Positions 1 through 64,000 of a stretch of DNA of 64,000 nt are shown here, in pieces. This DNA is from a virus (taxonomy: Duplodnaviria > Caudoviricetes), in IMG/VR virus record IMGVR_UViG_3300020037_008176, positions 1 through 64,000 of that record; one strand, written 5' to 3'. The position numbers were made by a program, and so were the translations under genes. The number at the start of each line of letters is the position of its first letter. Position 1 is the first letter of the stretch. The notes under the pieces were generated by a model, which was not told where the DNA came from, did no database searches, and saw only the letters and a list, made by a program, of their open reading frames with translations.

Positions 1-115
1 GTTGGCTAGTTTTTCCTACTGCTTTAGCTAATTCCATTTGAGATATACCTTCTTCACCTGCTTTTTCAACTACATCTAACATATCACCTTTCCACGTTCC
101 ACTATATAATTTTTT
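1..115 (-). repeat. Exact inverted copy of 617..731
   Basis: Position i pairs with 732-i for i=1..115 (gttggctagtttttcc... vs ...ggaaaaactagccaac); the match breaks at 116. Confidence 0.95.
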
Positions 116-343
116 GCTTCTAGATTCATTTCAGAATATGATTGGATATTTTATGTTACACCTTCAGGAGTAGATATAGAAGATAATTCAGTTCGTACTA
201 CTGATTCATCTTATAGAAATCAAATCGATCAAACCATTAAATATTTATGTTCTACTAACTTAGATAAAATTAAAAATTTTGGTATAATTAGTGGTTCTAA
301 TGAAGATAGAATAAAACAAATAAAATCTTATTTGAATCTATAA
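116..343 (+). CDS. 3' part of a probable NadR/AAA_28-type P-loop ATPase/kinase (5' end lost at the inverted junction)
   Basis: Open frame ASRFISEYDWIFYVTPSGVDIEDNSVRTTDSSYRNQIDQTIK...IISGSNEDRIKQI...* resembles the YD-x-hhhh...ED-xx-R...I-x-G-xxEER C-terminus of that family; not in ORF track. Confidence 0.55.
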   Translation, partial: ASRFISEYDWIFYVTPSGVDIEDNSVRTTDSSYRNQIDQTIKYLCSTNLDKIKNFGIISGSNEDRIKQIKSYLNL

Positions 344-351
344 TATTTATA
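344..351 (+). promoter_or_regulatory. Putative late promoter TATTTATA (first of about 20 copies; see findings)
   Basis: Same octamer sits shortly upstream of the start codon of many structural and endonuclease genes. Confidence 0.7.
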
Positions 352-367
352 ATAAAAACTTGCTTAA

Positions 368-1225
368 ATGAAACGTAACGAACTCCATAATTTTATTAAA
401 GAAGAAATTATTAATATATTATCTGAAGATGCATCAGCAGATAAAGCAGCTCAAGATGCTAAAAAAGTAGCTATAGATAAAGAAATAGTAGCTTTACAAA
501 AGAAAAAATCAGAAGTAGCTAAATCCCCATCTTCATTAGAAGAAGATAATGTAAATGAAATGGCTCGTACTCCCAATAATGTAAAAGTAGGAGATCCAGC
601 TAAAATGGCTATTGCTAAAAAATTATATAGTGGAACGTGGAAAGGTGATATGTTAGATGTAGTTGAAAAAGCAGGTGAAGAAGGTATATCTCAAATGGAA
701 TTAGCTAAAGCAGTAGGAAAAACTAGCCAACCAGCAATTAACCCATCTGTTAATGAATTTTTAAAAATTGGAGCATTTGCTTTATCTAAAACAACTACTC
801 CTAAAGTAGCCGATAAAGAAGAAACTCCAATAGAAGAACCAGAAAATGATATTGAAGAACCAACATTAGATACTTCTAAAGAAGATGATGAAGATGTTGA
901 AGTAAAAGATGACTGGGAAAAATCAGAAGATGAAGATGAAACACCTGAAGAACCAAAAGCATCAGATATTAAAGCTGTAGAAAAATCAACTGGTGGAAAA
1001 GAATATGCTCAAAAATTATCTCCTGAAGACGAAGAAAAATATTCTAAATTAAGAAAAGGAATTGAATCAAAAGTAAATAAATTAAGAGATATAAGTAAAG
1101 CAAAACGTATAGAATCTGATGATTTTAAAGTATTGAAACAAATAATAAACAGAGACGATGTAAAAAAATTATTCAAAGCTAAAGGAATTGATTTGGCAGA
1201 TATCGTTTCGGATGTAATGGGGTAA
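368..1225 (+). CDS. Acidic putative internal head protein with a winged-helix-like segment
   Basis: N-terminal FIKEEIINILSE helix and LxE sites; GISQMELAKAVGKTSQPAINPSVNEFLKIG resembles a wHTH; long E/D-rich linker. Confidence 0.45.
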   Translation: MKRNELHNFIKEEIINILSEDASADKAAQDAKKVAIDKEIVALQKKKSEVAKSPSSLEEDNVNEMARTPNNVKVGDPAKMAIAKKLYSGTWKGDMLDVVEKAGEEGISQMELAKAVGKTSQPAINPSVNEFLKIGAFALSKTTTPKVADKEETPIEEPENDIEEPTLDTSKEDDEDVEVKDDWEKSEDEDETPEEPKASDIKAVEKSTGGKEYAQKLSPEDEEKYSKLRKGIESKVNKLRDISKAKRIESDDFKVLKQIINRDDVKKLFKAKGIDLADIVSDVMG

Positions 1226-1228
1226 TAA

Positions 1229-1813
1229 ATGAATTGGTCTGAAAACAAAACAAAATTTTATTTTATTATAATTATTATATTATTTTTGATAATTTTATTT
1301 CAAAAATGTGGTGGTGGTAGTATTACTCCATCAGGTAATGATACAATAAGAATTGAATCTGTTACACATGATACTTTTAACCAATTAATTCCTGAATATA
1401 TTCCTAAATGGAAAACTAAAAAAGAATATATCCATGACACTACCAAAATTATAGATACAGCATATGTTATTGGAGATTATTATTCTACTTATTATTATGA
1501 AGATTCTATAAAAGGAGATTCCTTAAAACTATACATCAAAGATTCAATATCTGAAAATAAAATTAAATCTCGCTCAATAAAATATCAATTTATTCTCCCA
1601 ACAGTGAATATAACAAATACTGTGGTAAAAAATAAAGTAGAATTTTATGCCGGAGTAGGTTTAGTAGGTGGAAAAAATGGAATAAATTATTTTGGCCCTG
1701 AATTACTTCTTAGAACTAAAAAACACCAATCATACGGATTAGGTATAGGGATAGATGGTAACTTACAACCTAATTTAAGTCTTAGAACTTATTGGAAATT
1801 AGGAAAAAAATAA
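1229..1813 (+). CDS. Membrane-anchored protein, possible spanin-like lysis protein
   Basis: N-terminal hydrophobic helix ending in FQKC, extended T/D-rich middle, C-terminal amphipathic beta-strands ending YWKLGKK. Confidence 0.45.
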   Translation: MNWSENKTKFYFIIIIILFLIILFQKCGGGSITPSGNDTIRIESVTHDTFNQLIPEYIPKWKTKKEYIHDTTKIIDTAYVIGDYYSTYYYEDSIKGDSLKLYIKDSISENKIKSRSIKYQFILPTVNITNTVVKNKVEFYAGVGLVGGKNGINYFGPELLLRTKKHQSYGLGIGIDGNLQPNLSLRTYWKLGKK

Positions 1814-1814
1814 T

Positions 1815-2435
1815 ATGGTAGGGATTTATAAAATAGTTAATTCTAAAGGAAAAATATATATAGGACAAAGTATTAATATATCTAGAAGATTCAATGAATA
1901 TAAAAGATTAAATTGTAAAAAACAACCAAAATTGTATAATTCATTAATTAAATATGGTTTTGAAAATCATATTTTTGAAATATTAGAAGAATGTTCTTTA
2001 GAACAATTAAATGAAAGAGAAATATATTATAAAATATATTTTAATTCAATAAATGAAGGTTTAAATTGTGAATTATATGATAATGGAATAGGACCTAGAA
2101 ATAAAAAAATAAGAGATAAAATTTCAAAATCTCAAATGGGAAATATTTATAATTTAGGTAAAAAAAGAACTCAAATTACCAAAAATAAACAATCTGAAAT
2201 AGCAAAATCCCAAAAGTGGAGAAAAAATATTGGATTAAAACAAAAAAATATAAAAAAACATTCTCAAGAACACATTAATAAAATGTGTAAAAAAATTATA
2301 GATAATAATACAAATAAAATATACAATAGTTGTAGTGAAGCTAGTCATTATTTAATGATTTCTCCTTCAATAATAACTAATTCTCTTCAAAAAAGATATA
2401 AAGTATCCAAATGGAATTTTTCATATTATGAGTAA
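1815..2435 (+). CDS. GIY-YIG homing endonuclease
   Basis: GIYKI...KIYIGQS, R, E(REIY), LN motifs; NUMOD-like basic C-terminus; overlaps terminase start. Confidence 0.92.
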   Translation: MVGIYKIVNSKGKIYIGQSINISRRFNEYKRLNCKKQPKLYNSLIKYGFENHIFEILEECSLEQLNEREIYYKIYFNSINEGLNCELYDNGIGPRNKKIRDKISKSQMGNIYNLGKKRTQITKNKQSEIAKSQKWRKNIGLKQKNIKKHSQEHINKMCKKIIDNNTNKIYNSCSEASHYLMISPSIITNSLQKRYKVSKWNFSYYE

Positions 2436-4005
2436 TAATCAAGACTTAAAACAAATAATAAGAGATGAATATATCCTTTGTGCAAAAGATCCAGCGCACT
2501 TTATGCGTAAATACTGTAATATACAACACCCCCAAAGAGGTAGAGTAATATTTAATTTATATCCATTTCAAGCAACAGTATTAAATTTATGGAAAGAAAA
2601 TCCATATTCTATTGTATTAAAATCCCGCCAATTAGGTATTTCCACATTAGCCGCAGGTTATTCCCTATGGTTAATGATTTTTCATAAAGACAAAAATGTT
2701 CTTTGTTTAGCTACAAAACAAGAAACAGCCAAAAACATGGTAACCAAGGTAAAATTCATGTATGAAAATTTACCATCATGGTTAAAAGTACCAGCTGACG
2801 AAAATAACAAATTAACTCTAAGATTAAGTAATGGTTCTCAAATCAAAGCTGTTTCAGCTGCTGGTGATGCAGGTCGTTCAGAAGCTGTATCTTTATTAAT
2901 AGTGGATGAGGCTGCATTTATTGAAAATATAGGTGAAATATGGGCTTCAGCTCAACAAACATTAGCAACTGGAGGGGGTGCTATAGTATTATCAACTCCA
3001 TTTGGTACAGGTAATTGGTTCCATCAAACCTGGGTAAAAGCAGAAGCTCAAGAAAACGATTTCTTACCTATAAAATTACCTTGGTATGTTCATCCTGAAA
3101 GAGATGAAGCTTGGAGAAAAAGACAAGATGAATTATTAGGAGACCCAAGATTAGCATCTCAAGAATGTGATTGTGACTTTACCACTTCTGGTGAGGTAGT
3201 TTATTATCCTGAACATTTAGAATATTATTTATCTACATATGTGTCTGAACCTATGGAAAGAAGAGGAGTAGATAAAAATTTATGGATATGGGAAGCAGCA
3301 GATTATACTAAAAATTATATGGTAGTTGCCGATGTTGCTAGAGGAGACGGAAAAGATTATTCAGCATTTCATGTATTTGATTTAGAAACAAACACACAAG
3401 TAGCTGAATATAAAGGACAAATACCCCCAAAGGAATTTGGTTATTTATTATGTGGTATAGCTACAGAATATAATGAAGCAATGTTGGTAGTTGAAAATGC
3501 AACTATTGGATGGTCTACACTTGATGCCATTATAGAAAGAAACTATAGAAATTTATATTATTCACCTAAGAGTGACAACCTAACCTCAGATTCGTACTTT
3601 AGCCAATATGAAGATATATCTAAAATGACTCCTGGTTTTACAATGTCTTTAAGAACTAGACCATTAGTAATTAATAAAGGAAGAGAATATTTAGGTGATC
3701 ATAGCGTTATTATCCGTTCAAAACGTTTGATAGAAGAGATGAAAATTTTCATATGGAAGAATGGAAGAGCAGAAGCTCAATCAGGATATAACGATGATTT
3801 AGTTATGTCTTACAATACTGCAATGTATGTGAGGGACACAGCTTTAAAAAATAAACAACAAGGAATAGAATTAACTAAAGCAGTTTTAAATAATATTTCA
3901 AAACCAACACCATATCAAGGAGCATATTTCGCATCTGGAAGAGATAACCCATATTCTATGAATACAGGTAATAATAATTCCGAAGATATTAGATGGTTAA
4001 TTTAA
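2428..4005 (+). CDS. terL: Terminase large subunit (T4 gp17-like)
   Basis: LYPFQ Q-motif, KSRQLGIST Walker A, LIVDEAAF Walker B, STP coupling motif, ADVARGDGKDYS and NDDLVM nuclease motifs. Confidence 0.96.
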   Translation: MSNNQDLKQIIRDEYILCAKDPAHFMRKYCNIQHPQRGRVIFNLYPFQATVLNLWKENPYSIVLKSRQLGISTLAAGYSLWLMIFHKDKNVLCLATKQETAKNMVTKVKFMYENLPSWLKVPADENNKLTLRLSNGSQIKAVSAAGDAGRSEAVSLLIVDEAAFIENIGEIWASAQQTLATGGGAIVLSTPFGTGNWFHQTWVKAEAQENDFLPIKLPWYVHPERDEAWRKRQDELLGDPRLASQECDCDFTTSGEVVYYPEHLEYYLSTYVSEPMERRGVDKNLWIWEAADYTKNYMVVADVARGDGKDYSAFHVFDLETNTQVAEYKGQIPPKEFGYLLCGIATEYNEAMLVVENATIGWSTLDAIIERNYRNLYYSPKSDNLTSDSYFSQYEDISKMTPGFTMSLRTRPLVINKGREYLGDHSVIIRSKRLIEEMKIFIWKNGRAEAQSGYNDDLVMSYNTAMYVRDTALKNKQQGIELTKAVLNNISKPTPYQGAYFASGRDNPYSMNTGNNNSEDIRWLI

Positions 4006-4017
4006 CAAAACAACAAA

Positions 4018-5886
4018 ATGGCAGATACAAGTGTATTTATTAGATTAAAAAGATTATTTTCTACTGATGTGATTATTCGTAATCAAGGAGGAAATCAAAT
4101 CAAAGTAATGGATGTTGATTCTATCCAAAGAAGTGGTAAATATGAAACCAATTCTTTAATAGATAGATATAGTAGAATTTACTCATCTAATGCAACTTCA
4201 TTATTTGGACAACAATTAAATCTAAATTATCAATATTTAAGACCCCAACTATATTCAGATTATGATGTGATGGATACAGATGCTATTGTAGCATCAGTTT
4301 TAGACATAGTTTCAGATGAATGTTCATTGAAAAATGAAATGGGAGAAGTATTACAGATTAGAAGTTCAGATGAAGATGTACAAAAAATATTATATAATTT
4401 ATTTTATGATGTTTTAAATATTGAATTTAATCTTTGGTCATGGGTTAGACAAATGTGTAAATATGGAGATTTTTTCCTAAAACTAGATATCTCAGAACAG
4501 TTTGGAGTATATAATGTAATTCCTTATACAGCATATCATATTATGCGTCAAGAAGGATATGATCCAAAAGCCCCATCATCAGTAAGATTCCAATTTAGCC
4601 CAGATGGATATACTGGAGGTGGAACAGGATATGTAGTTCCTAATCAAAACAATGCAAACACAGGAATATTTTTTGAAAATTATGAGATGGCTCATTTTAG
4701 ATTATTAACAGATGTTAATTATCTTCCTTATGGTCGTTCATATATAGAACCAGCTCGTAAATTATTTAAACAATATACGTTAATGGAAGATGCTATGTTA
4801 ATACATAGAATATCTAGAGCCCCAGAAAAACGTGTATTCTATATAAATGTAGGTGCTATTCCACCAAATGAAGTGGAAAGCTTTATGCAAAAAACAATTG
4901 CAACTATGAAAAAAACACCGTATATAGATCAAACCACAGGTGAATATAATCTTAAATATAATATGCAAAACATGTTAGAAGATTTTTATATCCCAGTTCG
5001 TGGTAATGATACTACAACTAAAATTGATACTACTAAAGGTTTAGATTATGATGGGATTAAAGATGTTGAATATTTAAGAGATAAATTATTCGCAGCCCTT
5101 AAAGTACCTAAAGCATTTATGGGTTATGAAAAAGATTTAACTGGTAAAGCTACATTAGCAGCAGAAGATATTCGTTTTGCTCGTACAATAGATAGAATCC
5201 AAAGAATTATCCTCTCAGAATTATATAAAATAGCTTTAGTTCATTTATATACTCAAGGATATAGAGGAGAAACATTAACTAATTTTGAAATATCATTAAC
5301 TACCCCATCAATTATATATGATCAAGAACGCATATTGTTGATGAAAGAAAAAGTAGAATTAGCTAAAACCATTATGGAAGCTCAATTATTACCAACAGAT
5401 TGGATTTACCACAATATATTCCACTTTAGTGAAGATCAATTTGATGAATACAGAGATCTTATTTTACAAGATGCTAAACGTAGATTCAGATTAGCTCAGG
5501 TTACTGAAGAAGGAAATGACCCTCAAGAAACAGGAAAATCATATGGAACACCTCACGATTTAGCTGCTTTATATGGTAAAGGAAGAACAATATCTGACCC
5601 AGCAAATACACCAACAGGATATAATAGTGATTTAGACCTAGGTCGTCCAGTAACAAAGTCATCTAATATAGATACTCAACAAGATCCTTTAGGAAGAGAT
5701 AGACTAGGTAAAAAAGTAATGAAACATGATGATCAACCAGATTATAATTCAAGATCACTTAATGAAAATACTCAAAATGTATATTTAAAAAACAAACAAT
5801 TTCTTAATGAAATTGAAAAAAAATTAGTATATCAAACTGATAAGTCAAAAGAATCATTACTTGATGAGACTAAATTGCGAGATTAA
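4018..5886 (+). CDS. Portal protein (T4 gp20-like)
   Basis: LMEDAMLIHRISRAPEKRVFYINVG, MLEDFYIPVRG, ALKVP motifs; follows terminase. Confidence 0.96.
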   Translation: MADTSVFIRLKRLFSTDVIIRNQGGNQIKVMDVDSIQRSGKYETNSLIDRYSRIYSSNATSLFGQQLNLNYQYLRPQLYSDYDVMDTDAIVASVLDIVSDECSLKNEMGEVLQIRSSDEDVQKILYNLFYDVLNIEFNLWSWVRQMCKYGDFFLKLDISEQFGVYNVIPYTAYHIMRQEGYDPKAPSSVRFQFSPDGYTGGGTGYVVPNQNNANTGIFFENYEMAHFRLLTDVNYLPYGRSYIEPARKLFKQYTLMEDAMLIHRISRAPEKRVFYINVGAIPPNEVESFMQKTIATMKKTPYIDQTTGEYNLKYNMQNMLEDFYIPVRGNDTTTKIDTTKGLDYDGIKDVEYLRDKLFAALKVPKAFMGYEKDLTGKATLAAEDIRFARTIDRIQRIILSELYKIALVHLYTQGYRGETLTNFEISLTTPSIIYDQERILLMKEKVELAKTIMEAQLLPTDWIYHNIFHFSEDQFDEYRDLILQDAKRRFRLAQVTEEGNDPQETGKSYGTPHDLAALYGKGRTISDPANTPTGYNSDLDLGRPVTKSSNIDTQQDPLGRDRLGKKVMKHDDQPDYNSRSLNENTQNVYLKNKQFLNEIEKKLVYQTDKSKESLLDETKLRD

Positions 5887-5924
5887 AATTTCCTTATATA
5901 TTTATAACAAAAATACAAACTTAG

Positions 5925-6785
5925 ATGTTGATTAAACATTCAAAATTTAAAAACACTGGTATATTATTTGAACTTTTAGTAAGACAAATAACCACAGATA
6001 CTTTATCCGGTAAAACTTCTGAAGCAACTAATATTCTAAAAAAATATTTTAGTAAAACAGAATTAGGTCGTGAATATAAATTATATGAAAGTTTATTAAA
6101 AAGAACTAACCTTACAGAAGGTAAAGCTGAATTAGTAATCAATGCTGTACTAGAAAGTGCTAGACAACTAAATCGCTCATTACTTAAAAGACAAAAATAT
6201 AATTTAATTAATGAAATAAAAAATCATTATAATTTAGAGGAATTTTTCAAAACCAAACTCCCTCAATATAAATACCAAGCTTCAATATATACTTTAATTG
6301 AATCTTATAGTAATGATAAAAAACTTATCCACGAACAAATCATTAATAATAAATTAGTCTTATTAGAATACTTAACTTCTAATACAACTAAACCCTCATT
6401 ATCAGAAAACTCAATCTCAGAATTTTCCAAACATGATAAAGATACTCGTTTTTTAGCTTATAAAATATTATTAGAAAAATTTAATTCAAAATACGCTGAG
6501 TTCAGTTCTAATAAAAAATTAATTCTAAAAGAATATATAAACATTGCTGATAATGTAGTTAGATTGAAAGAATTTTATAATGGTAAAATTGTTGAATTTA
6601 AGAAAGAAATTACTTCATTAAATAATAAAACATCCAACCCAGTTACTAAAATTAAAATAAATGAGATTACTAATTTTTTAGTTGAATTGGATAAAAACGA
6701 TAAAATAACTAATGAACATATAGTAAATTTACTACAGTATTGTGATTTAGTAGAAGAATTAACTAAAATGAATAATGGAAAGTAA
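5925..6785 (+). CDS. Hypothetical head-module protein
   Basis: 286-aa helical ORF between portal and protease with its own TATTTATA (5899-5906). Confidence 0.6.
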   Translation: MLIKHSKFKNTGILFELLVRQITTDTLSGKTSEATNILKKYFSKTELGREYKLYESLLKRTNLTEGKAELVINAVLESARQLNRSLLKRQKYNLINEIKNHYNLEEFFKTKLPQYKYQASIYTLIESYSNDKKLIHEQIINNKLVLLEYLTSNTTKPSLSENSISEFSKHDKDTRFLAYKILLEKFNSKYAEFSSNKKLILKEYINIADNVVRLKEFYNGKIVEFKKEITSLNNKTSNPVTKIKINEITNFLVELDKNDKITNEHIVNLLQYCDLVEELTKMNNGK

Positions 6786-7593
6786 AACTAATAGTGGAGG
6801 GTTTGATACTAAACAATCTGGGGTAAATCCTGAAACAGGAGAAATCACATGGGATGTTTCATATAAGGCTAATTATTCATTATTATATAAAATGTTTAAA
6901 AATCTTAACAAGACATTTAAGGATTTTATAACAGATGAAGAAATAAGAAAAGATCCCAAATTCAAAGAAATACATAAAGGATTTACTTATTTATGGAATC
7001 AATTCAAATCTCATTTACGAGCAAATTATCCAAAACAATATAAACAACTTCAATTGATGAATGAGAATGAGATTAAAGAACTCATTAAAAATCATTTAAA
7101 AGAAGAAAGCTCAACAGGAGCTGGTGGTGAAGCAGGTCACTTTGAACCAGGAGAAGGAGCCCAATACGCAACTCCAAATGCATATAATCCTGATAAATCA
7201 GCTGAAGGAGCTCAAAATGTTTATTATTATAAATTAGGATGGAAAGCTGTTAATAAAAATAAACTTAGAAAATCAGCAAAAGGAATAGAAGTAAAAGATT
7301 TATGGACTGAGAATCAAGATTCACAATCATATGTTGATTCATTAAATCTACAAGACCCAGCATTAAAACAATTTGTTAATACTAGAATAACTGATTTTGA
7401 TAAAATTGAAGATAAATTAAATACATTATTACCATTGTTGAAAAAAGCAAAAACAGAAACAATGGATTATTACAAAACCAACCCCAATTTTGAAGTTAAG
7501 TTTGGTACAGATTTAGCCTCAGATTATTTAGACGATTTAATAACATTATTTAAAGATAAAACTATAAATGAAAACCCTACAGGAACACTATAA
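6775..7593 (+). CDS. Putative internal head protein
   Basis: IKELIKNHLKEE helix and xxE sites; head-module position. Confidence 0.5.
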   Translation: MESKTNSGGFDTKQSGVNPETGEITWDVSYKANYSLLYKMFKNLNKTFKDFITDEEIRKDPKFKEIHKGFTYLWNQFKSHLRANYPKQYKQLQLMNENEIKELIKNHLKEESSTGAGGEAGHFEPGEGAQYATPNAYNPDKSAEGAQNVYYYKLGWKAVNKNKLRKSAKGIEVKDLWTENQDSQSYVDSLNLQDPALKQFVNTRITDFDKIEDKLNTLLPLLKKAKTETMDYYKTNPNFEVKFGTDLASDYLDDLITLFKDKTINENPTGTL

Positions 7594-9052
7594 TTCAATT
7601 CAAAATGGTAAAGGAAATAAATCACAATTCCTAAAACAAGCCCGTCAATTGTTTCCTCAACACATTACTCAATATTTAGACTTTGATACTTCAGTAAGAG
7701 TATTAAAATCTAAACAAATTATTAATGAAGCAGTAGGTGGTGTTGTTTCTAAAGGATTTGACATTTGGGATTGGAAAAAGATTTTAAATGAAGAAGTTAA
7801 AGCTGAAGAAAAAGAAACATCTAAAGAAGTTAAAGACGCTAACAAAAATGCCTTCCAACCATCAGACATGAAAAATGCTGATAATATTAATTTCAATGAA
7901 ATTATGAAAGGTTTTTATGCTGAATTAAAAGATGAAAAAAATCATGATAAAACAGCAGAAGAAATTAAAGCTATAGTTGTTAAAAATTTAGCTAAAGATC
8001 CTTTATATTATACTAAAGATGGGGAATTTGGGACTAAAGGTGTAGGATACACAACTGAAGCTCCAGGTTTGGGTGAACCAAAACCAGCTAAAGGTCCTCA
8101 TAAATCAAGTGGATATGGTGATTTGGATACTGATAAAAAAGTTGAAAAGGTAAAAGCCAATGTTCAAGATTCATTGGGTGAAAAAGAAGCTAAAACTTCT
8201 AATCCATCTAAAGTAAAAGAAATGGATGTAACACCTCAAAATTCACCTGGTGTTAAAAAAATGAAAATGCCTGGTGCTGAGAAAAAAATTAAATTACAAG
8301 AAGGCTTTAAAGCGTCACAATATGATAATATGTCTGATAAGGACCTTATCAATTGGGCTAAAGAAGATGGAATGGAAGATTTTATTGAATATAATGAAGT
8401 TGGAGAACTTAATCGTGAAGGATTACTAAAATATCTTTTAGGAAAAGAAATAGACCCAGAAGATTTAGGTGACTTTGATTATGATACAAGAAAAGATGAA
8501 ATAGAATGGTTTTATGATGATCTAGATCCAGCAGGAGGAAGAGGTTTATCTAGTCATTTAGAAGAAGCTATTAATAAAAAATACACCCACTTTGCTGTTC
8601 GTAAATCAGATAATGCAATTGTAAATGGTTGGGAATATAAAAATTTAGATAATGAAAGTATCAAAGAATACTCTAAAATGGATCTTAAAGACCAATTCCC
8701 AGAATCAAAACCATCTGAATTTACCATTATTACTAAAGCAGCTATAGAAAGAAAAGGAATTGATCCATTCGATACTAAAAATTGGTATAAAGAAGGGATT
8801 GCTGAAAATGATATTTATAATGTAGCAGGTAATCCTGATGAAGAAGCAAATTATAAAAAATCCCGCATAACTATCTTAGATCCAATTACAGCTCAAATAG
8901 CAGATTTAGAACAAGAATTAATTAGTACAATTGATCCTGAACGTAAAGCTGAACTTGAAATGAAAATTAAAGAATTACAAGCTGGATTACAAGAAGAAAA
9001 AGTTCGTAATATAATAAAAGAAATTATCCAAGAAGAATTAAATAAAAGATAA
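7568..9052 (+). CDS. Putative internal head (core) protein, modular
   Basis: Repeated (L/I)xE sites (LQE, INE, LNE, LQE, LEE, IAE) and C-terminal VRNIIKEIIQEEL; immediately upstream of protease. Confidence 0.55.
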   Translation: MKTLQEHYNSIQNGKGNKSQFLKQARQLFPQHITQYLDFDTSVRVLKSKQIINEAVGGVVSKGFDIWDWKKILNEEVKAEEKETSKEVKDANKNAFQPSDMKNADNINFNEIMKGFYAELKDEKNHDKTAEEIKAIVVKNLAKDPLYYTKDGEFGTKGVGYTTEAPGLGEPKPAKGPHKSSGYGDLDTDKKVEKVKANVQDSLGEKEAKTSNPSKVKEMDVTPQNSPGVKKMKMPGAEKKIKLQEGFKASQYDNMSDKDLINWAKEDGMEDFIEYNEVGELNREGLLKYLLGKEIDPEDLGDFDYDTRKDEIEWFYDDLDPAGGRGLSSHLEEAINKKYTHFAVRKSDNAIVNGWEYKNLDNESIKEYSKMDLKDQFPESKPSEFTIITKAAIERKGIDPFDTKNWYKEGIAENDIYNVAGNPDEEANYKKSRITILDPITAQIADLEQELISTIDPERKAELEMKIKELQAGLQEEKVRNIIKEIIQEELNKR

Positions 9053-9053
9053 T

Positions 9054-9656
9054 ATGAGACCATTACTTATAGAAACAACCCCATTTAACATCTCTCCAAA
9101 AATGTTAAATGAATCTCGTGATAGAGTATCTGGCAATCCAATAGTTGAAGGTATTTTAGCTACTTGTGAAATTAAAAATGGTAATGGGAGATATTATTCT
9201 AAAGAATTATGGGAAAGAGAAATAGATAAATACTTAAAATTAGTTAATGAAAATAGAGCATTAGGAGAACTTGACCATCCAGATTCACAAGTAATTAATT
9301 TAAAAAACGTATCTCATAATATCAAAAAACTTTGGTGGGATGGTGATAATGTAATTGGAGCGATAGAAATATTACCAACTCCATCAGGAAATATACTAAA
9401 ATCATTAATTGAAAACAATATTAAAGTAGGTGTTTCATCTAGAGGAATGGGGAGTTTAAAACAAGTAGGAGAAATATTAGAAGTACAAGATGATTTTGAA
9501 TTATTATGTTGGGATTTTGTTTCAACACCTTCAAATCCAGGCTCATATATGGCTCCAATACATGAAGGACTAAATCCAACAATAAATCCATATGAAAAAA
9601 TAAATAATATAGTAACAGAAATATTATGTGCTAATGGATCTTGTCCAATAATGTAA
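9054..9656 (+). CDS. Prohead core protease (T4 gp21-like)
   Basis: KNGNGRYY, ALGELDHP, VSH, GVSSRGMGS, WDFVSTPS motifs. Confidence 0.96.
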   Translation: MRPLLIETTPFNISPKMLNESRDRVSGNPIVEGILATCEIKNGNGRYYSKELWEREIDKYLKLVNENRALGELDHPDSQVINLKNVSHNIKKLWWDGDNVIGAIEILPTPSGNILKSLIENNIKVGVSSRGMGSLKQVGEILEVQDDFELLCWDFVSTPSNPGSYMAPIHEGLNPTINPYEKINNIVTEILCANGSCPIM

Positions 9657-9686
9657 TACCCCTTTTAATATAGAATATTAAAATCG

Positions 9687-9716
9687 AAGCGCTTCAAAAA
9701 GAAGTGCTTTTCTTTT
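9687..9716 (+). terminator. Intrinsic terminator after protease
   Basis: AAGCGCTTC-aaaaa-GAAGTGCTT followed by ttctttt. Confidence 0.8.
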
Positions 9717-9751
9717 ACCAACTTTTCGACTTTAAATATTTATAATAAAAA

Positions 9752-10348
9752 ATGAAAATTTGTAGTAAATGTAAAATAGAAAAGGATATAAAATATTTTA
9801 ATAAAGATAAAAAAAGTAAAGATGGTTGTACATATTGGTGTAAAGAATGTTTATATGGTAATAATAATATTTGGGTAAAATCTAATTCTGAATATCATAA
9901 GAATTGGTATAAATTAAATCCTGATTATTATAAAGAAAAGTATTTAATACACAAATTATTCCAACCCAAATTTACCCCTAAAACAAAAGATCAAAAACGA
10001 GAATATATTAGAAATTATCAAAAAAATAAAAAATTAATAGATCCATTATATAATTTTTCAACAAATCTTAGAGTAAGAATTAATCATGCTTTTAGAAGAA
10101 CAAAATGGAAAAAAGAAGGTAAAACAGAAAAATTATTAGGATGTAATTTTGAATTTGGGATTAAACATATTGAAAATTTATTTACTGAAGGTATGAATTG
10201 GGGAAATTATGGTAAGTGGCATATTGACCATATAATTCCATTATCAAGTGCTAAAAATGAAGAAGAATTAACCAAATTATGTCATTATACTAATTTACAA
10301 CCATTGTGGGCTTCAGATAATATAATAAAAGGAAAAAAATTTTTTTAA
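9752..10348 (+). CDS. HNH homing endonuclease with N-terminal Cys4 zinc finger
   Basis: CSKC...CKEC; LLGC...MNWGNYGKWHIDHIIP...HYTNLQPLWASDN. Confidence 0.9.
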   Translation: MKICSKCKIEKDIKYFNKDKKSKDGCTYWCKECLYGNNNIWVKSNSEYHKNWYKLNPDYYKEKYLIHKLFQPKFTPKTKDQKREYIRNYQKNKKLIDPLYNFSTNLRVRINHAFRRTKWKKEGKTEKLLGCNFEFGIKHIENLFTEGMNWGNYGKWHIDHIIPLSSAKNEEELTKLCHYTNLQPLWASDNIIKGKKFF

Positions 10349-10488
10349 TTTTTCAATTTTTGAATATTTTTTACATATGTATATCGGAATGTGCCCAAAA
10401 ATATGAGGCATTCTACCGCAATAAATTTATTACACTTTGAAGATCCCTTCGTATTGAGTGTATTTCCAATTAAAAAATTAAGGAAAAA

Positions 10489-11622
10489 ATGAAAACAAAC
10501 AGAGATTTGCTAAGCGAATCAATCGCAGATGCTAAGACTGTAAAAGAAACAGCTTTAGCTAACGCAAAACTTGCTTTGGAAGAACAATTTGCTCCCTACC
10601 TAAAAGAAAAATTATTCGCTAAACTTGCAGAAATGGAAGAAGAAGAAGAAAAAGGAGAGGTAAATGAGGAAATGAACGAAGAAGCAGAAGAAGTTTCTTT
10701 AGATGAACTTTTAGCTGAACTTGAAGAAGGTGAAACTGAAATCAACGAAGCAGAAAAAGAAGAAACTGAAGAAGAAGAATTTGATGTTGCAGAAATGGAC
10801 GAAGAAGAACTTAAAGCTACTATTGAAGATGTAATTAAAGACATGATAGCAGCAGGAGAACTTGAAGCCGGAGATGAAGCAACAGAAGATGAAGAAGTAG
10901 AAGGTGAAGAAGAAGTAGAAGGTGAAGAAACAGAAGAAGAAGAAGAAGATATTAATATCGAAGAACTTTTATCTGAAACTGAAGATGAAACACCAATTGA
11001 AGAAGCAACTATTGAAGAAGGTAAAGGATTAGGTATTTTAAAAGGAATTGGAAGTATGTTCAATCCATTTAAACAACCTGCAGAATTTGTTAAGGAAATG
11101 GAGAAAAAATTAAAAGAAACTCCTGAATTAAAGAATGATGCTGAATTTATGGCTCAATATAAGCTTTTAAAAAGTGTTGCAGGTGTTTCTAGTGCTGCTG
11201 GTTCGTTTACTAGTGGTGGTGGAGCAGGAGAAAAACAATCACGTCTTGAAGAAGCTGATAAAGAAAAAGAATTAGAAGAACAATTAAATCTAGTTAAAAC
11301 TCTTAGATCAGAACTTACTGAGACTAATTTGTTAAATGCAAAACTTCTTTACACTAACAAAATCTTCCGTAGTAAAACGTTAACAGAAGCTCAAAAAGTT
11401 AAAGTGTTAACGGCATTTGATAAAGCAACATCTAAGAAAGAAGTTGAATTAGTTTATGAAACTTTACAAGAAAGCTTTAAAGTATCTACTTTAACAAAAG
11501 CTCCAATTAAAGAATCATTAAGTTCAGCATCAAAAGCATTAGGTACAGCTAAATCAGCTCCTATTATTGAAAATGATGTTTTCTCACGTATGAGAGAATT
11601 AGCTTTTGGTAATAAAAAATAA
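10489..11622 (+). CDS. Prohead scaffold/core protein (gp22-like)
   Basis: Very acidic coiled-coil with many xxE sites directly upstream of the capsid gene. Confidence 0.85.
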   Translation: MKTNRDLLSESIADAKTVKETALANAKLALEEQFAPYLKEKLFAKLAEMEEEEEKGEVNEEMNEEAEEVSLDELLAELEEGETEINEAEKEETEEEEFDVAEMDEEELKATIEDVIKDMIAAGELEAGDEATEDEEVEGEEEVEGEETEEEEEDINIEELLSETEDETPIEEATIEEGKGLGILKGIGSMFNPFKQPAEFVKEMEKKLKETPELKNDAEFMAQYKLLKSVAGVSSAAGSFTSGGGAGEKQSRLEEADKEKELEEQLNLVKTLRSELTETNLLNAKLLYTNKIFRSKTLTEAQKVKVLTAFDKATSKKEVELVYETLQESFKVSTLTKAPIKESLSSASKALGTAKSAPIIENDVFSRMRELAFGNKK

Positions 11623-11662
11623 TTAAAATAAATTAACTTAAAAAACAAACAATTAATTAAAC

Positions 11663-13324
11663 ATGAATTCAATTCAATCATTATTGGAATCAGCTAATCC
11701 ATGGAAATCACTTCAAAGTGATGCTTCTAAACTAGCTACCAAATGGTCTAAAACAGGTCTTTTGGAAGGATTTGGTTCAGATACTGAGCGTAACAATATG
11801 GCTCTTATTCTTGAAAACCAAGCAAAACAATTAGTAGTAGAAACTAGTCAAACTGGTGCTGGTTCATCAGCAGGTTCATTTACAGTAGGTCAATCTGAAA
11901 ATTGGGCTGGAATTGCATTACCTTTAGTACGTAAAGTATTTGGTCAAATTGCAGCTAAAGAATTTATCTCAGTTCAACCAATGAACTTACCTTCAGGTCT
12001 TGTGTTTTTCTTAGATTTCCAATATGGAACTAATGTTAACCCATTCTCTTCAGGTAATTCTTTATATGGTGATCGTAGTGCAAATGGTCGTTTCCCATTC
12101 CAAACAACTGATACAAAAGGTGGTTTATATGGTGCAGGACGTTTTGCATATTCTACTAACCAAACATCATCAACAGTTAGTGCTACAGTTGCAACAGCTT
12201 CTTGGGCTAGTGTGATGTATGATTCAGCTTTATCAGCTTCTGCTGCTAGAAATGAAATTAAATCATTCACAGTTTCAACAGGTAGTATTCCTAACTTTGA
12301 TATCGAAGGTATCCGTGCATTCGTATTAACTTCTGGTTCTGCTGCTACAGTAGCTAAATCATTACCTGCATTTACATCATTTGATGGTGCGGCAAGTATT
12401 ATTTTCTACTTCACAGCTTCAACTGCTGAAACTAATGGAACAGGAACTTCTGCAGGAAGTACACTTTATTACAACAAAGCTACTGCTGATAACAACCGTG
12501 GTGATTTTGAAGATACATCAGCTCCTTCATTCTCAGTACCGAATGCTCAAAGTGCAAGCACAATTGTAATTCCAGAAATCAACATCAAGATGCAATCTCA
12601 AGCTATCACTGCTAAAACTAAAAAATTAAAAGCAGTATGGACTCCTGAATTTGCTCAAGATTTAAATGCTTACCAAAACATTGATGCTGAAGCGGAATTA
12701 ACTAACATCATGAGTGAATACATTTCAATGGAAATTGATTTGGAAATCTTAGATATGTTAATTGAAGATGCTGATGCAGCAACTGAATATTGGTCAGTAG
12801 TTAACAATACTACTTTAAATGCAGGTGGTACAGATTTCACAGCAAGTTTAGGTTACTACAACACTCAAGGTGGTTGGTTCCAAACACTTGGTACTAAAAT
12901 GCAAAAAGTAAGTAACAAGATTCACCAATTAACTTTAAGAGGTGGTGCTAATTTCTTAGTATGTTCTCCAACAGTAGCAACAGTTTTAGAATCAATCCCA
13001 GGATTTGCTTCTAACTCTAATGGTGATGCTGCTAACATGGAATATGCAATGGGTGTTCAAAAAGTAGGTCAAATCAACAACCGTTACACAGTTTATAAGA
13101 ACCCATATATGACTGAAAACGTAATCTTGATGGGATTCAGAGGTAAACAATTCCTTGAATCAGGTGCTGTTTTTGCTCCATATATTCCATTGATCATGAC
13201 ACCACTTGTGTACGATCCAACAACTTTCACTCCACGTAAAGGTTTAATGACTCGTTACGCTAAGAAAATGTTAAGACCAGAATTTTATGGTAAGATTTAT
13301 GTTAGTGGTTTAACAACTCTATAA
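11663..13324 (+). CDS. Major capsid protein (T4 gp23-like)
   Basis: ILENQ, LPLVRKVF, VQPMNLPSGLVFFL, KTKKLKAVWTPEFAQDL, APYIPL, P-x-KGLMTRY; strong codon bias. Confidence 0.97.
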   Translation: MNSIQSLLESANPWKSLQSDASKLATKWSKTGLLEGFGSDTERNNMALILENQAKQLVVETSQTGAGSSAGSFTVGQSENWAGIALPLVRKVFGQIAAKEFISVQPMNLPSGLVFFLDFQYGTNVNPFSSGNSLYGDRSANGRFPFQTTDTKGGLYGAGRFAYSTNQTSSTVSATVATASWASVMYDSALSASAARNEIKSFTVSTGSIPNFDIEGIRAFVLTSGSAATVAKSLPAFTSFDGAASIIFYFTASTAETNGTGTSAGSTLYYNKATADNNRGDFEDTSAPSFSVPNAQSASTIVIPEINIKMQSQAITAKTKKLKAVWTPEFAQDLNAYQNIDAEAELTNIMSEYISMEIDLEILDMLIEDADAATEYWSVVNNTTLNAGGTDFTASLGYYNTQGGWFQTLGTKMQKVSNKIHQLTLRGGANFLVCSPTVATVLESIPGFASNSNGDAANMEYAMGVQKVGQINNRYTVYKNPYMTENVILMGFRGKQFLESGAVFAPYIPLIMTPLVYDPTTFTPRKGLMTRYAKKMLRPEFYGKIYVSGLTTL

Positions 13325-13353
13325 TAAATTAACATAATAGTGTTAAAAGATAA

Positions 13354-13381
13354 GGCCGAGCTCAGCTCGGCTTTTCTTTTT
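13354..13381 (+). terminator. Intrinsic terminator after capsid gene
   Basis: GCCGAGC-tca-GCTCGGC followed by ttttcttttt. Confidence 0.9.
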
Positions 13382-13403
13382 CTTATATATTTTCAAAAAT
13401 CCC

Positions 13404-13434
13404 TTGGAAATACAATATACTTATTATATATTAA
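13404..13434 (+). promoter_or_regulatory. Bacteroidota-type sigma70-like promoter TTG-N20-TATATTAA
   Basis: Same spacing recurs at 26748, 36782, 38661, 46816 and 58728; resembles the -33 TTTG / -7 TAnnTTTG consensus. Confidence 0.65.
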
Positions 13435-13459
13435 ATAAAAAATTAATATTATTAACAAA

Positions 13460-14374
13460 ATGAAAGAAACACCATCTCAACTTAACATACCTAGTTATGT
13501 AATGAATTTCCCATTCACTCTATCTGCTGCTAACCCAAATAATGTATGGATGGAAGAATTAAAACCAGAAGAGTTAGAAATTAATAAACCTAAAGCATAT
13601 AAACAATTTATGGATTTATATACTTTTATGGCTGGACAAGGATTAGTTTATATTTTACCTAGTAAAGGTGATTTTCAAGATCAAGTTTATGTTGCCAATT
13701 TAGGTTTACATTTACCTCATATTAAAGATCGTAATGTAATGTTATTATCTAATTATACATCTGAACCAAGACGCGGTGAAGAATGGGTTGGAAAAGAATT
13801 TTATGATATGATGGGATATGAAACATTTATTTGCCCATATAAATGGGAAGGAGAAGCAGATCTTAAATATTTAAAAGATAACATTTATATTGGAGGATAT
13901 GGTCAACGCTCAACTCTAGAAGCATATGAATGGATGGAGAAAAATTTTGATATGAAAATTATCAAATTAGAAATGGTTGAACCATATTTATATCATTTAG
14001 ATTGTTCTATATTTCCTGTAACAAATGATAAAACAATGGTATGTACTTCTTTATATAATGAAAATGAATTAAAAGAACTAAAAAAATATACTAAAATTAT
14101 AGATATAAATGAAGATGATGCTTTTGGAGGAATCACCAATTCAGTAAGAATGGGTAACATGATTTTATGTTCATCAAATATATCTGAATTATCAAAAGGG
14201 GAAGAATTATATGAATTGGAAAAACATAAAATTGACACTTTAGAAAAGATATGTGGAGATGAAGGTATGGAACCAATCATATTCAACTTATCAGAATTTA
14301 TGAAATCTGGAGCTCTTTTGTCTTGCTGTGTACAACACTTAAATCGTGTTGATATAAACAAAAAACTTATCTAA
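13460..14374 (+). CDS. Amidinotransferase / arginine dihydrolase-like guanidino-modifying (pentein) enzyme
   Basis: NNVWM, DQVYVAN, RRGE, WEGEAD, YHLDC, SEFMKSGALLSCC motifs with catalytic His/Cys retained. Confidence 0.85.
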   Translation: MKETPSQLNIPSYVMNFPFTLSAANPNNVWMEELKPEELEINKPKAYKQFMDLYTFMAGQGLVYILPSKGDFQDQVYVANLGLHLPHIKDRNVMLLSNYTSEPRRGEEWVGKEFYDMMGYETFICPYKWEGEADLKYLKDNIYIGGYGQRSTLEAYEWMEKNFDMKIIKLEMVEPYLYHLDCSIFPVTNDKTMVCTSLYNENELKELKKYTKIIDINEDDAFGGITNSVRMGNMILCSSNISELSKGEELYELEKHKIDTLEKICGDEGMEPIIFNLSEFMKSGALLSCCVQHLNRVDINKKLI

Positions 14375-14422
14375 TTTTTAATTTATCTTACATATTTATA
14401 ACCGTACAGTTAAATATGAAGA

Positions 14423-15148
14423 ATGAAAACAAAAATTTATTTAGTAACTAATATTGATAACAATCCATTTAAAGTTTACATAGGAAAAACTAAAAATTGT
14501 AGAAAAAATAATCATGAGTTAACTTATGGAAAACAAATTAATTATGATTATATAGATGAAGTTGATAGTTTAGATTATAAAGATTATGGACCTATAGAAT
14601 GTTTTTGGATAGAACAATTTAAACAATGGGGATTTGAAGTAATTAATAATAATGAAGGAGGAGGTGGTCCTTCAAAATGGAGTGATGAGTTATTAAATAG
14701 TGAAGAGAATAGATTACGAAAAGAAAAAATAAGTAATAATAAAGAAAGAGCTAAAAAAATTAGTAGAGCTACTAAAGGAGTTCCATTAACTGAAGAACGT
14801 AAAGCTAAATTAAGAGGACCTAGACCTCATTTAGTAGGTATAAAGAAAAAACCATTAAGTGAAAAAACTAAACAAAAGTTATCTAAGTCATTAAAAGGAA
14901 GACCATCTCCAAGAAAAGGAACTGAAGTTGGAGATAAACAAAAACAAGGTATAGTTGAAGCTAATAGTAAACCAATTCTTCAATATGATTTAGAAGATAA
15001 TTTTATTAAAGAATTTAAATCAAAAGCTGAAGCTAGTAGAGTATTAAATATAAAATTACATTATATTAATAATTGTTTAAAAGAAAAAATAGATAATATA
15101 AATGAATTCAAATTTAAATATAAAACAAATGAAAAAAGTATTAATTAA
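14423..15148 (+). CDS. GIY-YIG-like homing endonuclease with NUMOD3/NUMOD1 repeats
   Basis: KIYLV...VYIGKT, E-x-FWI, N; LSEKTKQKLSKSLKG; KPILQYDLEDNFIKEFKSKAEASR. Confidence 0.85.
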   Translation: MKTKIYLVTNIDNNPFKVYIGKTKNCRKNNHELTYGKQINYDYIDEVDSLDYKDYGPIECFWIEQFKQWGFEVINNNEGGGGPSKWSDELLNSEENRLRKEKISNNKERAKKISRATKGVPLTEERKAKLRGPRPHLVGIKKKPLSEKTKQKLSKSLKGRPSPRKGTEVGDKQKQGIVEANSKPILQYDLEDNFIKEFKSKAEASRVLNIKLHYINNCLKEKIDNINEFKFKYKTNEKSIN

Positions 15149-15488
15149 ACTAAACCAAATTAGCAAAAATGAGAGAATTTACAAACCTGAAATTCTTGAA
15201 TCATTTTTAAATAAAGAATATTTTGGAGAAATAAACCATCCTGATAATTCTGTAGTAAATGTAAAAAAAATTTCTCACAAGATAAATAATTTAGAAATTA
15301 AAGATAATGAATTATTAGGAGAAGTTGAAATATTAAATACCCCTGAGGGTAATAAATTAAAAGAGATTGGAATTGAAAATGTAGTATTTCGCCCTAGAGG
15401 ATTTGGAAACATCAATGAAAATAAAGAAGTTGAAAATTACGAATTAATAGCTTTTGATGCTATCCTAAAATATTCAGATCCTTTTTAA
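15129..15488 (+). CDS. Degenerate paralogue of the prohead protease
   Basis: KNERIY, FGEINHP, ISH, EILNTPEG, FRPRGFG, LIAFD align with gp21 motifs; likely start MKKVLIK at 15129. Confidence 0.8.
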   Translation: MKKVLIKLNQISKNERIYKPEILESFLNKEYFGEINHPDNSVVNVKKISHKINNLEIKDNELLGEVEILNTPEGNKLKEIGIENVVFRPRGFGNINENKEVENYELIAFDAILKYSDPF

Positions 15489-15489
15489 T

Positions 15490-16206
15490 ATGAGTAAACC
15501 ACTAGAACAATGGCTTGATGAAGATGTTGCTAAATGCGACAAAATGTCTATTAATAAATTATCACATGAATATTTCTTTAGAGACCCAGCTCGCCCAAAT
15601 TATATAGACAACGAACATTTTTATTCACCAGCAGATGGGGTAATTTTATATCAAAAATTTGTTCAACCAACTGAGAAGATTGTTGAAATTAAAGGTATAA
15701 ATTATACTTTACAAGATGTAATGGGGGATAAAGAATATAATAAACCATCTTTAGTTATAGGTATATTTATGTCATTTTATGATGTACATATTAACAGGAT
15801 TCCTTATGGTGGTGTATTAAAATATAAAAAATTAGAACCAATTGAGTCTACTAATAGACCAATGTTATCAATTGAAAAAGACATTTTAAATGCGGCTATT
15901 AATCCTGATAATATGGATTATGTAAAATACAATGAACGCATGTTAAACGATGTTTATGCGACTTCAATCGATTATAAATACCATATAATACAACTTGGAG
16001 ATGAAGATGTAGATGTTATTGTTCCATTTACAATTAATCAAAATAATTTATTTACTCAAAATCAAAGATTTAGTCTAATAAGATGGGGAAGCCAATGTGA
16101 ATTAGTTTTACCTTTAGATGATAGATTTGAATTTGATTTATGTCAAAAAGATACTTATCATGTTGAAGCTGGAGTTGATCCTTTAGTAAAGATTAAATTT
16201 AAATAA
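15490..16206 (+). CDS. Phosphatidylserine-decarboxylase-fold pyruvoyl enzyme, no membrane anchor
   Basis: FFRDP-x-R, SPADG, IFMSFYDVHINRIP, IRWGSQ (G|S autocleavage site). Confidence 0.85.
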   Translation: MSKPLEQWLDEDVAKCDKMSINKLSHEYFFRDPARPNYIDNEHFYSPADGVILYQKFVQPTEKIVEIKGINYTLQDVMGDKEYNKPSLVIGIFMSFYDVHINRIPYGGVLKYKKLEPIESTNRPMLSIEKDILNAAINPDNMDYVKYNERMLNDVYATSIDYKYHIIQLGDEDVDVIVPFTINQNNLFTQNQRFSLIRWGSQCELVLPLDDRFEFDLCQKDTYHVEAGVDPLVKIKFK

Positions 16207-16234
16207 AATATTAATATTTATTAATAAAAATTAT

Positions 16235-16918
16235 ATGTCTCAAAATAATAATGAAGATGTTTTCAAAGAAAAAAGAAAACCAAAAGGAGAAATTAATTTT
16301 CATATGTCTCTTAACGAAGAACAAAAAGTTGCAAAACAAATAATTTTAGACAATCCTGTTACATTATTAAAAGGAATGGCAGGTTCAGGAAAAACATTAT
16401 TAGCATGTCAAATAGCTTTAGATTTAGTATTTAAAAGAGAAATGGATAAAATAGTAATTACTCGTCCAACTGTATCTAAAGAAGAAATTGGTTTTTTACC
16501 TGGTGATTTAAAAGAAAAAATGGATCCATGGTTAGCCCCTATATATGCTAACTTATATTTACTATATAATAAAGAAAAAATAGATAAAATGGTTCAAGAA
16601 AATCAAATTGAAATTGTACCATTTGCATTTATGAGAGGAAGAACGTTTCCTAATAGTTTTATTATAGTTGATGAATGTCAAAATATTACACATACCCAAA
16701 CTGAAATGATGTTAGGTCGTTTAGGTAGAGGAGGTAAAATGGTATTTTGTGGAGATTTAGCTCAAGTAGATTTAAAAAGCAAAAAAGATTCAGGTATTGG
16801 ATTCTTCCCTCGTTTAGAAGAAAGAATTAAAGGAGTAAAAATAGTTAATTTAAAGAAAAATCATAGACATGAAATTGTAGAGGATATATTAAAAACATAT
16901 GAAGAATTTCGAGATTAA
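16235..16918 (+). CDS. phoH: PhoH family ATPase
   Basis: GMAGSGKT, TRP, IGFLPGDLKEKMDPW, MRGRTF, IVDECQN, GDLAQ-D, RH. Confidence 0.96.
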   Translation: MSQNNNEDVFKEKRKPKGEINFHMSLNEEQKVAKQIILDNPVTLLKGMAGSGKTLLACQIALDLVFKREMDKIVITRPTVSKEEIGFLPGDLKEKMDPWLAPIYANLYLLYNKEKIDKMVQENQIEIVPFAFMRGRTFPNSFIIVDECQNITHTQTEMMLGRLGRGGKMVFCGDLAQVDLKSKKDSGIGFFPRLEERIKGVKIVNLKKNHRHEIVEDILKTYEEFRD

Positions 16919-16966
16919 TCATTGGTTTAATCGTACATTATTAATTCTGCAAAATTAGTAATGTTG

Positions 16967-16997
16967 AAAGTTATCCTAACCACGGATAACTTTTTTT
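16967..16997 (+). terminator. Intrinsic terminator after phoH
   Basis: AAAGTTATCC-taaccac-GGATAACTTT followed by T-run. Confidence 0.88.
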
Positions 16998-17030
16998 CTC
17001 TCTTATAATATTTATAACAAAATATATTTT

Positions 17031-17411
17031 ATGGCTGCAGGTAGATATTCTTTCGTAATAGAACAAGGTTCAACTTTAAATTTAGAATTACAATATAAAG
17101 ATGCATCTGGAAATCCCATAGATCTTTCATCATACGGTGGTAGAATGCAAATTCGTCCAACACAACCATCTTCTACAGTATATATTACCTTAAGTAGTTC
17201 TCTTCAACCTGATGGAACTGGATTAAATTTTAGTGGTTCAAATAATGCAACCCCTCCTACATCTGGTTCTATAGGAATATTCATTTCAGCTATATCATCA
17301 TCATTACTAGATTTTGATTCAGGAGTATATGATTTAGAAATCCATTCAGGAAGTATAGTAACAAGAATTTTAGAAGGACAAATAAAATTATCTAAAGAAG
17401 TAACAAGATAA
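17031..17411 (+). CDS. Virion fibre attachment/adaptor protein (BppU-like beta-sandwich)
   Basis: IEQGST...PIDLSSY-x-GRMQIR...GVYDLEI...RILEG pattern; precedes fibre genes; late motif at 17009. Confidence 0.6.
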   Translation: MAAGRYSFVIEQGSTLNLELQYKDASGNPIDLSSYGGRMQIRPTQPSSTVYITLSSSLQPDGTGLNFSGSNNATPPTSGSIGIFISAISSSLLDFDSGVYDLEIHSGSIVTRILEGQIKLSKEVTR

Positions 17412-18190
17412 TGGTAGACAATAATTGTATAGGGCCAACAAATATTATTCCAAACAACAACCAAGTAATTCTACAGGATAATAATAATTCTATCACTGTA
17501 ACTAATAATAATTGTTGTACTGAGGTTAATATTACTGAACCCATAACTTCTGTTATTCAAGTATTAACAGGTCCTATTGGAGGAGGTGGTGATCCTGGTC
17601 TATCTGGTAGTCAAGGTCCATCTGGATCTTCAGCCCCATTTACATATGTTGGTGGAACCACTTGGAATACTACTAGTAGTATTGAAATAACAGGATCTTT
17701 AACAATAAGTGGTTCTAATACTTTTAAAAATATAGGTCCTACTCAATTCACAGGATCAGTAGATATAACAGGTTCAGGAACATTAAATGGATATGATTTA
17801 TTAACAAGTAATAATACTAGTTCATTTGTTTTAATATCCCAAACAAGTTCTTTTATCCAAAATTCACAGACTAGTTCAATGTCTGTAATGAGTAGTTCTT
17901 TCTCAATTTCATCTAGTTATTATGGAGGAAGTGTTGTAAGTTCTTCATATAGTTTAACTTCATCTATAAGTAATCAATCACTAAGTAGTAGTTATTCATT
18001 AACTGCATCATACGTAGCAAATGCATCTTCATTTCCATATACTGGAAGTGCAATTATAACTGGAAGTTTAGAAGTAACGGGTTCTATTTCTATTACTGGA
18101 AGTTTGATTTTAAATGAAAATGATTTAGAAACCCAAATTACAGATTTACAATCATCTATGAATTTATTTAATTATTATAATTTTATGTAA
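17411..18190 (+). CDS. Ser-rich fibre shaft protein
   Basis: Short collagen-like G-x-x run, repeated ITGSL and SSSY/TASY units. Confidence 0.65.
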   Translation: MVDNNCIGPTNIIPNNNQVILQDNNNSITVTNNNCCTEVNITEPITSVIQVLTGPIGGGGDPGLSGSQGPSGSSAPFTYVGGTTWNTTSSIEITGSLTISGSNTFKNIGPTQFTGSVDITGSGTLNGYDLLTSNNTSSFVLISQTSSFIQNSQTSSMSVMSSSFSISSSYYGGSVVSSSYSLTSSISNQSLSSSYSLTASYVANASSFPYTGSAIITGSLEVTGSISITGSLILNENDLETQITDLQSSMNLFNYYNFM

Positions 18191-18191
18191 C

Positions 18192-18446
18192 ATGAAATAC
18201 ACAGCAGAAGATAATCATATAATAATATCTGAAAAAGATACAATAACCAAATACTCTTGTCCTAGTATATATCTAGATGGAGTATATGAAAGTTTTGAAA
18301 CCACATCTAGTAATAATGAATTAGGAATACAACAAATAAAAATAACAAGAAATATTTCAAATGGAATTTGTAATTATGAAATAATTGAAAGTACTATTGA
18401 AGAATTACAAAATTATTTAAATGAAATAAAAATAAATAATATATAA
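18192..18446 (+). CDS. Hypothetical protein in fibre module
   Basis: Tightly packed ORF. Confidence 0.55.
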   Translation: MKYTAEDNHIIISEKDTITKYSCPSIYLDGVYESFETTSSNNELGIQQIKITRNISNGICNYEIIESTIEELQNYLNEIKINNI

Positions 18447-18865
18447 TGGCAATAAATAATAAACCGATTTTTATTAATCAAGGAAATGTAAAGCCTGGAA
18501 GAATTTCATCAGCAAATACAGCATCAGATGGTTCTGGTTCATTAATTACAATAGTAACATCAGACGTTGATGGTACTAGGGTTGATGGAGTTCGATTTAG
18601 AAATTCACAAGCAACCAATGCTGCTTCCTCAGCTATGGTTCATAGAATATTTTTATCAGATACTAATGGAACTAACTATAGATTAGTTGGAGAGATAGTA
18701 ACAGCAGCAGCCACAAGAAGTGCTTTTGCTATTGGCGCAACAAGTATTTATACTTTCGATCAACCAATAGTGATATTATCAGGACAAATTTTAGCAGTTT
18801 GTCAATCAGTTTATGCTGGAGTTCAAGACCAATTTGATGCTTGTCCATTCGCAGGTGATTACTAA
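18446..18865 (+). CDS. Small beta-rich fibre-associated protein
   Basis: ANTASDGSGSL N-terminus, jelly-roll-like pattern, ends GDY. Confidence 0.55.
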   Translation: MAINNKPIFINQGNVKPGRISSANTASDGSGSLITIVTSDVDGTRVDGVRFRNSQATNAASSAMVHRIFLSDTNGTNYRLVGEIVTAAATRSAFAIGATSIYTFDQPIVILSGQILAVCQSVYAGVQDQFDACPFAGDY

Positions 18866-18878
18866 AATTTAAAAAGTT

Positions 18879-20735
18879 ATGCCAACAAGAACGTGGACGG
18901 GTGCAACAAACAATGATTGGAATACTGCTACAAATTGGGTAGAAGGATTTATTCCTACTAATGTTGATGATGTTGTTTTTAGTACAAATGTTAATTGTAC
19001 TATATCTTCTGCATCAGTATGTAAAACAATAACCTTTGGCTCTTACTCAGGAACTTTTACAAATACAGGAGGATTAACCGTTAGTGGTAATGTTACTTTA
19101 GGTTCCAGTGTTAATTGGGGAACATTCAGTTCAAACTTAGCTGTAAATGCAACAGCAACATTAACAAGTAATGGAAAAGATATTCCAGGATTACAGTTTT
19201 CAAATACAATAACAGTAACTCTTGCAGATAATTGGACTGTTACTTCAAGATTGTTTTTTACAAATGCTGTTATAACAGTAACTTTAAACTCTAATAATAT
19301 ATATGTTAGTGGTGGAACCATTACTCATTCAAATGGATGTATAATTAATGGAACAGCTACAATAAATATTACTGGAAATGTAAATTGGACATCTGGTTCA
19401 GCATTTATATCAAATCCAATAACAGTAAATACATCAGGAACCTTTACTCTTTCTAATAATTTCAATTTAAGTAATAACACATTAACATGGATAGCTGGAA
19501 CAATTACTAGTACAGGTAGTGCTACTAATTTAGTTGGAAATGTAACTTTTACAGGAACAGGATTAATTCTCAACAATCTTACAGCATTAAGTAATACTAC
19601 ATTAACTCTTTCTAATGATATTACAATATTAGGAAATTTAACTTCTAATACTTCAGCTGCAACATTTACAATTGATGGTAATACCTTATATGTAGGAGGA
19701 GGATTAGATACATTAGTAAATACAACAGTATCTGGAACCACAAATATTGTTTTAAATGGAACAGGTGTTATAAGAACTACAGCTTCAACAGGAAATTTTA
19801 GAATTAATATTGAAATAAATACTTCTGGAACTATTACATTTGGTAGTAATTTTAGATATGGAATAGGAACATTTAAATACACATCAGGAAATACAAATAC
19901 AACTTCAAGTAATTTCATTGCAGTTACTACTTGCACAATTGACGTGAACGGCTCTATAAATAGCAACGGAAGTCCAACGAGCGAAAATAATTTAAACTTT
20001 TTTAATTTTGTTCACAATGGATTATTTACCGTAACACTAACAACACCAATTTGTGTTACCAATTTACTAACAATATCTACAAGCTCATTTAGCGGTGAAA
20101 TCGTTTATTGCCAAGGCAGTTTAGTTACAACAAACAACACGGGTGGAGGTAATTTAATTTTAAATGGGTCTGGTTTTATTAGTTGCTCTGCAATGTTACG
20201 AATGAGTACAACTATAAACACTATTGGCAAATATACTTTTCCCATAAATTTTAATAACACTAAGGTTTTTAGTTTTAATTCTGCAATACTAACATATATA
20301 AAAGGAAACCTTGATACGAGAGATGTAACTTTTTTATGTCAAGCAACTTCAACTCTAATCGGTGTACACAAATTAAGGTTTAGAAGAGTTGTTCTGTCAA
20401 ATCAAATTACAATGGATGAGTTTTTTCAAGGAAGTGCAAGTCAAATATGTCAAGTAGTTTCCAATACTGCAGGAATTGCTTATGTAATTGTGTTTACAAA
20501 TGGGTTTCAAAAAATAAGCAACTATACTTCTGTGCAAGATATGACCTTAACAAATAGTAATGTAGTTAGAGACTCTTTATTATTAACTTATTCAAAAGCT
20601 AATAGAGGTAGAAATGTAGGAAATATAACTTACATAAACAATAAACCAAACGGAATAATAGATTATCAAGATACAGTTAAATCTTTAGAATCAATGGTAG
20701 GCGTTCAATTACAAGGCGATCCTGTTTATAATTAA
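18879..20735 (+). CDS. Beta-helix adhesin / receptor-binding-like protein
   Basis: TWTG...WNTATNW...P...DDVVF start typical of autotransporter-like beta-helix repeats; T/N/G/S-rich. Confidence 0.7.
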   Translation: MPTRTWTGATNNDWNTATNWVEGFIPTNVDDVVFSTNVNCTISSASVCKTITFGSYSGTFTNTGGLTVSGNVTLGSSVNWGTFSSNLAVNATATLTSNGKDIPGLQFSNTITVTLADNWTVTSRLFFTNAVITVTLNSNNIYVSGGTITHSNGCIINGTATINITGNVNWTSGSAFISNPITVNTSGTFTLSNNFNLSNNTLTWIAGTITSTGSATNLVGNVTFTGTGLILNNLTALSNTTLTLSNDITILGNLTSNTSAATFTIDGNTLYVGGGLDTLVNTTVSGTTNIVLNGTGVIRTTASTGNFRINIEINTSGTITFGSNFRYGIGTFKYTSGNTNTTSSNFIAVTTCTIDVNGSINSNGSPTSENNLNFFNFVHNGLFTVTLTTPICVTNLLTISTSSFSGEIVYCQGSLVTTNNTGGGNLILNGSGFISCSAMLRMSTTINTIGKYTFPINFNNTKVFSFNSAILTYIKGNLDTRDVTFLCQATSTLIGVHKLRFRRVVLSNQITMDEFFQGSASQICQVVSNTAGIAYVIVFTNGFQKISNYTSVQDMTLTNSNVVRDSLLLTYSKANRGRNVGNITYINNKPNGIIDYQDTVKSLESMVGVQLQGDPVYN

Positions 20736-20784
20736 ATTTATTATCTTTACCCTCCAATTCAATATTTATAATAAAACATAAATA

Positions 20785-21921
20785 ATGAATATCCCTATAT
20801 ATCCAGGTTCAAGCTCATTCTTTCCAGGAAATACTCCTTTTGGATTTTACGATAATGATTATCAATTCCAAGTAGATGCAGATAAAGTTACTACTTTTTG
20901 TGCTAGAAGATTAGGATTTCCTATAATGGATGTTGAACTTCAAGATATAAATTTTTATGCTGCATTCGAAGAAGCTATTACTACATATGGAAATGAATTG
21001 TATGCTTTTCAGGTAAGAGATAATATGTTAAATGTGATGGGGGCATCAACTTCATCTAATTTAAATCATGCTATTGTTACACCTACAATGGCTAATATAA
21101 TTAAAATTTCCCAACAATATGGAGCAGAAGCAGGAGTAGGAGGAAATATAACATGGTATAGTGGATCAGTAACAACTACATCTTCCATTCAAGATTATGA
21201 TTTAGCTCAATGGGCTTTAAATAGTAATATAACTGGAGGTATAGAAATAAAAAGAATATTCTACCAACCAATCCCAGCTGTAAATCAAGTTTATCAATTA
21301 AATTTATTTTCAGGTTTAGGAGGAGTTCCATCTGTTGGTTCATATGGATTGTTTGGTTCTACTGGATTTATGATGTATCCAACTAGTTTATTAATTCAAT
21401 CAACTCAAGCAGTTGAGATGCAAAACGATGTTTCATTACCTTCATATTCATTTGAATTAATTGATAATAAATTAAAAATATTCCCTATTCCAACCAGTGA
21501 TGGAGATAGTATATGGTTCCAATATATAAGTTTAGAAGAAAGAATTAATAGTGCAATCACATCTGCTCCAAGTTCTGTAACTAATGTTTCAAATGTTAAT
21601 TTTACAAATCCAACATATTCTCAAATTAATTCAATAGGAAGACAATGGATATTTGAATATACATTAGCTTTAAGTAAAGAAATATTAGGATATGTAAGAG
21701 GTAAATATCAAAATACCATCCCAATCCCCGGAAGAGAAATATCTATGAACCAATCAGATTTAATAACTGCTGCAACAACAGAAAAGCAAAATTTAATTGA
21801 AAGATTGAGAGCATATTTAGATGAAACTTCTCGTAAAGCATTATTAGAAAGAAAAAAAGATGAAGGTGATTCAACAATGAATGAACTTTCAAAAAGTCCA
21901 ATGCAAATTTATATAGGATAA
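20785..21921 (+). CDS. Neck protein (gp13-like)
   Basis: RRLGFPIMDVEL, WIFEYTLALSKEILGYVRGKY. Confidence 0.85.
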   Translation: MNIPIYPGSSSFFPGNTPFGFYDNDYQFQVDADKVTTFCARRLGFPIMDVELQDINFYAAFEEAITTYGNELYAFQVRDNMLNVMGASTSSNLNHAIVTPTMANIIKISQQYGAEAGVGGNITWYSGSVTTTSSIQDYDLAQWALNSNITGGIEIKRIFYQPIPAVNQVYQLNLFSGLGGVPSVGSYGLFGSTGFMMYPTSLLIQSTQAVEMQNDVSLPSYSFELIDNKLKIFPIPTSDGDSIWFQYISLEERINSAITSAPSSVTNVSNVNFTNPTYSQINSIGRQWIFEYTLALSKEILGYVRGKYQNTIPIPGREISMNQSDLITAATTEKQNLIERLRAYLDETSRKALLERKKDEGDSTMNELSKSPMQIYIG

Positions 21922-21925
21922 TATT

Positions 21926-22435
21926 ATGGCATTATTTGGCTCAGCAAGAGATTCATCATTTGTTAGAAGAATCAGTCGTGAACTGATGGGAAATATTATT
22001 TCTCAACAATGTGCCTTCTACAAATATAAGTTGAATGAAACAAAAACTAATATATATGGTGAAGCATCTCAAGGAAAATTTTTTGATGGACCAACATTAT
22101 TTAATGCTTTAATTACAGTTGGAGACAATTCAAGTCCCGTAAGTGATATAGGAGTAGATTTTAGTTGGCCTGTTAGTTTTGCATTTTTAAGAGATGATTT
22201 AGTAGATGCTAATTTACACCCTGAAGTAGGAGATATTATATTATATCAAGAAAGTTATTTTGAAGTAGATAATACAAATACAAACCAATATTTTGCAGGT
22301 AAAGACCCTGACTACCCATATAGTACAAATCCAATCAATCCAGGATTAGAAAACTTTGGATATAATGTATCAGTAATATGTGAATGTCATTATATTCCTG
22401 CAGATAGAGTTAATATTATTAAAACAAGATTATAA
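21926..22435 (+). CDS. Neck/head-closure protein (gp14-like)
   Basis: NIYGEA, PEVGDII...YFEV; position after gp13-like gene. Confidence 0.75.
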   Translation: MALFGSARDSSFVRRISRELMGNIISQQCAFYKYKLNETKTNIYGEASQGKFFDGPTLFNALITVGDNSSPVSDIGVDFSWPVSFAFLRDDLVDANLHPEVGDIILYQESYFEVDNTNTNQYFAGKDPDYPYSTNPINPGLENFGYNVSVICECHYIPADRVNIIKTRL

Positions 22436-23295
22436 TGGCTAAAAATAGTAGAACTCCAATTCCTAAATCCCAAAAAGAAATAAGTATTGAACAACATCAA
22501 GCTTTTGATTCTGAAGTAGGAAATCCAAATTATTCTAATAACATTAATAGAGGAAATCAAATTTCATTTAATGGGGATTCTACTAAACCATTTTCAATAG
22601 GAATCCAAGATATAGATGAATCATTATTGTATTATTTTCAAAATATTATAAAACCATTTGTAATACAAAATGACCAAAGAATATCCGTTCCAATTATATA
22701 TGGTTCTCCTGAAAAATGGAAATCATTTCAAAAGGATGGATATTATAGAGATGCTCAAGGAAAGATAATGATGCCTATTATTATGTTTAAAAGAGACAAT
22801 ATTGAAAAGGTTAGATCTATTACTAATAAATTAGACGCTAATAATCCTCACAATGTTTCTATCCATAGAAAAAAATATAGTCCTAAAAACTCATATGATA
22901 ATTTCAATGTATTAAATGGGATAGTTCCAGAAAGAGTTAATTATGCTGTAGTAGTACCAGATTATATTACATTAACATATAGCTGTGCTGTCAATACTTA
23001 TTACATGGATCAATTAAATAAAATTGTTGAAGCAATTGAATATGCATCTGATTCATATTGGGGCGATCCATCAAAATTCCAATTTAGAGCAATGATTGAT
23101 TCATTTTCTATAAAAGCAGAATTAGCAGAAAAAGACGAAAGATTAGTAAGTAGCACTTTTAATATAAAGTTAAATGGTTATATTATCCCAGATGTAATTC
23201 AGAAAGATATGACTGCATTAAAGAAAATTCCAGATGTAGTTAAAATAGTAGTAGAAGAGAAAATAGTAAAAAATATAAATGATTTAAATAGTTAA
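22435..23295 (+). CDS. Tail terminator / sheath stabiliser (gp15-like)
   Basis: VPIIYGSPEKW, QLNKIVEAI; position before sheath. Confidence 0.75.
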   Translation: MAKNSRTPIPKSQKEISIEQHQAFDSEVGNPNYSNNINRGNQISFNGDSTKPFSIGIQDIDESLLYYFQNIIKPFVIQNDQRISVPIIYGSPEKWKSFQKDGYYRDAQGKIMMPIIMFKRDNIEKVRSITNKLDANNPHNVSIHRKKYSPKNSYDNFNVLNGIVPERVNYAVVVPDYITLTYSCAVNTYYMDQLNKIVEAIEYASDSYWGDPSKFQFRAMIDSFSIKAELAEKDERLVSSTFNIKLNGYIIPDVIQKDMTALKKIPDVVKIVVEEKIVKNINDLNS

Positions 23296-23309
23296 ATTAA
23301 ATAAAATTT

Positions 23310-23558
23310 ATGACAACAAAAGTTTTAACACAAGAAGAAATCCAATTATTAAAATTAATCCAAGAAAAACGTTTTTCATTAACTGGAAAATTTGGAGCAA
23401 TTGAATTAAATATTCAAGAACTTAAACTACAAAAAGAAAAACTCCATTCAGAATTATCTCAATTAATTCAAGAAGAAACTCAAATAGGTCAATCCCTCCA
23501 ACAAAAATATGGTGATGGAACTATAAATCTTGAAAAAGGAGAGTTTACTAGTAACTAA
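23310..23558 (+). CDS. Small coiled-coil protein
   Basis: Coiled coil ending LQQKYGDGTINLEKGEF. Confidence 0.6.
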   Translation: MTTKVLTQEEIQLLKLIQEKRFSLTGKFGAIELNIQELKLQKEKLHSELSQLIQEETQIGQSLQQKYGDGTINLEKGEFTSN

Positions 23559-23609
23559 TATCTTTGATAAGTTCTGCCATATTTATAATAAAATTAAATA
23601 AAAATAACA

Positions 23610-25340
23610 ATGGCAGAAACTTTAATATCACCTGGCGTTTTAGCAAGAGAGAATGATTCTTCTTTTATTACTAAAAGACCTGTTACTGTAGGAGCAGCAA
23701 TTATTGGACCAACTGTTAAAGGTCCAGTTGAAACCCCAACAGTAGTAACCACATACAATGAATATGTTAATTTATTTGGTACTACTTTTATAAGTGGAAG
23801 TACTAATGATAGTAGAACATATTCATATTTTACTTCCATAGCTGCTTACAATTATTTTGTAAATGGTGGAACATCTTTATTAGTATCAAGAGTAGTAACA
23901 GGGTCTTATTCATCTGCTACTAGTTCTTTAATCCCAACAGGTTCAGGAGGTCCTACAACAGGATTATCTCCATTTGTATTAGAAACACTTTCTGAAGGTA
24001 TTATAATGAATAGTACTTCTACCGAAATTTCTAATAATGCTTTACCTAGTGGTTCAGCAGATAATGTTAGATGGCAGATAGTTAACCAAAACACTTCATC
24101 TGGAACATTTGATTTATTAGTTAGAAGAGGAGATGATACTTCCCTTCAACCTGTAGTATTAGAAACTTGGTCAGGATTAAACTTAGACCCAAATTCACAA
24201 AATTATATAGCTCGTGTAATAGGAGATCAAGTTGAAAATTATAACTCAACTAATATCCAAATGGAAATTAGTGGTTCATATGCTAATAGATCTAATTTTA
24301 TTAGAATTAAACAAGTAAATTACACAACACCAAATTATTTTGATAATAATGGAGTTGCCAAAAATCAATATACAGGTTCTCTTCCTGTTAATTCTAGTGG
24401 GTCATTCGGTGGCGCATCAGGAACTGTAAAAGGAGGAGCTAAATTTTATAATGAAATTTCAACAACAGATTCTCAAGGATTAACTGGTGGATGTTATGAT
24501 AACATGATTGATTTATTATCTAATAAAGATGATTATCAATTCAATATCCTATTAACTCCTGGATTGGTAGATTCATTTGCAGGTCATGTAAGTCAAATAA
24601 CTGAACTTATCACTAATACTCAAAATAGAGGAGACAATATTTTCATTATAGATCCAGTAGGATATGGTTCAACTGTTTCAAATGTTGTTTCTCAAGCAGC
24701 ATCTAGAAATACTTCATATGGAGCAGCATATTGGCCATGGTGTCAAATAATAGAACCTTCAACAGGTGATTTAGTTTGGGTTCCAGCTTCTACTATGGTA
24801 GCAGGAGTATATGCATATAATGATTCTGTTTCAGAACCTTGGTTTGCACCAGCAGGTATTAATAGAGGTGGATTATCTACTGTAGTAAGACCTGAACAAA
24901 AATTATCTCAAGCAAATAGAGATACTTTATATACTGGAAAAGTAAATCCAATAGCTACATTCCCAGGAACTGGTGTTGTAGTATACGGACAAAAAACATT
25001 ACAAACTAGAGCATCAGCATTAGATAGAGTAAATGTTAGACGTTTATTAATTTCATTGAAATCATATATTTCTCAAATTTCTAACAATTTGGTATTTGAA
25101 CAAAATACTATTGCAACTAGAAATCAATTCTTATCACAAGTTAATCCATATTTAACAAGTGTTCAACAACGTCAAGGATTATATGCATTTAAAGTGGTAA
25201 TGGATGATACAAACAACACTCCAGATGTAATTGATAGAAATGAATTAAGAGGTCAGATATATTTACAACCAACAAAAACAGCTGAATTTATATATTTAGA
25301 TTTTAATGTTACTCCAACTGGTGCAACATTCCCAGCATAA
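23610..25340 (+). CDS. Contractile tail sheath (gp18-like)
   Basis: SPGVLAREND, WFAPAGINRG, VNPI, GQKTLQ, DRVNVRRL, NNTPDVIDRN, PTKTAEFI. Confidence 0.97.
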   Translation: MAETLISPGVLARENDSSFITKRPVTVGAAIIGPTVKGPVETPTVVTTYNEYVNLFGTTFISGSTNDSRTYSYFTSIAAYNYFVNGGTSLLVSRVVTGSYSSATSSLIPTGSGGPTTGLSPFVLETLSEGIIMNSTSTEISNNALPSGSADNVRWQIVNQNTSSGTFDLLVRRGDDTSLQPVVLETWSGLNLDPNSQNYIARVIGDQVENYNSTNIQMEISGSYANRSNFIRIKQVNYTTPNYFDNNGVAKNQYTGSLPVNSSGSFGGASGTVKGGAKFYNEISTTDSQGLTGGCYDNMIDLLSNKDDYQFNILLTPGLVDSFAGHVSQITELITNTQNRGDNIFIIDPVGYGSTVSNVVSQAASRNTSYGAAYWPWCQIIEPSTGDLVWVPASTMVAGVYAYNDSVSEPWFAPAGINRGGLSTVVRPEQKLSQANRDTLYTGKVNPIATFPGTGVVVYGQKTLQTRASALDRVNVRRLLISLKSYISQISNNLVFEQNTIATRNQFLSQVNPYLTSVQQRQGLYAFKVVMDDTNNTPDVIDRNELRGQIYLQPTKTAEFIYLDFNVTPTGATFPA

Positions 25341-25352
25341 TAAATTAAAAAG

Positions 25353-25383
25353 AACTTCCCTATAAAAAATAGGGGAGTTTTTT
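25353..25383 (+). terminator. Intrinsic terminator after sheath
   Basis: AACTTCCCTAT-aaaa-ATAGGGGAGTT followed by tttt. Confidence 0.85.
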
Positions 25384-25426
25384 AAAAATTTAAATATTTA
25401 TAAATAAATAAAACAAGAATAAAAAA

Positions 25427-25915
25427 ATGGCAATATTAGATCCAAACGAAATATTTTTTACAGCTTTTGAACCAAAAGTTAAAAATCGTTTCATTATGTA
25501 TGTAGATGGGATTCCTTCATATACAATAAAGAAAATTAGCTCTGTAGGAGTAACTATGGATGAAATTAAATTAAATCATATCAATGTTTATCGTAAAATT
25601 AAAGGTAAAGCCGTATGGGATGATATTGAAATGACTTTATTTGATCCTATCACTCCATCAGGTGCTCAATCAGTAATGGAATGGGTACGTTTACACCATG
25701 AATCTGTTACTGGTCGTGATGGTTATTCAGATTTCTATAAGAAAGATGTTACTATCAACGTTTTAGGTCCAGTAGGTGATATAGTATCAGAATGGATTAT
25801 TAAAGGTGCATTTATTAAATCTGCTAAATTTGGCGATTACAGTTGGGATGATGAAAATGCTGCTCAGGAATTAACAGTTAATTTAGGAATGGATTATTGC
25901 ATCCTCAATTTTTGA
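25427..25915 (+). CDS. Tail tube protein (gp19-like)
   Basis: 162 aa after sheath; NRF, W-DI-x-T, YKKDVTI, W-I-GAF motifs. Confidence 0.93.
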   Translation: MAILDPNEIFFTAFEPKVKNRFIMYVDGIPSYTIKKISSVGVTMDEIKLNHINVYRKIKGKAVWDDIEMTLFDPITPSGAQSVMEWVRLHHESVTGRDGYSDFYKKDVTINVLGPVGDIVSEWIIKGAFIKSAKFGDYSWDDENAAQELTVNLGMDYCILNF

Positions 25916-25947
25916 GAATACAGTCGTTTACCCCACAATTTTACAAG

Positions 25948-25977
25948 AATGTCCGATATTTATTATCGGACATTTTT
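25948..25977 (+). terminator. Perfect 11-bp hairpin with T-tract whose loop carries the late-promoter motif
   Basis: AATGTCCGATA-tttat-TATCGGACATT-ttt. Confidence 0.75.
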
Positions 25978-25987
25978 ATTTAATATT

Positions 25988-26746
25988 ATGAAAAATGAAG
26001 AAAAATTAATTCAAGAAAAATACAATGGGACTCACCCAATCTGTGGATGTGGTTGTGGAGAAAAAACAGTTTATGATTATAACTCAAAAGATTTTGGAAA
26101 ATTTAAACGAGGTCATCAAACTCGAGTAAATAAAAATTACTTTGGAGATCCTAAAAACCCAAAAAGGGTAGAAAAAATTAAATCAACACGTAAAGCTAAA
26201 TTTATCTCTGGTGAATATAATCATGTATTGAATGCTATAAGAGAAAATAGAAAAAATCCCGAATTAGGTAAGAATATATCTAAAGGTGCTAAAGGTATTC
26301 CCAAACCAAAACCAAAAGGATTTGGATTAGGAAGAAAACACTCAAAAAACACTAAAGAAAAAATGAGTGAATCTGCTATTGAAAGAATATTAGAAACAGA
26401 TCAAAACCACACTTCTAAATTAGAAAAAGAATTTACTTTAATACTGAATAATTTAAAAATAGAATATATCCAATGGTTTTATGCTAAAGATATTAAAGCT
26501 TTCTATGATTTTTATATACCATTAAAAAATACTATAATAGAAGTAGATGGGGATTTTTGGCATTGCAACCCAGATGGTAAATTCCCAGAACCAAAATATG
26601 ATAGTCAAAATAAAAACCTTAAACGCGATAAAATTAAAAATCAATGGGCTCAAGATAATGGTTTTAAATTACTTAGATTTTGGGAAACAGATATTATTAA
26701 AAACCCACAACAAATTATAGAAACACTTAAAAAAGAGCTCACCTAA
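25988..26746 (+). CDS. Vsr/DUF559-like (PD-(D/E)xK-type) homing endonuclease with NUMOD3
   Basis: CGCGCG, HSKNTKEKMS, SKLE, YDFY...IIEVDGDFWH, D..KN...GFKLLRFWE; likely start MKNEEK at 25988. Confidence 0.85.
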   Translation: MKNEEKLIQEKYNGTHPICGCGCGEKTVYDYNSKDFGKFKRGHQTRVNKNYFGDPKNPKRVEKIKSTRKAKFISGEYNHVLNAIRENRKNPELGKNISKGAKGIPKPKPKGFGLGRKHSKNTKEKMSESAIERILETDQNHTSKLEKEFTLILNNLKIEYIQWFYAKDIKAFYDFYIPLKNTIIEVDGDFWHCNPDGKFPEPKYDSQNKNLKRDKIKNQWAQDNGFKLLRFWETDIIKNPQQIIETLKKELT

Positions 26747-26763
26747 ATTTGGTGAGCTCCTTT
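26735..26763 (+). terminator. Hairpin/terminator after endonuclease, overlapping the next promoter
   Basis: GAGCTCACC-taaattt-GGTGAGCTC-cttt; TTTG(26748)-N20-TATATTTA(26772) overlaps it. Confidence 0.7.
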
Positions 26764-26813
26764 ATCCTCATTATATTTATATTTGATAATAATAAGTTAC
26801 ATCAATAAAATTT

Positions 26814-27533
26814 ATGGAAAACAAAACCCCAACCGAAATTATAGAATTACCCTCAAAAGGACTAATTTATCCAGATTCAAATCCATTATCTAGTGGTACA
26901 ATCGAAATGAAATATATGACTGCTAGAGAAGAAGATATTCTTACTAATCAATCTTATATACAAAAAGGTATAGTATTAGATAAATTATTACAATCACTTA
27001 TTATTTCTAAAATTAATTATAACGACTTAATAGTTGGAGATAAAAATGCAATAATGGTTGCTGCAAGAATTTTAGGATATGGTAAAGATTATAGTTTTAC
27101 TTATGATGGAAATGAATATAATATAGATTTAACTACATTAGATAATAAACCATTTAGTATTAAAAATAAAGGAGTTAACGAGTTTAATTTTACCTTACCA
27201 TCTATAAATACAAACATCACTTATAAAATTTTAACTCATGGAGATGAGCAAAACATTCAAACAGAATTGGAAGGCCTTAAAAAAATTAATAAAAATTCAT
27301 CTGCAGAACTTTCCACGCGTTTAAAATACATGATAACTTCAGTTGAAGGAAATAGGGAAATTAAATATATTCGAGAATTTGTGGATAATAATTTACTCGC
27401 CCGAGATTCAAGAGAATTAAGAAAACACATAAAAGAAAATCAACCAGATGTAGATTTAACTTTTTTTCCCGAAGGAAATTCAACAAGCGTTGACATTCCT
27501 ATCGGCATAAAATTCTTCTGGCCAGATTTTTAA
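26814..27533 (+). CDS. Tail assembly chaperone / gp26-like hub assembly protein
   Basis: IELPSKGLIY, MTAREEDIL, GD...RI-GYG, ends FFWPDF; between tube and tape measure. Confidence 0.8.
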   Translation: MENKTPTEIIELPSKGLIYPDSNPLSSGTIEMKYMTAREEDILTNQSYIQKGIVLDKLLQSLIISKINYNDLIVGDKNAIMVAARILGYGKDYSFTYDGNEYNIDLTTLDNKPFSIKNKGVNEFNFTLPSINTNITYKILTHGDEQNIQTELEGLKKINKNSSAELSTRLKYMITSVEGNREIKYIREFVDNNLLARDSRELRKHIKENQPDVDLTFFPEGNSTSVDIPIGIKFFWPDF

Positions 27534-27539
27534 TTTATA

Positions 27540-28148
27540 ATGAATAATATTTATATTATAGGAATTTATAAAATCATATCCCCCTCAGGTAAAATTTATA
27601 TAGGACAAAGTAAAAATATTTTATCCAATAGGTTAAATCATTATATAAATGGTAATTGTTCAACTCAAACTAAATTATATAATTCCCTTAAAAAATATGG
27701 TTTTGAAAATCATATATTTGAAATAGTTGAAGAATGTTCTTTGGAACAATTAAATGAAAGAGAAATATATTGGGGAACACATTTTGATGTTTTAAATCCT
27801 AAAACTGGATTAAATCTGAAACTAGGAGAGAAAAGAGGAATATACAGTGAAGAAAGTAAAAAGAAAATGAGTAAATCTTCTCTAGGTAAATGTAAATCCC
27901 AATCTCATAAAATAAATATAAGTAAAGCAAGATTGGGCATGAAATTCTCTCAGGAACATACTGATAATATGAGTAATAGTAGATTTAAATATTCTATAAT
28001 ATGTCTAGAAAATAATATAATATATAAAAGTACTCATCAAGCTTCAAAAAAATTAAATATTGCTCCTTCTTCAATTATAAAAGTATGTAGAGGAATATAT
28101 AAACAAATTAAGGGATATACATTTAAATTTGTTAATGATGGAAATTAA
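27540..28148 (+). CDS. GIY-YIG homing endonuclease
   Basis: GIYKIISPSGKIYIGQS; SEESKKKMSKS NUMOD3; C-terminal HTH. Confidence 0.92.
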   Translation: MNNIYIIGIYKIISPSGKIYIGQSKNILSNRLNHYINGNCSTQTKLYNSLKKYGFENHIFEIVEECSLEQLNEREIYWGTHFDVLNPKTGLNLKLGEKRGIYSEESKKKMSKSSLGKCKSQSHKINISKARLGMKFSQEHTDNMSNSRFKYSIICLENNIIYKSTHQASKKLNIAPSSIIKVCRGIYKQIKGYTFKFVNDGN

Positions 28149-28491
28149 TGAAAAACTTAGAAACCAATTAGCATTTTTTGGAATATCTCCTGAAATAGCC
28201 CCAATAGTAAGAGCTAATTTATTTACTCAAATCCACGAAATAGTATTTCATGGTAAAGGAGGATATGATTGGAATACTATATATAACATGCCTAGATGGC
28301 TTAGATTATTTACTTTTAATAAAATAAATGAACATTATTTAAAAGAAAAAGAAGCCAATGATTCTAATAATTTAACAGGTAATAATAAATCTACTTTAAT
28401 AGACCCATCTGGTAATGTTAACAAAGAAAATTGGAGAAGTGTTTCTCCAAAATCTGCTCCCACCAAACGAAAAATTTCCAACTATAAATAA
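28135..28491 (+). CDS. Tail chaperone C-terminal partner (gpT/gp51-like)
   Basis: FFG...GYDWNTIYNMPRWLR motif immediately before tape measure; ATG at 28135/28138. Confidence 0.7.
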   Translation: MMEINEKLRNQLAFFGISPEIAPIVRANLFTQIHEIVFHGKGGYDWNTIYNMPRWLRLFTFNKINEHYLKEKEANDSNNLTGNNKSTLIDPSGNVNKENWRSVSPKSAPTKRKISNYK

Positions 28492-28531
28492 AATTATAGA
28501 TTATTAATATTTATAATATATAATATTTATA

Positions 28532-30748
28532 ATGGCTGAAGATCCTAAGAAAAGAATAGAAGACGTAAATAAAGAATTAAGTTTCTTAGAAGAACAACTT
28601 ATCAGTATAGCTGATAGGTTATCTTCTTCTATTAAAGATACTATTGAAGATATAAAAGATGAATCTGAAGGTGTTTCTAAAATATTTTCAAAAAATCTAA
28701 CCAGAAGTATATCTAATATTGCAAAAGATTCATCTACTTTCTTAAAAAATACTCAAAAAATATATGACGGAACTGCTAAAGTAAGAGATATTCAAAGAGA
28801 TATTGAAAAATTAGCCAACAAAAGATTAGCAGTAGAAAGAAATCTTGATATTTTATCAAGACAAGGTTTAATAACTGAAATTGAAAAGGAAAAAGCAGTC
28901 TCTGAATTAAATGAAGCATATACGGTACAAAATAGTTTATTAACTAATCAATTAGATCTTGCATCTCAAATCGAGAAAAAATATAAAGATATAGATAATA
29001 AATTAGGAATATTCAGTGGAGTATTAAAAGGTATAGGTAAAATTCCAATAATAGGAGATTTAATTAATACTAAAGATGCATTAGAAGCAGCTCAAAATGC
29101 TACTACTCAAACAAATAGTGGATTAAAAGGATTACAAGCTGGATTATCTAATCTAAAAACCCAATTTTTTACATCTGTCCTTAACCCAGCAAATATAGCA
29201 TTATTTCTCTTTACTCAATTCGTTTCAATTATAAGAGATGTAGATAAATCTGTTGGTGATTTAGCTAAAAATTTCAATATAACTTATGAGGAAGCAGCAA
29301 ATTTAAGAGGAGAACTAACTGATATAGCTAATTTAACTGGAGATACTGCTGTAAATACAAAAGGTTTACAAGAATCTATGGTTGCGGTAGGTCAAGCTTT
29401 AGGTTCTAATGCTAGATTAAATAAAGAAGATTTAGTTACTTTTACTAAATTAAGAGAACAAGCCGGATTTACAAATGAAGAATTAGTTGGAATACAAAAA
29501 CTAACCCTAGCAACTGGAGGAAATCTAAAAGACAATACTAAACAATTTTTAGGTACAGTAGCAGCATTAAATTCCCAAAATAAACTCTCAGTAAATTCAA
29601 AACAATTATTAAAAGAAGTTTCCAATACTGCAGCCGCAATTAAATTATCAATTGGTGGAACAACAGATCAATTAGCTAAATCAGCTTTCCAAGCTAAACA
29701 ATTTGGTATTAATTTAGAACAAGCTGACAAAATTTCAGAAAGTTTATTAGATTTTGAATCTTCAATTTCAAATGAATTATCAGCAGAATTAATCACTGGA
29801 AGAAATTTAAATTTAGAAAAAGCAAGATTACTAGCATTAAATGGTAATATAGCTGGTGCCTCAGCAGAAATTTTACAACAAGTAGGTGGAACAGCTGAAT
29901 TCACTAAAATGAATCGTATTCAACAAGAAGCTTTAGCAAAAGCTGTTGGTATGAGTAGAGATGAATTAGCTAAATCATTAATTGAAAGAGAATCTTTGGC
30001 TAAATTAGGAGGACAAGAAGGAACAGCCCAAGAACAATATAATAAATTAAAAGCACAAGGATTATCCCAAGAACAAATAGCAGCCAAATTAGGAGATGAT
30101 GAATTAGCTAAACAATTCCAACAACAATCTGTTCAAGAACAATTAAATCAATCTATTGAAAAAATGAAAGAATTATTTGTTGGAGTAGCCGAATCAGTAC
30201 TACCAATATTTAATACAATAGCTGGAGTATTTGATATAATAGGATTTATTATGAAACCTTTAGGAGCTATGATGAGTTGGGCTGGTTCTATATCTCCTGG
30301 ATTAAAAACCGTAGTATCACTCCTTACAGCAGCTGGAGCTGCAGCTTTATTTATGAGTGGTTCATTAACTATGGGGTTAGGAGTTGCAGCCATATTAGCA
30401 GCAGTTGCAGGTGGAATGGCTTGGTATGATTCAACCATGTCAAAACACTCATCTATCAAAGATGGTATGATTGATTCTAAAGGAGGACTAGTTGTATCAG
30501 GAGAAAAAGGATCTTATCAATTAGACCCAAATGACTCAGTAATAGCAGGAACAGATTTAAATAAACCAAACTCATCAAAATCTCCTTCCAACAGTGGAGG
30601 TGGAGGAATGGATATTTCTCCATTAGTAAATGAATTACAACAAGTTAAATCAATTCTAAATCAAATTTTATCAAAAGAAGGAGTTGTTACATTAGATAGT
30701 ACAAAAGTAGGTACAGCAATGACAGTTGGAACTTATAAAACTCAATAA
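28532..30748 (+). CDS. Tape measure protein
   Basis: Long helical A/L/Q-rich protein after chaperones, hydrophobic G/A-rich segment near C-terminus. Confidence 0.85.
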   Translation: MAEDPKKRIEDVNKELSFLEEQLISIADRLSSSIKDTIEDIKDESEGVSKIFSKNLTRSISNIAKDSSTFLKNTQKIYDGTAKVRDIQRDIEKLANKRLAVERNLDILSRQGLITEIEKEKAVSELNEAYTVQNSLLTNQLDLASQIEKKYKDIDNKLGIFSGVLKGIGKIPIIGDLINTKDALEAAQNATTQTNSGLKGLQAGLSNLKTQFFTSVLNPANIALFLFTQFVSIIRDVDKSVGDLAKNFNITYEEAANLRGELTDIANLTGDTAVNTKGLQESMVAVGQALGSNARLNKEDLVTFTKLREQAGFTNEELVGIQKLTLATGGNLKDNTKQFLGTVAALNSQNKLSVNSKQLLKEVSNTAAAIKLSIGGTTDQLAKSAFQAKQFGINLEQADKISESLLDFESSISNELSAELITGRNLNLEKARLLALNGNIAGASAEILQQVGGTAEFTKMNRIQQEALAKAVGMSRDELAKSLIERESLAKLGGQEGTAQEQYNKLKAQGLSQEQIAAKLGDDELAKQFQQQSVQEQLNQSIEKMKELFVGVAESVLPIFNTIAGVFDIIGFIMKPLGAMMSWAGSISPGLKTVVSLLTAAGAAALFMSGSLTMGLGVAAILAAVAGGMAWYDSTMSKHSSIKDGMIDSKGGLVVSGEKGSYQLDPNDSVIAGTDLNKPNSSKSPSNSGGGGMDISPLVNELQQVKSILNQILSKEGVVTLDSTKVGTAMTVGTYKTQ

Positions 30749-30776
30749 TTTATAATATTTATAATAAAAAATCAAC

Positions 30777-31049
30777 ATGGGACTTATCGATAAACTTACA
30801 GCTCAAGGTTCTAACCTTTCATACGGTAATGGACAAACTCCAACAGTAAATCCGGGTGCAACTCAACTATCTAAACTTCATACTAATGGTAACCAACCAG
30901 GATATTCATTGAATGGTTCGGATTTTGGTGATGTAAATACTGCTTTTCAAGCTTATAATGATGGAGTAAATAATATATTACCTTTACCATCTCAATTAGA
31001 TATAAACGGAGTAACTCCAAACCAATATATTAATAATTTACCTCAATAA
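30777..31049 (+). CDS. Small virion protein
   Basis: Late motif at 30756; PSQLDING...Y-x-NNLP C-terminus. Confidence 0.6.
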   Translation: MGLIDKLTAQGSNLSYGNGQTPTVNPGATQLSKLHTNGNQPGYSLNGSDFGDVNTAFQAYNDGVNNILPLPSQLDINGVTPNQYINNLPQ

Positions 31050-32777
31050 ATGGGATTAATTAATCTCCAAACAGATCTCAAATCTCTTAGATTTGGAAAT
31101 GACAGGATACATGGGGGTAATAGTGGTCAACCATACATTACATCTCCTATACCTGATGGGGATACATCTCTTTTACCTAATCAAGATTTTATTTTAAGAG
31201 GTGGTTTATATTCTGCTAAGAATACCACTGAAGATATAATAAGATTAACAAAATATTTTAACGATGTAAGAAATCCAAGTGGATTATTATTTACTGTTAA
31301 ACAAAATTTGCTTTCAAGAACAGCAGTTCGTACTCAATCTAGTACAGGACTTTTAAATGAAGGAATATATACACCATTAAGCACATTAGCACAAACTAGT
31401 GTTAGTGCTTTTGGTTTACATTTTAATAAACAAGGTCTTAACCCAATCCCAGGAACACCTGGCTCGTTAAAAACATATTCTGATGTAATTAATTTTCAAC
31501 AACCACAAGATGAAAATAGATTGATTAGATTAACCAAATCTAAAATCACAGACGAATTATCATATAATCCTACAACAACAGGAATTTCCCCACTTCCAAC
31601 TAATATTTTAACTTATATTGGGGGACCTAATTCTATTTTAGGAATTGGAAATACTAATATTAGATTTGCAGATCAAAGAACAGTATATGAAACCATAGAA
31701 AGTAATAGGTTAAATCAAAACAATGTTTTAACTTATACTAATAAAGAATTATCTAATATAAATAAAGATCCATCTTTTGTAGAAACAGGTGAATCATTTC
31801 TTATATCAAAATTTAATTCAACATCTAAAATAGGAGATTTTAGAAAATTATTAAGAAATAAAACAGAAAATAATCCAACTCAATTTCAAAATCAAATTAA
31901 ATTAGGTGTAGCTCCAATAGCTCCTAATTATTATGAAAAAAATATAGAAAAAAGAGTTAACCTAGGAACCCCTGGAGATACCAAATTTAAAAATTTAGAA
32001 TCATATACCGCTGGAGTTGGAGGAAATAATTTTGGAGCAGCCAGTGAAACATCTTTCGATAAAATTAATGCTATTCCTATTTATCAAAGTGGAGGACCTT
32101 CATCCAAATTAAACCCAGATGATAATTCTATAGTAAATGATTTAATCAAATTTAGAATAGGAGTAATTAATAATAATGATCCATCAATAAAAACTTATAT
32201 ACATTTTAGAGCATTTCTGAATAACATCTCAGATCAATATTCATCTGAGTGGAACTCTACCCAATATATAGGAAGAGGAGAAAAATTCTATAACTACTCT
32301 GGATTTGATAGAAAAGTTTCATTATCTTGGACAGTAGCAGCACAGTCAAAAGTAGAATTAATTCCTATGTATAAAAAATTAAACTACTTAGCTTCTGTTT
32401 GCGCCCCAGATTATAGTGGATTTGGATATATGAGAGGAAATATAGTTACATTAACTATAGGAGGATATTTTTACGAACAACCAGGTATAATAACAGGATT
32501 TAATTATGATATGAATGATGATAATTCAACCTGGGAAATAGGAATAAATGATGAAGGAAAATCAGATAATACAGTTAAAGAATTACCTCATCTAATAAAA
32601 GTTACAGGATTTAATTTTATTCCTATTCACACATTTGTTCCAAGATTACAACAAAATGACTTATCAGGAGGTATTAATTCTGATAACATATTAAGAGATA
32701 ATAATGTATATGGAAATGAAAGATTTATAGCATTATCAAAAGGATTTGGTATAAATGATAACAATTATGTAAAATAA
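31050..32777 (+). CDS. Baseplate/tail-tube initiator-like protein
   Basis: FRAFL...D-Y-x-SEW...YIGRGE-FY-YSGFDR tube-fold C-terminal domain. Confidence 0.7.
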   Translation: MGLINLQTDLKSLRFGNDRIHGGNSGQPYITSPIPDGDTSLLPNQDFILRGGLYSAKNTTEDIIRLTKYFNDVRNPSGLLFTVKQNLLSRTAVRTQSSTGLLNEGIYTPLSTLAQTSVSAFGLHFNKQGLNPIPGTPGSLKTYSDVINFQQPQDENRLIRLTKSKITDELSYNPTTTGISPLPTNILTYIGGPNSILGIGNTNIRFADQRTVYETIESNRLNQNNVLTYTNKELSNINKDPSFVETGESFLISKFNSTSKIGDFRKLLRNKTENNPTQFQNQIKLGVAPIAPNYYEKNIEKRVNLGTPGDTKFKNLESYTAGVGGNNFGAASETSFDKINAIPIYQSGGPSSKLNPDDNSIVNDLIKFRIGVINNNDPSIKTYIHFRAFLNNISDQYSSEWNSTQYIGRGEKFYNYSGFDRKVSLSWTVAAQSKVELIPMYKKLNYLASVCAPDYSGFGYMRGNIVTLTIGGYFYEQPGIITGFNYDMNDDNSTWEIGINDEGKSDNTVKELPHLIKVTGFNFIPIHTFVPRLQQNDLSGGINSDNILRDNNVYGNERFIALSKGFGINDNNYVK

Positions 32778-33104
32778 ATGAATAGATATCAACCAATACC
32801 AATTATTACCATAGATAAAAAACCAGTATATCAAACAACTAGATATCCTGAAATTCCTTTATCTGATAATGATATATATGTGTATTCATCCCAAGGAGAT
32901 AGATTTGATACTATCTCAAATCAATATTATGGAGATGATTCATTATGGTGGATTATATCTATAGCTAATACTGCTGTGGCTGGTACATCTTTACCTTCTG
33001 ACTTACCTCAAGATTCATTAATGATACCTGAAGGTATTCAAATTCGAATCCCTTCAAATTATGCTGAAATATTAACTAGTTTTAAATTATTAAATAACCT
33101 GTAA
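32778..33104 (+). CDS. LysM-type baseplate protein (gp53/gpX-like)
   Basis: GDRFDTISNQYYGDDSLWWIISIAN...G-QIRIP. Confidence 0.85.
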   Translation: MNRYQPIPIITIDKKPVYQTTRYPEIPLSDNDIYVYSSQGDRFDTISNQYYGDDSLWWIISIANTAVAGTSLPSDLPQDSLMIPEGIQIRIPSNYAEILTSFKLLNNL

Positions 33105-36101
33105 ATGAATTTATTAGGAGAAGGTTTCCCAGAAGAAATTGTTGGACAAGTAGACCAAAGACAAAAAATACATGGATCTGGTTATGCTAAAGGAATCCCT
33201 AGAACTAATGAAGAAATAGTTTATTTAAACTCAAATACTTCTTGGTGTAAACTTATCTCATCAGTAAATATAACTGATTTAGATATAATCCAAAAAACCT
33301 CATTCAAAAGCATCCCAGATATTGATGGAAGTAAATTAGCTAGAAAATTTGTTTTATTTAATGGAACAGATGATTCAACTAGTGATTATTTACGTTCAGG
33401 AATAGACACAACTAAATCCCTTTCAGGAAATAATAATGTTTATGGAATAGGGGGAGTAGATTTTGGTCTTCGTCCAATGATGGGGATAAAATCAGCAAAT
33501 ATAAAACATGAAAATAGAGGTTCATTAAGAAGATCTACTGTTCAAATTAAAGCATGGAACAAAGTTCAATTTGATATAATAGATACATTATATTTAAGAT
33601 TAGGATTTAATGTTTTATTAGAATGGGGTCACTCAATGTACTATAATAATAATGGAGATTTCATTAATGGTTCCGAAATCAATAATAGTTTATCTTCTGA
33701 ATTTTTAACTGGAGTAGGTAAAGTTAATAATGAAAATAAGTTTCTTTCTTATCAAGATTTTTTAAAAATAATAGATGAGAAAAGAAAATCATCTCATGGT
33801 AATTACGATGCTATGTTTGCTAAAGTTACTAATTTTCATTGGTCGTTTATGCCTGATGGAAGTTATGATATAACTTTAGATTTAGTTAGTATAGGAGATA
33901 TAATAGAATCATTTAAAATCAATACATTAGTTGAAAATTCATCTAATGTAGTATCTTCTAATGATGAAGACTCAAAAGGTGATTCACCACCTCAAGATAA
34001 ATCTAATCTATCCTCAAATTCTTTAATTAATTTATTTTCAAATAAAAATACAATGGGGGATTTCTTTTTTAAATTGAAAACCCAATTAAATAATAAAACA
34101 ACTCCAAACGCTCAAATTAAATCTCTTTCATTTTCTGAAAAATTAAGATTTGCCCAAAGTTTTGGATTTTATTACTTTAAATTAGATAAAACATTTGTTT
34201 CTGAAAATGCAATATCATTAGATGATATCCCAGATTATGGTTTATTACCTACAGGGAAACGAGATGCAGTAAAAATAGATTGGACTGGAGATAATGCAGA
34301 ATATTTCTATTATATAAGATTAGGAGCATTATTACAATTTATTGAACAAAAATTAATGTATTTAGTTAGCCCATCAAATTCTTCCGATTTCACCCCAAAC
34401 TTAAAATTTGATTATGATACAGAATCTAACTTAATATATTTAGATAATTTACAAGTTAGTACAGACCCATCAATTTGTATGGTTAATAGAGAATTAATTG
34501 CATCTGGAGATACACTAAAATTTATCCCTGATGGAGAACAATTTGAAAGCTCATTAGGATCAGAATATGGATTGGTAATGAATATATATTTGAATATGAA
34601 GTATATATTGTTAAAAATGGATGAATTAAAAGATGATAAAAATAAATTATCACTAATAGATTTTCTAAATGGAATACTCTCAGGAATAAATGGCTCTATG
34701 GGAGGAATTAATTCATTAGAAACATTTATAGATGAAACAAATAATACTGTTAAAATTATAGACAAAAATCCACTTCCGGGAATAAATAAATTAATTACAT
34801 CTTTAAATAAAGATTTAACAGAAAAAATCCCAGATAAATATGTTGAATTTAATTTATATGGATACAACAGTAAAGATAATAAAGCAGGATTTATTAAAAA
34901 TTTTAATTTCAAAACTGAAATCTCCCCAGAACTATCAACAATGTTAACTGTAGGAGCTGCTGCAAATGGAAATGTAGTAGGAGAAAATGCTACTGCATTA
35001 TCCAAGTTAAATAATGGATTAACTGATAGATTTAAGGAAAAAATATCTTATGTAAATAATAGTGTTTCATCTACTGTTGTAAAAGATAAATTAGAAGAAG
35101 AATATATAGAAATAAGAAATAAATATGTAGATATATATGTTGATTACATTGGATATTTAAGAAGATTAAATAATAAAATATATAACAGAGACGAAGCAAA
35201 TATATATAAAGAAACTTTAGTTAATTTTATAAATGTTAAACAACAACTTAATTATAAAATAAATGAAAAAATATCTAAACAAAACAAATCAACCTCAGCA
35301 ATTTTTATTCCATCAACAGGATTTATCCCATTCAATCTTTCCTTAACAATGGATGGACTTTCAGGGATGAAAATTAATAGTAAGTTTTTAGTTGACACTG
35401 CATATTTACCTTCAAATTATCCTAAAAATGTAGATTTCTTAATAAAAAATTTATCTCACACTATAGAAAATAATAAATGGAGTACTACTTTAGAATCTTA
35501 TTGTATATCTCAAGGGGAATTGGTTAAATCTAAAGTAAATGATATTGATCCTAAAGGACAAAATGAAAATACACCTCCAACACCATTATCTCCTCATCAA
35601 GATCCTAGTACTATATCTTCTAATGGAAAATGGGCTAATAAATTAAGAGAAGTAATATCTAAATTAGGTTATACTGAAAAAGGAAAAGAACTAGATAGTG
35701 GAGGTGATATTAGTGAAAATATATATAAAGTAACTTCTTTAATATTAGCTACTATTAAAAAAGAATTACCAACATTACAAGTAAAAGTAACAGGTGGAAA
35801 TGATAAATATCATCAAACCCTTATATATCCTAGTAGACATAAAAGATCTAATGCAATTGATTTTACAATTATCCCTTCAACTCAGGATAATTTAAATAAA
35901 GTAACTAATATATTACAACGATATGCAGCCGGAAACAATCCTAATTTTAGATTTATAGATGAATACAGAAATTTAACTAGTGCTGGTACAGCAAATCATT
36001 TCCATATATCATGGGGTGATGGAAGTGAATCTAAAAAAGAATTAGAAAAATCAATAGAATTAGCTTCTCAAGGAAAAATAACTCCAATTAAAATATCATA
36101 G
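33105..36101 (+). CDS. Baseplate hub protein with C-terminal peptidase M15-like (LAS) domain
   Basis: Follows LysM gene; C-terminal SRHKRSNAIDF and HFHISW Zn-peptidase motifs. Confidence 0.7.
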   Translation: MNLLGEGFPEEIVGQVDQRQKIHGSGYAKGIPRTNEEIVYLNSNTSWCKLISSVNITDLDIIQKTSFKSIPDIDGSKLARKFVLFNGTDDSTSDYLRSGIDTTKSLSGNNNVYGIGGVDFGLRPMMGIKSANIKHENRGSLRRSTVQIKAWNKVQFDIIDTLYLRLGFNVLLEWGHSMYYNNNGDFINGSEINNSLSSEFLTGVGKVNNENKFLSYQDFLKIIDEKRKSSHGNYDAMFAKVTNFHWSFMPDGSYDITLDLVSIGDIIESFKINTLVENSSNVVSSNDEDSKGDSPPQDKSNLSSNSLINLFSNKNTMGDFFFKLKTQLNNKTTPNAQIKSLSFSEKLRFAQSFGFYYFKLDKTFVSENAISLDDIPDYGLLPTGKRDAVKIDWTGDNAEYFYYIRLGALLQFIEQKLMYLVSPSNSSDFTPNLKFDYDTESNLIYLDNLQVSTDPSICMVNRELIASGDTLKFIPDGEQFESSLGSEYGLVMNIYLNMKYILLKMDELKDDKNKLSLIDFLNGILSGINGSMGGINSLETFIDETNNTVKIIDKNPLPGINKLITSLNKDLTEKIPDKYVEFNLYGYNSKDNKAGFIKNFNFKTEISPELSTMLTVGAAANGNVVGENATALSKLNNGLTDRFKEKISYVNNSVSSTVVKDKLEEEYIEIRNKYVDIYVDYIGYLRRLNNKIYNRDEANIYKETLVNFINVKQQLNYKINEKISKQNKSTSAIFIPSTGFIPFNLSLTMDGLSGMKINSKFLVDTAYLPSNYPKNVDFLIKNLSHTIENNKWSTTLESYCISQGELVKSKVNDIDPKGQNENTPPTPLSPHQDPSTISSNGKWANKLREVISKLGYTEKGKELDSGGDISENIYKVTSLILATIKKELPTLQVKVTGGNDKYHQTLIYPSRHKRSNAIDFTIIPSTQDNLNKVTNILQRYAAGNNPNFRFIDEYRNLTSAGTANHFHISWGDGSESKKELEKSIELASQGKITPIKIS

Positions 36102-36698
36102 ATGTATTACCCATTATCTCAAATAATAACTAATTTATATACTAATGGTGATGAATATGCCTTAATTTCATCTAATAAACCATATATTGGGTATTATTGG
36201 AAAACATCTCAAGGAAAATCTTACTCAGGTAAAACTCCACAAGATTTACCTAATGAAGAACTTATCCCATTTACCCCAGAGAATGGTCCTTCAAAAAATG
36301 AAATAGTTAATTCATATTATAATAAAGATGAATCTTCTAATGTAAGATATTTAAATTTAATAAATCCCCCACCACCAAGTTTAATTCCATATTATTCTCC
36401 AAACATCCCAACATCAAAAGATTATCAAATAGGAGAATATAGAAGATATTTTTGTAAAAAAACAAATGAAATTGTATATTTAGAAATTAATTTTGATATT
36501 TATGAAAAATTACTTAATCAAGATCCAAAAATATTATTTCAATTATATCAACCATTTAATTTATCTTGGATATTAACTGGAAATAAAGAACAAGTATATA
36601 AAATAAACAAAAATACCACAGAATTAATTTCAGTTAAACAAAATTTACCAATGTTATCTAAATATTTGAAAGAAGATTATACTAAATATTATAAATAA
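36102..36698 (+). CDS. Baseplate-region hypothetical protein
   Basis: LYTNGDEY...PYIGYY, DY-IG...RYF; last gene before a terminator. Confidence 0.6.
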   Translation: MYYPLSQIITNLYTNGDEYALISSNKPYIGYYWKTSQGKSYSGKTPQDLPNEELIPFTPENGPSKNEIVNSYYNKDESSNVRYLNLINPPPPSLIPYYSPNIPTSKDYQIGEYRRYFCKKTNEIVYLEINFDIYEKLLNQDPKILFQLYQPFNLSWILTGNKEQVYKINKNTTELISVKQNLPMLSKYLKEDYTKYYK

Positions 36699-36735
36699 AG
36701 ACATACGGATTAGGACCGTTATAGCTTCGGCTATT

Positions 36736-36773
36736 AGAAAACATCTAAGATTCGCTATCTGGATGTTTTCTTT
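36736..36773 (+). terminator. Intrinsic terminator ending the tail operon
   Basis: AGAAAACATCT...GGATGTTTTCT-tt hairpin. Confidence 0.75.
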
Positions 36774-36828
36774 ATCTAAGATTGTATTTAAAAAATTTTT
36801 TACTTATATTAAATTAAAATAAAAGGTT

Positions 36829-38115
36829 ATGTTATTTTATATTGTTGAAACAAAAGAACAATTAGATATATTATTAAATAAAAAATATAAAGAGGTATTT
36901 ATAGAACCTATATATTTTAATGATAATATCCACCCAGCACTTAATGATTTATCTCTTTTATATTTAAAACCATTAAATAATGATAAAGGATATATATTAT
37001 GTATAAATCATACTGAATCATTATCGTTGAGTAAAATTGATATAAATGAATTACTTCTTTCATATGGAAAAATCTATGTTCGTGATAGAAAATCATTTAT
37101 ATACGATTTTCCCATTAGAAATATCATAGATATATCGTTCACCATACCTGAATATAGTGAACCTACTACAAAATCTCATGATTTTTTCTATCAAAAACAT
37201 TCAAATTTATTTAATATAAATCAACTAATTCCACTTGTTAAACATTATGAAAAATGTGAATTAATTTTTTCTCTTATTAAAGATTATTGCACTAAACTTG
37301 ACAATTCAGAATTTTATAATAAATTAACCAGTGTATTTTTTGCAATTGAAAAAAACGGCATAAAAATTAATCAAAATATTTTTTCTAATTATTTTAATTT
37401 ACAACATGAAGCAAATTCATTATTTAATAACAAAATTTATACCCAATATAATTTACATACTACAACCGGACGCCCTTCAAATAGTTTTAACGGGATTAAT
37501 TTTGCAGCATTAAAAAAAGATGATGGATGTAGAGAATCATTTATACCTGAGAATAATTCTTTTATAGAAATAGATATAAATTCCTATCATCCAACTCTAG
37601 CAGCTCAATTAGTCGGTTATAATTTTGGAGAAGAAACACCATATCAATATTTTGCAAAACAAGCTAATATAGAAATATCTGAAGCAAAAATATTAATGTT
37701 TAAACAATTATATGGAGGAATATATAAAGAATATAAACACATTAATTATTTCCAGTTAATACAAAAGTATGTAGATGAAATGTGGGAAAAATTTAAAAAT
37801 GATGGATTCATAAAATGTAATCTTTCAGGTCATAAATTTATTTATAATCCTAGTATTTTTACTCCTCAAAAACTTTTTAATTACGTACTCCAAAATTTGG
37901 AAACTTCAACAAATGTTTTTATATTATGGGATATTATTAAAATTTTATCTAATAAAAAATCCAAAATAGTATTATACACATACGATTCAATTCTGATAGA
38001 CCATAATGAATCAGATAATATTTTACCTCTAATAAAACAAGTATTTGATAAGTATGGATTAAAAATCAAATTAACCAAAGGAACTACATATCAGAATATG
38101 ATAAATATATGTTAA
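36829..38115 (+). CDS. Compact family A DNA polymerase-like protein
   Basis: IEKNGI, TTTGRPSN, motif A FIEIDINSYHP, motif B AKILMFKQLYGG, NYVLQ, motif C LYTYDSIL. Confidence 0.85.
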   Translation: MLFYIVETKEQLDILLNKKYKEVFIEPIYFNDNIHPALNDLSLLYLKPLNNDKGYILCINHTESLSLSKIDINELLLSYGKIYVRDRKSFIYDFPIRNIIDISFTIPEYSEPTTKSHDFFYQKHSNLFNINQLIPLVKHYEKCELIFSLIKDYCTKLDNSEFYNKLTSVFFAIEKNGIKINQNIFSNYFNLQHEANSLFNNKIYTQYNLHTTTGRPSNSFNGINFAALKKDDGCRESFIPENNSFIEIDINSYHPTLAAQLVGYNFGEETPYQYFAKQANIEISEAKILMFKQLYGGIYKEYKHINYFQLIQKYVDEMWEKFKNDGFIKCNLSGHKFIYNPSIFTPQKLFNYVLQNLETSTNVFILWDIIKILSNKKSKIVLYTYDSILIDHNESDNILPLIKQVFDKYGLKIKLTKGTTYQNMINIC

Positions 38116-38191
38116 CATTATGAAACAAATCGAATTTGAACCTCTCATTGATATTTATAATCAGTATGATTTTATAACTGAAAATGAATTT

Positions 38192-38578
38192 ATGAATAAC
38201 AGATTATTTGCTACTTTTACTCAGCAAAACACTTTAGATGAATTAATATATGATTTATCTAATACATATAGTATAATGTATAAAAAAATGTTTGTACTGT
38301 TTGTTAAAAGTACTAATGAATATGTTATTACATACAATGTTGAACAAGGAAATGTCAACACCATCCCAAAAAACACTATATTAGTTCATAGAAAAAAAGA
38401 ATCAAATACTTTATATACTATTAATGCTCTAAATGATTTAATAAAAAATTTAAATGGAGGAATAGTGGATTCTAATTTTCGAATAGAGTGGCAAAACTAT
38501 AAAAACTGTATACTTCTTACTCAACATGGAGATATTAAACAGTTAAATACAAAAATTTTCAAAATCGTAGATCTATAA
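38192..38578 (+). CDS. Hypothetical protein
   Basis: VHRKKESNTLYTINALN; TATTTATA at 38152 favours the MNNRLF start at 38192. Confidence 0.65.
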   Translation: MNNRLFATFTQQNTLDELIYDLSNTYSIMYKKMFVLFVKSTNEYVITYNVEQGNVNTIPKNTILVHRKKESNTLYTINALNDLIKNLNGGIVDSNFRIEWQNYKNCILLTQHGDIKQLNTKIFKIVDL

Positions 38579-38720
38579 TATTTATAATAGATCCCAAATA
38601 TAATATATTAGGAAATAACTCACTACAAAAGAAAGGCATTCATAAACTTTATAAGTTAAATTTGGCCTAAATAATAAAAAGTAGTACATTTAATAAGTAA
38701 CCTAAAAAACCAAATAAAAA

Positions 38721-39554
38721 ATGGATTTAAAATCAATCAAATCAAAACTGAATGCCCTACAAACTTCTGGGCAGAAAAAAGAAAAAGTAGACTATTCAAA
38801 GTATTTATGGAAACCTAAACAAGAAGGTAAATACCAAATTAGAATTGTCCCATCAAAAAATAATAGTAAAGATCCTTTTAAAGAAGTATTTTTACATTAT
38901 GGGTTTTCAAAATTCCCTATCTATGCTCTTACCAATTGGGGAGAAAAAGATCCTATCGTAGAATTTTCAAAACAACTTCGTTTAACTAATGACAAAGAAA
39001 GTTGGAAATTATCTAAAAAATTAGAACCAAAAATGCGCGTATTCGCTCCAGTAATTGTTAGGGGTGAAGAAGATAAAGGTGTACGCCTTTGGGAATTTGG
39101 TAAAGAAATTTACATGCAATTATTAGGAATCGCTGATGATGAAGATTATGGTGATTATACTGATATTAATGAAGGAAGAGATTTTACTCTTGAAACAGTA
39201 ATGGGAGAAGTAGCAGGTCGTAAAGGTTTAAAATCATCAATTCGTATTAAACCAAAAACATCTCCATTAAGTGCTAATGCAGATCAAATATCATTGTGGT
39301 TATCTGAACAACCAGATATTTTAGAAATTCAACAAACATACAAAATGAGTTTTGATAAATTAAAAGAAACTCTACAAAACTTCTTAGATCCTGAAAGTGA
39401 AGACGAATCAGAAATAGAAGCAGTTGATGAAGAAATAGTTGGAAAAGATGATTTACCTTGGAAAGATGAAGAAGTAAAATCACCAGCTAAACCATCTGTG
39501 AAAAAATCAAAAGCTGATACTTTTGATGCTTTATTTGAAGAAGAAAATCATTAA
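38721..39554 (+). CDS. Single-stranded DNA-binding protein (gp32-like)
   Basis: WKP...IRIVP, V-VRGEED-GV-LWEFGK, D...GRDF, acidic tail. Confidence 0.88.
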   Translation: MDLKSIKSKLNALQTSGQKKEKVDYSKYLWKPKQEGKYQIRIVPSKNNSKDPFKEVFLHYGFSKFPIYALTNWGEKDPIVEFSKQLRLTNDKESWKLSKKLEPKMRVFAPVIVRGEEDKGVRLWEFGKEIYMQLLGIADDEDYGDYTDINEGRDFTLETVMGEVAGRKGLKSSIRIKPKTSPLSANADQISLWLSEQPDILEIQQTYKMSFDKLKETLQNFLDPESEDESEIEAVDEEIVGKDDLPWKDEEVKSPAKPSVKKSKADTFDALFEEENH

Positions 39555-39567
39555 AATTTTATAAAAA

Positions 39568-40656
39568 ATGACAAAAACAAGTGATAAAAATTCACTAATG
39601 GAAGCAGTCTCTAAAGAAATTAAATCTAAATTCGATTTAAATAAATTTAAAGAAAAAAAATCATTAGGTGGAAATGTAAAATTTAAAGAACAAACTTGGA
39701 TTCCTTTTTCCCCTGCATTGCAAGAAGCACTTTCTATTCCTGGAATAGCTGCAGGTCATATAAATATAGTACGTGGAGCTAGTAATACTGGTAAAACTAC
39801 TACATCTATTGAAGCAGCAGTTTCAGCCCAAAAAATGGGAATACTACCTGTTCTCATCATTACAGAGATGAAACATAGTTGGGACCATTGGAAAACTATG
39901 GGATTTGAAATTAATGAAATAAAAGACGAAAAAGGAAATGTAGTTGATTATGATGGGTTTTTTATCTATAAGGATAGAGGTAAATTATCTTCAATAGAAG
40001 ATGTTGCTGATTTTATTATTGATATTTTAGATGAACAAGCCAAAGGTAATTTACCATATGACTTATTATTTCTTTGGGATTCAGTAGGTTCTATTGCATG
40101 TAGAATGAGTATAGAACAAGGTAAAAATAATCCAATGTGGAATGCAGGAGCAATTGCTACTCAATTTGGAAATTTTATTAATCAAAGAATTATTTTATCT
40201 AGAAAAGAAGAAAGTAAATATACTAACACTTTTCTTATTATTAATAAAACTGGTGTATCCCCAGCAGAAGGTCCAATGGCTCGTCCTAGAATGACTAATA
40301 AAGGTGGAAATACATTTTATTATGATGCTTCATTATGTATTACTTTTGGTAATATTACTAATAGTGGTACTTCAAAAATAAAAGCAACAAAAGATAAGAA
40401 AGATGTTGAATTTGCTTTAAGAACCAAAGTAGCTTGTGATAAAAACCATGTAAATGGAATCACAACAAAAAATACAGTTATTAGTACAGTCCATGGTTTT
40501 ATTTCTGATGACCCTAAAGAAGTAAATAAATATAAAAAAGAACATTCACATGAATGGGCTGATATATTAGGAAAAGGAGAATATAAAACAGTTGAGGACA
40601 ACTCAGAATGGGATGAAAAAGCTGATATAACTGATATTGTAGAATCTGAAGATTAA
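39568..40656 (+). CDS. uvsX: RecA/UvsX-like recombinase
   Basis: GASNTGKTT Walker A, LFLWDSVGS Walker B, KGG...Y-AS, KNH. Confidence 0.88.
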   Translation: MTKTSDKNSLMEAVSKEIKSKFDLNKFKEKKSLGGNVKFKEQTWIPFSPALQEALSIPGIAAGHINIVRGASNTGKTTTSIEAAVSAQKMGILPVLIITEMKHSWDHWKTMGFEINEIKDEKGNVVDYDGFFIYKDRGKLSSIEDVADFIIDILDEQAKGNLPYDLLFLWDSVGSIACRMSIEQGKNNPMWNAGAIATQFGNFINQRIILSRKEESKYTNTFLIINKTGVSPAEGPMARPRMTNKGGNTFYYDASLCITFGNITNSGTSKIKATKDKKDVEFALRTKVACDKNHVNGITTKNTVISTVHGFISDDPKEVNKYKKEHSHEWADILGKGEYKTVEDNSEWDEKADITDIVESED

Positions 40657-40664
40657 AATGAATT

Positions 40665-41720
40665 ATGGACAGCAAAGATTTACTTAAATTACTCAATAAT
40701 ATTAAGGAAGTAGATGATACACCTACTCCAATTAATGAAAATGGAGAAAGGATTCTAATAATAGATGGGTTAAATCTATTCCTAAGAAATTTTGCAGTAC
40801 TTAATTATATCAATGATAAAGGTGTTCATATAGGAGGATTAGGTGGATTTTTACGTTCATTAGGTTCTTTGGTTAAACAAACACAACCAACTTCAATTTA
40901 TATTGTATTTGATGGGGTAGGTTCTTCTATAAACAGAAAGAATCTACTCCCCGAATACAAATCTGGAAGAAATATTAAACGAGTTAATAAAACCTCATTT
41001 AATGATATAGATAAAGAAAATGAATCTAAAACAGATCAAATCATCCACTTAATTTATTACTTAAAATGTCTCCCAGTTAAAATATTATCTGTGGATGGTT
41101 TAGAAGCAGATGATATAATAGCATTTTTGAGTACTGAAACAACCAAAACTAAAAAGAATAAAGCCTTTATTGTATCTTCGGATAAAGATTTTCTCCAATT
41201 AACAAATGATAATATCATGTTATATGCAGCTATGGAAAAAATTTTTTACACCCCAGAAAAGGTTAAAGAAAAATTTAATGTCCATTCATATAATTTTCTT
41301 ATCTATAAAACATTGATGGGAGATGACTCAGATAAAGTAGGTGGAGTTAAAGGATTAGGACAGAAAAAATTAGAAAAATACTTCCCAGAATTATTAGGAA
41401 ATGAAAAATTATCAATGGATCATATATATGATATATGTGCTAGTAGATATAAAGAACATATTATATACTGTAGAGCCTTAGAAAATTTTGATAATTTAAG
41501 AAAAGCTAATAAGATTATGGATTTAAGTAATCCAATGATGGATGAATCTGAAAAAGAATTTATTTTAGAACAAATTGCTTCTCCATCTTATAATTTAGAT
41601 ATACCCACATTTACTAAATTGTATAATCAAGACGGATTAGGAAATGTATTAAAAAATATAGATTATTGGTTAAGAGACAATTGGGTAACAATTGATAGAT
41701 ACAATAAAACAAAAAAATAG
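40665..41720 (+). CDS. 5'-3' exonuclease / flap endonuclease (RNase H-like)
   Basis: IIDGLN, VFDG, YKSGR, EADDII, SSDKDFLQL, LMGDDSD-V-GVKGLG. Confidence 0.95.
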   Translation: MDSKDLLKLLNNIKEVDDTPTPINENGERILIIDGLNLFLRNFAVLNYINDKGVHIGGLGGFLRSLGSLVKQTQPTSIYIVFDGVGSSINRKNLLPEYKSGRNIKRVNKTSFNDIDKENESKTDQIIHLIYYLKCLPVKILSVDGLEADDIIAFLSTETTKTKKNKAFIVSSDKDFLQLTNDNIMLYAAMEKIFYTPEKVKEKFNVHSYNFLIYKTLMGDDSDKVGGVKGLGQKKLEKYFPELLGNEKLSMDHIYDICASRYKEHIIYCRALENFDNLRKANKIMDLSNPMMDESEKEFILEQIASPSYNLDIPTFTKLYNQDGLGNVLKNIDYWLRDNWVTIDRYNKTKK

Positions 41721-41723
41721 ATT

Positions 41724-41918
41724 ATGACACCCAAAGAAAAAGCAGAAGAACTATATAAAAAAATGCTTGGAAATGATAGTTCAACCCATCCAAAAGTATT
41801 TGGTGAAGCAAAAAAATGTGCATTAATTGCGGTTAATGAAATAATTAAAGAACTCACATCAAATGATGTTTATGCAGATTATTGGTATGCTGTGGAAATT
41901 GAACTGAAAAAAATATAA
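41724..41918 (+). CDS. Small hypothetical protein
   Basis: MTPKEKAEEL...AKKCALIAVNEII...YW-x-V helical mini-protein. Confidence 0.65.
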   Translation: MTPKEKAEELYKKMLGNDSSTHPKVFGEAKKCALIAVNEIIKELTSNDVYADYWYAVEIELKKI

Positions 41919-41960
41919 TGGTTACCATACTTAACCATATTTATGATAAATAACATCAAT

Positions 41961-42659
41961 ATGGAATATAAAAAAATATACAATCAAATTATAGAACGTG
42001 CTAAAACACGTAAATTAGAAGGTTATAAAGAAAAACATCATATAATACCTAAATGTATTGGGGGTTTAGATATAAAAGAAAATTTAGTAGAATTAACAGC
42101 TCGAGAACATTTTTTATGCCACTTGTTACTTTGTGAAATATATCCAAAAGAATATAAACTTAAACATGCTGTATTTTTAATGGCTATAGGTAAACAAAAA
42201 CTAAAAAAAAATACATATGTTGTATGTTCACGGGTGTATGAACGATTAAAACAAGAACATTCTCAAATATTAATTGGAAAAAAACAAAGTGAAGAAACTA
42301 AGAATAAAAGAAGTAAAAGTAAAATTGGTTTTAAATACTCTGATGAAAGTAAACAAAAAATGAGTAATTCCAAAAAAGGGAAAAAATACTCAGAAGAACA
42401 CAAGAAAAATATTAGTAATTCCAAAAAAGGAAAAAATCGAAATATTACTTGGGGTGAAAAAATAAGTAACTCCAAAAAAGGAAAAAATAAAAAAGGTAAA
42501 CCAATAATGAAAATAGATATTAATACAAATGAAATAATAGAAATCTACTCTTCATTAAATGAAGCTATTAAGATGACAGGAATTAAAACAATATCTTTTA
42601 ATATTAGTGGAAAAACCAAAAAATCAGGTGGATTTATTTGGAAATATAAAAATAATTAA
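41961..42659 (+). CDS. HNH homing endonuclease with NUMOD3 repeats
   Basis: EKHHIIPKCIGG...NLVELTAREHFLCH; three SNSKKGK repeats; likely start MEYKK. Confidence 0.92.
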   Translation: MEYKKIYNQIIERAKTRKLEGYKEKHHIIPKCIGGLDIKENLVELTAREHFLCHLLLCEIYPKEYKLKHAVFLMAIGKQKLKKNTYVVCSRVYERLKQEHSQILIGKKQSEETKNKRSKSKIGFKYSDESKQKMSNSKKGKKYSEEHKKNISNSKKGKNRNITWGEKISNSKKGKNKKGKPIMKIDINTNEIIEIYSSLNEAIKMTGIKTISFNISGKTKKSGGFIWKYKNN

Positions 42660-42668
42660 TCATAATAT

Positions 42669-44045
42669 ATGGCAGCATTAAACTCTTTAGAAAATTACGG
42701 AATTGTTTTCCAAACCAAAGTCATTTCAGCATTATTAACTGATAAACCATTTCTCCAAACAGTTAATGATATTTTAGTAGAAGATGATTTTTCAAATTCT
42801 GCTCAAAAATGGATTGTTGGGGAAATAAATAAATACTACCAAAAATATAATTGTTCTCCAACAATGGAAGTTCTTAAAGTAGAAATGAAAAAAATTGGAA
42901 ATGATGTATTACAACTATCTATTAAAGAACAATTAAGAGAAGCATACCGATCCTCAGATGAATCAGATTTAACATATGTTAAAGAAGAATTTACTAATTT
43001 TTGTAAAAATCAACAATTAAAAAAAGCGCTTTTAAATTCGGTTGATTTATTAAAAGCAGGCGACTATGATTCCATTAGATCATTAGTTGATAATGCTTTA
43101 CGCTCTGGACAAAATAGAGATATTGGTACGGAATACGAAAAAGATATTGAAACTCGATATAGAGAAGATAATAGAACTCCAATTGCATTTCCTTGGAAAA
43201 CATTTAATAATATAACTCAAGGTGGATATGGTAAAGGAGATTTAGTTTTAATTTTTGGTAATCCAAAAGGAGGAAAATCTTGGGCTATTATAGCTATGGC
43301 TGCAGAAGCAGCTAGACAAGGATTTAATGTAGTTTATTATGCCTTAGAATTAGGAGAATCATATGTTGGTAAACGTTTTGATGCTTATTTTACAGGTATT
43401 CCTGTAGACCAATTAGACAAACATAGAGATAAAGTAGAAGAAATATTAGCAACAATCCCTGGAAAAATTATTATTAAAGGATACCCTCCAAAAAGAGCTT
43501 CATTAACTAATATTGAACACCATTTAGACCAACTTCAAAATCAAAATGATTTAAAAATAGATGCTGTATTTATTGATTACTTAGATTTATTAAAAAATAG
43601 AAATAAAAATAGAGTTGAAAGAAAAGATGATACAGATGATATCTTTACAGATGCTAAAGGATTAGCTAAGGAAAGAGATATTCCAATCATTTCCCCATCA
43701 CAAGCTAATCGTTCCGGAGCTGAAAAAGAAATTTTAGAAAGTAGTCATATTGCTGGTTCATTTGATAAATTAATGATAGGTGATATAGTAGTTTCATTAG
43801 CTAGAGGAAGAGTTGATAGATTAAATGGAACTGGAAGATGGCATTTTATGGGAAATAGATATGGTTCTGATGGAGTTACATATTTTTCAAAGATAGATAC
43901 ATCTACTGGACATATCGAAATAGAAGAAGAAGAATTTGATGTTCAATCTGCACCTGAAAATAGACCAAAACCAAGTGGAGAATTTGTAGATACAGATGAA
44001 AGAAATTTTTTAAAGAGAAAATTCTTTGAATTGGATAAAGTATAA
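42669..44045 (+). CDS. Replicative DnaB-like helicase (gp41-like)
   Basis: GNPKGGKS, LEL, FIDYLDLL, SQANRSG, NRYG. Confidence 0.93.
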   Translation: MAALNSLENYGIVFQTKVISALLTDKPFLQTVNDILVEDDFSNSAQKWIVGEINKYYQKYNCSPTMEVLKVEMKKIGNDVLQLSIKEQLREAYRSSDESDLTYVKEEFTNFCKNQQLKKALLNSVDLLKAGDYDSIRSLVDNALRSGQNRDIGTEYEKDIETRYREDNRTPIAFPWKTFNNITQGGYGKGDLVLIFGNPKGGKSWAIIAMAAEAARQGFNVVYYALELGESYVGKRFDAYFTGIPVDQLDKHRDKVEEILATIPGKIIIKGYPPKRASLTNIEHHLDQLQNQNDLKIDAVFIDYLDLLKNRNKNRVERKDDTDDIFTDAKGLAKERDIPIISPSQANRSGAEKEILESSHIAGSFDKLMIGDIVVSLARGRVDRLNGTGRWHFMGNRYGSDGVTYFSKIDTSTGHIEIEEEEFDVQSAPENRPKPSGEFVDTDERNFLKRKFFELDKV

Positions 44046-44092
44046 GATTTTTTAGATATTTATATAAGTTCAATTACACTAAAAAATTATTT

Positions 44093-45043
44093 ATGATCAC
44101 ATATCCCCGCATATTTTACAAACCCTTTGAATACCAACAAGCATTTGATTTTTATAAAGACCAACACAGAGCCCACTGGTTAGCTGATGAAGTACCTTTA
44201 GCCTCAGATTTAAATGATTGGAAATTAAAATTAAATGAATCCGAAAAAAATCTTATTGGAAATATTTTAAAATCTTTTGCTCAAACAGAAGTTCACGTAA
44301 ATGATTATTGGTCAACCAAAGTTTCATTATGGTTTCCAAAACCTGAAATACAAGCTATGGCTCGTGTTTTTGCTGATTTTGAAAGTATCCATGCCGAAGC
44401 ATATGCTCGTTTAAATGAAGAATTAGGTTTAGATGATTTCGCAGCATTTATGGAAGATGAAACTTCCAAAAATAAAATTGAAAGATTAATCGAAGTACCT
44501 GGTGATTCATTAGAGGAAAAAGCAATTTCATTAGCTATATTTTCAGCATTTACTGAAGGAGTTAATTTATTTTCTTCATTTGCTATATTAATGTCTTTTC
44601 AATTAAGAAATTTAATGAAAGGAACAGGACAAGTAGTAGAATGGAGTGTTAGAGATGAATCTTTACATTCAAAAGCTGGATGTTGGTTATTTAAAACATT
44701 AATAAAAGAAAACCCATCATTAGATAATGACCATTTGCGTATTAAAATAATGGAAGCTTGCGAATTATCAGTTCAATTAGAATTTGATTTTATTGATAAA
44801 GCATTTGAGATGGGAGATATTGAAGGGTTAAAAAAAGAGCAGTTAAAAGCATTTATTAAAGCAAGAGCTAATGAAAAAATGATTGAATTAGGTTATAATT
44901 CAATTTACAATGATATAGATCCTTCATTATTAAAACAAATGGAATGGTTTGGACATTTAACAAGTGGTAAAACCCACCAAGATTTCTTTGCTGGAAGAGT
45001 AACAAATTATTCAAAATCCACTTCAGATTGGAGTGATTTATAA
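44093..45043 (+). CDS. nrdB: Ribonucleotide reductase class I beta subunit
   Basis: YKPFEY, QTEVHV, ESIHAEAY, TEGVNLFSSF, RDESLH, DFF. Confidence 0.96.
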   Translation: MITYPRIFYKPFEYQQAFDFYKDQHRAHWLADEVPLASDLNDWKLKLNESEKNLIGNILKSFAQTEVHVNDYWSTKVSLWFPKPEIQAMARVFADFESIHAEAYARLNEELGLDDFAAFMEDETSKNKIERLIEVPGDSLEEKAISLAIFSAFTEGVNLFSSFAILMSFQLRNLMKGTGQVVEWSVRDESLHSKAGCWLFKTLIKENPSLDNDHLRIKIMEACELSVQLEFDFIDKAFEMGDIEGLKKEQLKAFIKARANEKMIELGYNSIYNDIDPSLLKQMEWFGHLTSGKTHQDFFAGRVTNYSKSTSDWSDL

Positions 45044-45061
45044 AATTAAAAAACAAATAAA

Positions 45062-46789
45062 ATGAGTAGTATAAATATAGATACAAGTAAATGGATAAAA
45101 GGTAAAAATTATCCTGAATGGTTAGATGAAATTGGGGTGAATATGATTTCTAAAGGATACTTACTCCCAGATGAAGATGTATTTGATGCATATAAAAGAG
45201 TAAGTAAAGCAGCTGCACGAAGATTAAAGAGAAAAGATTTACAACCATATTTTTTAGAAGCAATTGAAAAAAATTGGTTATGTCCTGCATCTCCAGTATT
45301 ATCAAATATGGGAACTGAAAGAGGAATGCCTATTTCATGTTTTGGAATTGATGTAGGAGATTCAATTGAAGGAATAGCAGATGCAAATTCAGAATTGATG
45401 AGATTATCATCTCAAGGTGGTGGAGTTGGAATTGGTTTATCTAGAATCAGAGGTAGAGGTAAATCTATTAAAGATAATGGGGTAAGTGAAGGAGTAGTTC
45501 CTTGGGCAAAAATTTATGATTCAACCATCTTAGCAACCAACCAAGGTTCAGTTCGTAGAGGAGCAGCTTCAGTTAATTTAGATATAAATCATCCTGATAT
45601 TGAAGAATTTTTAGGAATTAGAAGACCTAAAGGTGATGTAAATCGTCAATGTTTAAATTTAAATCAATGTGTTGTAATTGATGATGAATTTATGGATAAG
45701 CTTGAAAATAAAGATCCTAAATCATTAAAACTTTGGGGAGAAATCCTTAAAACTAGATTAGAAACAGGTCAACCATATATAATGTATAAGGATAACATAA
45801 ATAAAGCAAATCCTTTAGCATATAAAAATAATAATCTCCAAGTATCAATGACCAACATTTGTACTGAGATCGCTTTATATACCGATGAATTACATTCATT
45901 TATATGTTGTTTATCATCATTAAATTTATCTAGATGGGATGAATGGAAAGATTATAAATTTGAAAATGGTATGACTTTACCTGAATTATCAACTTGGTTT
46001 TTGGAAGGTGTACTTCAAGAATTTATTGATAGAGCTAAAAATATTAAATTTTTTGAAAATACAGTTCGTTCTGCTACAAAAGGTAGAGCCATTGGATTAG
46101 GAGTATTAGGATGGCACACATTTTTACAATCGAAAGGGTTACCATTTGTGGGTATTCAAGCTTCTTCTTATACTAGAATTATTTTTGAATTTATAGAAAA
46201 AGAAACATTAAAAGCATCTAAAGATCAAGCCATATTATATGGAGAACCAGAATGGTGTAAAGGTACAGGTTTAAGACATACACATCATTTAGCACCTGCT
46301 CCAACAGTTTCTAATGCTCATATTTCTGGTGGAGTTTCTCCATCAATAGAACCAATTCCAGCAAATGTTTATAATTTAAAAACAGCAAAAGGAACATTTA
46401 TTAAACGTAATAAAATTTTAGAAGAATTACTTGAAAAGAAAGGTTATAATATTGATAGTGTTTGGGAACAAATTTTAAAAGATCAAGGGTCGGTTTTTGG
46501 TTTACCTGATTATATTTTAACTGATGAAGAAAAAGAAATATTCTTAACTTTCAAAGAAATTAATCAATTAGAAATTGTTCGTCAAAATGCTATTCGTCAA
46601 AAATATGTTGACCAAGCTATTTCATTAAATTTATGTTTTGATCCAAATGATACTCCTAAATGGATTAGTCAAGTTCATAAAGAAGCTCACAAATTAGGTA
46701 TCAAAACATTATATTATTTAAGAACAGAGAGTGTTTTAAGAGGAGATAATTTACAAAGATTATCAGAATGCATCAGTTGTGAAGGATAA
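45062..46789 (+). CDS. nrdA: Ribonucleotide reductase class I alpha subunit, no ATP cone
   Basis: ISCF, GGGVG, QGSVRRGA, TNICTEI, CCLSS, APTVS, LYYLR, C-terminal CISCEG. Confidence 0.96.
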   Translation: MSSINIDTSKWIKGKNYPEWLDEIGVNMISKGYLLPDEDVFDAYKRVSKAAARRLKRKDLQPYFLEAIEKNWLCPASPVLSNMGTERGMPISCFGIDVGDSIEGIADANSELMRLSSQGGGVGIGLSRIRGRGKSIKDNGVSEGVVPWAKIYDSTILATNQGSVRRGAASVNLDINHPDIEEFLGIRRPKGDVNRQCLNLNQCVVIDDEFMDKLENKDPKSLKLWGEILKTRLETGQPYIMYKDNINKANPLAYKNNNLQVSMTNICTEIALYTDELHSFICCLSSLNLSRWDEWKDYKFENGMTLPELSTWFLEGVLQEFIDRAKNIKFFENTVRSATKGRAIGLGVLGWHTFLQSKGLPFVGIQASSYTRIIFEFIEKETLKASKDQAILYGEPEWCKGTGLRHTHHLAPAPTVSNAHISGGVSPSIEPIPANVYNLKTAKGTFIKRNKILEELLEKKGYNIDSVWEQILKDQGSVFGLPDYILTDEEKEIFLTFKEINQLEIVRQNAIRQKYVDQAISLNLCFDPNDTPKWISQVHKEAHKLGIKTLYYLRTESVLRGDNLQRLSECISCEG

Positions 46790-46851
46790 GTAATTTTAAG
46801 ATTTTTACAAAAAGATTTGAATTTAAAAAATTTTTTTCTTATATTTATATT

Positions 46852-47109
46852 ATGGAAAAAAGTTTAATAGTAGATAAATTTGATAAAAATCATAAATTTA
46901 TTAAAACTAGAACAATCCCCAATGGTCATGATTGTTGGGGAAACTATGAATATTATGATGAATATTATGTTTCCATTAAAGAAGGAAATTCATTCAAAAA
47001 TGAACATGTTTTTGAAAAAATGTTTATAATTCATAATAATAGAGAAGTAATAGCAACAGCTTTTGATTTTAATCTAGATAGAATATTAAAAGAATTAAAC
47101 GAGTTATGA
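46852..47109 (+). CDS. Hypothetical protein
   Basis: First ORF after promoter at 46816-46849. Confidence 0.55.
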   Translation: MEKSLIVDKFDKNHKFIKTRTIPNGHDCWGNYEYYDEYYVSIKEGNSFKNEHVFEKMFIIHNNREVIATAFDFNLDRILKELNEL

Positions 47110-47891
47110 TTAAAATTTCACACGAAGTACCATTAGTTTTATTAAAAAGAAGTAGAGAATTTAACGATTATGATTATTGCCTCCCTCATTTGATGGATCA
47201 ATATGAAGAATATCAAGATTTCTTTTTAGAATCTAGAGATAAAGGTCGCCACGTAATGATGGATAATTCATTACACGAATTAGGAGTTCCTTATCATGAA
47301 GAAAGATTATTTTATTGGTTAGATGAATTAAAACCTGCCGAATTTTTTATCCCTGATTATTGGGAAGAAAAAAACAGATCTATTGTATCAGCTAAAAAAT
47401 GGATACAATATCAATATTTATATCCTAATACTACTTTTATAGCAGTAGTTCAAGGAAAATCATTCCAAGATGCTGCTGAATGTTATATAGCATATAAGGA
47501 TTTTGGCTATCAAAAAATAGCTTTTTCATATGGAGCTTCTTATTATAATGATGTAAGTGCTCATCCTAATAAAGCTCTTGGAAAAGCCTTAGGAAGAATC
47601 CAAACAATCTCTAATTTAACATATGCTAATATAATTGATAAGAATGATAGAATACACCTTTTAGGTTGTTCAGTACCTCAAGAATTTGGATGGTATAAAG
47701 ATCTTCCATATATTGAATCAATAGATACCTCAAATCCAGTAATGGCAGGTATTGAAGGATTAGAATATTCAACAAGTGGTTTATATACAAAACCTACAGT
47801 AAACATGAATACTGTTTTTGAAAATAAAAGAGTAAATGTTGACTTGATTAAATACAATGTTAAAATGTTTAAACAAATAAATAATTTATAA
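47106..47891 (+). CDS. dpdA: TGT-fold guanine transglycosylase (DpdA-like)
   Basis: MMDNS, IPD, AVVQG, IHLLG, SIDTS motifs; heads the Que gene cluster. Confidence 0.75.
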   Translation: MIKISHEVPLVLLKRSREFNDYDYCLPHLMDQYEEYQDFFLESRDKGRHVMMDNSLHELGVPYHEERLFYWLDELKPAEFFIPDYWEEKNRSIVSAKKWIQYQYLYPNTTFIAVVQGKSFQDAAECYIAYKDFGYQKIAFSYGASYYNDVSAHPNKALGKALGRIQTISNLTYANIIDKNDRIHLLGCSVPQEFGWYKDLPYIESIDTSNPVMAGIEGLEYSTSGLYTKPTVNMNTVFENKRVNVDLIKYNVKMFKQINNL

Positions 47892-47892
47892 T

Positions 47893-48090
47893 ATGGAAAA
47901 CGAAAACTTTATTTCACTGTATGACTTTCTAGGAAGAGCTGCAGGTGGAGAATTAGGAAAAGAAGTATTTGCAAAAGCAAAAGAACAAAAACAACAATTT
48001 AAATCCAGAGATGTATCTAATAAAAAATACACTGGAAAAATCATATTATATAGAAGAGAATTTTTAAATTCATATTTTAATGGAAAATAA
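47893..48090 (+). CDS. Small hypothetical protein
   Basis: SLYDFLGRAAG-ELG-EV; between dpdA and queC. Confidence 0.6.
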   Translation: MENENFISLYDFLGRAAGGELGKEVFAKAKEQKQQFKSRDVSNKKYTGKIILYRREFLNSYFNGK

Positions 48091-49021
48091 AAAATATGCC
48101 GTAATATCATTAAGTGGAGGTATGGATAGTTCTACTTTATTACTTCGTTTATTAAGTGAAGGTTATGAAGTAACTGCTTTATCATTTGATTATGGTCAAA
48201 AACACAAAGTTGAATTAGAAAGAGCAACTGAATTAGTATATTTTATAAATAATAGACAGGCTGTAGTTTCAGATAAAAATGGAATTGGAGTAAATTATTA
48301 TTTTATTAAACACCAAATCATTAAATTGGATGGTTTGTCAAATTTACTAGTGAGTGGATTAGTAGATAATAATTCTATGGAAATGAAAACAGGACATTAC
48401 GCCCATGAAAATGCCCTTACAACTGTTGTTCCTAATCGAAACGCAATATTTTCAGCTATTACATATGCTGTTGCTTTATCTGTAGTGAAAAGAACAGGAA
48501 GATCATGTAATATAGCTTTAGGAACCCACATGGGTGATTTTGATAATAAAAAGCAAAGTGGGATTTACCCTGATTGTTCTGAAGAATTTAAACAAGCGAT
48601 TGAACATGCTTTTAAAATAGGAAATTGGGATTCTGATAAAGTAGATTATTACGCTCCATATAATATAACTGATAAAACAGGAGTATTAAAAGACGGAATT
48701 GAATGTTGTGAAAAATTAGGTTTAGATTATAAAGAAATTTATAAACGAACTAATACTAGTTATGCTCCTATTAGAGTAATCCTCCCAAGTTTAAAATCCC
48801 CAGATCCTAATGAAGAAATAGAATCTGGAGAAAGAGAAATATGGTACTCAGACTATAAATCAGGTTCAAGTATTGAACGTATAGAATCATTTATTAAGCT
48901 AGGATTAGAAGATTCAGTTCAATATGCTGAAGAAGATGGTACTTTAGTATCTTGGGAATTTGTTAAAGAATATGTTGAAAAAATTTGTGAGGAATGGGGG
49001 AAAAGTAAAGGAGACCATTGA
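48080..49021 (+). CDS. queC: 7-cyano-7-deazaguanine synthase
   Basis: SGGMDS PP-loop, FDYGQKH, TVVPNRN, YPDC. Confidence 0.95.
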   Translation: MENKKYAVISLSGGMDSSTLLLRLLSEGYEVTALSFDYGQKHKVELERATELVYFINNRQAVVSDKNGIGVNYYFIKHQIIKLDGLSNLLVSGLVDNNSMEMKTGHYAHENALTTVVPNRNAIFSAITYAVALSVVKRTGRSCNIALGTHMGDFDNKKQSGIYPDCSEEFKQAIEHAFKIGNWDSDKVDYYAPYNITDKTGVLKDGIECCEKLGLDYKEIYKRTNTSYAPIRVILPSLKSPDPNEEIESGEREIWYSDYKSGSSIERIESFIKLGLEDSVQYAEEDGTLVSWEFVKEYVEKICEEWGKSKGDH

Positions 49022-49061
49022 TTTTAATAAATTGTCCCCATATTTATAATAAAATATAATT

Positions 49062-49508
49062 ATGGAAAATCAAAAATGTTCAATTTGTAAAAATGAATTT
49101 CCTGCTACCTTAGAATATTTTGGTAAACACGGACGTAGAGGATTAGATACTTATTGTAAGGATTGTAGACATAAAAAAACAAAACAATATTACTATGACA
49201 ATAAGAAAAAAATGAAATCTCAATCTATAGCTTGGAAAAAATCCCAACGTCAAAAAATTAATGAGTATAAAGATTCTTTAAGTTGTTTAAAATGTAAAGA
49301 AAATAAAAATTGGCTTTTGGATTTTCATCATATTGATCCTTCTAAAAAAGATTTTCAAATAAGTCAAGGTGAAGCAAAAGGTTGGGAAAAAATAAAACAA
49401 GAAATAAAAAAATGTGTGGTTTTATGTTCAAATTGTCATAGAGATTTTCACTATTTAGAAAAATTAAATAATATAACAATCCAAGAATATTTGGATAACC
49501 AAATTTAA
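49062..49508 (+). CDS. HNH endonuclease
   Basis: CSIC...CKDC; CLKC...LDFHH...KCVVLCSNCHRDFH. Confidence 0.9.
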   Translation: MENQKCSICKNEFPATLEYFGKHGRRGLDTYCKDCRHKKTKQYYYDNKKKMKSQSIAWKKSQRQKINEYKDSLSCLKCKENKNWLLDFHHIDPSKKDFQISQGEAKGWEKIKQEIKKCVVLCSNCHRDFHYLEKLNNITIQEYLDNQI

Positions 49509-49541
49509 AAATATATTATTAACTCATAAAGATTAAAAATC

Positions 49542-49853
49542 ATGATTAACATTAATTGGATATTTGATAGTACTTGGGGTAATGGATTAAACCACGATTG
49601 GGAAGCCCTAAAAAAAGAAGGTACAGTAACTGAAACTACCGAAGAAAAAAATGGATTTAAAACCATTATAAAAACTTTTGTTTCATTTGATGGGGAGACA
49701 AAAATTACTTCATCCGAATCAATTTCTATAGTTGATGAAACTAAGAGTAAAATAAGTGAAATAAATAAACAAATTGAAACGGCTGTTAGAGATGAAAATT
49801 ATGAATTAGCTGCTCAATTGAAAAAAGAAAAAGAAACATTATTAAAAAAATAA
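49542..49853 (+). CDS. UVR (UvrB/C) domain protein
   Basis: C-terminal IETAVRDENYELAAQLK. Confidence 0.75.
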   Translation: MININWIFDSTWGNGLNHDWEALKKEGTVTETTEEKNGFKTIIKTFVSFDGETKITSSESISIVDETKSKISEINKQIETAVRDENYELAAQLKKEKETLLKK

Positions 49854-49855
49854 AT

Positions 49856-50104
49856 ATGAAACAAGTATTATACTTCTCAGCAAATTGGTGTTCTGCATGC
49901 CAATCAACAACCCCAAGTATTGACCAACTAAAAAAATCAGGTAGAGCTCAAGTAGCTAAAGTAGATACTGATTATGATATATCATTGGTAGAACAATATA
50001 GTGTAAAAAGTGTTCCTACTACCATTATTTTAGAAAATGGTAAAGAAATTAATAGACACACTGGAGCATTATCATTAGAACAATTAAATAATCTTATAAA
50101 ATAA
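49856..50104 (+). CDS. Thioredoxin
   Basis: FSANWCSAC, SVPT, G-E. Confidence 0.92.
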   Translation: MKQVLYFSANWCSACQSTTPSIDQLKKSGRAQVAKVDTDYDISLVEQYSVKSVPTTIILENGKEINRHTGALSLEQLNNLIK

Positions 50105-50586
50105 TGGCTTACAGATATCTCTCAGCTAAAAATTTTGATAATTTCTCAGTAGCATTAAGACAACACAAAGCTCAACACTCTCATTGTCAATTGTTACATG
50201 GATATGCTTTTGAAATAAAAGTATGGTTTGCTTCTAACGAAGAAGAAATTGATAAACAATTAGACGATATGAATTGGATTGTGGATTATGGTTCATTTAA
50301 AAAACCACCACAAGGAAATGGATTAAGAGAATGGTTAGACCAACAATTTGATCATACAACTCTTATTGAAAAAGATGACCCATGTTTAGATATATTTCAA
50401 CAATTAGAACAAATGGGAATTTGTAAATTAATTGTAATGGATAAAATGGGAGCTGAATCAGTTGCCAAATTAGTTTTTGAAAAATTTAATGAAAGATTAT
50501 CTAAAACTGATGCTGGTCGTTGTAAAGTGGTTAAAGTAGAAGTATTTGAAAATAAAAATAACAGTTCAATTTACGAAGAAATATGA
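50104..50586 (+). CDS. queD: 6-carboxy-5,6,7,8-tetrahydropterin synthase
   Basis: HCQLLHGY, VDYG, FDH, AE, V-E. Confidence 0.9.
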   Translation: MAYRYLSAKNFDNFSVALRQHKAQHSHCQLLHGYAFEIKVWFASNEEEIDKQLDDMNWIVDYGSFKKPPQGNGLREWLDQQFDHTTLIEKDDPCLDIFQQLEQMGICKLIVMDKMGAESVAKLVFEKFNERLSKTDAGRCKVVKVEVFENKNNSSIYEEI

Positions 50587-50789
50587 GTAAAATAAAAGAA
50601 ATGGAATCTAAATTTAATTTTCGATTTAATGAAAATAATAAATTTCATATTTCATTGTTTACGTTTTATAAAAAAACAGGATTTCTAACAGAAAAACAAA
50701 TTAATAGAATCAAACATCCTTTAGTAGTAGATACTAGTCGAGGTTTTAGTTCTGATTTAGACAGAGAATATCAAACAGCTAATTTTTAA
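50583..50789 (+). CDS. Small hypothetical protein
   Basis: F-ISL...G-LTEKQI pattern; overlapping start/stop. Confidence 0.55.
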   Translation: MSKIKEMESKFNFRFNENNKFHISLFTFYKKTGFLTEKQINRIKHPLVVDTSRGFSSDLDREYQTANF

Positions 50790-50842
50790 TCGATTAATTG
50801 AACAAAAATTAAAATCCATAATATGTATAATAAAATACAATT

Positions 50843-51532
50843 ATGAAAGTAAAACATTATGTTTATAAAATTGTTAATTTAAAAAACAATAAGATTTATA
50901 TTGGAGTTAGGACTCACCCCAATCCTGAATTAGATAATTATATGGGAAGCGGAACTTGTATACAAAATGTAATAGAAATTGAAGGTATAGAAAATTTTAA
51001 AAAAGAAATATTAAAATATTTCAATACAAGAGAAGAAGCCGAAAATTATGAATCTTCTTTATTAACAGAGGAATTTTGTAACAGCCCTAAAACCTATAAT
51101 ATTCAACAAACTAGTAGATTTAACGATAAAATGCATGGTTTTAGAAAAGATTTATGGTATGATTATTATAACGAAATTAGAAATAAATATATTAATGGAG
51201 AAACATTACCCAATCTTGGAAAACAATATAAATGTGATAAAGGAACAATCAGAATTATATGTTCAGATATAAAAAGAACTAATTCTGAATCACAAAGAAT
51301 AAGATTTAATAAATGTATAACATCCGGGGCAAGAGATACTGAATTTGATAAACTTCATTTAAAAAAATTATTGGAGTTATATAATGTAGAAAAGTGGAGT
51401 GTAAATCGAATTGCCACATATTTTAAGAAAAGTTGTTCTTTTATAGATAGAAGATTAAAAGAACAAAACATAATAAAAAGAGCTAGAAAAGAAAATAACG
51501 AAAAACCATTTAAAAACAGAAAACATGGCTAA
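50843..51532 (+). CDS. Seg-like GIY-YIG homing endonuclease
   Basis: YVYKIVN-KNNKIYIG, YMGSG, NFKKEIL, E, YN; C-terminal HTH repeats. Confidence 0.9.
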   Translation: MKVKHYVYKIVNLKNNKIYIGVRTHPNPELDNYMGSGTCIQNVIEIEGIENFKKEILKYFNTREEAENYESSLLTEEFCNSPKTYNIQQTSRFNDKMHGFRKDLWYDYYNEIRNKYINGETLPNLGKQYKCDKGTIRIICSDIKRTNSESQRIRFNKCITSGARDTEFDKLHLKKLLELYNVEKWSVNRIATYFKKSCSFIDRRLKEQNIIKRARKENNEKPFKNRKHG

Positions 51533-52421
51533 ACTTAATTCAAATACTTTATTAATATCATCAGATTTCTTTTCTTGTCAAGGCGAAGGAAAATCAACAG
51601 GTATCCCTTCATATTTTGTTCGTTTAGGGTTGTGTAATTTAAATTGTGGAATGTCACGTTTATTTACTAATAAACTTTTAAAAGAAAAATCATTAGAAGA
51701 TGGAGAAATATTTAAAGGTGATTTAGAAACAGAAGGTAAAGCAACTTGGACTTGTGATAGTACATCTCAATGGTTATGGAGAGGAGTAGATCAAGATTTT
51801 GATTATCTAATTAATCAATGGAAAGAACAAGATATATATGAAGATATTAAAAATGGTATTATTCATATAATTTGGACAGGTGGAGAACCTACTTTACCAA
51901 AACATCAAGAAGCAATTTTTGAATTTAGTAAATATTGGGCACACCAAAATGGAGGAATTTTAGAAAATTTAAATATGGATACTACAGATGTTTTACATCA
52001 TTTTATGGAATCTGTAAAGCCAAAAAATGCTTTTTATGAAATTGAAACCAATGGAACCCAATATATAAATAAATATTTATTTAGAATTCTTGATCAAATA
52101 AATTGCTCCCCAAAACTTTCTAACTCAGGAATGAGTACCAAACAACGTATAAATTCTGAAGCCATTAAACGTATAATGGAACATCCAAATTACCAATTCA
52201 AATTTGTTATATCAAATGAAGATGATATTAAAGAAATGTTTAAAGATTTTATCGAACCATTTAATATACCACTTAAAAATGTTGTTTGTATGCCTGGAAT
52301 GGATTCACAAACACAATTTCATGAAAGAACACAATGGTGTTTAGAAATGGCTAAAAAATATAAATTTAGAGGAATGACAAGATTACACATCTCAGCTTGG
52401 GATAAAACTTTAAACGTTTAA
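51525..52421 (+). CDS. queE: 7-carboxy-7-deazaguanine synthase (radical SAM)
   Basis: QGEG...G-PS-FVRL-LCNL-C, CDS, TGGEP, IETNG, SPKL, KFV, RLH. Confidence 0.93.
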   Translation: MAKLNSNTLLISSDFFSCQGEGKSTGIPSYFVRLGLCNLNCGMSRLFTNKLLKEKSLEDGEIFKGDLETEGKATWTCDSTSQWLWRGVDQDFDYLINQWKEQDIYEDIKNGIIHIIWTGGEPTLPKHQEAIFEFSKYWAHQNGGILENLNMDTTDVLHHFMESVKPKNAFYEIETNGTQYINKYLFRILDQINCSPKLSNSGMSTKQRINSEAIKRIMEHPNYQFKFVISNEDDIKEMFKDFIEPFNIPLKNVVCMPGMDSQTQFHERTQWCLEMAKKYKFRGMTRLHISAWDKTLNV

Positions 52422-52422
52422 C

Positions 52423-52563
52423 ATGCACGAATTATTTCACATAATAGGTCTTTGCCCAGAAAGTTTGTCTCATCCAAATTTTCTTAATATATTGATTTCA
52501 AATTATCAAGAAATTATAAATTTAATAAATAAAGGTTATGAAAAGTATAAAAATTTGGATTAA
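52423..52563 (+). CDS. 46-aa hypothetical protein (not in ORF track)
   Basis: MHELFHIIGLCPESLSHPNFLNILISNYQ...* fills the gap after queE. Confidence 0.5.
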   Translation: MHELFHIIGLCPESLSHPNFLNILISNYQEIINLINKGYEKYKNLD

Positions 52564-52948
52564 ATGGAAATTTTATAGATGGAAAGCTTATTTAAATAAA
52601 AAAGCTTCTAGTAAAAGAAATCTACAAGTCGATGAAAAATTAATAAAAAGTGTAGTGGTAAAAATCTCTTCAAATGAAAAGAATCTAATTTTAATCTCAC
52701 CACTTTCAAAAACAATTTATCTTCAAACATCTAATAAAGATTATACTATTGTATTAGAAGAACACAAAATAAAAATAACAAATCACCAATTATTTATTGA
52801 ATCTCAAATTGATGAATTTTTTAGTAGAGAATTATTTAATATAGTATATCACTATGTTGAAAAATTCCGTCTTCAATTGAATAAAGAAATATTCAATAAT
52901 GAAGTTGATGGATTAAATTATATGTTAAATCAATTAAATAAAAATTAA
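52538..52948 (+). CDS. Hypothetical protein
   Basis: ORF within the Que cluster. Confidence 0.6.
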   Translation: MKSIKIWIKWKFYRWKAYLNKKASSKRNLQVDEKLIKSVVVKISSNEKNLILISPLSKTIYLQTSNKDYTIVLEEHKIKITNHQLFIESQIDEFFSRELFNIVYHYVEKFRLQLNKEIFNNEVDGLNYMLNQLNKN

Positions 52949-52953
52949 ATTTT

Positions 52954-53583
52954 ATGTTAAAAAAAGCAAACGAAAACCAATTCCGCTCATCAGAAGAAAT
53001 TGAAAAAATGATAGAGGAAGCAACTAAACATTATGGAAGTTTTTTAAATTCACTAGGATGGGATTATCTAGCTGATAGACAAACAATCGATACTCCTAAA
53101 CGTGTAGCTAAGGCTTGGTTAAAAGATTTAGTATTAGGTTCAGTAACTAAAGAACCATCAATGACAGTATTTCCAAACGAAGAAAATTATGATGGAGTAG
53201 TTATTCAAACAGGTATTCCAGTAGTTAGTTTATGTGCTCACCACAATTTACCTTTTACAGGTTATGCTTCTGTAGCATATGTACCAGGTGAAAAAGTAGT
53301 AGGTTTAAGTAAATTAAATCGTGTTGTTGATTGGTTTGCTCGTAGACCACAAATGCAAGAGTCATTAACTCAACAAATTCATGAATTTTTATCTAAAAAA
53401 TTAGATTGCCCATCAGTAGCAGTTAGTATTGCTTCTAAACATATGTGTTGTTCAAATCGTGGGATTAAACATCCAACATCAACTATGACTACTAATAAAT
53501 TTAGTGGTGTGTTTATGGAACCAAATAACTTAATTCGTGAAGAATTTTTACAAGCAATAATGAAAAACGGAAAAGATTTTTAA
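52954..53583 (+). CDS. folE: GTP cyclohydrolase I
   Basis: TPKRVAK, SLCAHHNLPF, GLSKLNR, RRPQMQE, HMC-x-x-RG. Confidence 0.97.
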   Translation: MLKKANENQFRSSEEIEKMIEEATKHYGSFLNSLGWDYLADRQTIDTPKRVAKAWLKDLVLGSVTKEPSMTVFPNEENYDGVVIQTGIPVVSLCAHHNLPFTGYASVAYVPGEKVVGLSKLNRVVDWFARRPQMQESLTQQIHEFLSKKLDCPSVAVSIASKHMCCSNRGIKHPTSTMTTNKFSGVFMEPNNLIREEFLQAIMKNGKDF

Positions 53584-53587
53584 TCAA

Positions 53588-54064
53588 ATGATGGAATTAG
53601 TAACAACTTACATATGTAAAGTTTCTGACATTGGCGTTCATTCCAATATGTTTGGAGGAACTATTTTAGGATTAGTAGACCAAAGTTCAGGAGCTTATGC
53701 TTCTCAAATTTGTGATACACCTAAAATGGTTACCATCAAAATTGATGAATTGGTTTTTAAAAACCCCGTAAAAGAAGGAAACATTATTAAAATATATGCT
53801 ACTGTAAAAGAATTCGGAAATACATCCGTTACCATGTATACAGAAGTAAGAAAACACAATGTTTATACAGGTAAACAAGAAGTAGTATTACATACCAATA
53901 TCAAATTTGTAAGAATAGACGAAGAAGGACATCCAATTCCAATTTCGGAACGTGTTAAAAAGCGTTATGAAACAAGAATTGAAAAATATGGTAAAGGTCT
54001 TCTAGATTCTGAAGAAAGGAAATTGGAAAATTTTAATGATGTTATAGCCAAATCTAATATATAA
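53588..54064 (+). CDS. Hotdog-fold acyl-CoA thioesterase (YciA-like)
   Basis: NMFGG, VT...F-NPV-EG, GNTS, FVRIDEEG-P. Confidence 0.88.
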   Translation: MMELVTTYICKVSDIGVHSNMFGGTILGLVDQSSGAYASQICDTPKMVTIKIDELVFKNPVKEGNIIKIYATVKEFGNTSVTMYTEVRKHNVYTGKQEVVLHTNIKFVRIDEEGHPIPISERVKKRYETRIEKYGKGLLDSEERKLENFNDVIAKSNI

Positions 54065-54561
54065 TGAATCCTGCTGATTTAGTAACTCCATCACTAATAA
54101 ATTATTGTTCAAATATGAATACAATAGTAGTGTGTGGATTTACAAAAACAGGGAAAATTACATTAGCAAATAAATTAGCCAAAGAATTAAATAGAAAAAT
54201 ATTCTTATCAGATGATTATCAGTTTGTAGATCCTAATGAATCATTATATGCTTTTATGAAAGATATAATTCCATTTCATCAAAATAAAACTCCTATTATT
54301 GTAGAAGGAATATTATGTTTTAGATTATTGAGAAAAGGTATTCAAGAAAGTTTATTTTTTCCTGATTTAATATTAAAAACAAATTGTAATGAATCTACTA
54401 TTCGATATTTTTATAATAAAGATAGAGAAGAACACAAAATAGAAAGAGCCTTATCTTTTAATAAAGGATTAGATAAAATTTGGAATGAATATTTAGATTT
54501 ATTATCTAAAAATCCATGGATTAGAAAACCTCAATATGTTGAATTAAATACATCTTTATAA
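54064..54561 (+). CDS. P-loop nucleotide kinase-like protein
   Basis: IVVCGFTKTGKITLA, SDDY, IIVEG, PDLI. Confidence 0.7.
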   Translation: MNPADLVTPSLINYCSNMNTIVVCGFTKTGKITLANKLAKELNRKIFLSDDYQFVDPNESLYAFMKDIIPFHQNKTPIIVEGILCFRLLRKGIQESLFFPDLILKTNCNESTIRYFYNKDREEHKIERALSFNKGLDKIWNEYLDLLSKNPWIRKPQYVELNTSL

Positions 54562-54562
54562 A

Positions 54563-54721
54563 ATGAACCAAGACGAAATAATCAAATTACAACAAGAATT
54601 AATCGATTTGTATGAACAACAAATTATGGATTTAACCCTAATGTCTAAAATTGAATTAGGTGATGATGTAATTGAAGAAATTAACAGATTAAAAGAATTA
54701 ATACATGAACAGATTAATTAA
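54563..54721 (+). CDS. 52-aa coiled-coil protein (not in ORF track)
   Basis: MNQDEIIKLQQELIDLYEQQ...* fills the gap. Confidence 0.55.
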   Translation: MNQDEIIKLQQELIDLYEQQIMDLTLMSKIELGDDVIEEINRLKELIHEQIN

Positions 54722-55379
54722 AACACAAGAAGAATTTAACCAATATATGGAAGAAATTCGACTTAGAGGAAAAAGTTTTGAACCAAACCCAACAACAGTA
54801 AGTTTTACTAATGATTCATGGGATAACTTAGAACCATATGATTTTAATAAAGAATATATAAGAATAGTAAAAGAAAATAATCACGAAACAATAGAGCGAA
54901 TTATGAAAGAAAAAAAATATGTACCATTTGTTTCTGAAGTAGAAATATTTAACACTACTTTTGGAAAATTAAACAACGAAACACCTACCACAGATATTCC
55001 TGAATTTGAGAAGAAATTTATTTATGATTTTATTCTTGAAGAATTAGAAGAATATAAAGAAGCTTATGAAAAAGATGATATCGTAGGTATTGCAGATGCA
55101 TTTGGTGATATAATGTATGTCCTTTCTGCTGGGATTTTAGTTTATGGATTAAAAGATAAATTCGAAGATATATTTCAAGAAATCCAAGCTTCAAATATGT
55201 CTAAATCTTGTTCAACAGAAGAAGAAGCAATTGAAACTGTTAAAGTAAGATCACAAGAAAAAGGTTATGATTGTCACTACGAAAAAGTAGATGATAAATG
55301 GATAGTATATCGTTCTAGTGATAGAAAAGCCCAAAAATCAATCAACTATTTTTCTCCAAATCTTAAAAAATTCATCTAA
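54705..55379 (+). CDS. MazG-like / PRA-PH all-alpha NTP pyrophosphohydrolase
   Basis: EELEEY...ADAFGDIMYV...EIQASNMSK. Confidence 0.88.
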   Translation: MNRLIKTQEEFNQYMEEIRLRGKSFEPNPTTVSFTNDSWDNLEPYDFNKEYIRIVKENNHETIERIMKEKKYVPFVSEVEIFNTTFGKLNNETPTTDIPEFEKKFIYDFILEELEEYKEAYEKDDIVGIADAFGDIMYVLSAGILVYGLKDKFEDIFQEIQASNMSKSCSTEEEAIETVKVRSQEKGYDCHYEKVDDKWIVYRSSDRKAQKSINYFSPNLKKFI

Positions 55380-55382
55380 ATA

Positions 55383-57977
55383 ATGTATCAGTCAATCTAT
55401 TACGATTTTCAAACTTATACATATCATTTACGTGATGACAAAATTGGATGGTCTGAATTTAAATATCAACCAACATTTTGGAAACGAGTAAATAATCACC
55501 AAGAAGGTGCCCAACCAGTATTAACCGGAGGTTGGGCTGTTCCTACTAAAAAATTTAATAAAGAAGATTCTAATTTATTAGAAAAAGATATAAATAAAGA
55601 ATTATTAATATTAAGAGAATTATACTACAAATATGATGATGTAGTACCTTCATTTCATAATATAGTTTATTTCGATATTGAGATTGAAATGGGAGGAGCA
55701 CTAACCCCAGAATATATTAAAGCTGCTCCAATGCCAATTACATCAATTGCTTTAATAGATGTTTCAACCAAAACTAAAATATGTTTTATTACAGATAAAA
55801 GTAAAAAAATCAATGAAACAAATGAAAAGGATGAATATGAAAAAATAATTATTCCTTGTGGTTCGGAGAAAGAATTAGTTAATAAATTTTTTAATAAATG
55901 GGAAGAATTAGATCCAACTATTATAGTAGGATGGAATAGTGCTTATTTCGATGTTCCTTATTTATATTTTAGAATTCAACAAATAATGGGAGATGAAGTA
56001 TTAAGACTATCTCCTATAAGAAAAATCAATTATAGAGAATTCATGGGTGAAACCCAAATTACTATAGCTGGGATTAACCATTTAGATTACATGCTTCTTC
56101 ATAAAAAATATATTATGAAGGAAGAACCATCATATAAATTAGGAGATATAGGAACTAAATATGTTGGATTAGGAAAAATTGAATATGAAGGAAATTTAAA
56201 TACTCTATTTGAATCAGATATTCATAAATTTATTGAATATAACTTTCGAGATGTTGAAATTATTGAAGCATTAGAAAATAAACTGAAATTCATAGATTTA
56301 ACAATCATGATTTCACATATTTGTAACATTCCTTATGAAAGTATATATTATAATACTGTAATGAATGAAGGAGCTATATTAAAATATCTCAAACGAGAAG
56401 GAATAATTTCTCCTAATAAACCTACAACTCACAATCCAGTTCTAAAAAATGCTAATTCATCTTATGCTGGTGGTTATTTACTAGAACCTATTCCAGGATT
56501 GTATTTTGATGTAATAGATTTGGATTTTACCTCATTATATCCATCAATTATAAAATCCCTTAATTTAGGAATTGAAACTCTAGTATGTAGAATTAAAGTG
56601 GAAAATAATCCTACCTATGAACAAAATCATTCATTAGAAAAACTAAAAAAAAGAGACCCTAAAGAACTACTTACTATTGAGAAAGTAAACAATATAAATT
56701 ATACTCTAAAGTCAACTAAAATTAATATTGAAACATTAATTAGACTTATAGAAGAAAATGAATATACCATATCATCATCAGGAGCTATATTTAGAACAGA
56801 TGAAAAAAGTGTTGTATCTAAAATATTAGAGGGGTGGTTTGAAAAACGTGAACATTATAGAGGATTAAAGAAAAAAGCAGGTAAAGATGAAGATTGGATT
56901 AATTACAAATTATATGATTTATTCCAACATGCATTTAAAATCCTTCAAAACGCAATGTATGGTACATTTGCTATTAATGGGTGGAGATATACTGATGGTC
57001 ATTTAATCTGTAGTTCAGCAATTACTAATTCGGGACAAAGATTAACTTGTGAATCCATAGATTTTGTAAACCACAAAATAAATAAGGAATTAAATTCCAA
57101 TAAACAACATATTTGTATTTCTGATACAGATTCAATGTATATAGTATTAGGTGATTTATTAAAACATAGATATCCTGATATTAAACCTGAGGAAAAAAAC
57201 GATAAAATATTAGAATTAGCATTAGAAATACAGAATGAAGCAAATGATGATTTAAATCGTATTTGTAGAAGTTTATTTAATATTAAACCTGATACTCATT
57301 ATTTTCAATTAAAACAAGAAGTAATTTGTGCTGGTGTATTAACTACTGGTAAAAGAAGATATGCGATGTACGTCACTAACAAAGAAGGTGTACCAGTTGA
57401 AGAATTAGATATGAAAGGACTTGAATTGATGAAGTCTAATATGAATAAATTATTTAAACAATTTGGAGAAAATTTTATTAAAAATATACTTTTTGGTAAA
57501 GAAAAATCCCTAATAGATAATTCAATAGTAGAATTTTATAAAACTCTAAAAACATTAGATCCAAGACAATTAGGTAAACCTACAGGTGTAAAACAAATTA
57601 AAAACTACCAAATCCCAGCTAAAGCTGGAGACATGTTTTCAGGTTTTATTAAAAAGGCTCCATCAAATACAAAAGCAGCAGTTAGATATAATGATTTATT
57701 AAAATTTAAAAAATTAGATAAAAAATATGAATCAATTATTGAAGGAGATAAATTATTTATTATTAATTTAAAACAAAATCCTTACCATTTAGAAACTATA
57801 GGTTTACCAAATGCTACTACACCTCCAGAAATTGAAGAGTTTGTTAAAACATATATTGATGTAGATGAAATTTTTGATTCTTTATTAGCTAATAAACTTA
57901 AAAACTTATATGAAGATTTAAAATGGGATTTCCCACCATTAAACCCAAATGTAAATAAATTTTTCACATTCAACTAA
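55383..57977 (+). CDS. Family B DNA polymerase (gp43-like)
   Basis: FDIE, GWNS-YFD, YNFRDV exonuclease motifs; DFTSLYPSII, K-LQNAMYG, SDTDS, KRRY. Confidence 0.97.
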   Translation: MYQSIYYDFQTYTYHLRDDKIGWSEFKYQPTFWKRVNNHQEGAQPVLTGGWAVPTKKFNKEDSNLLEKDINKELLILRELYYKYDDVVPSFHNIVYFDIEIEMGGALTPEYIKAAPMPITSIALIDVSTKTKICFITDKSKKINETNEKDEYEKIIIPCGSEKELVNKFFNKWEELDPTIIVGWNSAYFDVPYLYFRIQQIMGDEVLRLSPIRKINYREFMGETQITIAGINHLDYMLLHKKYIMKEEPSYKLGDIGTKYVGLGKIEYEGNLNTLFESDIHKFIEYNFRDVEIIEALENKLKFIDLTIMISHICNIPYESIYYNTVMNEGAILKYLKREGIISPNKPTTHNPVLKNANSSYAGGYLLEPIPGLYFDVIDLDFTSLYPSIIKSLNLGIETLVCRIKVENNPTYEQNHSLEKLKKRDPKELLTIEKVNNINYTLKSTKINIETLIRLIEENEYTISSSGAIFRTDEKSVVSKILEGWFEKREHYRGLKKKAGKDEDWINYKLYDLFQHAFKILQNAMYGTFAINGWRYTDGHLICSSAITNSGQRLTCESIDFVNHKINKELNSNKQHICISDTDSMYIVLGDLLKHRYPDIKPEEKNDKILELALEIQNEANDDLNRICRSLFNIKPDTHYFQLKQEVICAGVLTTGKRRYAMYVTNKEGVPVEELDMKGLELMKSNMNKLFKQFGENFIKNILFGKEKSLIDNSIVEFYKTLKTLDPRQLGKPTGVKQIKNYQIPAKAGDMFSGFIKKAPSNTKAAVRYNDLLKFKKLDKKYESIIEGDKLFIINLKQNPYHLETIGLPNATTPPEIEEFVKTYIDVDEIFDSLLANKLKNLYEDLKWDFPPLNPNVNKFFTFN

Positions 57978-57984
57978 AAATTAT

Positions 57985-58725
57985 ATGATATCAAAATTAG
58001 AATTACAAAGTGTTATAAATAAATACTATTTAAATGGACTTATTGAATCAGTTAAATGGGATATAAAAGATAATCAACTATCCATTAAATATACAGCTCC
58101 AACTAAAGAAATGTTAGGAGAAATTACCCATACCAACTTTAATTTAGAAAATTCTACTGTAGGTATTAGTAATACTTCTCAATTACTAAAATTAATCAAC
58201 ATTACTAGTGGAGAAATAATGTTAAATTATATAAAAAATAATAGAGTATTTTCTAAACTTATTATATCTGATAATCAATTTACTGTTAATTATACATTAG
58301 CTGATACATTAACAATATCAAAATCAGGAACATATAATGGGAGTGAAGAGTATGAATTATCTACTCCATTAAATAAAGAAATTATTTCTGCTTTAATCAA
58401 AGCAAAATCTGCTCTAGATGAAAGTAAAACAGTAGTAATTAAACCATATATGGGTTTAGATGGAGATTCTCAATTAGAATTTATTTTTGGAGGAGATATA
58501 GAATACTCCAATAAAGTTTCATATTATTTAACAAATATTAAAGTTACATCTACTATTCTAGATTTCACATTAGGTTTCAACTCAGATTTATTCAAAGAAA
58601 TCCTTACAGCTAATAAAGATATAGATGAAGCTAATTTATCTATTAATCTAGATGGTTTAATGAAACTAGAATTCAAATCAAATAACATTAAAAGTGTATA
58701 TTATTTAGTTAAAAAAGATATTTAA
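57985..58725 (+). CDS. Sliding clamp (gp45-like)
   Basis: 246-aa two-domain alpha/beta pattern ending S-YYLV; between PolB and clamp loader. Confidence 0.75.
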   Translation: MISKLELQSVINKYYLNGLIESVKWDIKDNQLSIKYTAPTKEMLGEITHTNFNLENSTVGISNTSQLLKLINITSGEIMLNYIKNNRVFSKLIISDNQFTVNYTLADTLTISKSGTYNGSEEYELSTPLNKEIISALIKAKSALDESKTVVIKPYMGLDGDSQLEFIFGGDIEYSNKVSYYLTNIKVTSTILDFTLGFNSDLFKEILTANKDIDEANLSINLDGLMKLEFKSNNIKSVYYLVKKDI

Positions 58726-58791
58726 ACTTGACTACTAGATAAAAATTTTATATATTAATTAAAATAAAAAATAACCAAAAAAATAATTTAT

Positions 58792-59076
58792 ATGTTAAAA
58801 GCAGTTTTCAATTCAATTATTGTTAAGCCCCAAGAACAAGATGAAACCACTTATGGTTCAATTATAGTTCCAGATTTAGGTAAAGAAAAAGGATTAAGAG
58901 GAACCATAATATCTGTAGGAGAAGGATATCATTCAGCAACTGGAACATTTGTTGAATCAACACTTAAAGTAGGACAACAAGTAATTTTACCTTCAATAGG
59001 TCCTACTAAAATAGAAGATGATGGTCAAGAATATTGGTCATGTTCTGAAAACCAAGTATTAGCTATTGTAGAATAA
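58792..59076 (+). CDS. groES: Co-chaperonin GroES
   Basis: TTYGSIIVPD...G-IISVGEG...LKVG...VLAIV. Confidence 0.92.
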   Translation: MLKAVFNSIIVKPQEQDETTYGSIIVPDLGKEKGLRGTIISVGEGYHSATGTFVESTLKVGQQVILPSIGPTKIEDDGQEYWSCSENQVLAIVE

Positions 59077-59098
59077 TTAAAAAATATAAAACAAATTT

Positions 59099-60733
59099 AT
59101 GAATAAAAATACAGAATTCGGCCCAGAAGCACGTAAAAAAATAGTTAAAGGTATTAATAAAGTTGCAGATGCAGTTACATCTACACTTGGACCTAATGGT
59201 AGAAATGTTATTTATACTGAGATGGGAGAAGTTAGAAGTACTAAAGATGGTGTTACAGTAGCAAAACAAATTTTTAATGTTGAAGATCCATTAGAAGAAA
59301 TGGGAGTTCAAATGATAAAACAAGTATCTATTAAAACAGCAAATACTGCTGGTGATGGAACAACAACTTCTACTCTTTTAGCTCAAAAAATGATTAATGA
59401 AGGAATCACTTATTTAGATAGAGGTTCCAATGCTGTAGATATTAAAAAAGGAATTGATTCTGCTGTTAAAGAAGTAGTAACTCATCTACGTAAAAAAATA
59501 TCTAAAGATATATCTTCTGAAACTCAATTAGAACAAGTAGCTACAGTATCAGCAAATAATGATTCATCAGTAGGTAAATTAATTTCATCTGCTATGAAAA
59601 AAGTAGGTCGTGAAGGAGTAGTTACTATTGAAGAATCAAAAAGTGGAGAAACATATCTTGAAACAGTTGAAGGGATGCAATTCGACAGAGGATATAAATC
59701 ACATTATTTTGTTACTAATAACAATGATATGACTTGTACTCTAGAAGATCCTTATATATTAATTGCAGATAGAAAATTTACTGCAGTAAAAGATTTACTT
59801 CCAATCTTGGAAAGTGTTTCACAAAGTGGTAAATCCCTACTTATTATTGCTGAGGATATTGAAAGTGAAGCTTTATCTACTCTTATTGTTAATAAAATGA
59901 GAGGTATTTTAAAAGTAGCTGCTGTTAAATCTCCAGATTTCGGAGATAGAAGAAAACTTATCTTAGAAGATATTGCTGTAATGACAGGAGGAGAAGTGTT
60001 TAGTCCTGATAAAAATATGAAATTGGATAAATTTGATATGAAGTGGTTTGGAAGAGCTCGCTTAGTTACTATCACAAAAGATCAAACAACAATTGTTGAT
60101 GGAAAAGGAGAATCTGAAAAAATAGATGAACGAGTAAAAAATCTTCAAACACAAATTGAAAAAGCACCTTCCCCATTCGAAAAAGAAAAATTACAAGAGC
60201 GTTTAGCTAAATTTATAGGAGGAGTAGCTATTATTCATGTTGGTGGTAATTCGGAATTAGAAATGAAAGAAACCAAAGATAGAGTTGATGATGCACTTCA
60301 AGCAACAAAAGCAGCAATTGAAGAAGGTATAGTACCAGGAGGTGGAGCAGCTTTATTATATGCTAGAGAAAGTATTACTAAAGTAGATTCTATTGATGAA
60401 CAAATTGGTAAACAAATAGTTTATAAAGCTTGTGGTTCTCCATTCTTGAAAATATTATTAAATGCAGGTGTTGAAGAAAGTGAATGTTATGGTTTAATAA
60501 ATCAAATTAAAACCGAATCCAAAAACAAATATTGGACTGGATATAATTTAAAAACCAAACAATTTACAGATATGGAAAAAGCAGGTATTATTGATCCTAC
60601 CAAGGTAACAAGAAATGCTATTGAAAATGCTGCATCAATTGCTGGTACAGTATTATTAACAGAAGCTGCAATCGTTGAAATAAACAACGATAAAAAAGAA
60701 CCTGAAATGGGTGGAATGCCTGGAATGTATTAA
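59099..60733 (+). CDS. groEL: Chaperonin GroEL
   Basis: [46 protein letters not shown] tail. Confidence 0.98.
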
Positions 60734-60744
60734 TTATAAAATAA

Positions 60745-60966
60745 ATGAGAGGAGCAATAGATCTTTTAGGGAAATTCATTCAAATAGATGAAACCCAATA
60801 CGAAATTACTAATATTAATTTTGTCCCTGAATCAAATGGATTTTACATTGAATTAGAAAACGATGAAGGATTACTTAATATTTCCCTAAAAGATATTCTC
60901 ATTCATATTAATGAACAATTAAATTTAAAAAGTGGAAAATTTAACAAGAAAATTGTTAATATTTAA
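60745..60966 (+). CDS. Small hypothetical protein
   Basis: ORF between groEL and clamp loader. Confidence 0.5.
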   Translation: MRGAIDLLGKFIQIDETQYEITNINFVPESNGFYIELENDEGLLNISLKDILIHINEQLNLKSGKFNKKIVNI

Positions 60967-60975
60967 ATACAAGTT

Positions 60976-61911
60976 ATGTCAAAAAGGTTACACACAATAT
61001 TAAATGAACGTTATCGTCCTGATACTTTAGAAGGATATATTTGTAAAGATGAAATTAAATTAAAATTCCAAGAATTTATTGATAAACAAGATATCCCTCA
61101 TCTTTTATTCGCAGGTAAACCTGGTGCAGGTAAAACTACTATTGCTAAAATTTTAATTAAAAATATTGATTGTGATTATTTATATATCAATGCTACAGAT
61201 GAACGTTCAATTGATGTTATGAGAGATAAAGTAGGAGCATTTGCTTCTGCTGGATCTTTTAAGCCCCTCAAAATAGTAATATTAGATGAAGCAACTCATA
61301 TCTTACAAGCATCTCAAGTTATATTATTAAATATGATGGAAACTTATAGTTTAACTACAAGATTCATATTAACAGGTAACTTCCCAGAAAGACTAATTGA
61401 ACCATTAAGAAGCAGATGTCAAGAATTTGATTTATCTCCTCCATCCAAACCCGTTGTAGCAAAACATATTGACGATATTTTAAATAAAGAAAATATTGAA
61501 CATTCCTCCGAAGATATAGTAACAATTGTAAAAAAATTCTATCCTGATTTTCGTAAGATTATAAATAATTGTCAAAAATATACTGTTGATAATGTTTTAA
61601 AACTTGATAATTCAATAAATAATATAGATGATTATTCATTAAATATATTAACTGAATTAAAAACTCCATCATTTAAAACATTTAATAATATTAGACAAAT
61701 AATAGCTAATGCTGAATTAAATGATTATGAAGATTTATATAGATTTTTATATGACAATTTAAAAGAATATTCTAAAGGAAATGATGGGTATATTATTGTA
61801 ACAATTGAAGAATATCTTTATCATGCTACATTTAGACTAGATAAAGAAATAAATTTTATGGCTTGCATAAGTAAAATAGTAGAAATAATAAACAATAAAA
61901 AAGTTATATAA
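60976..61911 (+). CDS. Clamp loader AAA+ subunit (gp44/RFC-like)
   Basis: ERYRP, GKPGAGKTT, ILDEA, PLRSRC, PDFR. Confidence 0.95.
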   Translation: MSKRLHTILNERYRPDTLEGYICKDEIKLKFQEFIDKQDIPHLLFAGKPGAGKTTIAKILIKNIDCDYLYINATDERSIDVMRDKVGAFASAGSFKPLKIVILDEATHILQASQVILLNMMETYSLTTRFILTGNFPERLIEPLRSRCQEFDLSPPSKPVVAKHIDDILNKENIEHSSEDIVTIVKKFYPDFRKIINNCQKYTVDNVLKLDNSINNIDDYSLNILTELKTPSFKTFNNIRQIIANAELNDYEDLYRFLYDNLKEYSKGNDGYIIVTIEEYLYHATFRLDKEINFMACISKIVEIINNKKVI

Positions 61912-61912
61912 A

Positions 61913-62158
61913 ATGAACAAACAACCACAACTACAAGTAGATATTACTCAATCTACACCAATCAAATCAGAAGATGGAGGACAAGTCTTTCAAGAAGCAA
62001 CAATACTAAGAAAAATCAGTAAATTTCTAACTGGTACTAGTGAAGATGCTGTCGTACCTATCCCAGTATTTGTTGATATAAAAACAAATAAAATATTATT
62101 AGAAATGCTTCCTAAAGAATTGAGAGCAGAATATGAAGAGTACAACAAAACAGTCTAA
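61913..62158 (+). CDS. Small hypothetical protein
   Basis: LRKISKFLTG...PIPVF. Confidence 0.6.
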   Translation: MNKQPQLQVDITQSTPIKSEDGGQVFQEATILRKISKFLTGTSEDAVVPIPVFVDIKTNKILLEMLPKELRAEYEEYNKTV

Positions 62159-62585
62159 ACCGTTTTCTATATTTGATTTTTTAAAAGCTATTATTGATAT
62201 TAAACCATCATGGGATACTTTTACTCTTGAACAACAAAAAATATTTAATGGATACATGATTAATAAATTTTTAAGCATGAATTCTAAATATATTGAAGTT
62301 GTAAATTATGTTCAAGGTTTTAACATTAAAGATAGTGAAAAATTATATAATATATATTGTGAAGTTATTCCTCAATCAAAAAATACTTATTCACCGTTTA
62401 TAAAATCAAATAAAAAATCCCCTATAAATCCTGAATTATCTAAACATATTTCTAATTATTTTGAATGTTCAACTTCTGAAGCAGAAGAATATATAACATT
62501 AACAGATAAAGAATTCATTCAGGATATTTTAACTAAACAAGGGATTGATGAAAAAGAAATTAAAAAAATAACAAAAAATGGCTAA
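62133..62585 (+). CDS. Possible clamp loader small subunit (gp62-like)
   Basis: FDFL, YMINKFLSM, YFECS-SEA-EY; position after gp44-like gene. Confidence 0.6.
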   Translation: MKSTTKQSKPFSIFDFLKAIIDIKPSWDTFTLEQQKIFNGYMINKFLSMNSKYIEVVNYVQGFNIKDSEKLYNIYCEVIPQSKNTYSPFIKSNKKSPINPELSKHISNYFECSTSEAEEYITLTDKEFIQDILTKQGIDEKEIKKITKNG

Positions 62586-62931
62586 AGAAGAAATATCTGT
62601 TATCGAACAATTAGAAAAAGAATACCCAACCATAGCGGCTGGATATAAACAAATCATTAAAGAGCAATATGCTTTATTTGCACAAAAGATGCTAGATTAT
62701 GGAGTTGATAATATATCAATGGGTACTAGATTAGAAAGTCCTGAAGATAAAAAATTATCATTAACAGCAATTTGGATTCGTTGTAATGATAAAATGAATA
62801 GATTAAAAAATCTAGTATTGTTTAATAAAAAAAATCAAGTAGAAAATGAACCAACAACCGATTCATATATGGATTTAGTTAATTATAACATCATCGCTCA
62901 ACTTGTTTCAAAAGATCTTTGGAAAAAATAA
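62578..62931 (+). CDS. DUF1599 / nucleotide-modification-associated domain protein
   Basis: K-LDYG, IR-NDK-NRL, E...DS-MDL-NY. Confidence 0.8.
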   Translation: MAKEEISVIEQLEKEYPTIAAGYKQIIKEQYALFAQKMLDYGVDNISMGTRLESPEDKKLSLTAIWIRCNDKMNRLKNLVLFNKKNQVENEPTTDSYMDLVNYNIIAQLVSKDLWKK

Positions 62932-62972
62932 TAAAAATGTTTTTTAGCAATATTTATAATAAAACATAAATT

Positions 62973-63560
62973 ATGGCAAACAAATATTGGACTAAAGAAA
63001 AGCAAAAAGAGTATTATGAACGTAAAGGTAAGGAATTAGCTAAAAAATATTATCAAAATAATAAACAAGATAGAAAAGAATATCAATCTGAATATTATCA
63101 AGATAATAAAACGGAACAATATAAAAAGAATAGAGAACGTTTAGCTAAAAATAAAGAAAAATATAATGAAACAATTGATAAATGGAGAGAAAAAAATAAA
63201 GAAAAACTAAGAGTTAGACAACGAGAATACATGAAAAAATATCGTAAAAACTCTCCCACTTATCGACTTAGAGAAAACATTGGACATTATATAAGACAAG
63301 CTTTAGTAGATTCTATTCCTAAATCTGGTACATATAAAAAATATCTTGGGTGTTCAATAAATGAATATAAACAATATTTGGAAAAATTATTCCAACCCGA
63401 GATGACTTGGGAAAATTATGGAATATATTGGGAAATAGATCATATAAAAGCAATTTCAAATTTTGATTTAACTAAAGAAGAAGAAATATTAAAAGCATTC
63501 CATTACTTAAATACTCAACCATTATCAATAAAAGAAAATAGACAAAAAAGCAACAAATAA
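62973..63560 (+). CDS. HNH homing endonuclease (same family as 9752..10348)
   Basis: YLGCS...MTWENYG-YWEIDHI...HYLNTQPL...EN. Confidence 0.88.
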   Translation: MANKYWTKEKQKEYYERKGKELAKKYYQNNKQDRKEYQSEYYQDNKTEQYKKNRERLAKNKEKYNETIDKWREKNKEKLRVRQREYMKKYRKNSPTYRLRENIGHYIRQALVDSIPKSGTYKKYLGCSINEYKQYLEKLFQPEMTWENYGIYWEIDHIKAISNFDLTKEEEILKAFHYLNTQPLSIKENRQKSNK

Positions 63561-64000
63561 TGTCTAAAACTAAACAAACCCCTTCTATAGTAAAACAAAT
63601 TCGTGATTTTGTTCCACAGGAAATAAATTATGCTTTTCAAAAAAGTATTTCTTATTCCCAATTATCAATGTATTTATCATGTCCTAAAAAATGGGCATTA
63701 CAATATAGAGATGGTCATAAAATATACAATCAATCTATTAATATGACTTTTGGTACTTCAATTCATGAAACATTACAAAATTATCTTCATGTATTATATA
63801 CTGAAAGTGGTGTTAAAGCTGATGAAATAGATCTAGAAGATCATTTTGAAGAAAGATTTAAAGAAAACTATTCTAAAGGATATAAAGATAATAAAAATAT
63901 CCACTTTAGTAATTCTGAAGAAATGAGAGAATTTTTTGATGATGGAATAGCTATTTTAGAATTTATAAAAAAGAAAAGAGGAGAATATTTTAGCATAAGA
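63560..64000 (+). CDS. PD-(D/E)xK (RecB/Cas4-like) nuclease, truncated by window end
   Basis: ISYSQLSMYLSCPKKWALQY...FGTSIHETLQ N-terminus; not in ORF track. Confidence 0.8.
   Translation, partial: MSKTKQTPSIVKQIRDFVPQEINYAFQKSISYSQLSMYLSCPKKWALQYRDGHKIYNQSINMTFGTSIHETLQNYLHVLYTESGVKADEIDLEDHFEERFKENYSKGYKDNKNIHFSNSEEMREFFDDGIAILEFIKKKRGEYFSIR

What the first reader, a model, noticed from the sequence alone, without database searches (positions are those of the whole stretch)
13460..16206. Guanidino-modifying enzyme plus soluble PSD-fold decarboxylase beside the capsid gene: candidate new phage pathway
Seen: one transcription unit holds a pentein enzyme with intact motifs (DQVYVAN, RRGE, EGEAD, YHLD, SEF-K-G...C) and a PSD-fold pyruvoyl enzyme. 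The latter has a hydrophilic N-terminus where short-type PSDs carry membrane helices before FFRDP, and GSQ at the cleavage site. Known: these pentein motifs resemble the arginine dihydrolase domain of ArgZ/AgrE, and the PSD fold can act on soluble amino acids (PsiD). Inference, three options: (a) Arg to ornithine to putrescine, or Arg to agmatine onward, supplying polyamine for DNA packaging; (b) (phospho)serine to ethanolamine to a guanidinoethyl group for DNA or virion decoration; (c) ammonia/amidine supply converting preQ0 to archaeosine, since no QueF, ArcS or Gat domain is seen in the Que cluster.
Basis: partly seen in the sequence, partly recalled or inferred. Interest (0 to 1): 0.8.

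Follow-up and report, generated by a model that had tools for sequence, protein, structure and literature searches.

The report
Phage arginine-to-putrescine enzyme pair
Just after its capsid gene, this T4-like phage carries an arginine-dihydrolase-like enzyme and a soluble relative of the lipid enzyme phosphatidylserine decarboxylase; the two genes travel together through unrelated phages and most likely turn arginine into the polyamine putrescine by a route I found in no paper.

Summary
Window 13460-14374 encodes a 304-aa pentein. Window 15490-16206 encodes a 238-aa anchor-less PSD-fold proenzyme. Both lie in one terminator-bounded unit with PhoH.

The pentein model (pLDDT 96.9) matches the ArgZ/AgrE arginine dihydrolase domain (TM 0.8-0.9, profile E 1e-43). 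It keeps every ArgZ hallmark I could map: Cys264, His168, Glu118, Asn71, Arg90 and Arg139. The PSD-like protein keeps the Asp-His-Ser self-cleavage set.

The pair is strictly linked. In 77 of 77 informative IMG/VR loci the pentein sits directly upstream. It recurs in at least five unrelated phage backbones, including Campylobacter Fletchervirus and Bacteroides DAC16-type phages. Elsewhere the pentein is fused to a SpeD-like decarboxylase or clustered with a PLP SpeA-like decarboxylase.

Option (c) is not supported, because complete pair-carrying genomes lack QueC. Nothing supports option (b).

This scan has already flagged the same pair on other phage DNA, and earlier follow-ups reached the same reading.

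The parts
13352..13384 (+). Intrinsic terminator after the major capsid gene (gp23, 11663-13324); marks the upstream edge of the unit
   Evidence: 10-bp stem with 6 GC pairs plus a T run; sequence read
13460..14374 (+). ArgZ-like pentein, predicted stand-alone arginine dihydrolase (304 aa; catalytic Cys289 at 14324-14326)
   Evidence: phmmer against PDB: ArgZ/AgrE at 1e-15; profile search 1e-43; AF2 pLDDT 96.9; Foldseek TM 0.80/0.89 to 6juz/6jv0/6lrg; conserved residues
14423..15148 (+). GIY-YIG/NUMOD homing endonuclease inserted between the two enzyme genes
   Evidence: NUMOD1 1.2e-10 and phrog_314 homing endonuclease; absent from this position in 73 of 77 related loci
15102..15488 (+). 128-aa gp21 (prohead protease)-like fragment ORF, part of the insertion
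   Evidence: PF03420 4.6e-6 and phrog_207 1e-16; 34% identical to residues 44-162 of the phage's own gp21 at 9054-9656
15490..16206 (+). Anchor-less PSD-fold pyruvoyl proenzyme, predicted ornithine (basic amino acid) decarboxylase (238 aa; cleavage Ser201 at 16090-16092)
   Evidence: PF02666 6e-23; D49/H100/G200-S201 invariant; no hydrophobic segment; AF2 pLDDT 74 with E. coli PSD, PsiD and Ao-ADC1 as fold matches
16235..16918 (+). PhoH-like ATPase, a conserved downstream backbone gene in the same unit (not part of the pathway)
   Evidence: PF02562 1e-62; present in immuto without the pair
16966..17004 (+). Terminator-like hairpin closing the unit
   Evidence: 11-bp stem plus a T run

Best explanation
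This is a self-contained, horizontally mobile two-enzyme module that makes putrescine from host L-arginine. Step 1: the pentein is a stand-alone ArgZ-type arginine dihydrolase that hydrolyses the guanidino group of free L-arginine to give L-ornithine, 2 NH3 and CO2. The Cys289 nucleophile, His179 and Glu130 are shown by alignment; the activity is inferred. Step 2: the PSD-fold protein cleaves itself at Gly200-Ser201 to form a pyruvoyl cofactor. The motifs are shown; cleavage is inferred. As a soluble enzyme it then decarboxylates ornithine to putrescine (inferred). The diamine raises the infected cell's polyamine pool for replication, translation and DNA packaging. The known hosts are Campylobacter and Bacteroides, and the relatedness of this phage to Flavobacterium phage immuto suggests a Flavobacterium-type host here. 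From my memory of the literature, the first two make putrescine through agmatine and N-carbamoylputrescine and lack an ornithine decarboxylase. If so, neither phage enzyme is useful alone, which would explain the strict pairing. In this window a homing endonuclease cassette has split the pair without breaking either gene.
For: Pentein identity. The best PDB sequence and fold matches are the ArgZ/AgrE dihydrolase domain: E 1e-15; profile E 1e-41 to 1e-43, against DDAH at 4e-9; TM 0.80/0.89, rmsd 2.2 A. The model is very confident (pLDDT 96.9). Every mapped ArgZ/AgrE residue is kept: N22, D65, N71, R90, E118, D122, R139, H168, D170 and C264 correspond to N28, D74, N80, R104, E130, D134, R150, H179, D181 and C289. 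The mutant chains 6juz (N71S) and 6jv1 (C264S) fix the register. R104, R150 and D74 correspond by spacing to the residues that bind the alpha-carboxylate and alpha-amino groups in DDAH (my recollection of the DDAH literature). This means the substrate is an amino acid, not agmatine, and it puts the pentein first. Pairing. The pentein is directly upstream of the PSD-like gene in 77 of 77 informative IMG/VR loci, with stop/start overlap in L005-L007. The pair is also adjacent in DAC16-type Bacteroides phages, in L033, in L123, in an Sf6-terminase/Mu-F type phage and in L128. It co-occurs unlinked in about 40 Fletchervirus genomes. The two genes are nearly the only ones shared by G000, DAC16 and F341, so no third partner is needed. 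Non-homologous decarboxylase partners. P0312 is a SpeD-like (PF02675 3.5e-8) and pentein fusion. A Verrucomicrobiales cluster holds a SpeA-like PLP decarboxylase next to two penteins. Precedents. A PSD-fold arginine decarboxylase, Ao-ADC1, is known (PMC12904898). Phage arginase, ODC and SpeD-fold ODC/ADC are known (PMC9992855). The PSD-like protein keeps the D-H-S set and has no membrane segment.
Against: No activity has been measured for either protein. Both score far below every curated NCBIfam equivalog cut-off: Arg_dihydro 77 bits against 450, PSD models at most 67 against at least 183. Identity to ArgZ is only 21-23%. The substrate of the PSD-fold enzyme is not constrained by any test here: the fold search ties E. 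coli PSD, PsiD and Ao-ADC1 (Z 8.6, 7.3, 7.0), and that model is only moderately confident (pLDDT 74). The bacterial partner decarboxylase looks most like SpeA, an arginine decarboxylase, which would fit the order Arg to agmatine equally well. No SpeD or SpeE genes for onward polyamine synthesis occur in the pair-carrying genomes. The SpeD-like domain of a second fusion, P0307, lacks the cleavage serine. The roles I assign to R104, R150 and D74 rest on memory of the DDAH literature, because the ArgZ/AgrE papers were not held.
Confidence: 0.55

Rival explanations
1. Reverse order. The PSD-fold enzyme is an arginine decarboxylase like Aspergillus Ao-ADC1, making agmatine. The pentein then hydrolyses agmatine to N-carbamoylputrescine or directly to putrescine.
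For: A PSD-fold ADC exists. The PLP decarboxylase clustered with penteins in the Verrucomicrobiales MAG is most similar to SpeA. Characterised phage SpeD homologues include ADCs.
Against: The pentein keeps D74, R104 and R150, the counterparts of the residues that hold the alpha-amino and alpha-carboxylate groups in ArgZ and DDAH; agmatine lacks the carboxylate. The gene order is always pentein first. As far as I recall, the hosts already convert agmatine to putrescine, so a pentein would be redundant.
Confidence: 0.15
2. Deiminase variant. The pentein stops at citrulline (a DDAH- or ADI-like single hydrolysis). The decarboxylase makes N-carbamoylputrescine from citrulline, and the host N-carbamoylputrescine amidohydrolase finishes the conversion to putrescine.
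For: The top NCBIfam hit is a DDAH model, at 80 bits. DDAHs are the second-best fold matches. Campylobacter and Bacteroides have N-carbamoylputrescine amidohydrolase (from memory).
Against: The family has the ArgZ-type Ala-Asn (N80, the residue mutated in the stalled N71S structure 6juz) where DDAH has Glu-Asp. The profile match to ArgZ is about 34 orders of magnitude better than the match to DDAH.
Confidence: 0.07
3. The pentein is an amidinotransferase, and together with the decarboxylase it builds a guanidino-amine for DNA or virion decoration or another special metabolite.
For: Fletchervirus records annotate the gene as an amidinotransferase. SxtG and HsvA amidinotransferases are weaker fold matches. 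The Verrucomicrobiales cluster, with a JmjC hydroxylase and an ABC exporter, looks like a natural-product cluster. The carriers have heavily modified DNA: dI in Fletchervirus, and a 7-deazaguanine pathway in this phage.
Against: No Pfam amidinotransferase model matches even at E 0.1. No further modification genes are shared among the pair-carrying phages. The match to hydrolases (ArgZ, DDAH) is far stronger than the match to transferases (SxtG at 2e-3).
Confidence: 0.06
4. The pair serves 7-deazaguanine DNA modification, for example by supplying ammonia or an amidine to convert preQ0 to archaeosine.
For: This phage has DpdA-like, QueC, QueD, QueE and FolE genes but no QueF or formyltransferase. 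ArgZ-type chemistry releases ammonia, which QueC uses.
Against: G002 (100% complete), G001 (90% complete), DAC16 and F341 all carry the pair and have no QueC. Immuto has the full Que pathway and no pair.
Confidence: 0.02
5. The PSD-like protein is a genuine phosphatidylserine decarboxylase that remodels host membrane lipid, as ocean AMG catalogues assume, and its link to the pentein is incidental.
For: Pfam membership of PF02666. The closest curated models are short-type PSD and archaetidylserine decarboxylase. A published AMG survey reads viral psd this way (PMC11360552).
Against: No membrane anchor or hydrophobic segment in six diverse members. Scores are far below all PSD equivalog cut-offs. 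The obligate, translationally coupled pairing with an arginine-type enzyme across unrelated phages is unexplained by a lipid role.
Confidence: 0.04

Closest known systems
ArgZ (Synechocystis Sll1336) and AgrE (Anabaena Alr4995) arginine dihydrolases, N-terminal domain (PDB 6JUY-6JV1, 6LRF-6LRH)
   Same: Same pentein fold (TM 0.8-0.9). The same Cys-His-Glu catalytic set, the ArgZ-specific Asn (N71 to N80) and the paired arginines R90/R139. In both cases the enzyme is coupled to an ornithine-consuming partner.
   Different: Only 21-23% identity. Stand-alone 304-aa protein without the C-terminal LOR/SDH-type or ornithine cyclodeaminase domains. It carries an extra segment of about 25 residues at 240-265. 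It scores 77 bits against a cut-off of 450 for NF052232. It is phage-borne.
Short-type phosphatidylserine / archaetidylserine decarboxylases (PF02666; PRK05305, TIGR00164)
   Same: Same family by Pfam. Same FFR-x-P, PADG, x-x-H and G-S motifs for self-cleavage and pyruvoyl formation.
   Different: No N-terminal membrane helices. GSQ in place of GST/GSS. Far below the equivalog cut-offs. Always paired with an arginine-type enzyme.
Soluble PSD-fold amino-acid decarboxylases: Aspergillus oryzae arginine decarboxylase Ao-ADC1 (PDB 9JER) and Psilocybe tryptophan decarboxylase PsiD (8X4Q)
   Same: They show that the PSD fold can decarboxylate free amino acids. Weak fold matches, Z 7.0 and 7.3.
   Different: No detectable sequence similarity at E up to 1. 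The fungal proteins are much larger. The substrate here is untested.
Virus-encoded putrescine routes: arginase plus PLP- or SpeD-fold pyruvoyl ODC/ADC (PMC9992855, PMC10407285)
   Same: Same proposed outcome, a phage-driven route from arginine or ornithine to putrescine. A SpeD-like domain is fused to a pentein homologue, P0312.
   Different: Both enzymes are non-homologous replacements. An ArgZ-type dihydrolase stands in for arginase, and the decarboxylase has the PSD fold instead of the SpeD or PLP folds. That survey does not mention Campylobacter, PSD, amidinotransferase or dihydrolase.

Membership tests
Pentein / guanidino-group-modifying enzyme superfamily | Five-fold beta-beta-alpha-beta propeller fold | tested here: met
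   AF2 model pLDDT 96.9. Foldseek probability 1.00 to ArgZ, AgrE, DDAH, AstB, AGAT and ADI.
Pentein / guanidino-group-modifying enzyme superfamily | C-terminal Cys nucleophile with His and acidic residues | tested here: met
   C289, H179, E130, D181 and D74 align to ArgZ C264, H168, E118, D170 and D65. They are 83-100% conserved in the family.
ArgZ/AgrE arginine dihydrolase (NCBIfam NF052232, NF052231) | Score above the curated family cut-off | tested here: not met
   77 bits against a cut-off of 450; 73 against 1025.
ArgZ/AgrE arginine dihydrolase (NCBIfam NF052232, NF052231) | ArgZ-specific Asn71 (the N71S mutant traps an intermediate, PDB 6JUZ) and the arginine pair R90/R139 | tested here: met
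   N80, R104 and R150.
ArgZ/AgrE arginine dihydrolase (NCBIfam NF052232, NF052231) | C-terminal ornithine-processing (LOR/SDH-like, cyclodeaminase) domains | tested here: not met
   The protein is 304 aa and ends with the pentein domain.
ArgZ/AgrE arginine dihydrolase (NCBIfam NF052232, NF052231) | Converts L-arginine to L-ornithine, 2 NH3 and CO2 | not testable with these tools
   Needs an enzyme assay.
DDAH (dimethylarginine dimethylaminohydrolase) | Glu-Asp pair at the guanidine-binding position, and a score above the cut-off | tested here: not met
   Ala-Asn (A79-N80) at that position. NF045659 scores 80 bits against 300.
Amidinotransferase (Pfam PF02274 and relatives), as annotated in Fletchervirus genomes | Match to an amidinotransferase family model | tested here: not met
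   No Pfam family at E up to 0.1. Only SxtG at 2e-3 over 60 residues in the PDB profile search.
Phosphatidylserine decarboxylase family (Pfam PF02666) | Score above the Pfam gathering cut-off | tested here: met
   81.9 bits against 22.
Phosphatidylserine decarboxylase family (Pfam PF02666) | Asp-His-Ser set and Gly-Ser cleavage site for pyruvoyl formation | tested here: met
   D49 (PADG), H100 and G200-S201 are invariant in 12 sequences and kept in six diverse phage members. D49 and H100 align to the E. coli PSD PADG and H motifs.
Phosphatidylserine decarboxylase family (Pfam PF02666) | Self-cleavage into alpha and beta chains | not testable with these tools
   Needs protein expression.
Bona fide PSD / archaetidylserine decarboxylase (NCBIfam equivalogs) | Score above the equivalog cut-off | tested here: not met
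   Best score 66.8 bits against 183; TIGR00164 57 against 230.
Bona fide PSD / archaetidylserine decarboxylase (NCBIfam equivalogs) | Membrane anchor or membrane-binding N-terminal helices | tested here: not met
   The highest KD(19) mean is 0.70-1.33 in six members, always in the internal strand.
Soluble PSD-fold amino-acid decarboxylases (Ao-ADC1, PsiD) | Specific structural or sequence similarity beyond the shared fold | tested here: inconclusive
   VIA Z 7.0 and 7.3 against 8.6 for E. coli PSD. No sequence match.

The most novel reading that the evidence does not exclude
The pair does not simply top up putrescine. It may make a dedicated product: a different amine, or an amine that is then attached to DNA, to the virion or to a host target. 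That would mean the PSD-fold enzyme has a substrate not yet known for this fold. The fact that carriers are enriched among phages with fully replaced guanine (dI in Fletchervirus, 7-deazaguanine in this phage) would then not be coincidental.
Probability: 0.15. Interest if true: 0.8.

Novelty: new variant of a known kind. Interest (0 to 1): 0.62.

Why it matters
Phage-encoded polyamine synthesis is known, but only with arginase, PLP decarboxylases and SpeD-fold decarboxylases. If this reading is right, it adds a stand-alone ArgZ-type dihydrolase and a fourth protein fold for ornithine decarboxylation. It would give a function to two genes present in well over a thousand 90%-identity protein clusters, most of those listed coming from metagenomes. 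It would also correct two face-value annotations: 'amidinotransferase' in Campylobacter Fletchervirus genomes, and 'psd = phosphatidylethanolamine synthesis' in ocean AMG surveys. The genes occur in cultured phages (NCTC 12673, F341, DAC16), so the idea can be tested directly at the bench.

Tried and rejected
- ArgZ/AgrE structure papers were not held, so substrate-contact roles come from alignment plus memory of the DDAH literature.
- The search for related loci with the 53-sequence pentein alignment failed because it had no conserved stretch. The single genome-contig scan with P0330 found only P0330 itself.
- SpeD (PF02675) and spermidine synthase (PF01564) are absent from G000, G002, G004, DAC16 and F341. 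There is no extended polyamine operon.
- An IMPDH/GMP-reductase-like gene occurs only in DAC16. I rejected a general link to guanine replacement.
- Foldseek and VIA could not separate PSD, PsiD and Ao-ADC1 as the nearest structure.
- Xanthomonas phage phiXF1 has a distant DDAH-like gene (23% identity) with no recognisable decarboxylase beside it. This was uninformative.
- A sample of 401 Verrucomicrobiota genomes gave one adjacent pair, on a 121-kb contig of 28% GC that may be phage DNA. It also gave two ordinary high-GC PSD hits with no pentein nearby. I therefore could not confirm here the earlier notes' claim that the pair is common in bacteria.
- Literature searches found no paper on the pair.
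Full report
**What is there**

The window is an all-plus-strand T4-like myophage of about 28% GC. It is an IMG/VR record of 102 kb, estimated 63% complete. Its nearest cultured relative is Flavobacterium phage immuto.

After the gp23 capsid gene (11663-13324) and a strong terminator (13352-13384) come five ORFs:
- a 304-aa ORF at 13460-14374;
- a GIY-YIG/NUMOD homing endonuclease at 14423-15148;
- a 128-aa gp21-like fragment at 15102-15488;
- a 238-aa PF02666 protein at 15490-16206;
- PhoH at 16235-16918.

The next long-stem plus-strand terminator is at 16966.

**The pentein**

Pfam finds nothing at E 0.1. phmmer against the PDB finds only ArgZ (Sll1336) and AgrE (Alr4995), at 1e-15.

A library-wide HMMER search gave 993 cluster representatives, 163 of them below 1e-30. 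With 53 of these (31-65% identity), AlphaFold gave a model with pLDDT 96.9. The best structural matches are the ArgZ/AgrE dihydrolase domain (TM 0.80/0.89, rmsd 2.2 A). DDAH follows at about 0.69, then SxtG, HsvA, AstB and AGAT. The family profile hits ArgZ/AgrE at 1e-41 to 1e-43 and DDAH at 4e-9.

The deposited mutant chains (N71S, C264S, C264A) fix the alignment register. The mapping from ArgZ/AgrE to the window protein is:

| ArgZ/AgrE | Window protein |
|---|---|
| N22 | N28 |
| D65 | D74 |
| N71 | N80 |
| R90 | R104 |
| E118 | E130 |
| D122 | D134 |
| R139 | R150 |
| H168 | H179 |
| D170 | D181 |
| C264 | C289 |

These residues are kept in at least 83% of the 53 representatives. They are also kept in the DAC16, F341, bacterial and fused homologues, with only isolated exceptions.

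By spacing, D74, R104 and R150 are the counterparts of the DDAH residues that hold the alpha-amino and alpha-carboxylate groups (my recollection of the DDAH literature). The position that is Asp in DDAH is the ArgZ-type Asn here. So the protein is an ArgZ-like hydrolase acting on an amino acid of arginine length.

It is not a curated member of any equivalog family: 77 bits against 450 for Arg_dihydro, and 80 against 300 for a DDAH model. It lacks ArgZ's C-terminal domains.

**The PSD-like protein**

PF02666 matches at 6e-23. The nearest curated models are short-type PSD and archaetidylserine decarboxylase, but scores are at most 67 bits against cut-offs of at least 183.

D49 (PADG), H100 and G200-S201 (WGSQ) are invariant. 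The first two align to the corresponding E. coli PSD motifs.

Six diverse members have no hydrophobic segment. The model (pLDDT 74) matches E. coli PSD, PsiD and Ao-ADC1 about equally. The fold is therefore confirmed, but the substrate is not constrained.

**Linkage**

In the phage record collection the pentein occurs in 47 records and the PSD-like gene in 45. These are the same roughly 40 Campylobacter Fletchervirus genomes and 6 Bacteroides DAC16-type genomes. The genes are adjacent in DAC16 and about 90 kb apart in F341.

Each family has more than 1,000 90%-identity clusters in the protein collection searched. An IMG/VR scan seeded with the PSD-like alignment returned 80 loci. In all 77 that have upstream sequence, the pentein lies directly upstream, in the order gp23, pentein, PSD, PhoH. 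In 73 the genes abut; 4 have inserts. In L005-L007 the stop and start codons overlap.

Distant pentein representatives (36-47% identity) again have a PSD-like neighbour in quite different phage backbones:
- next to DnaG and a GT9-like gene;
- next to an RNR fragment;
- in an Sf6-terminase/Mu-F head module.

A blastp comparison shows the two genes are nearly the only ones shared by G000, DAC16 and F341. Immuto lacks both. The pair is therefore a self-contained mobile module.

**Independent pointers to basic amino-acid decarboxylation**

- P0312 is a fusion of a SpeD-like pyruvoyl decarboxylase domain (PF02675 3.5e-8, TIGR03330 4e-7, with the Ser-His of the cleavage motif kept) to a pentein. No PSD gene is on its 4.3-kb contig.
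- A Verrucomicrobiales MAG has a SpeA-like PLP decarboxylase, a pentein, a JmjC protein, a second pentein and an ABC exporter in a row.
- Phage SpeD homologues are known ornithine or arginine decarboxylases, and phage arginase plus ODC routes are documented (PMC9992855, PMC10407285).
- A PSD-fold arginine decarboxylase is known from Aspergillus (PMC12904898).

Three non-homologous decarboxylase types are thus found beside one pentein family. That argues the partner decarboxylates arginine or its product.

**Most likely mechanism**

Arginine is hydrolysed to ornithine by the dihydrolase. Ornithine is then decarboxylated to putrescine by the pyruvoyl enzyme.

The pentein-first order follows from two things: its retained amino-acid-binding residues, and the invariant gene order.

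As far as I recall, Campylobacter and Bacteroides make putrescine through agmatine and lack an ornithine decarboxylase. If so, neither phage enzyme would be useful alone, which would explain the strict pairing.

The fold, motifs and linkage are shown. Both activities and the physiological role are inferred. Confidence is about 0.55. The rivals are reverse order through agmatine (0.15), a citrulline route (0.07), an amidinotransferase-built special metabolite (0.06), a genuine lipid PSD (0.04) and a 7-deazaguanine link (0.02).

The window does hold DpdA-like, QueC, QueD, QueE and FolE genes plus a MazG-like gene. It has no QueF or formyltransferase.

However, QueC is absent from pair-carrying G002 (100% complete), G001 (90% complete), DAC16 and F341. 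It is present in immuto, which lacks the pair. The pair is therefore independent of 7-deazaguanine synthesis.

**Literature and earlier notes**

No paper I could search describes the pair. An ocean AMG survey reads viral psd as phosphatidylethanolamine synthesis. Fletchervirus records call the pentein an amidinotransferase.

This scan's own notebook shows the same pair flagged on many other phage windows, with earlier follow-ups reaching the arginine-to-putrescine reading. I consulted those notes only after forming my reading.

New here, as far as those summaries show:
- the SpeD-like fusion and the PLP-decarboxylase cluster;
- the QueC independence test;
- the inteins in pentein homologues;
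- the endonuclease cassette that splits the pair in this window.

I could not confirm the earlier claim that the pair is common in bacteria.

Noticed in passing
window 14375-15489: The insertion that splits the pair consists of a GIY-YIG/NUMOD homing endonuclease plus a 128-aa ORF. The ORF is 34% identical to residues 44-162 of the phage's own gp21 prohead protease (9054-9656). Where gp21 reads SSRG, the fragment reads RPRG. Relative L008 has an endonuclease plus an unrelated 127-aa ORF at the same site. In other relatives the endonuclease sits between PSD and PhoH.
   Followed up: partly
proteins P0300, P0364, P0366, P0379, P0316 (pentein homologues): Several pentein homologues are interrupted by LAGLIDADG-type inteins. 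Along with the homing endonucleases, this marks the gene as a conserved target for selfish elements.
   Followed up: no
proteins P0312, P0307, P0267: Fusions of the pentein. P0312 has an N-terminal SpeD-like domain with its Ser-His kept. P0307 has a similar N-terminal domain in which the serine is replaced by glycine. P0267 has a C-terminal PF18823 'InPase' domain.
   Followed up: partly
window 47106-55379, and genomes G003, G004, G005: The 7-deazaguanine cluster (DpdA-like, QueC, QueD, QueE, FolE, 4HBT thioesterase-like, MazG-like) lacks the QueF and the PF00551 formyltransferase that immuto uses to make fdPreQ1. The 100%-complete relative G004 lacks both too. These phages probably carry a different deazaguanine from immuto.
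   Followed up: partly
L002 12405-13887 (Bacteroides phage DAC16, 155283-156765): Two genes downstream of the pair, DAC16 encodes a dCTP-deaminase/dUTPase-like protein followed by an IMPDH/GMP-reductase-domain protein. Neither F341 nor G000 has the latter. This may be a hint of purine-pool manipulation in DAC16-type phages.
   Followed up: partly
L036 442-6518 (Verrucomicrobiales MAG CAYUKP010000072.1): A cluster of a SpeA-like PLP decarboxylase, a pentein, a JmjC/Cupin_8 protein, a second pentein, an ABC exporter and a fatty-acyl-AMP-ligase fragment. It looks like a small biosynthetic cluster for a hydroxylated or guanidino amine.
   Followed up: partly
L128 (G257:C341:78500-98400): A 121-kb contig of 28% GC binned in a Verrucomicrobiota genome carries dUTPase, pentein and PSD-like genes in a row. 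Glycosyltransferases, sugar epimerases and a GAPDH gene lie nearby. It may be a mis-binned large phage.
   Followed up: partly
window, e.g. 14393-14400, 9737-9744, 17009-17016, 20763-20770: TATTTATA (the reverse complement of TATAAATA) recurs 15-35 nt upstream of many start codons. There are 44 matches on both strands against 28 expected. It is probably this phage's promoter element. No exact copy lies before the pentein gene.
   Followed up: no
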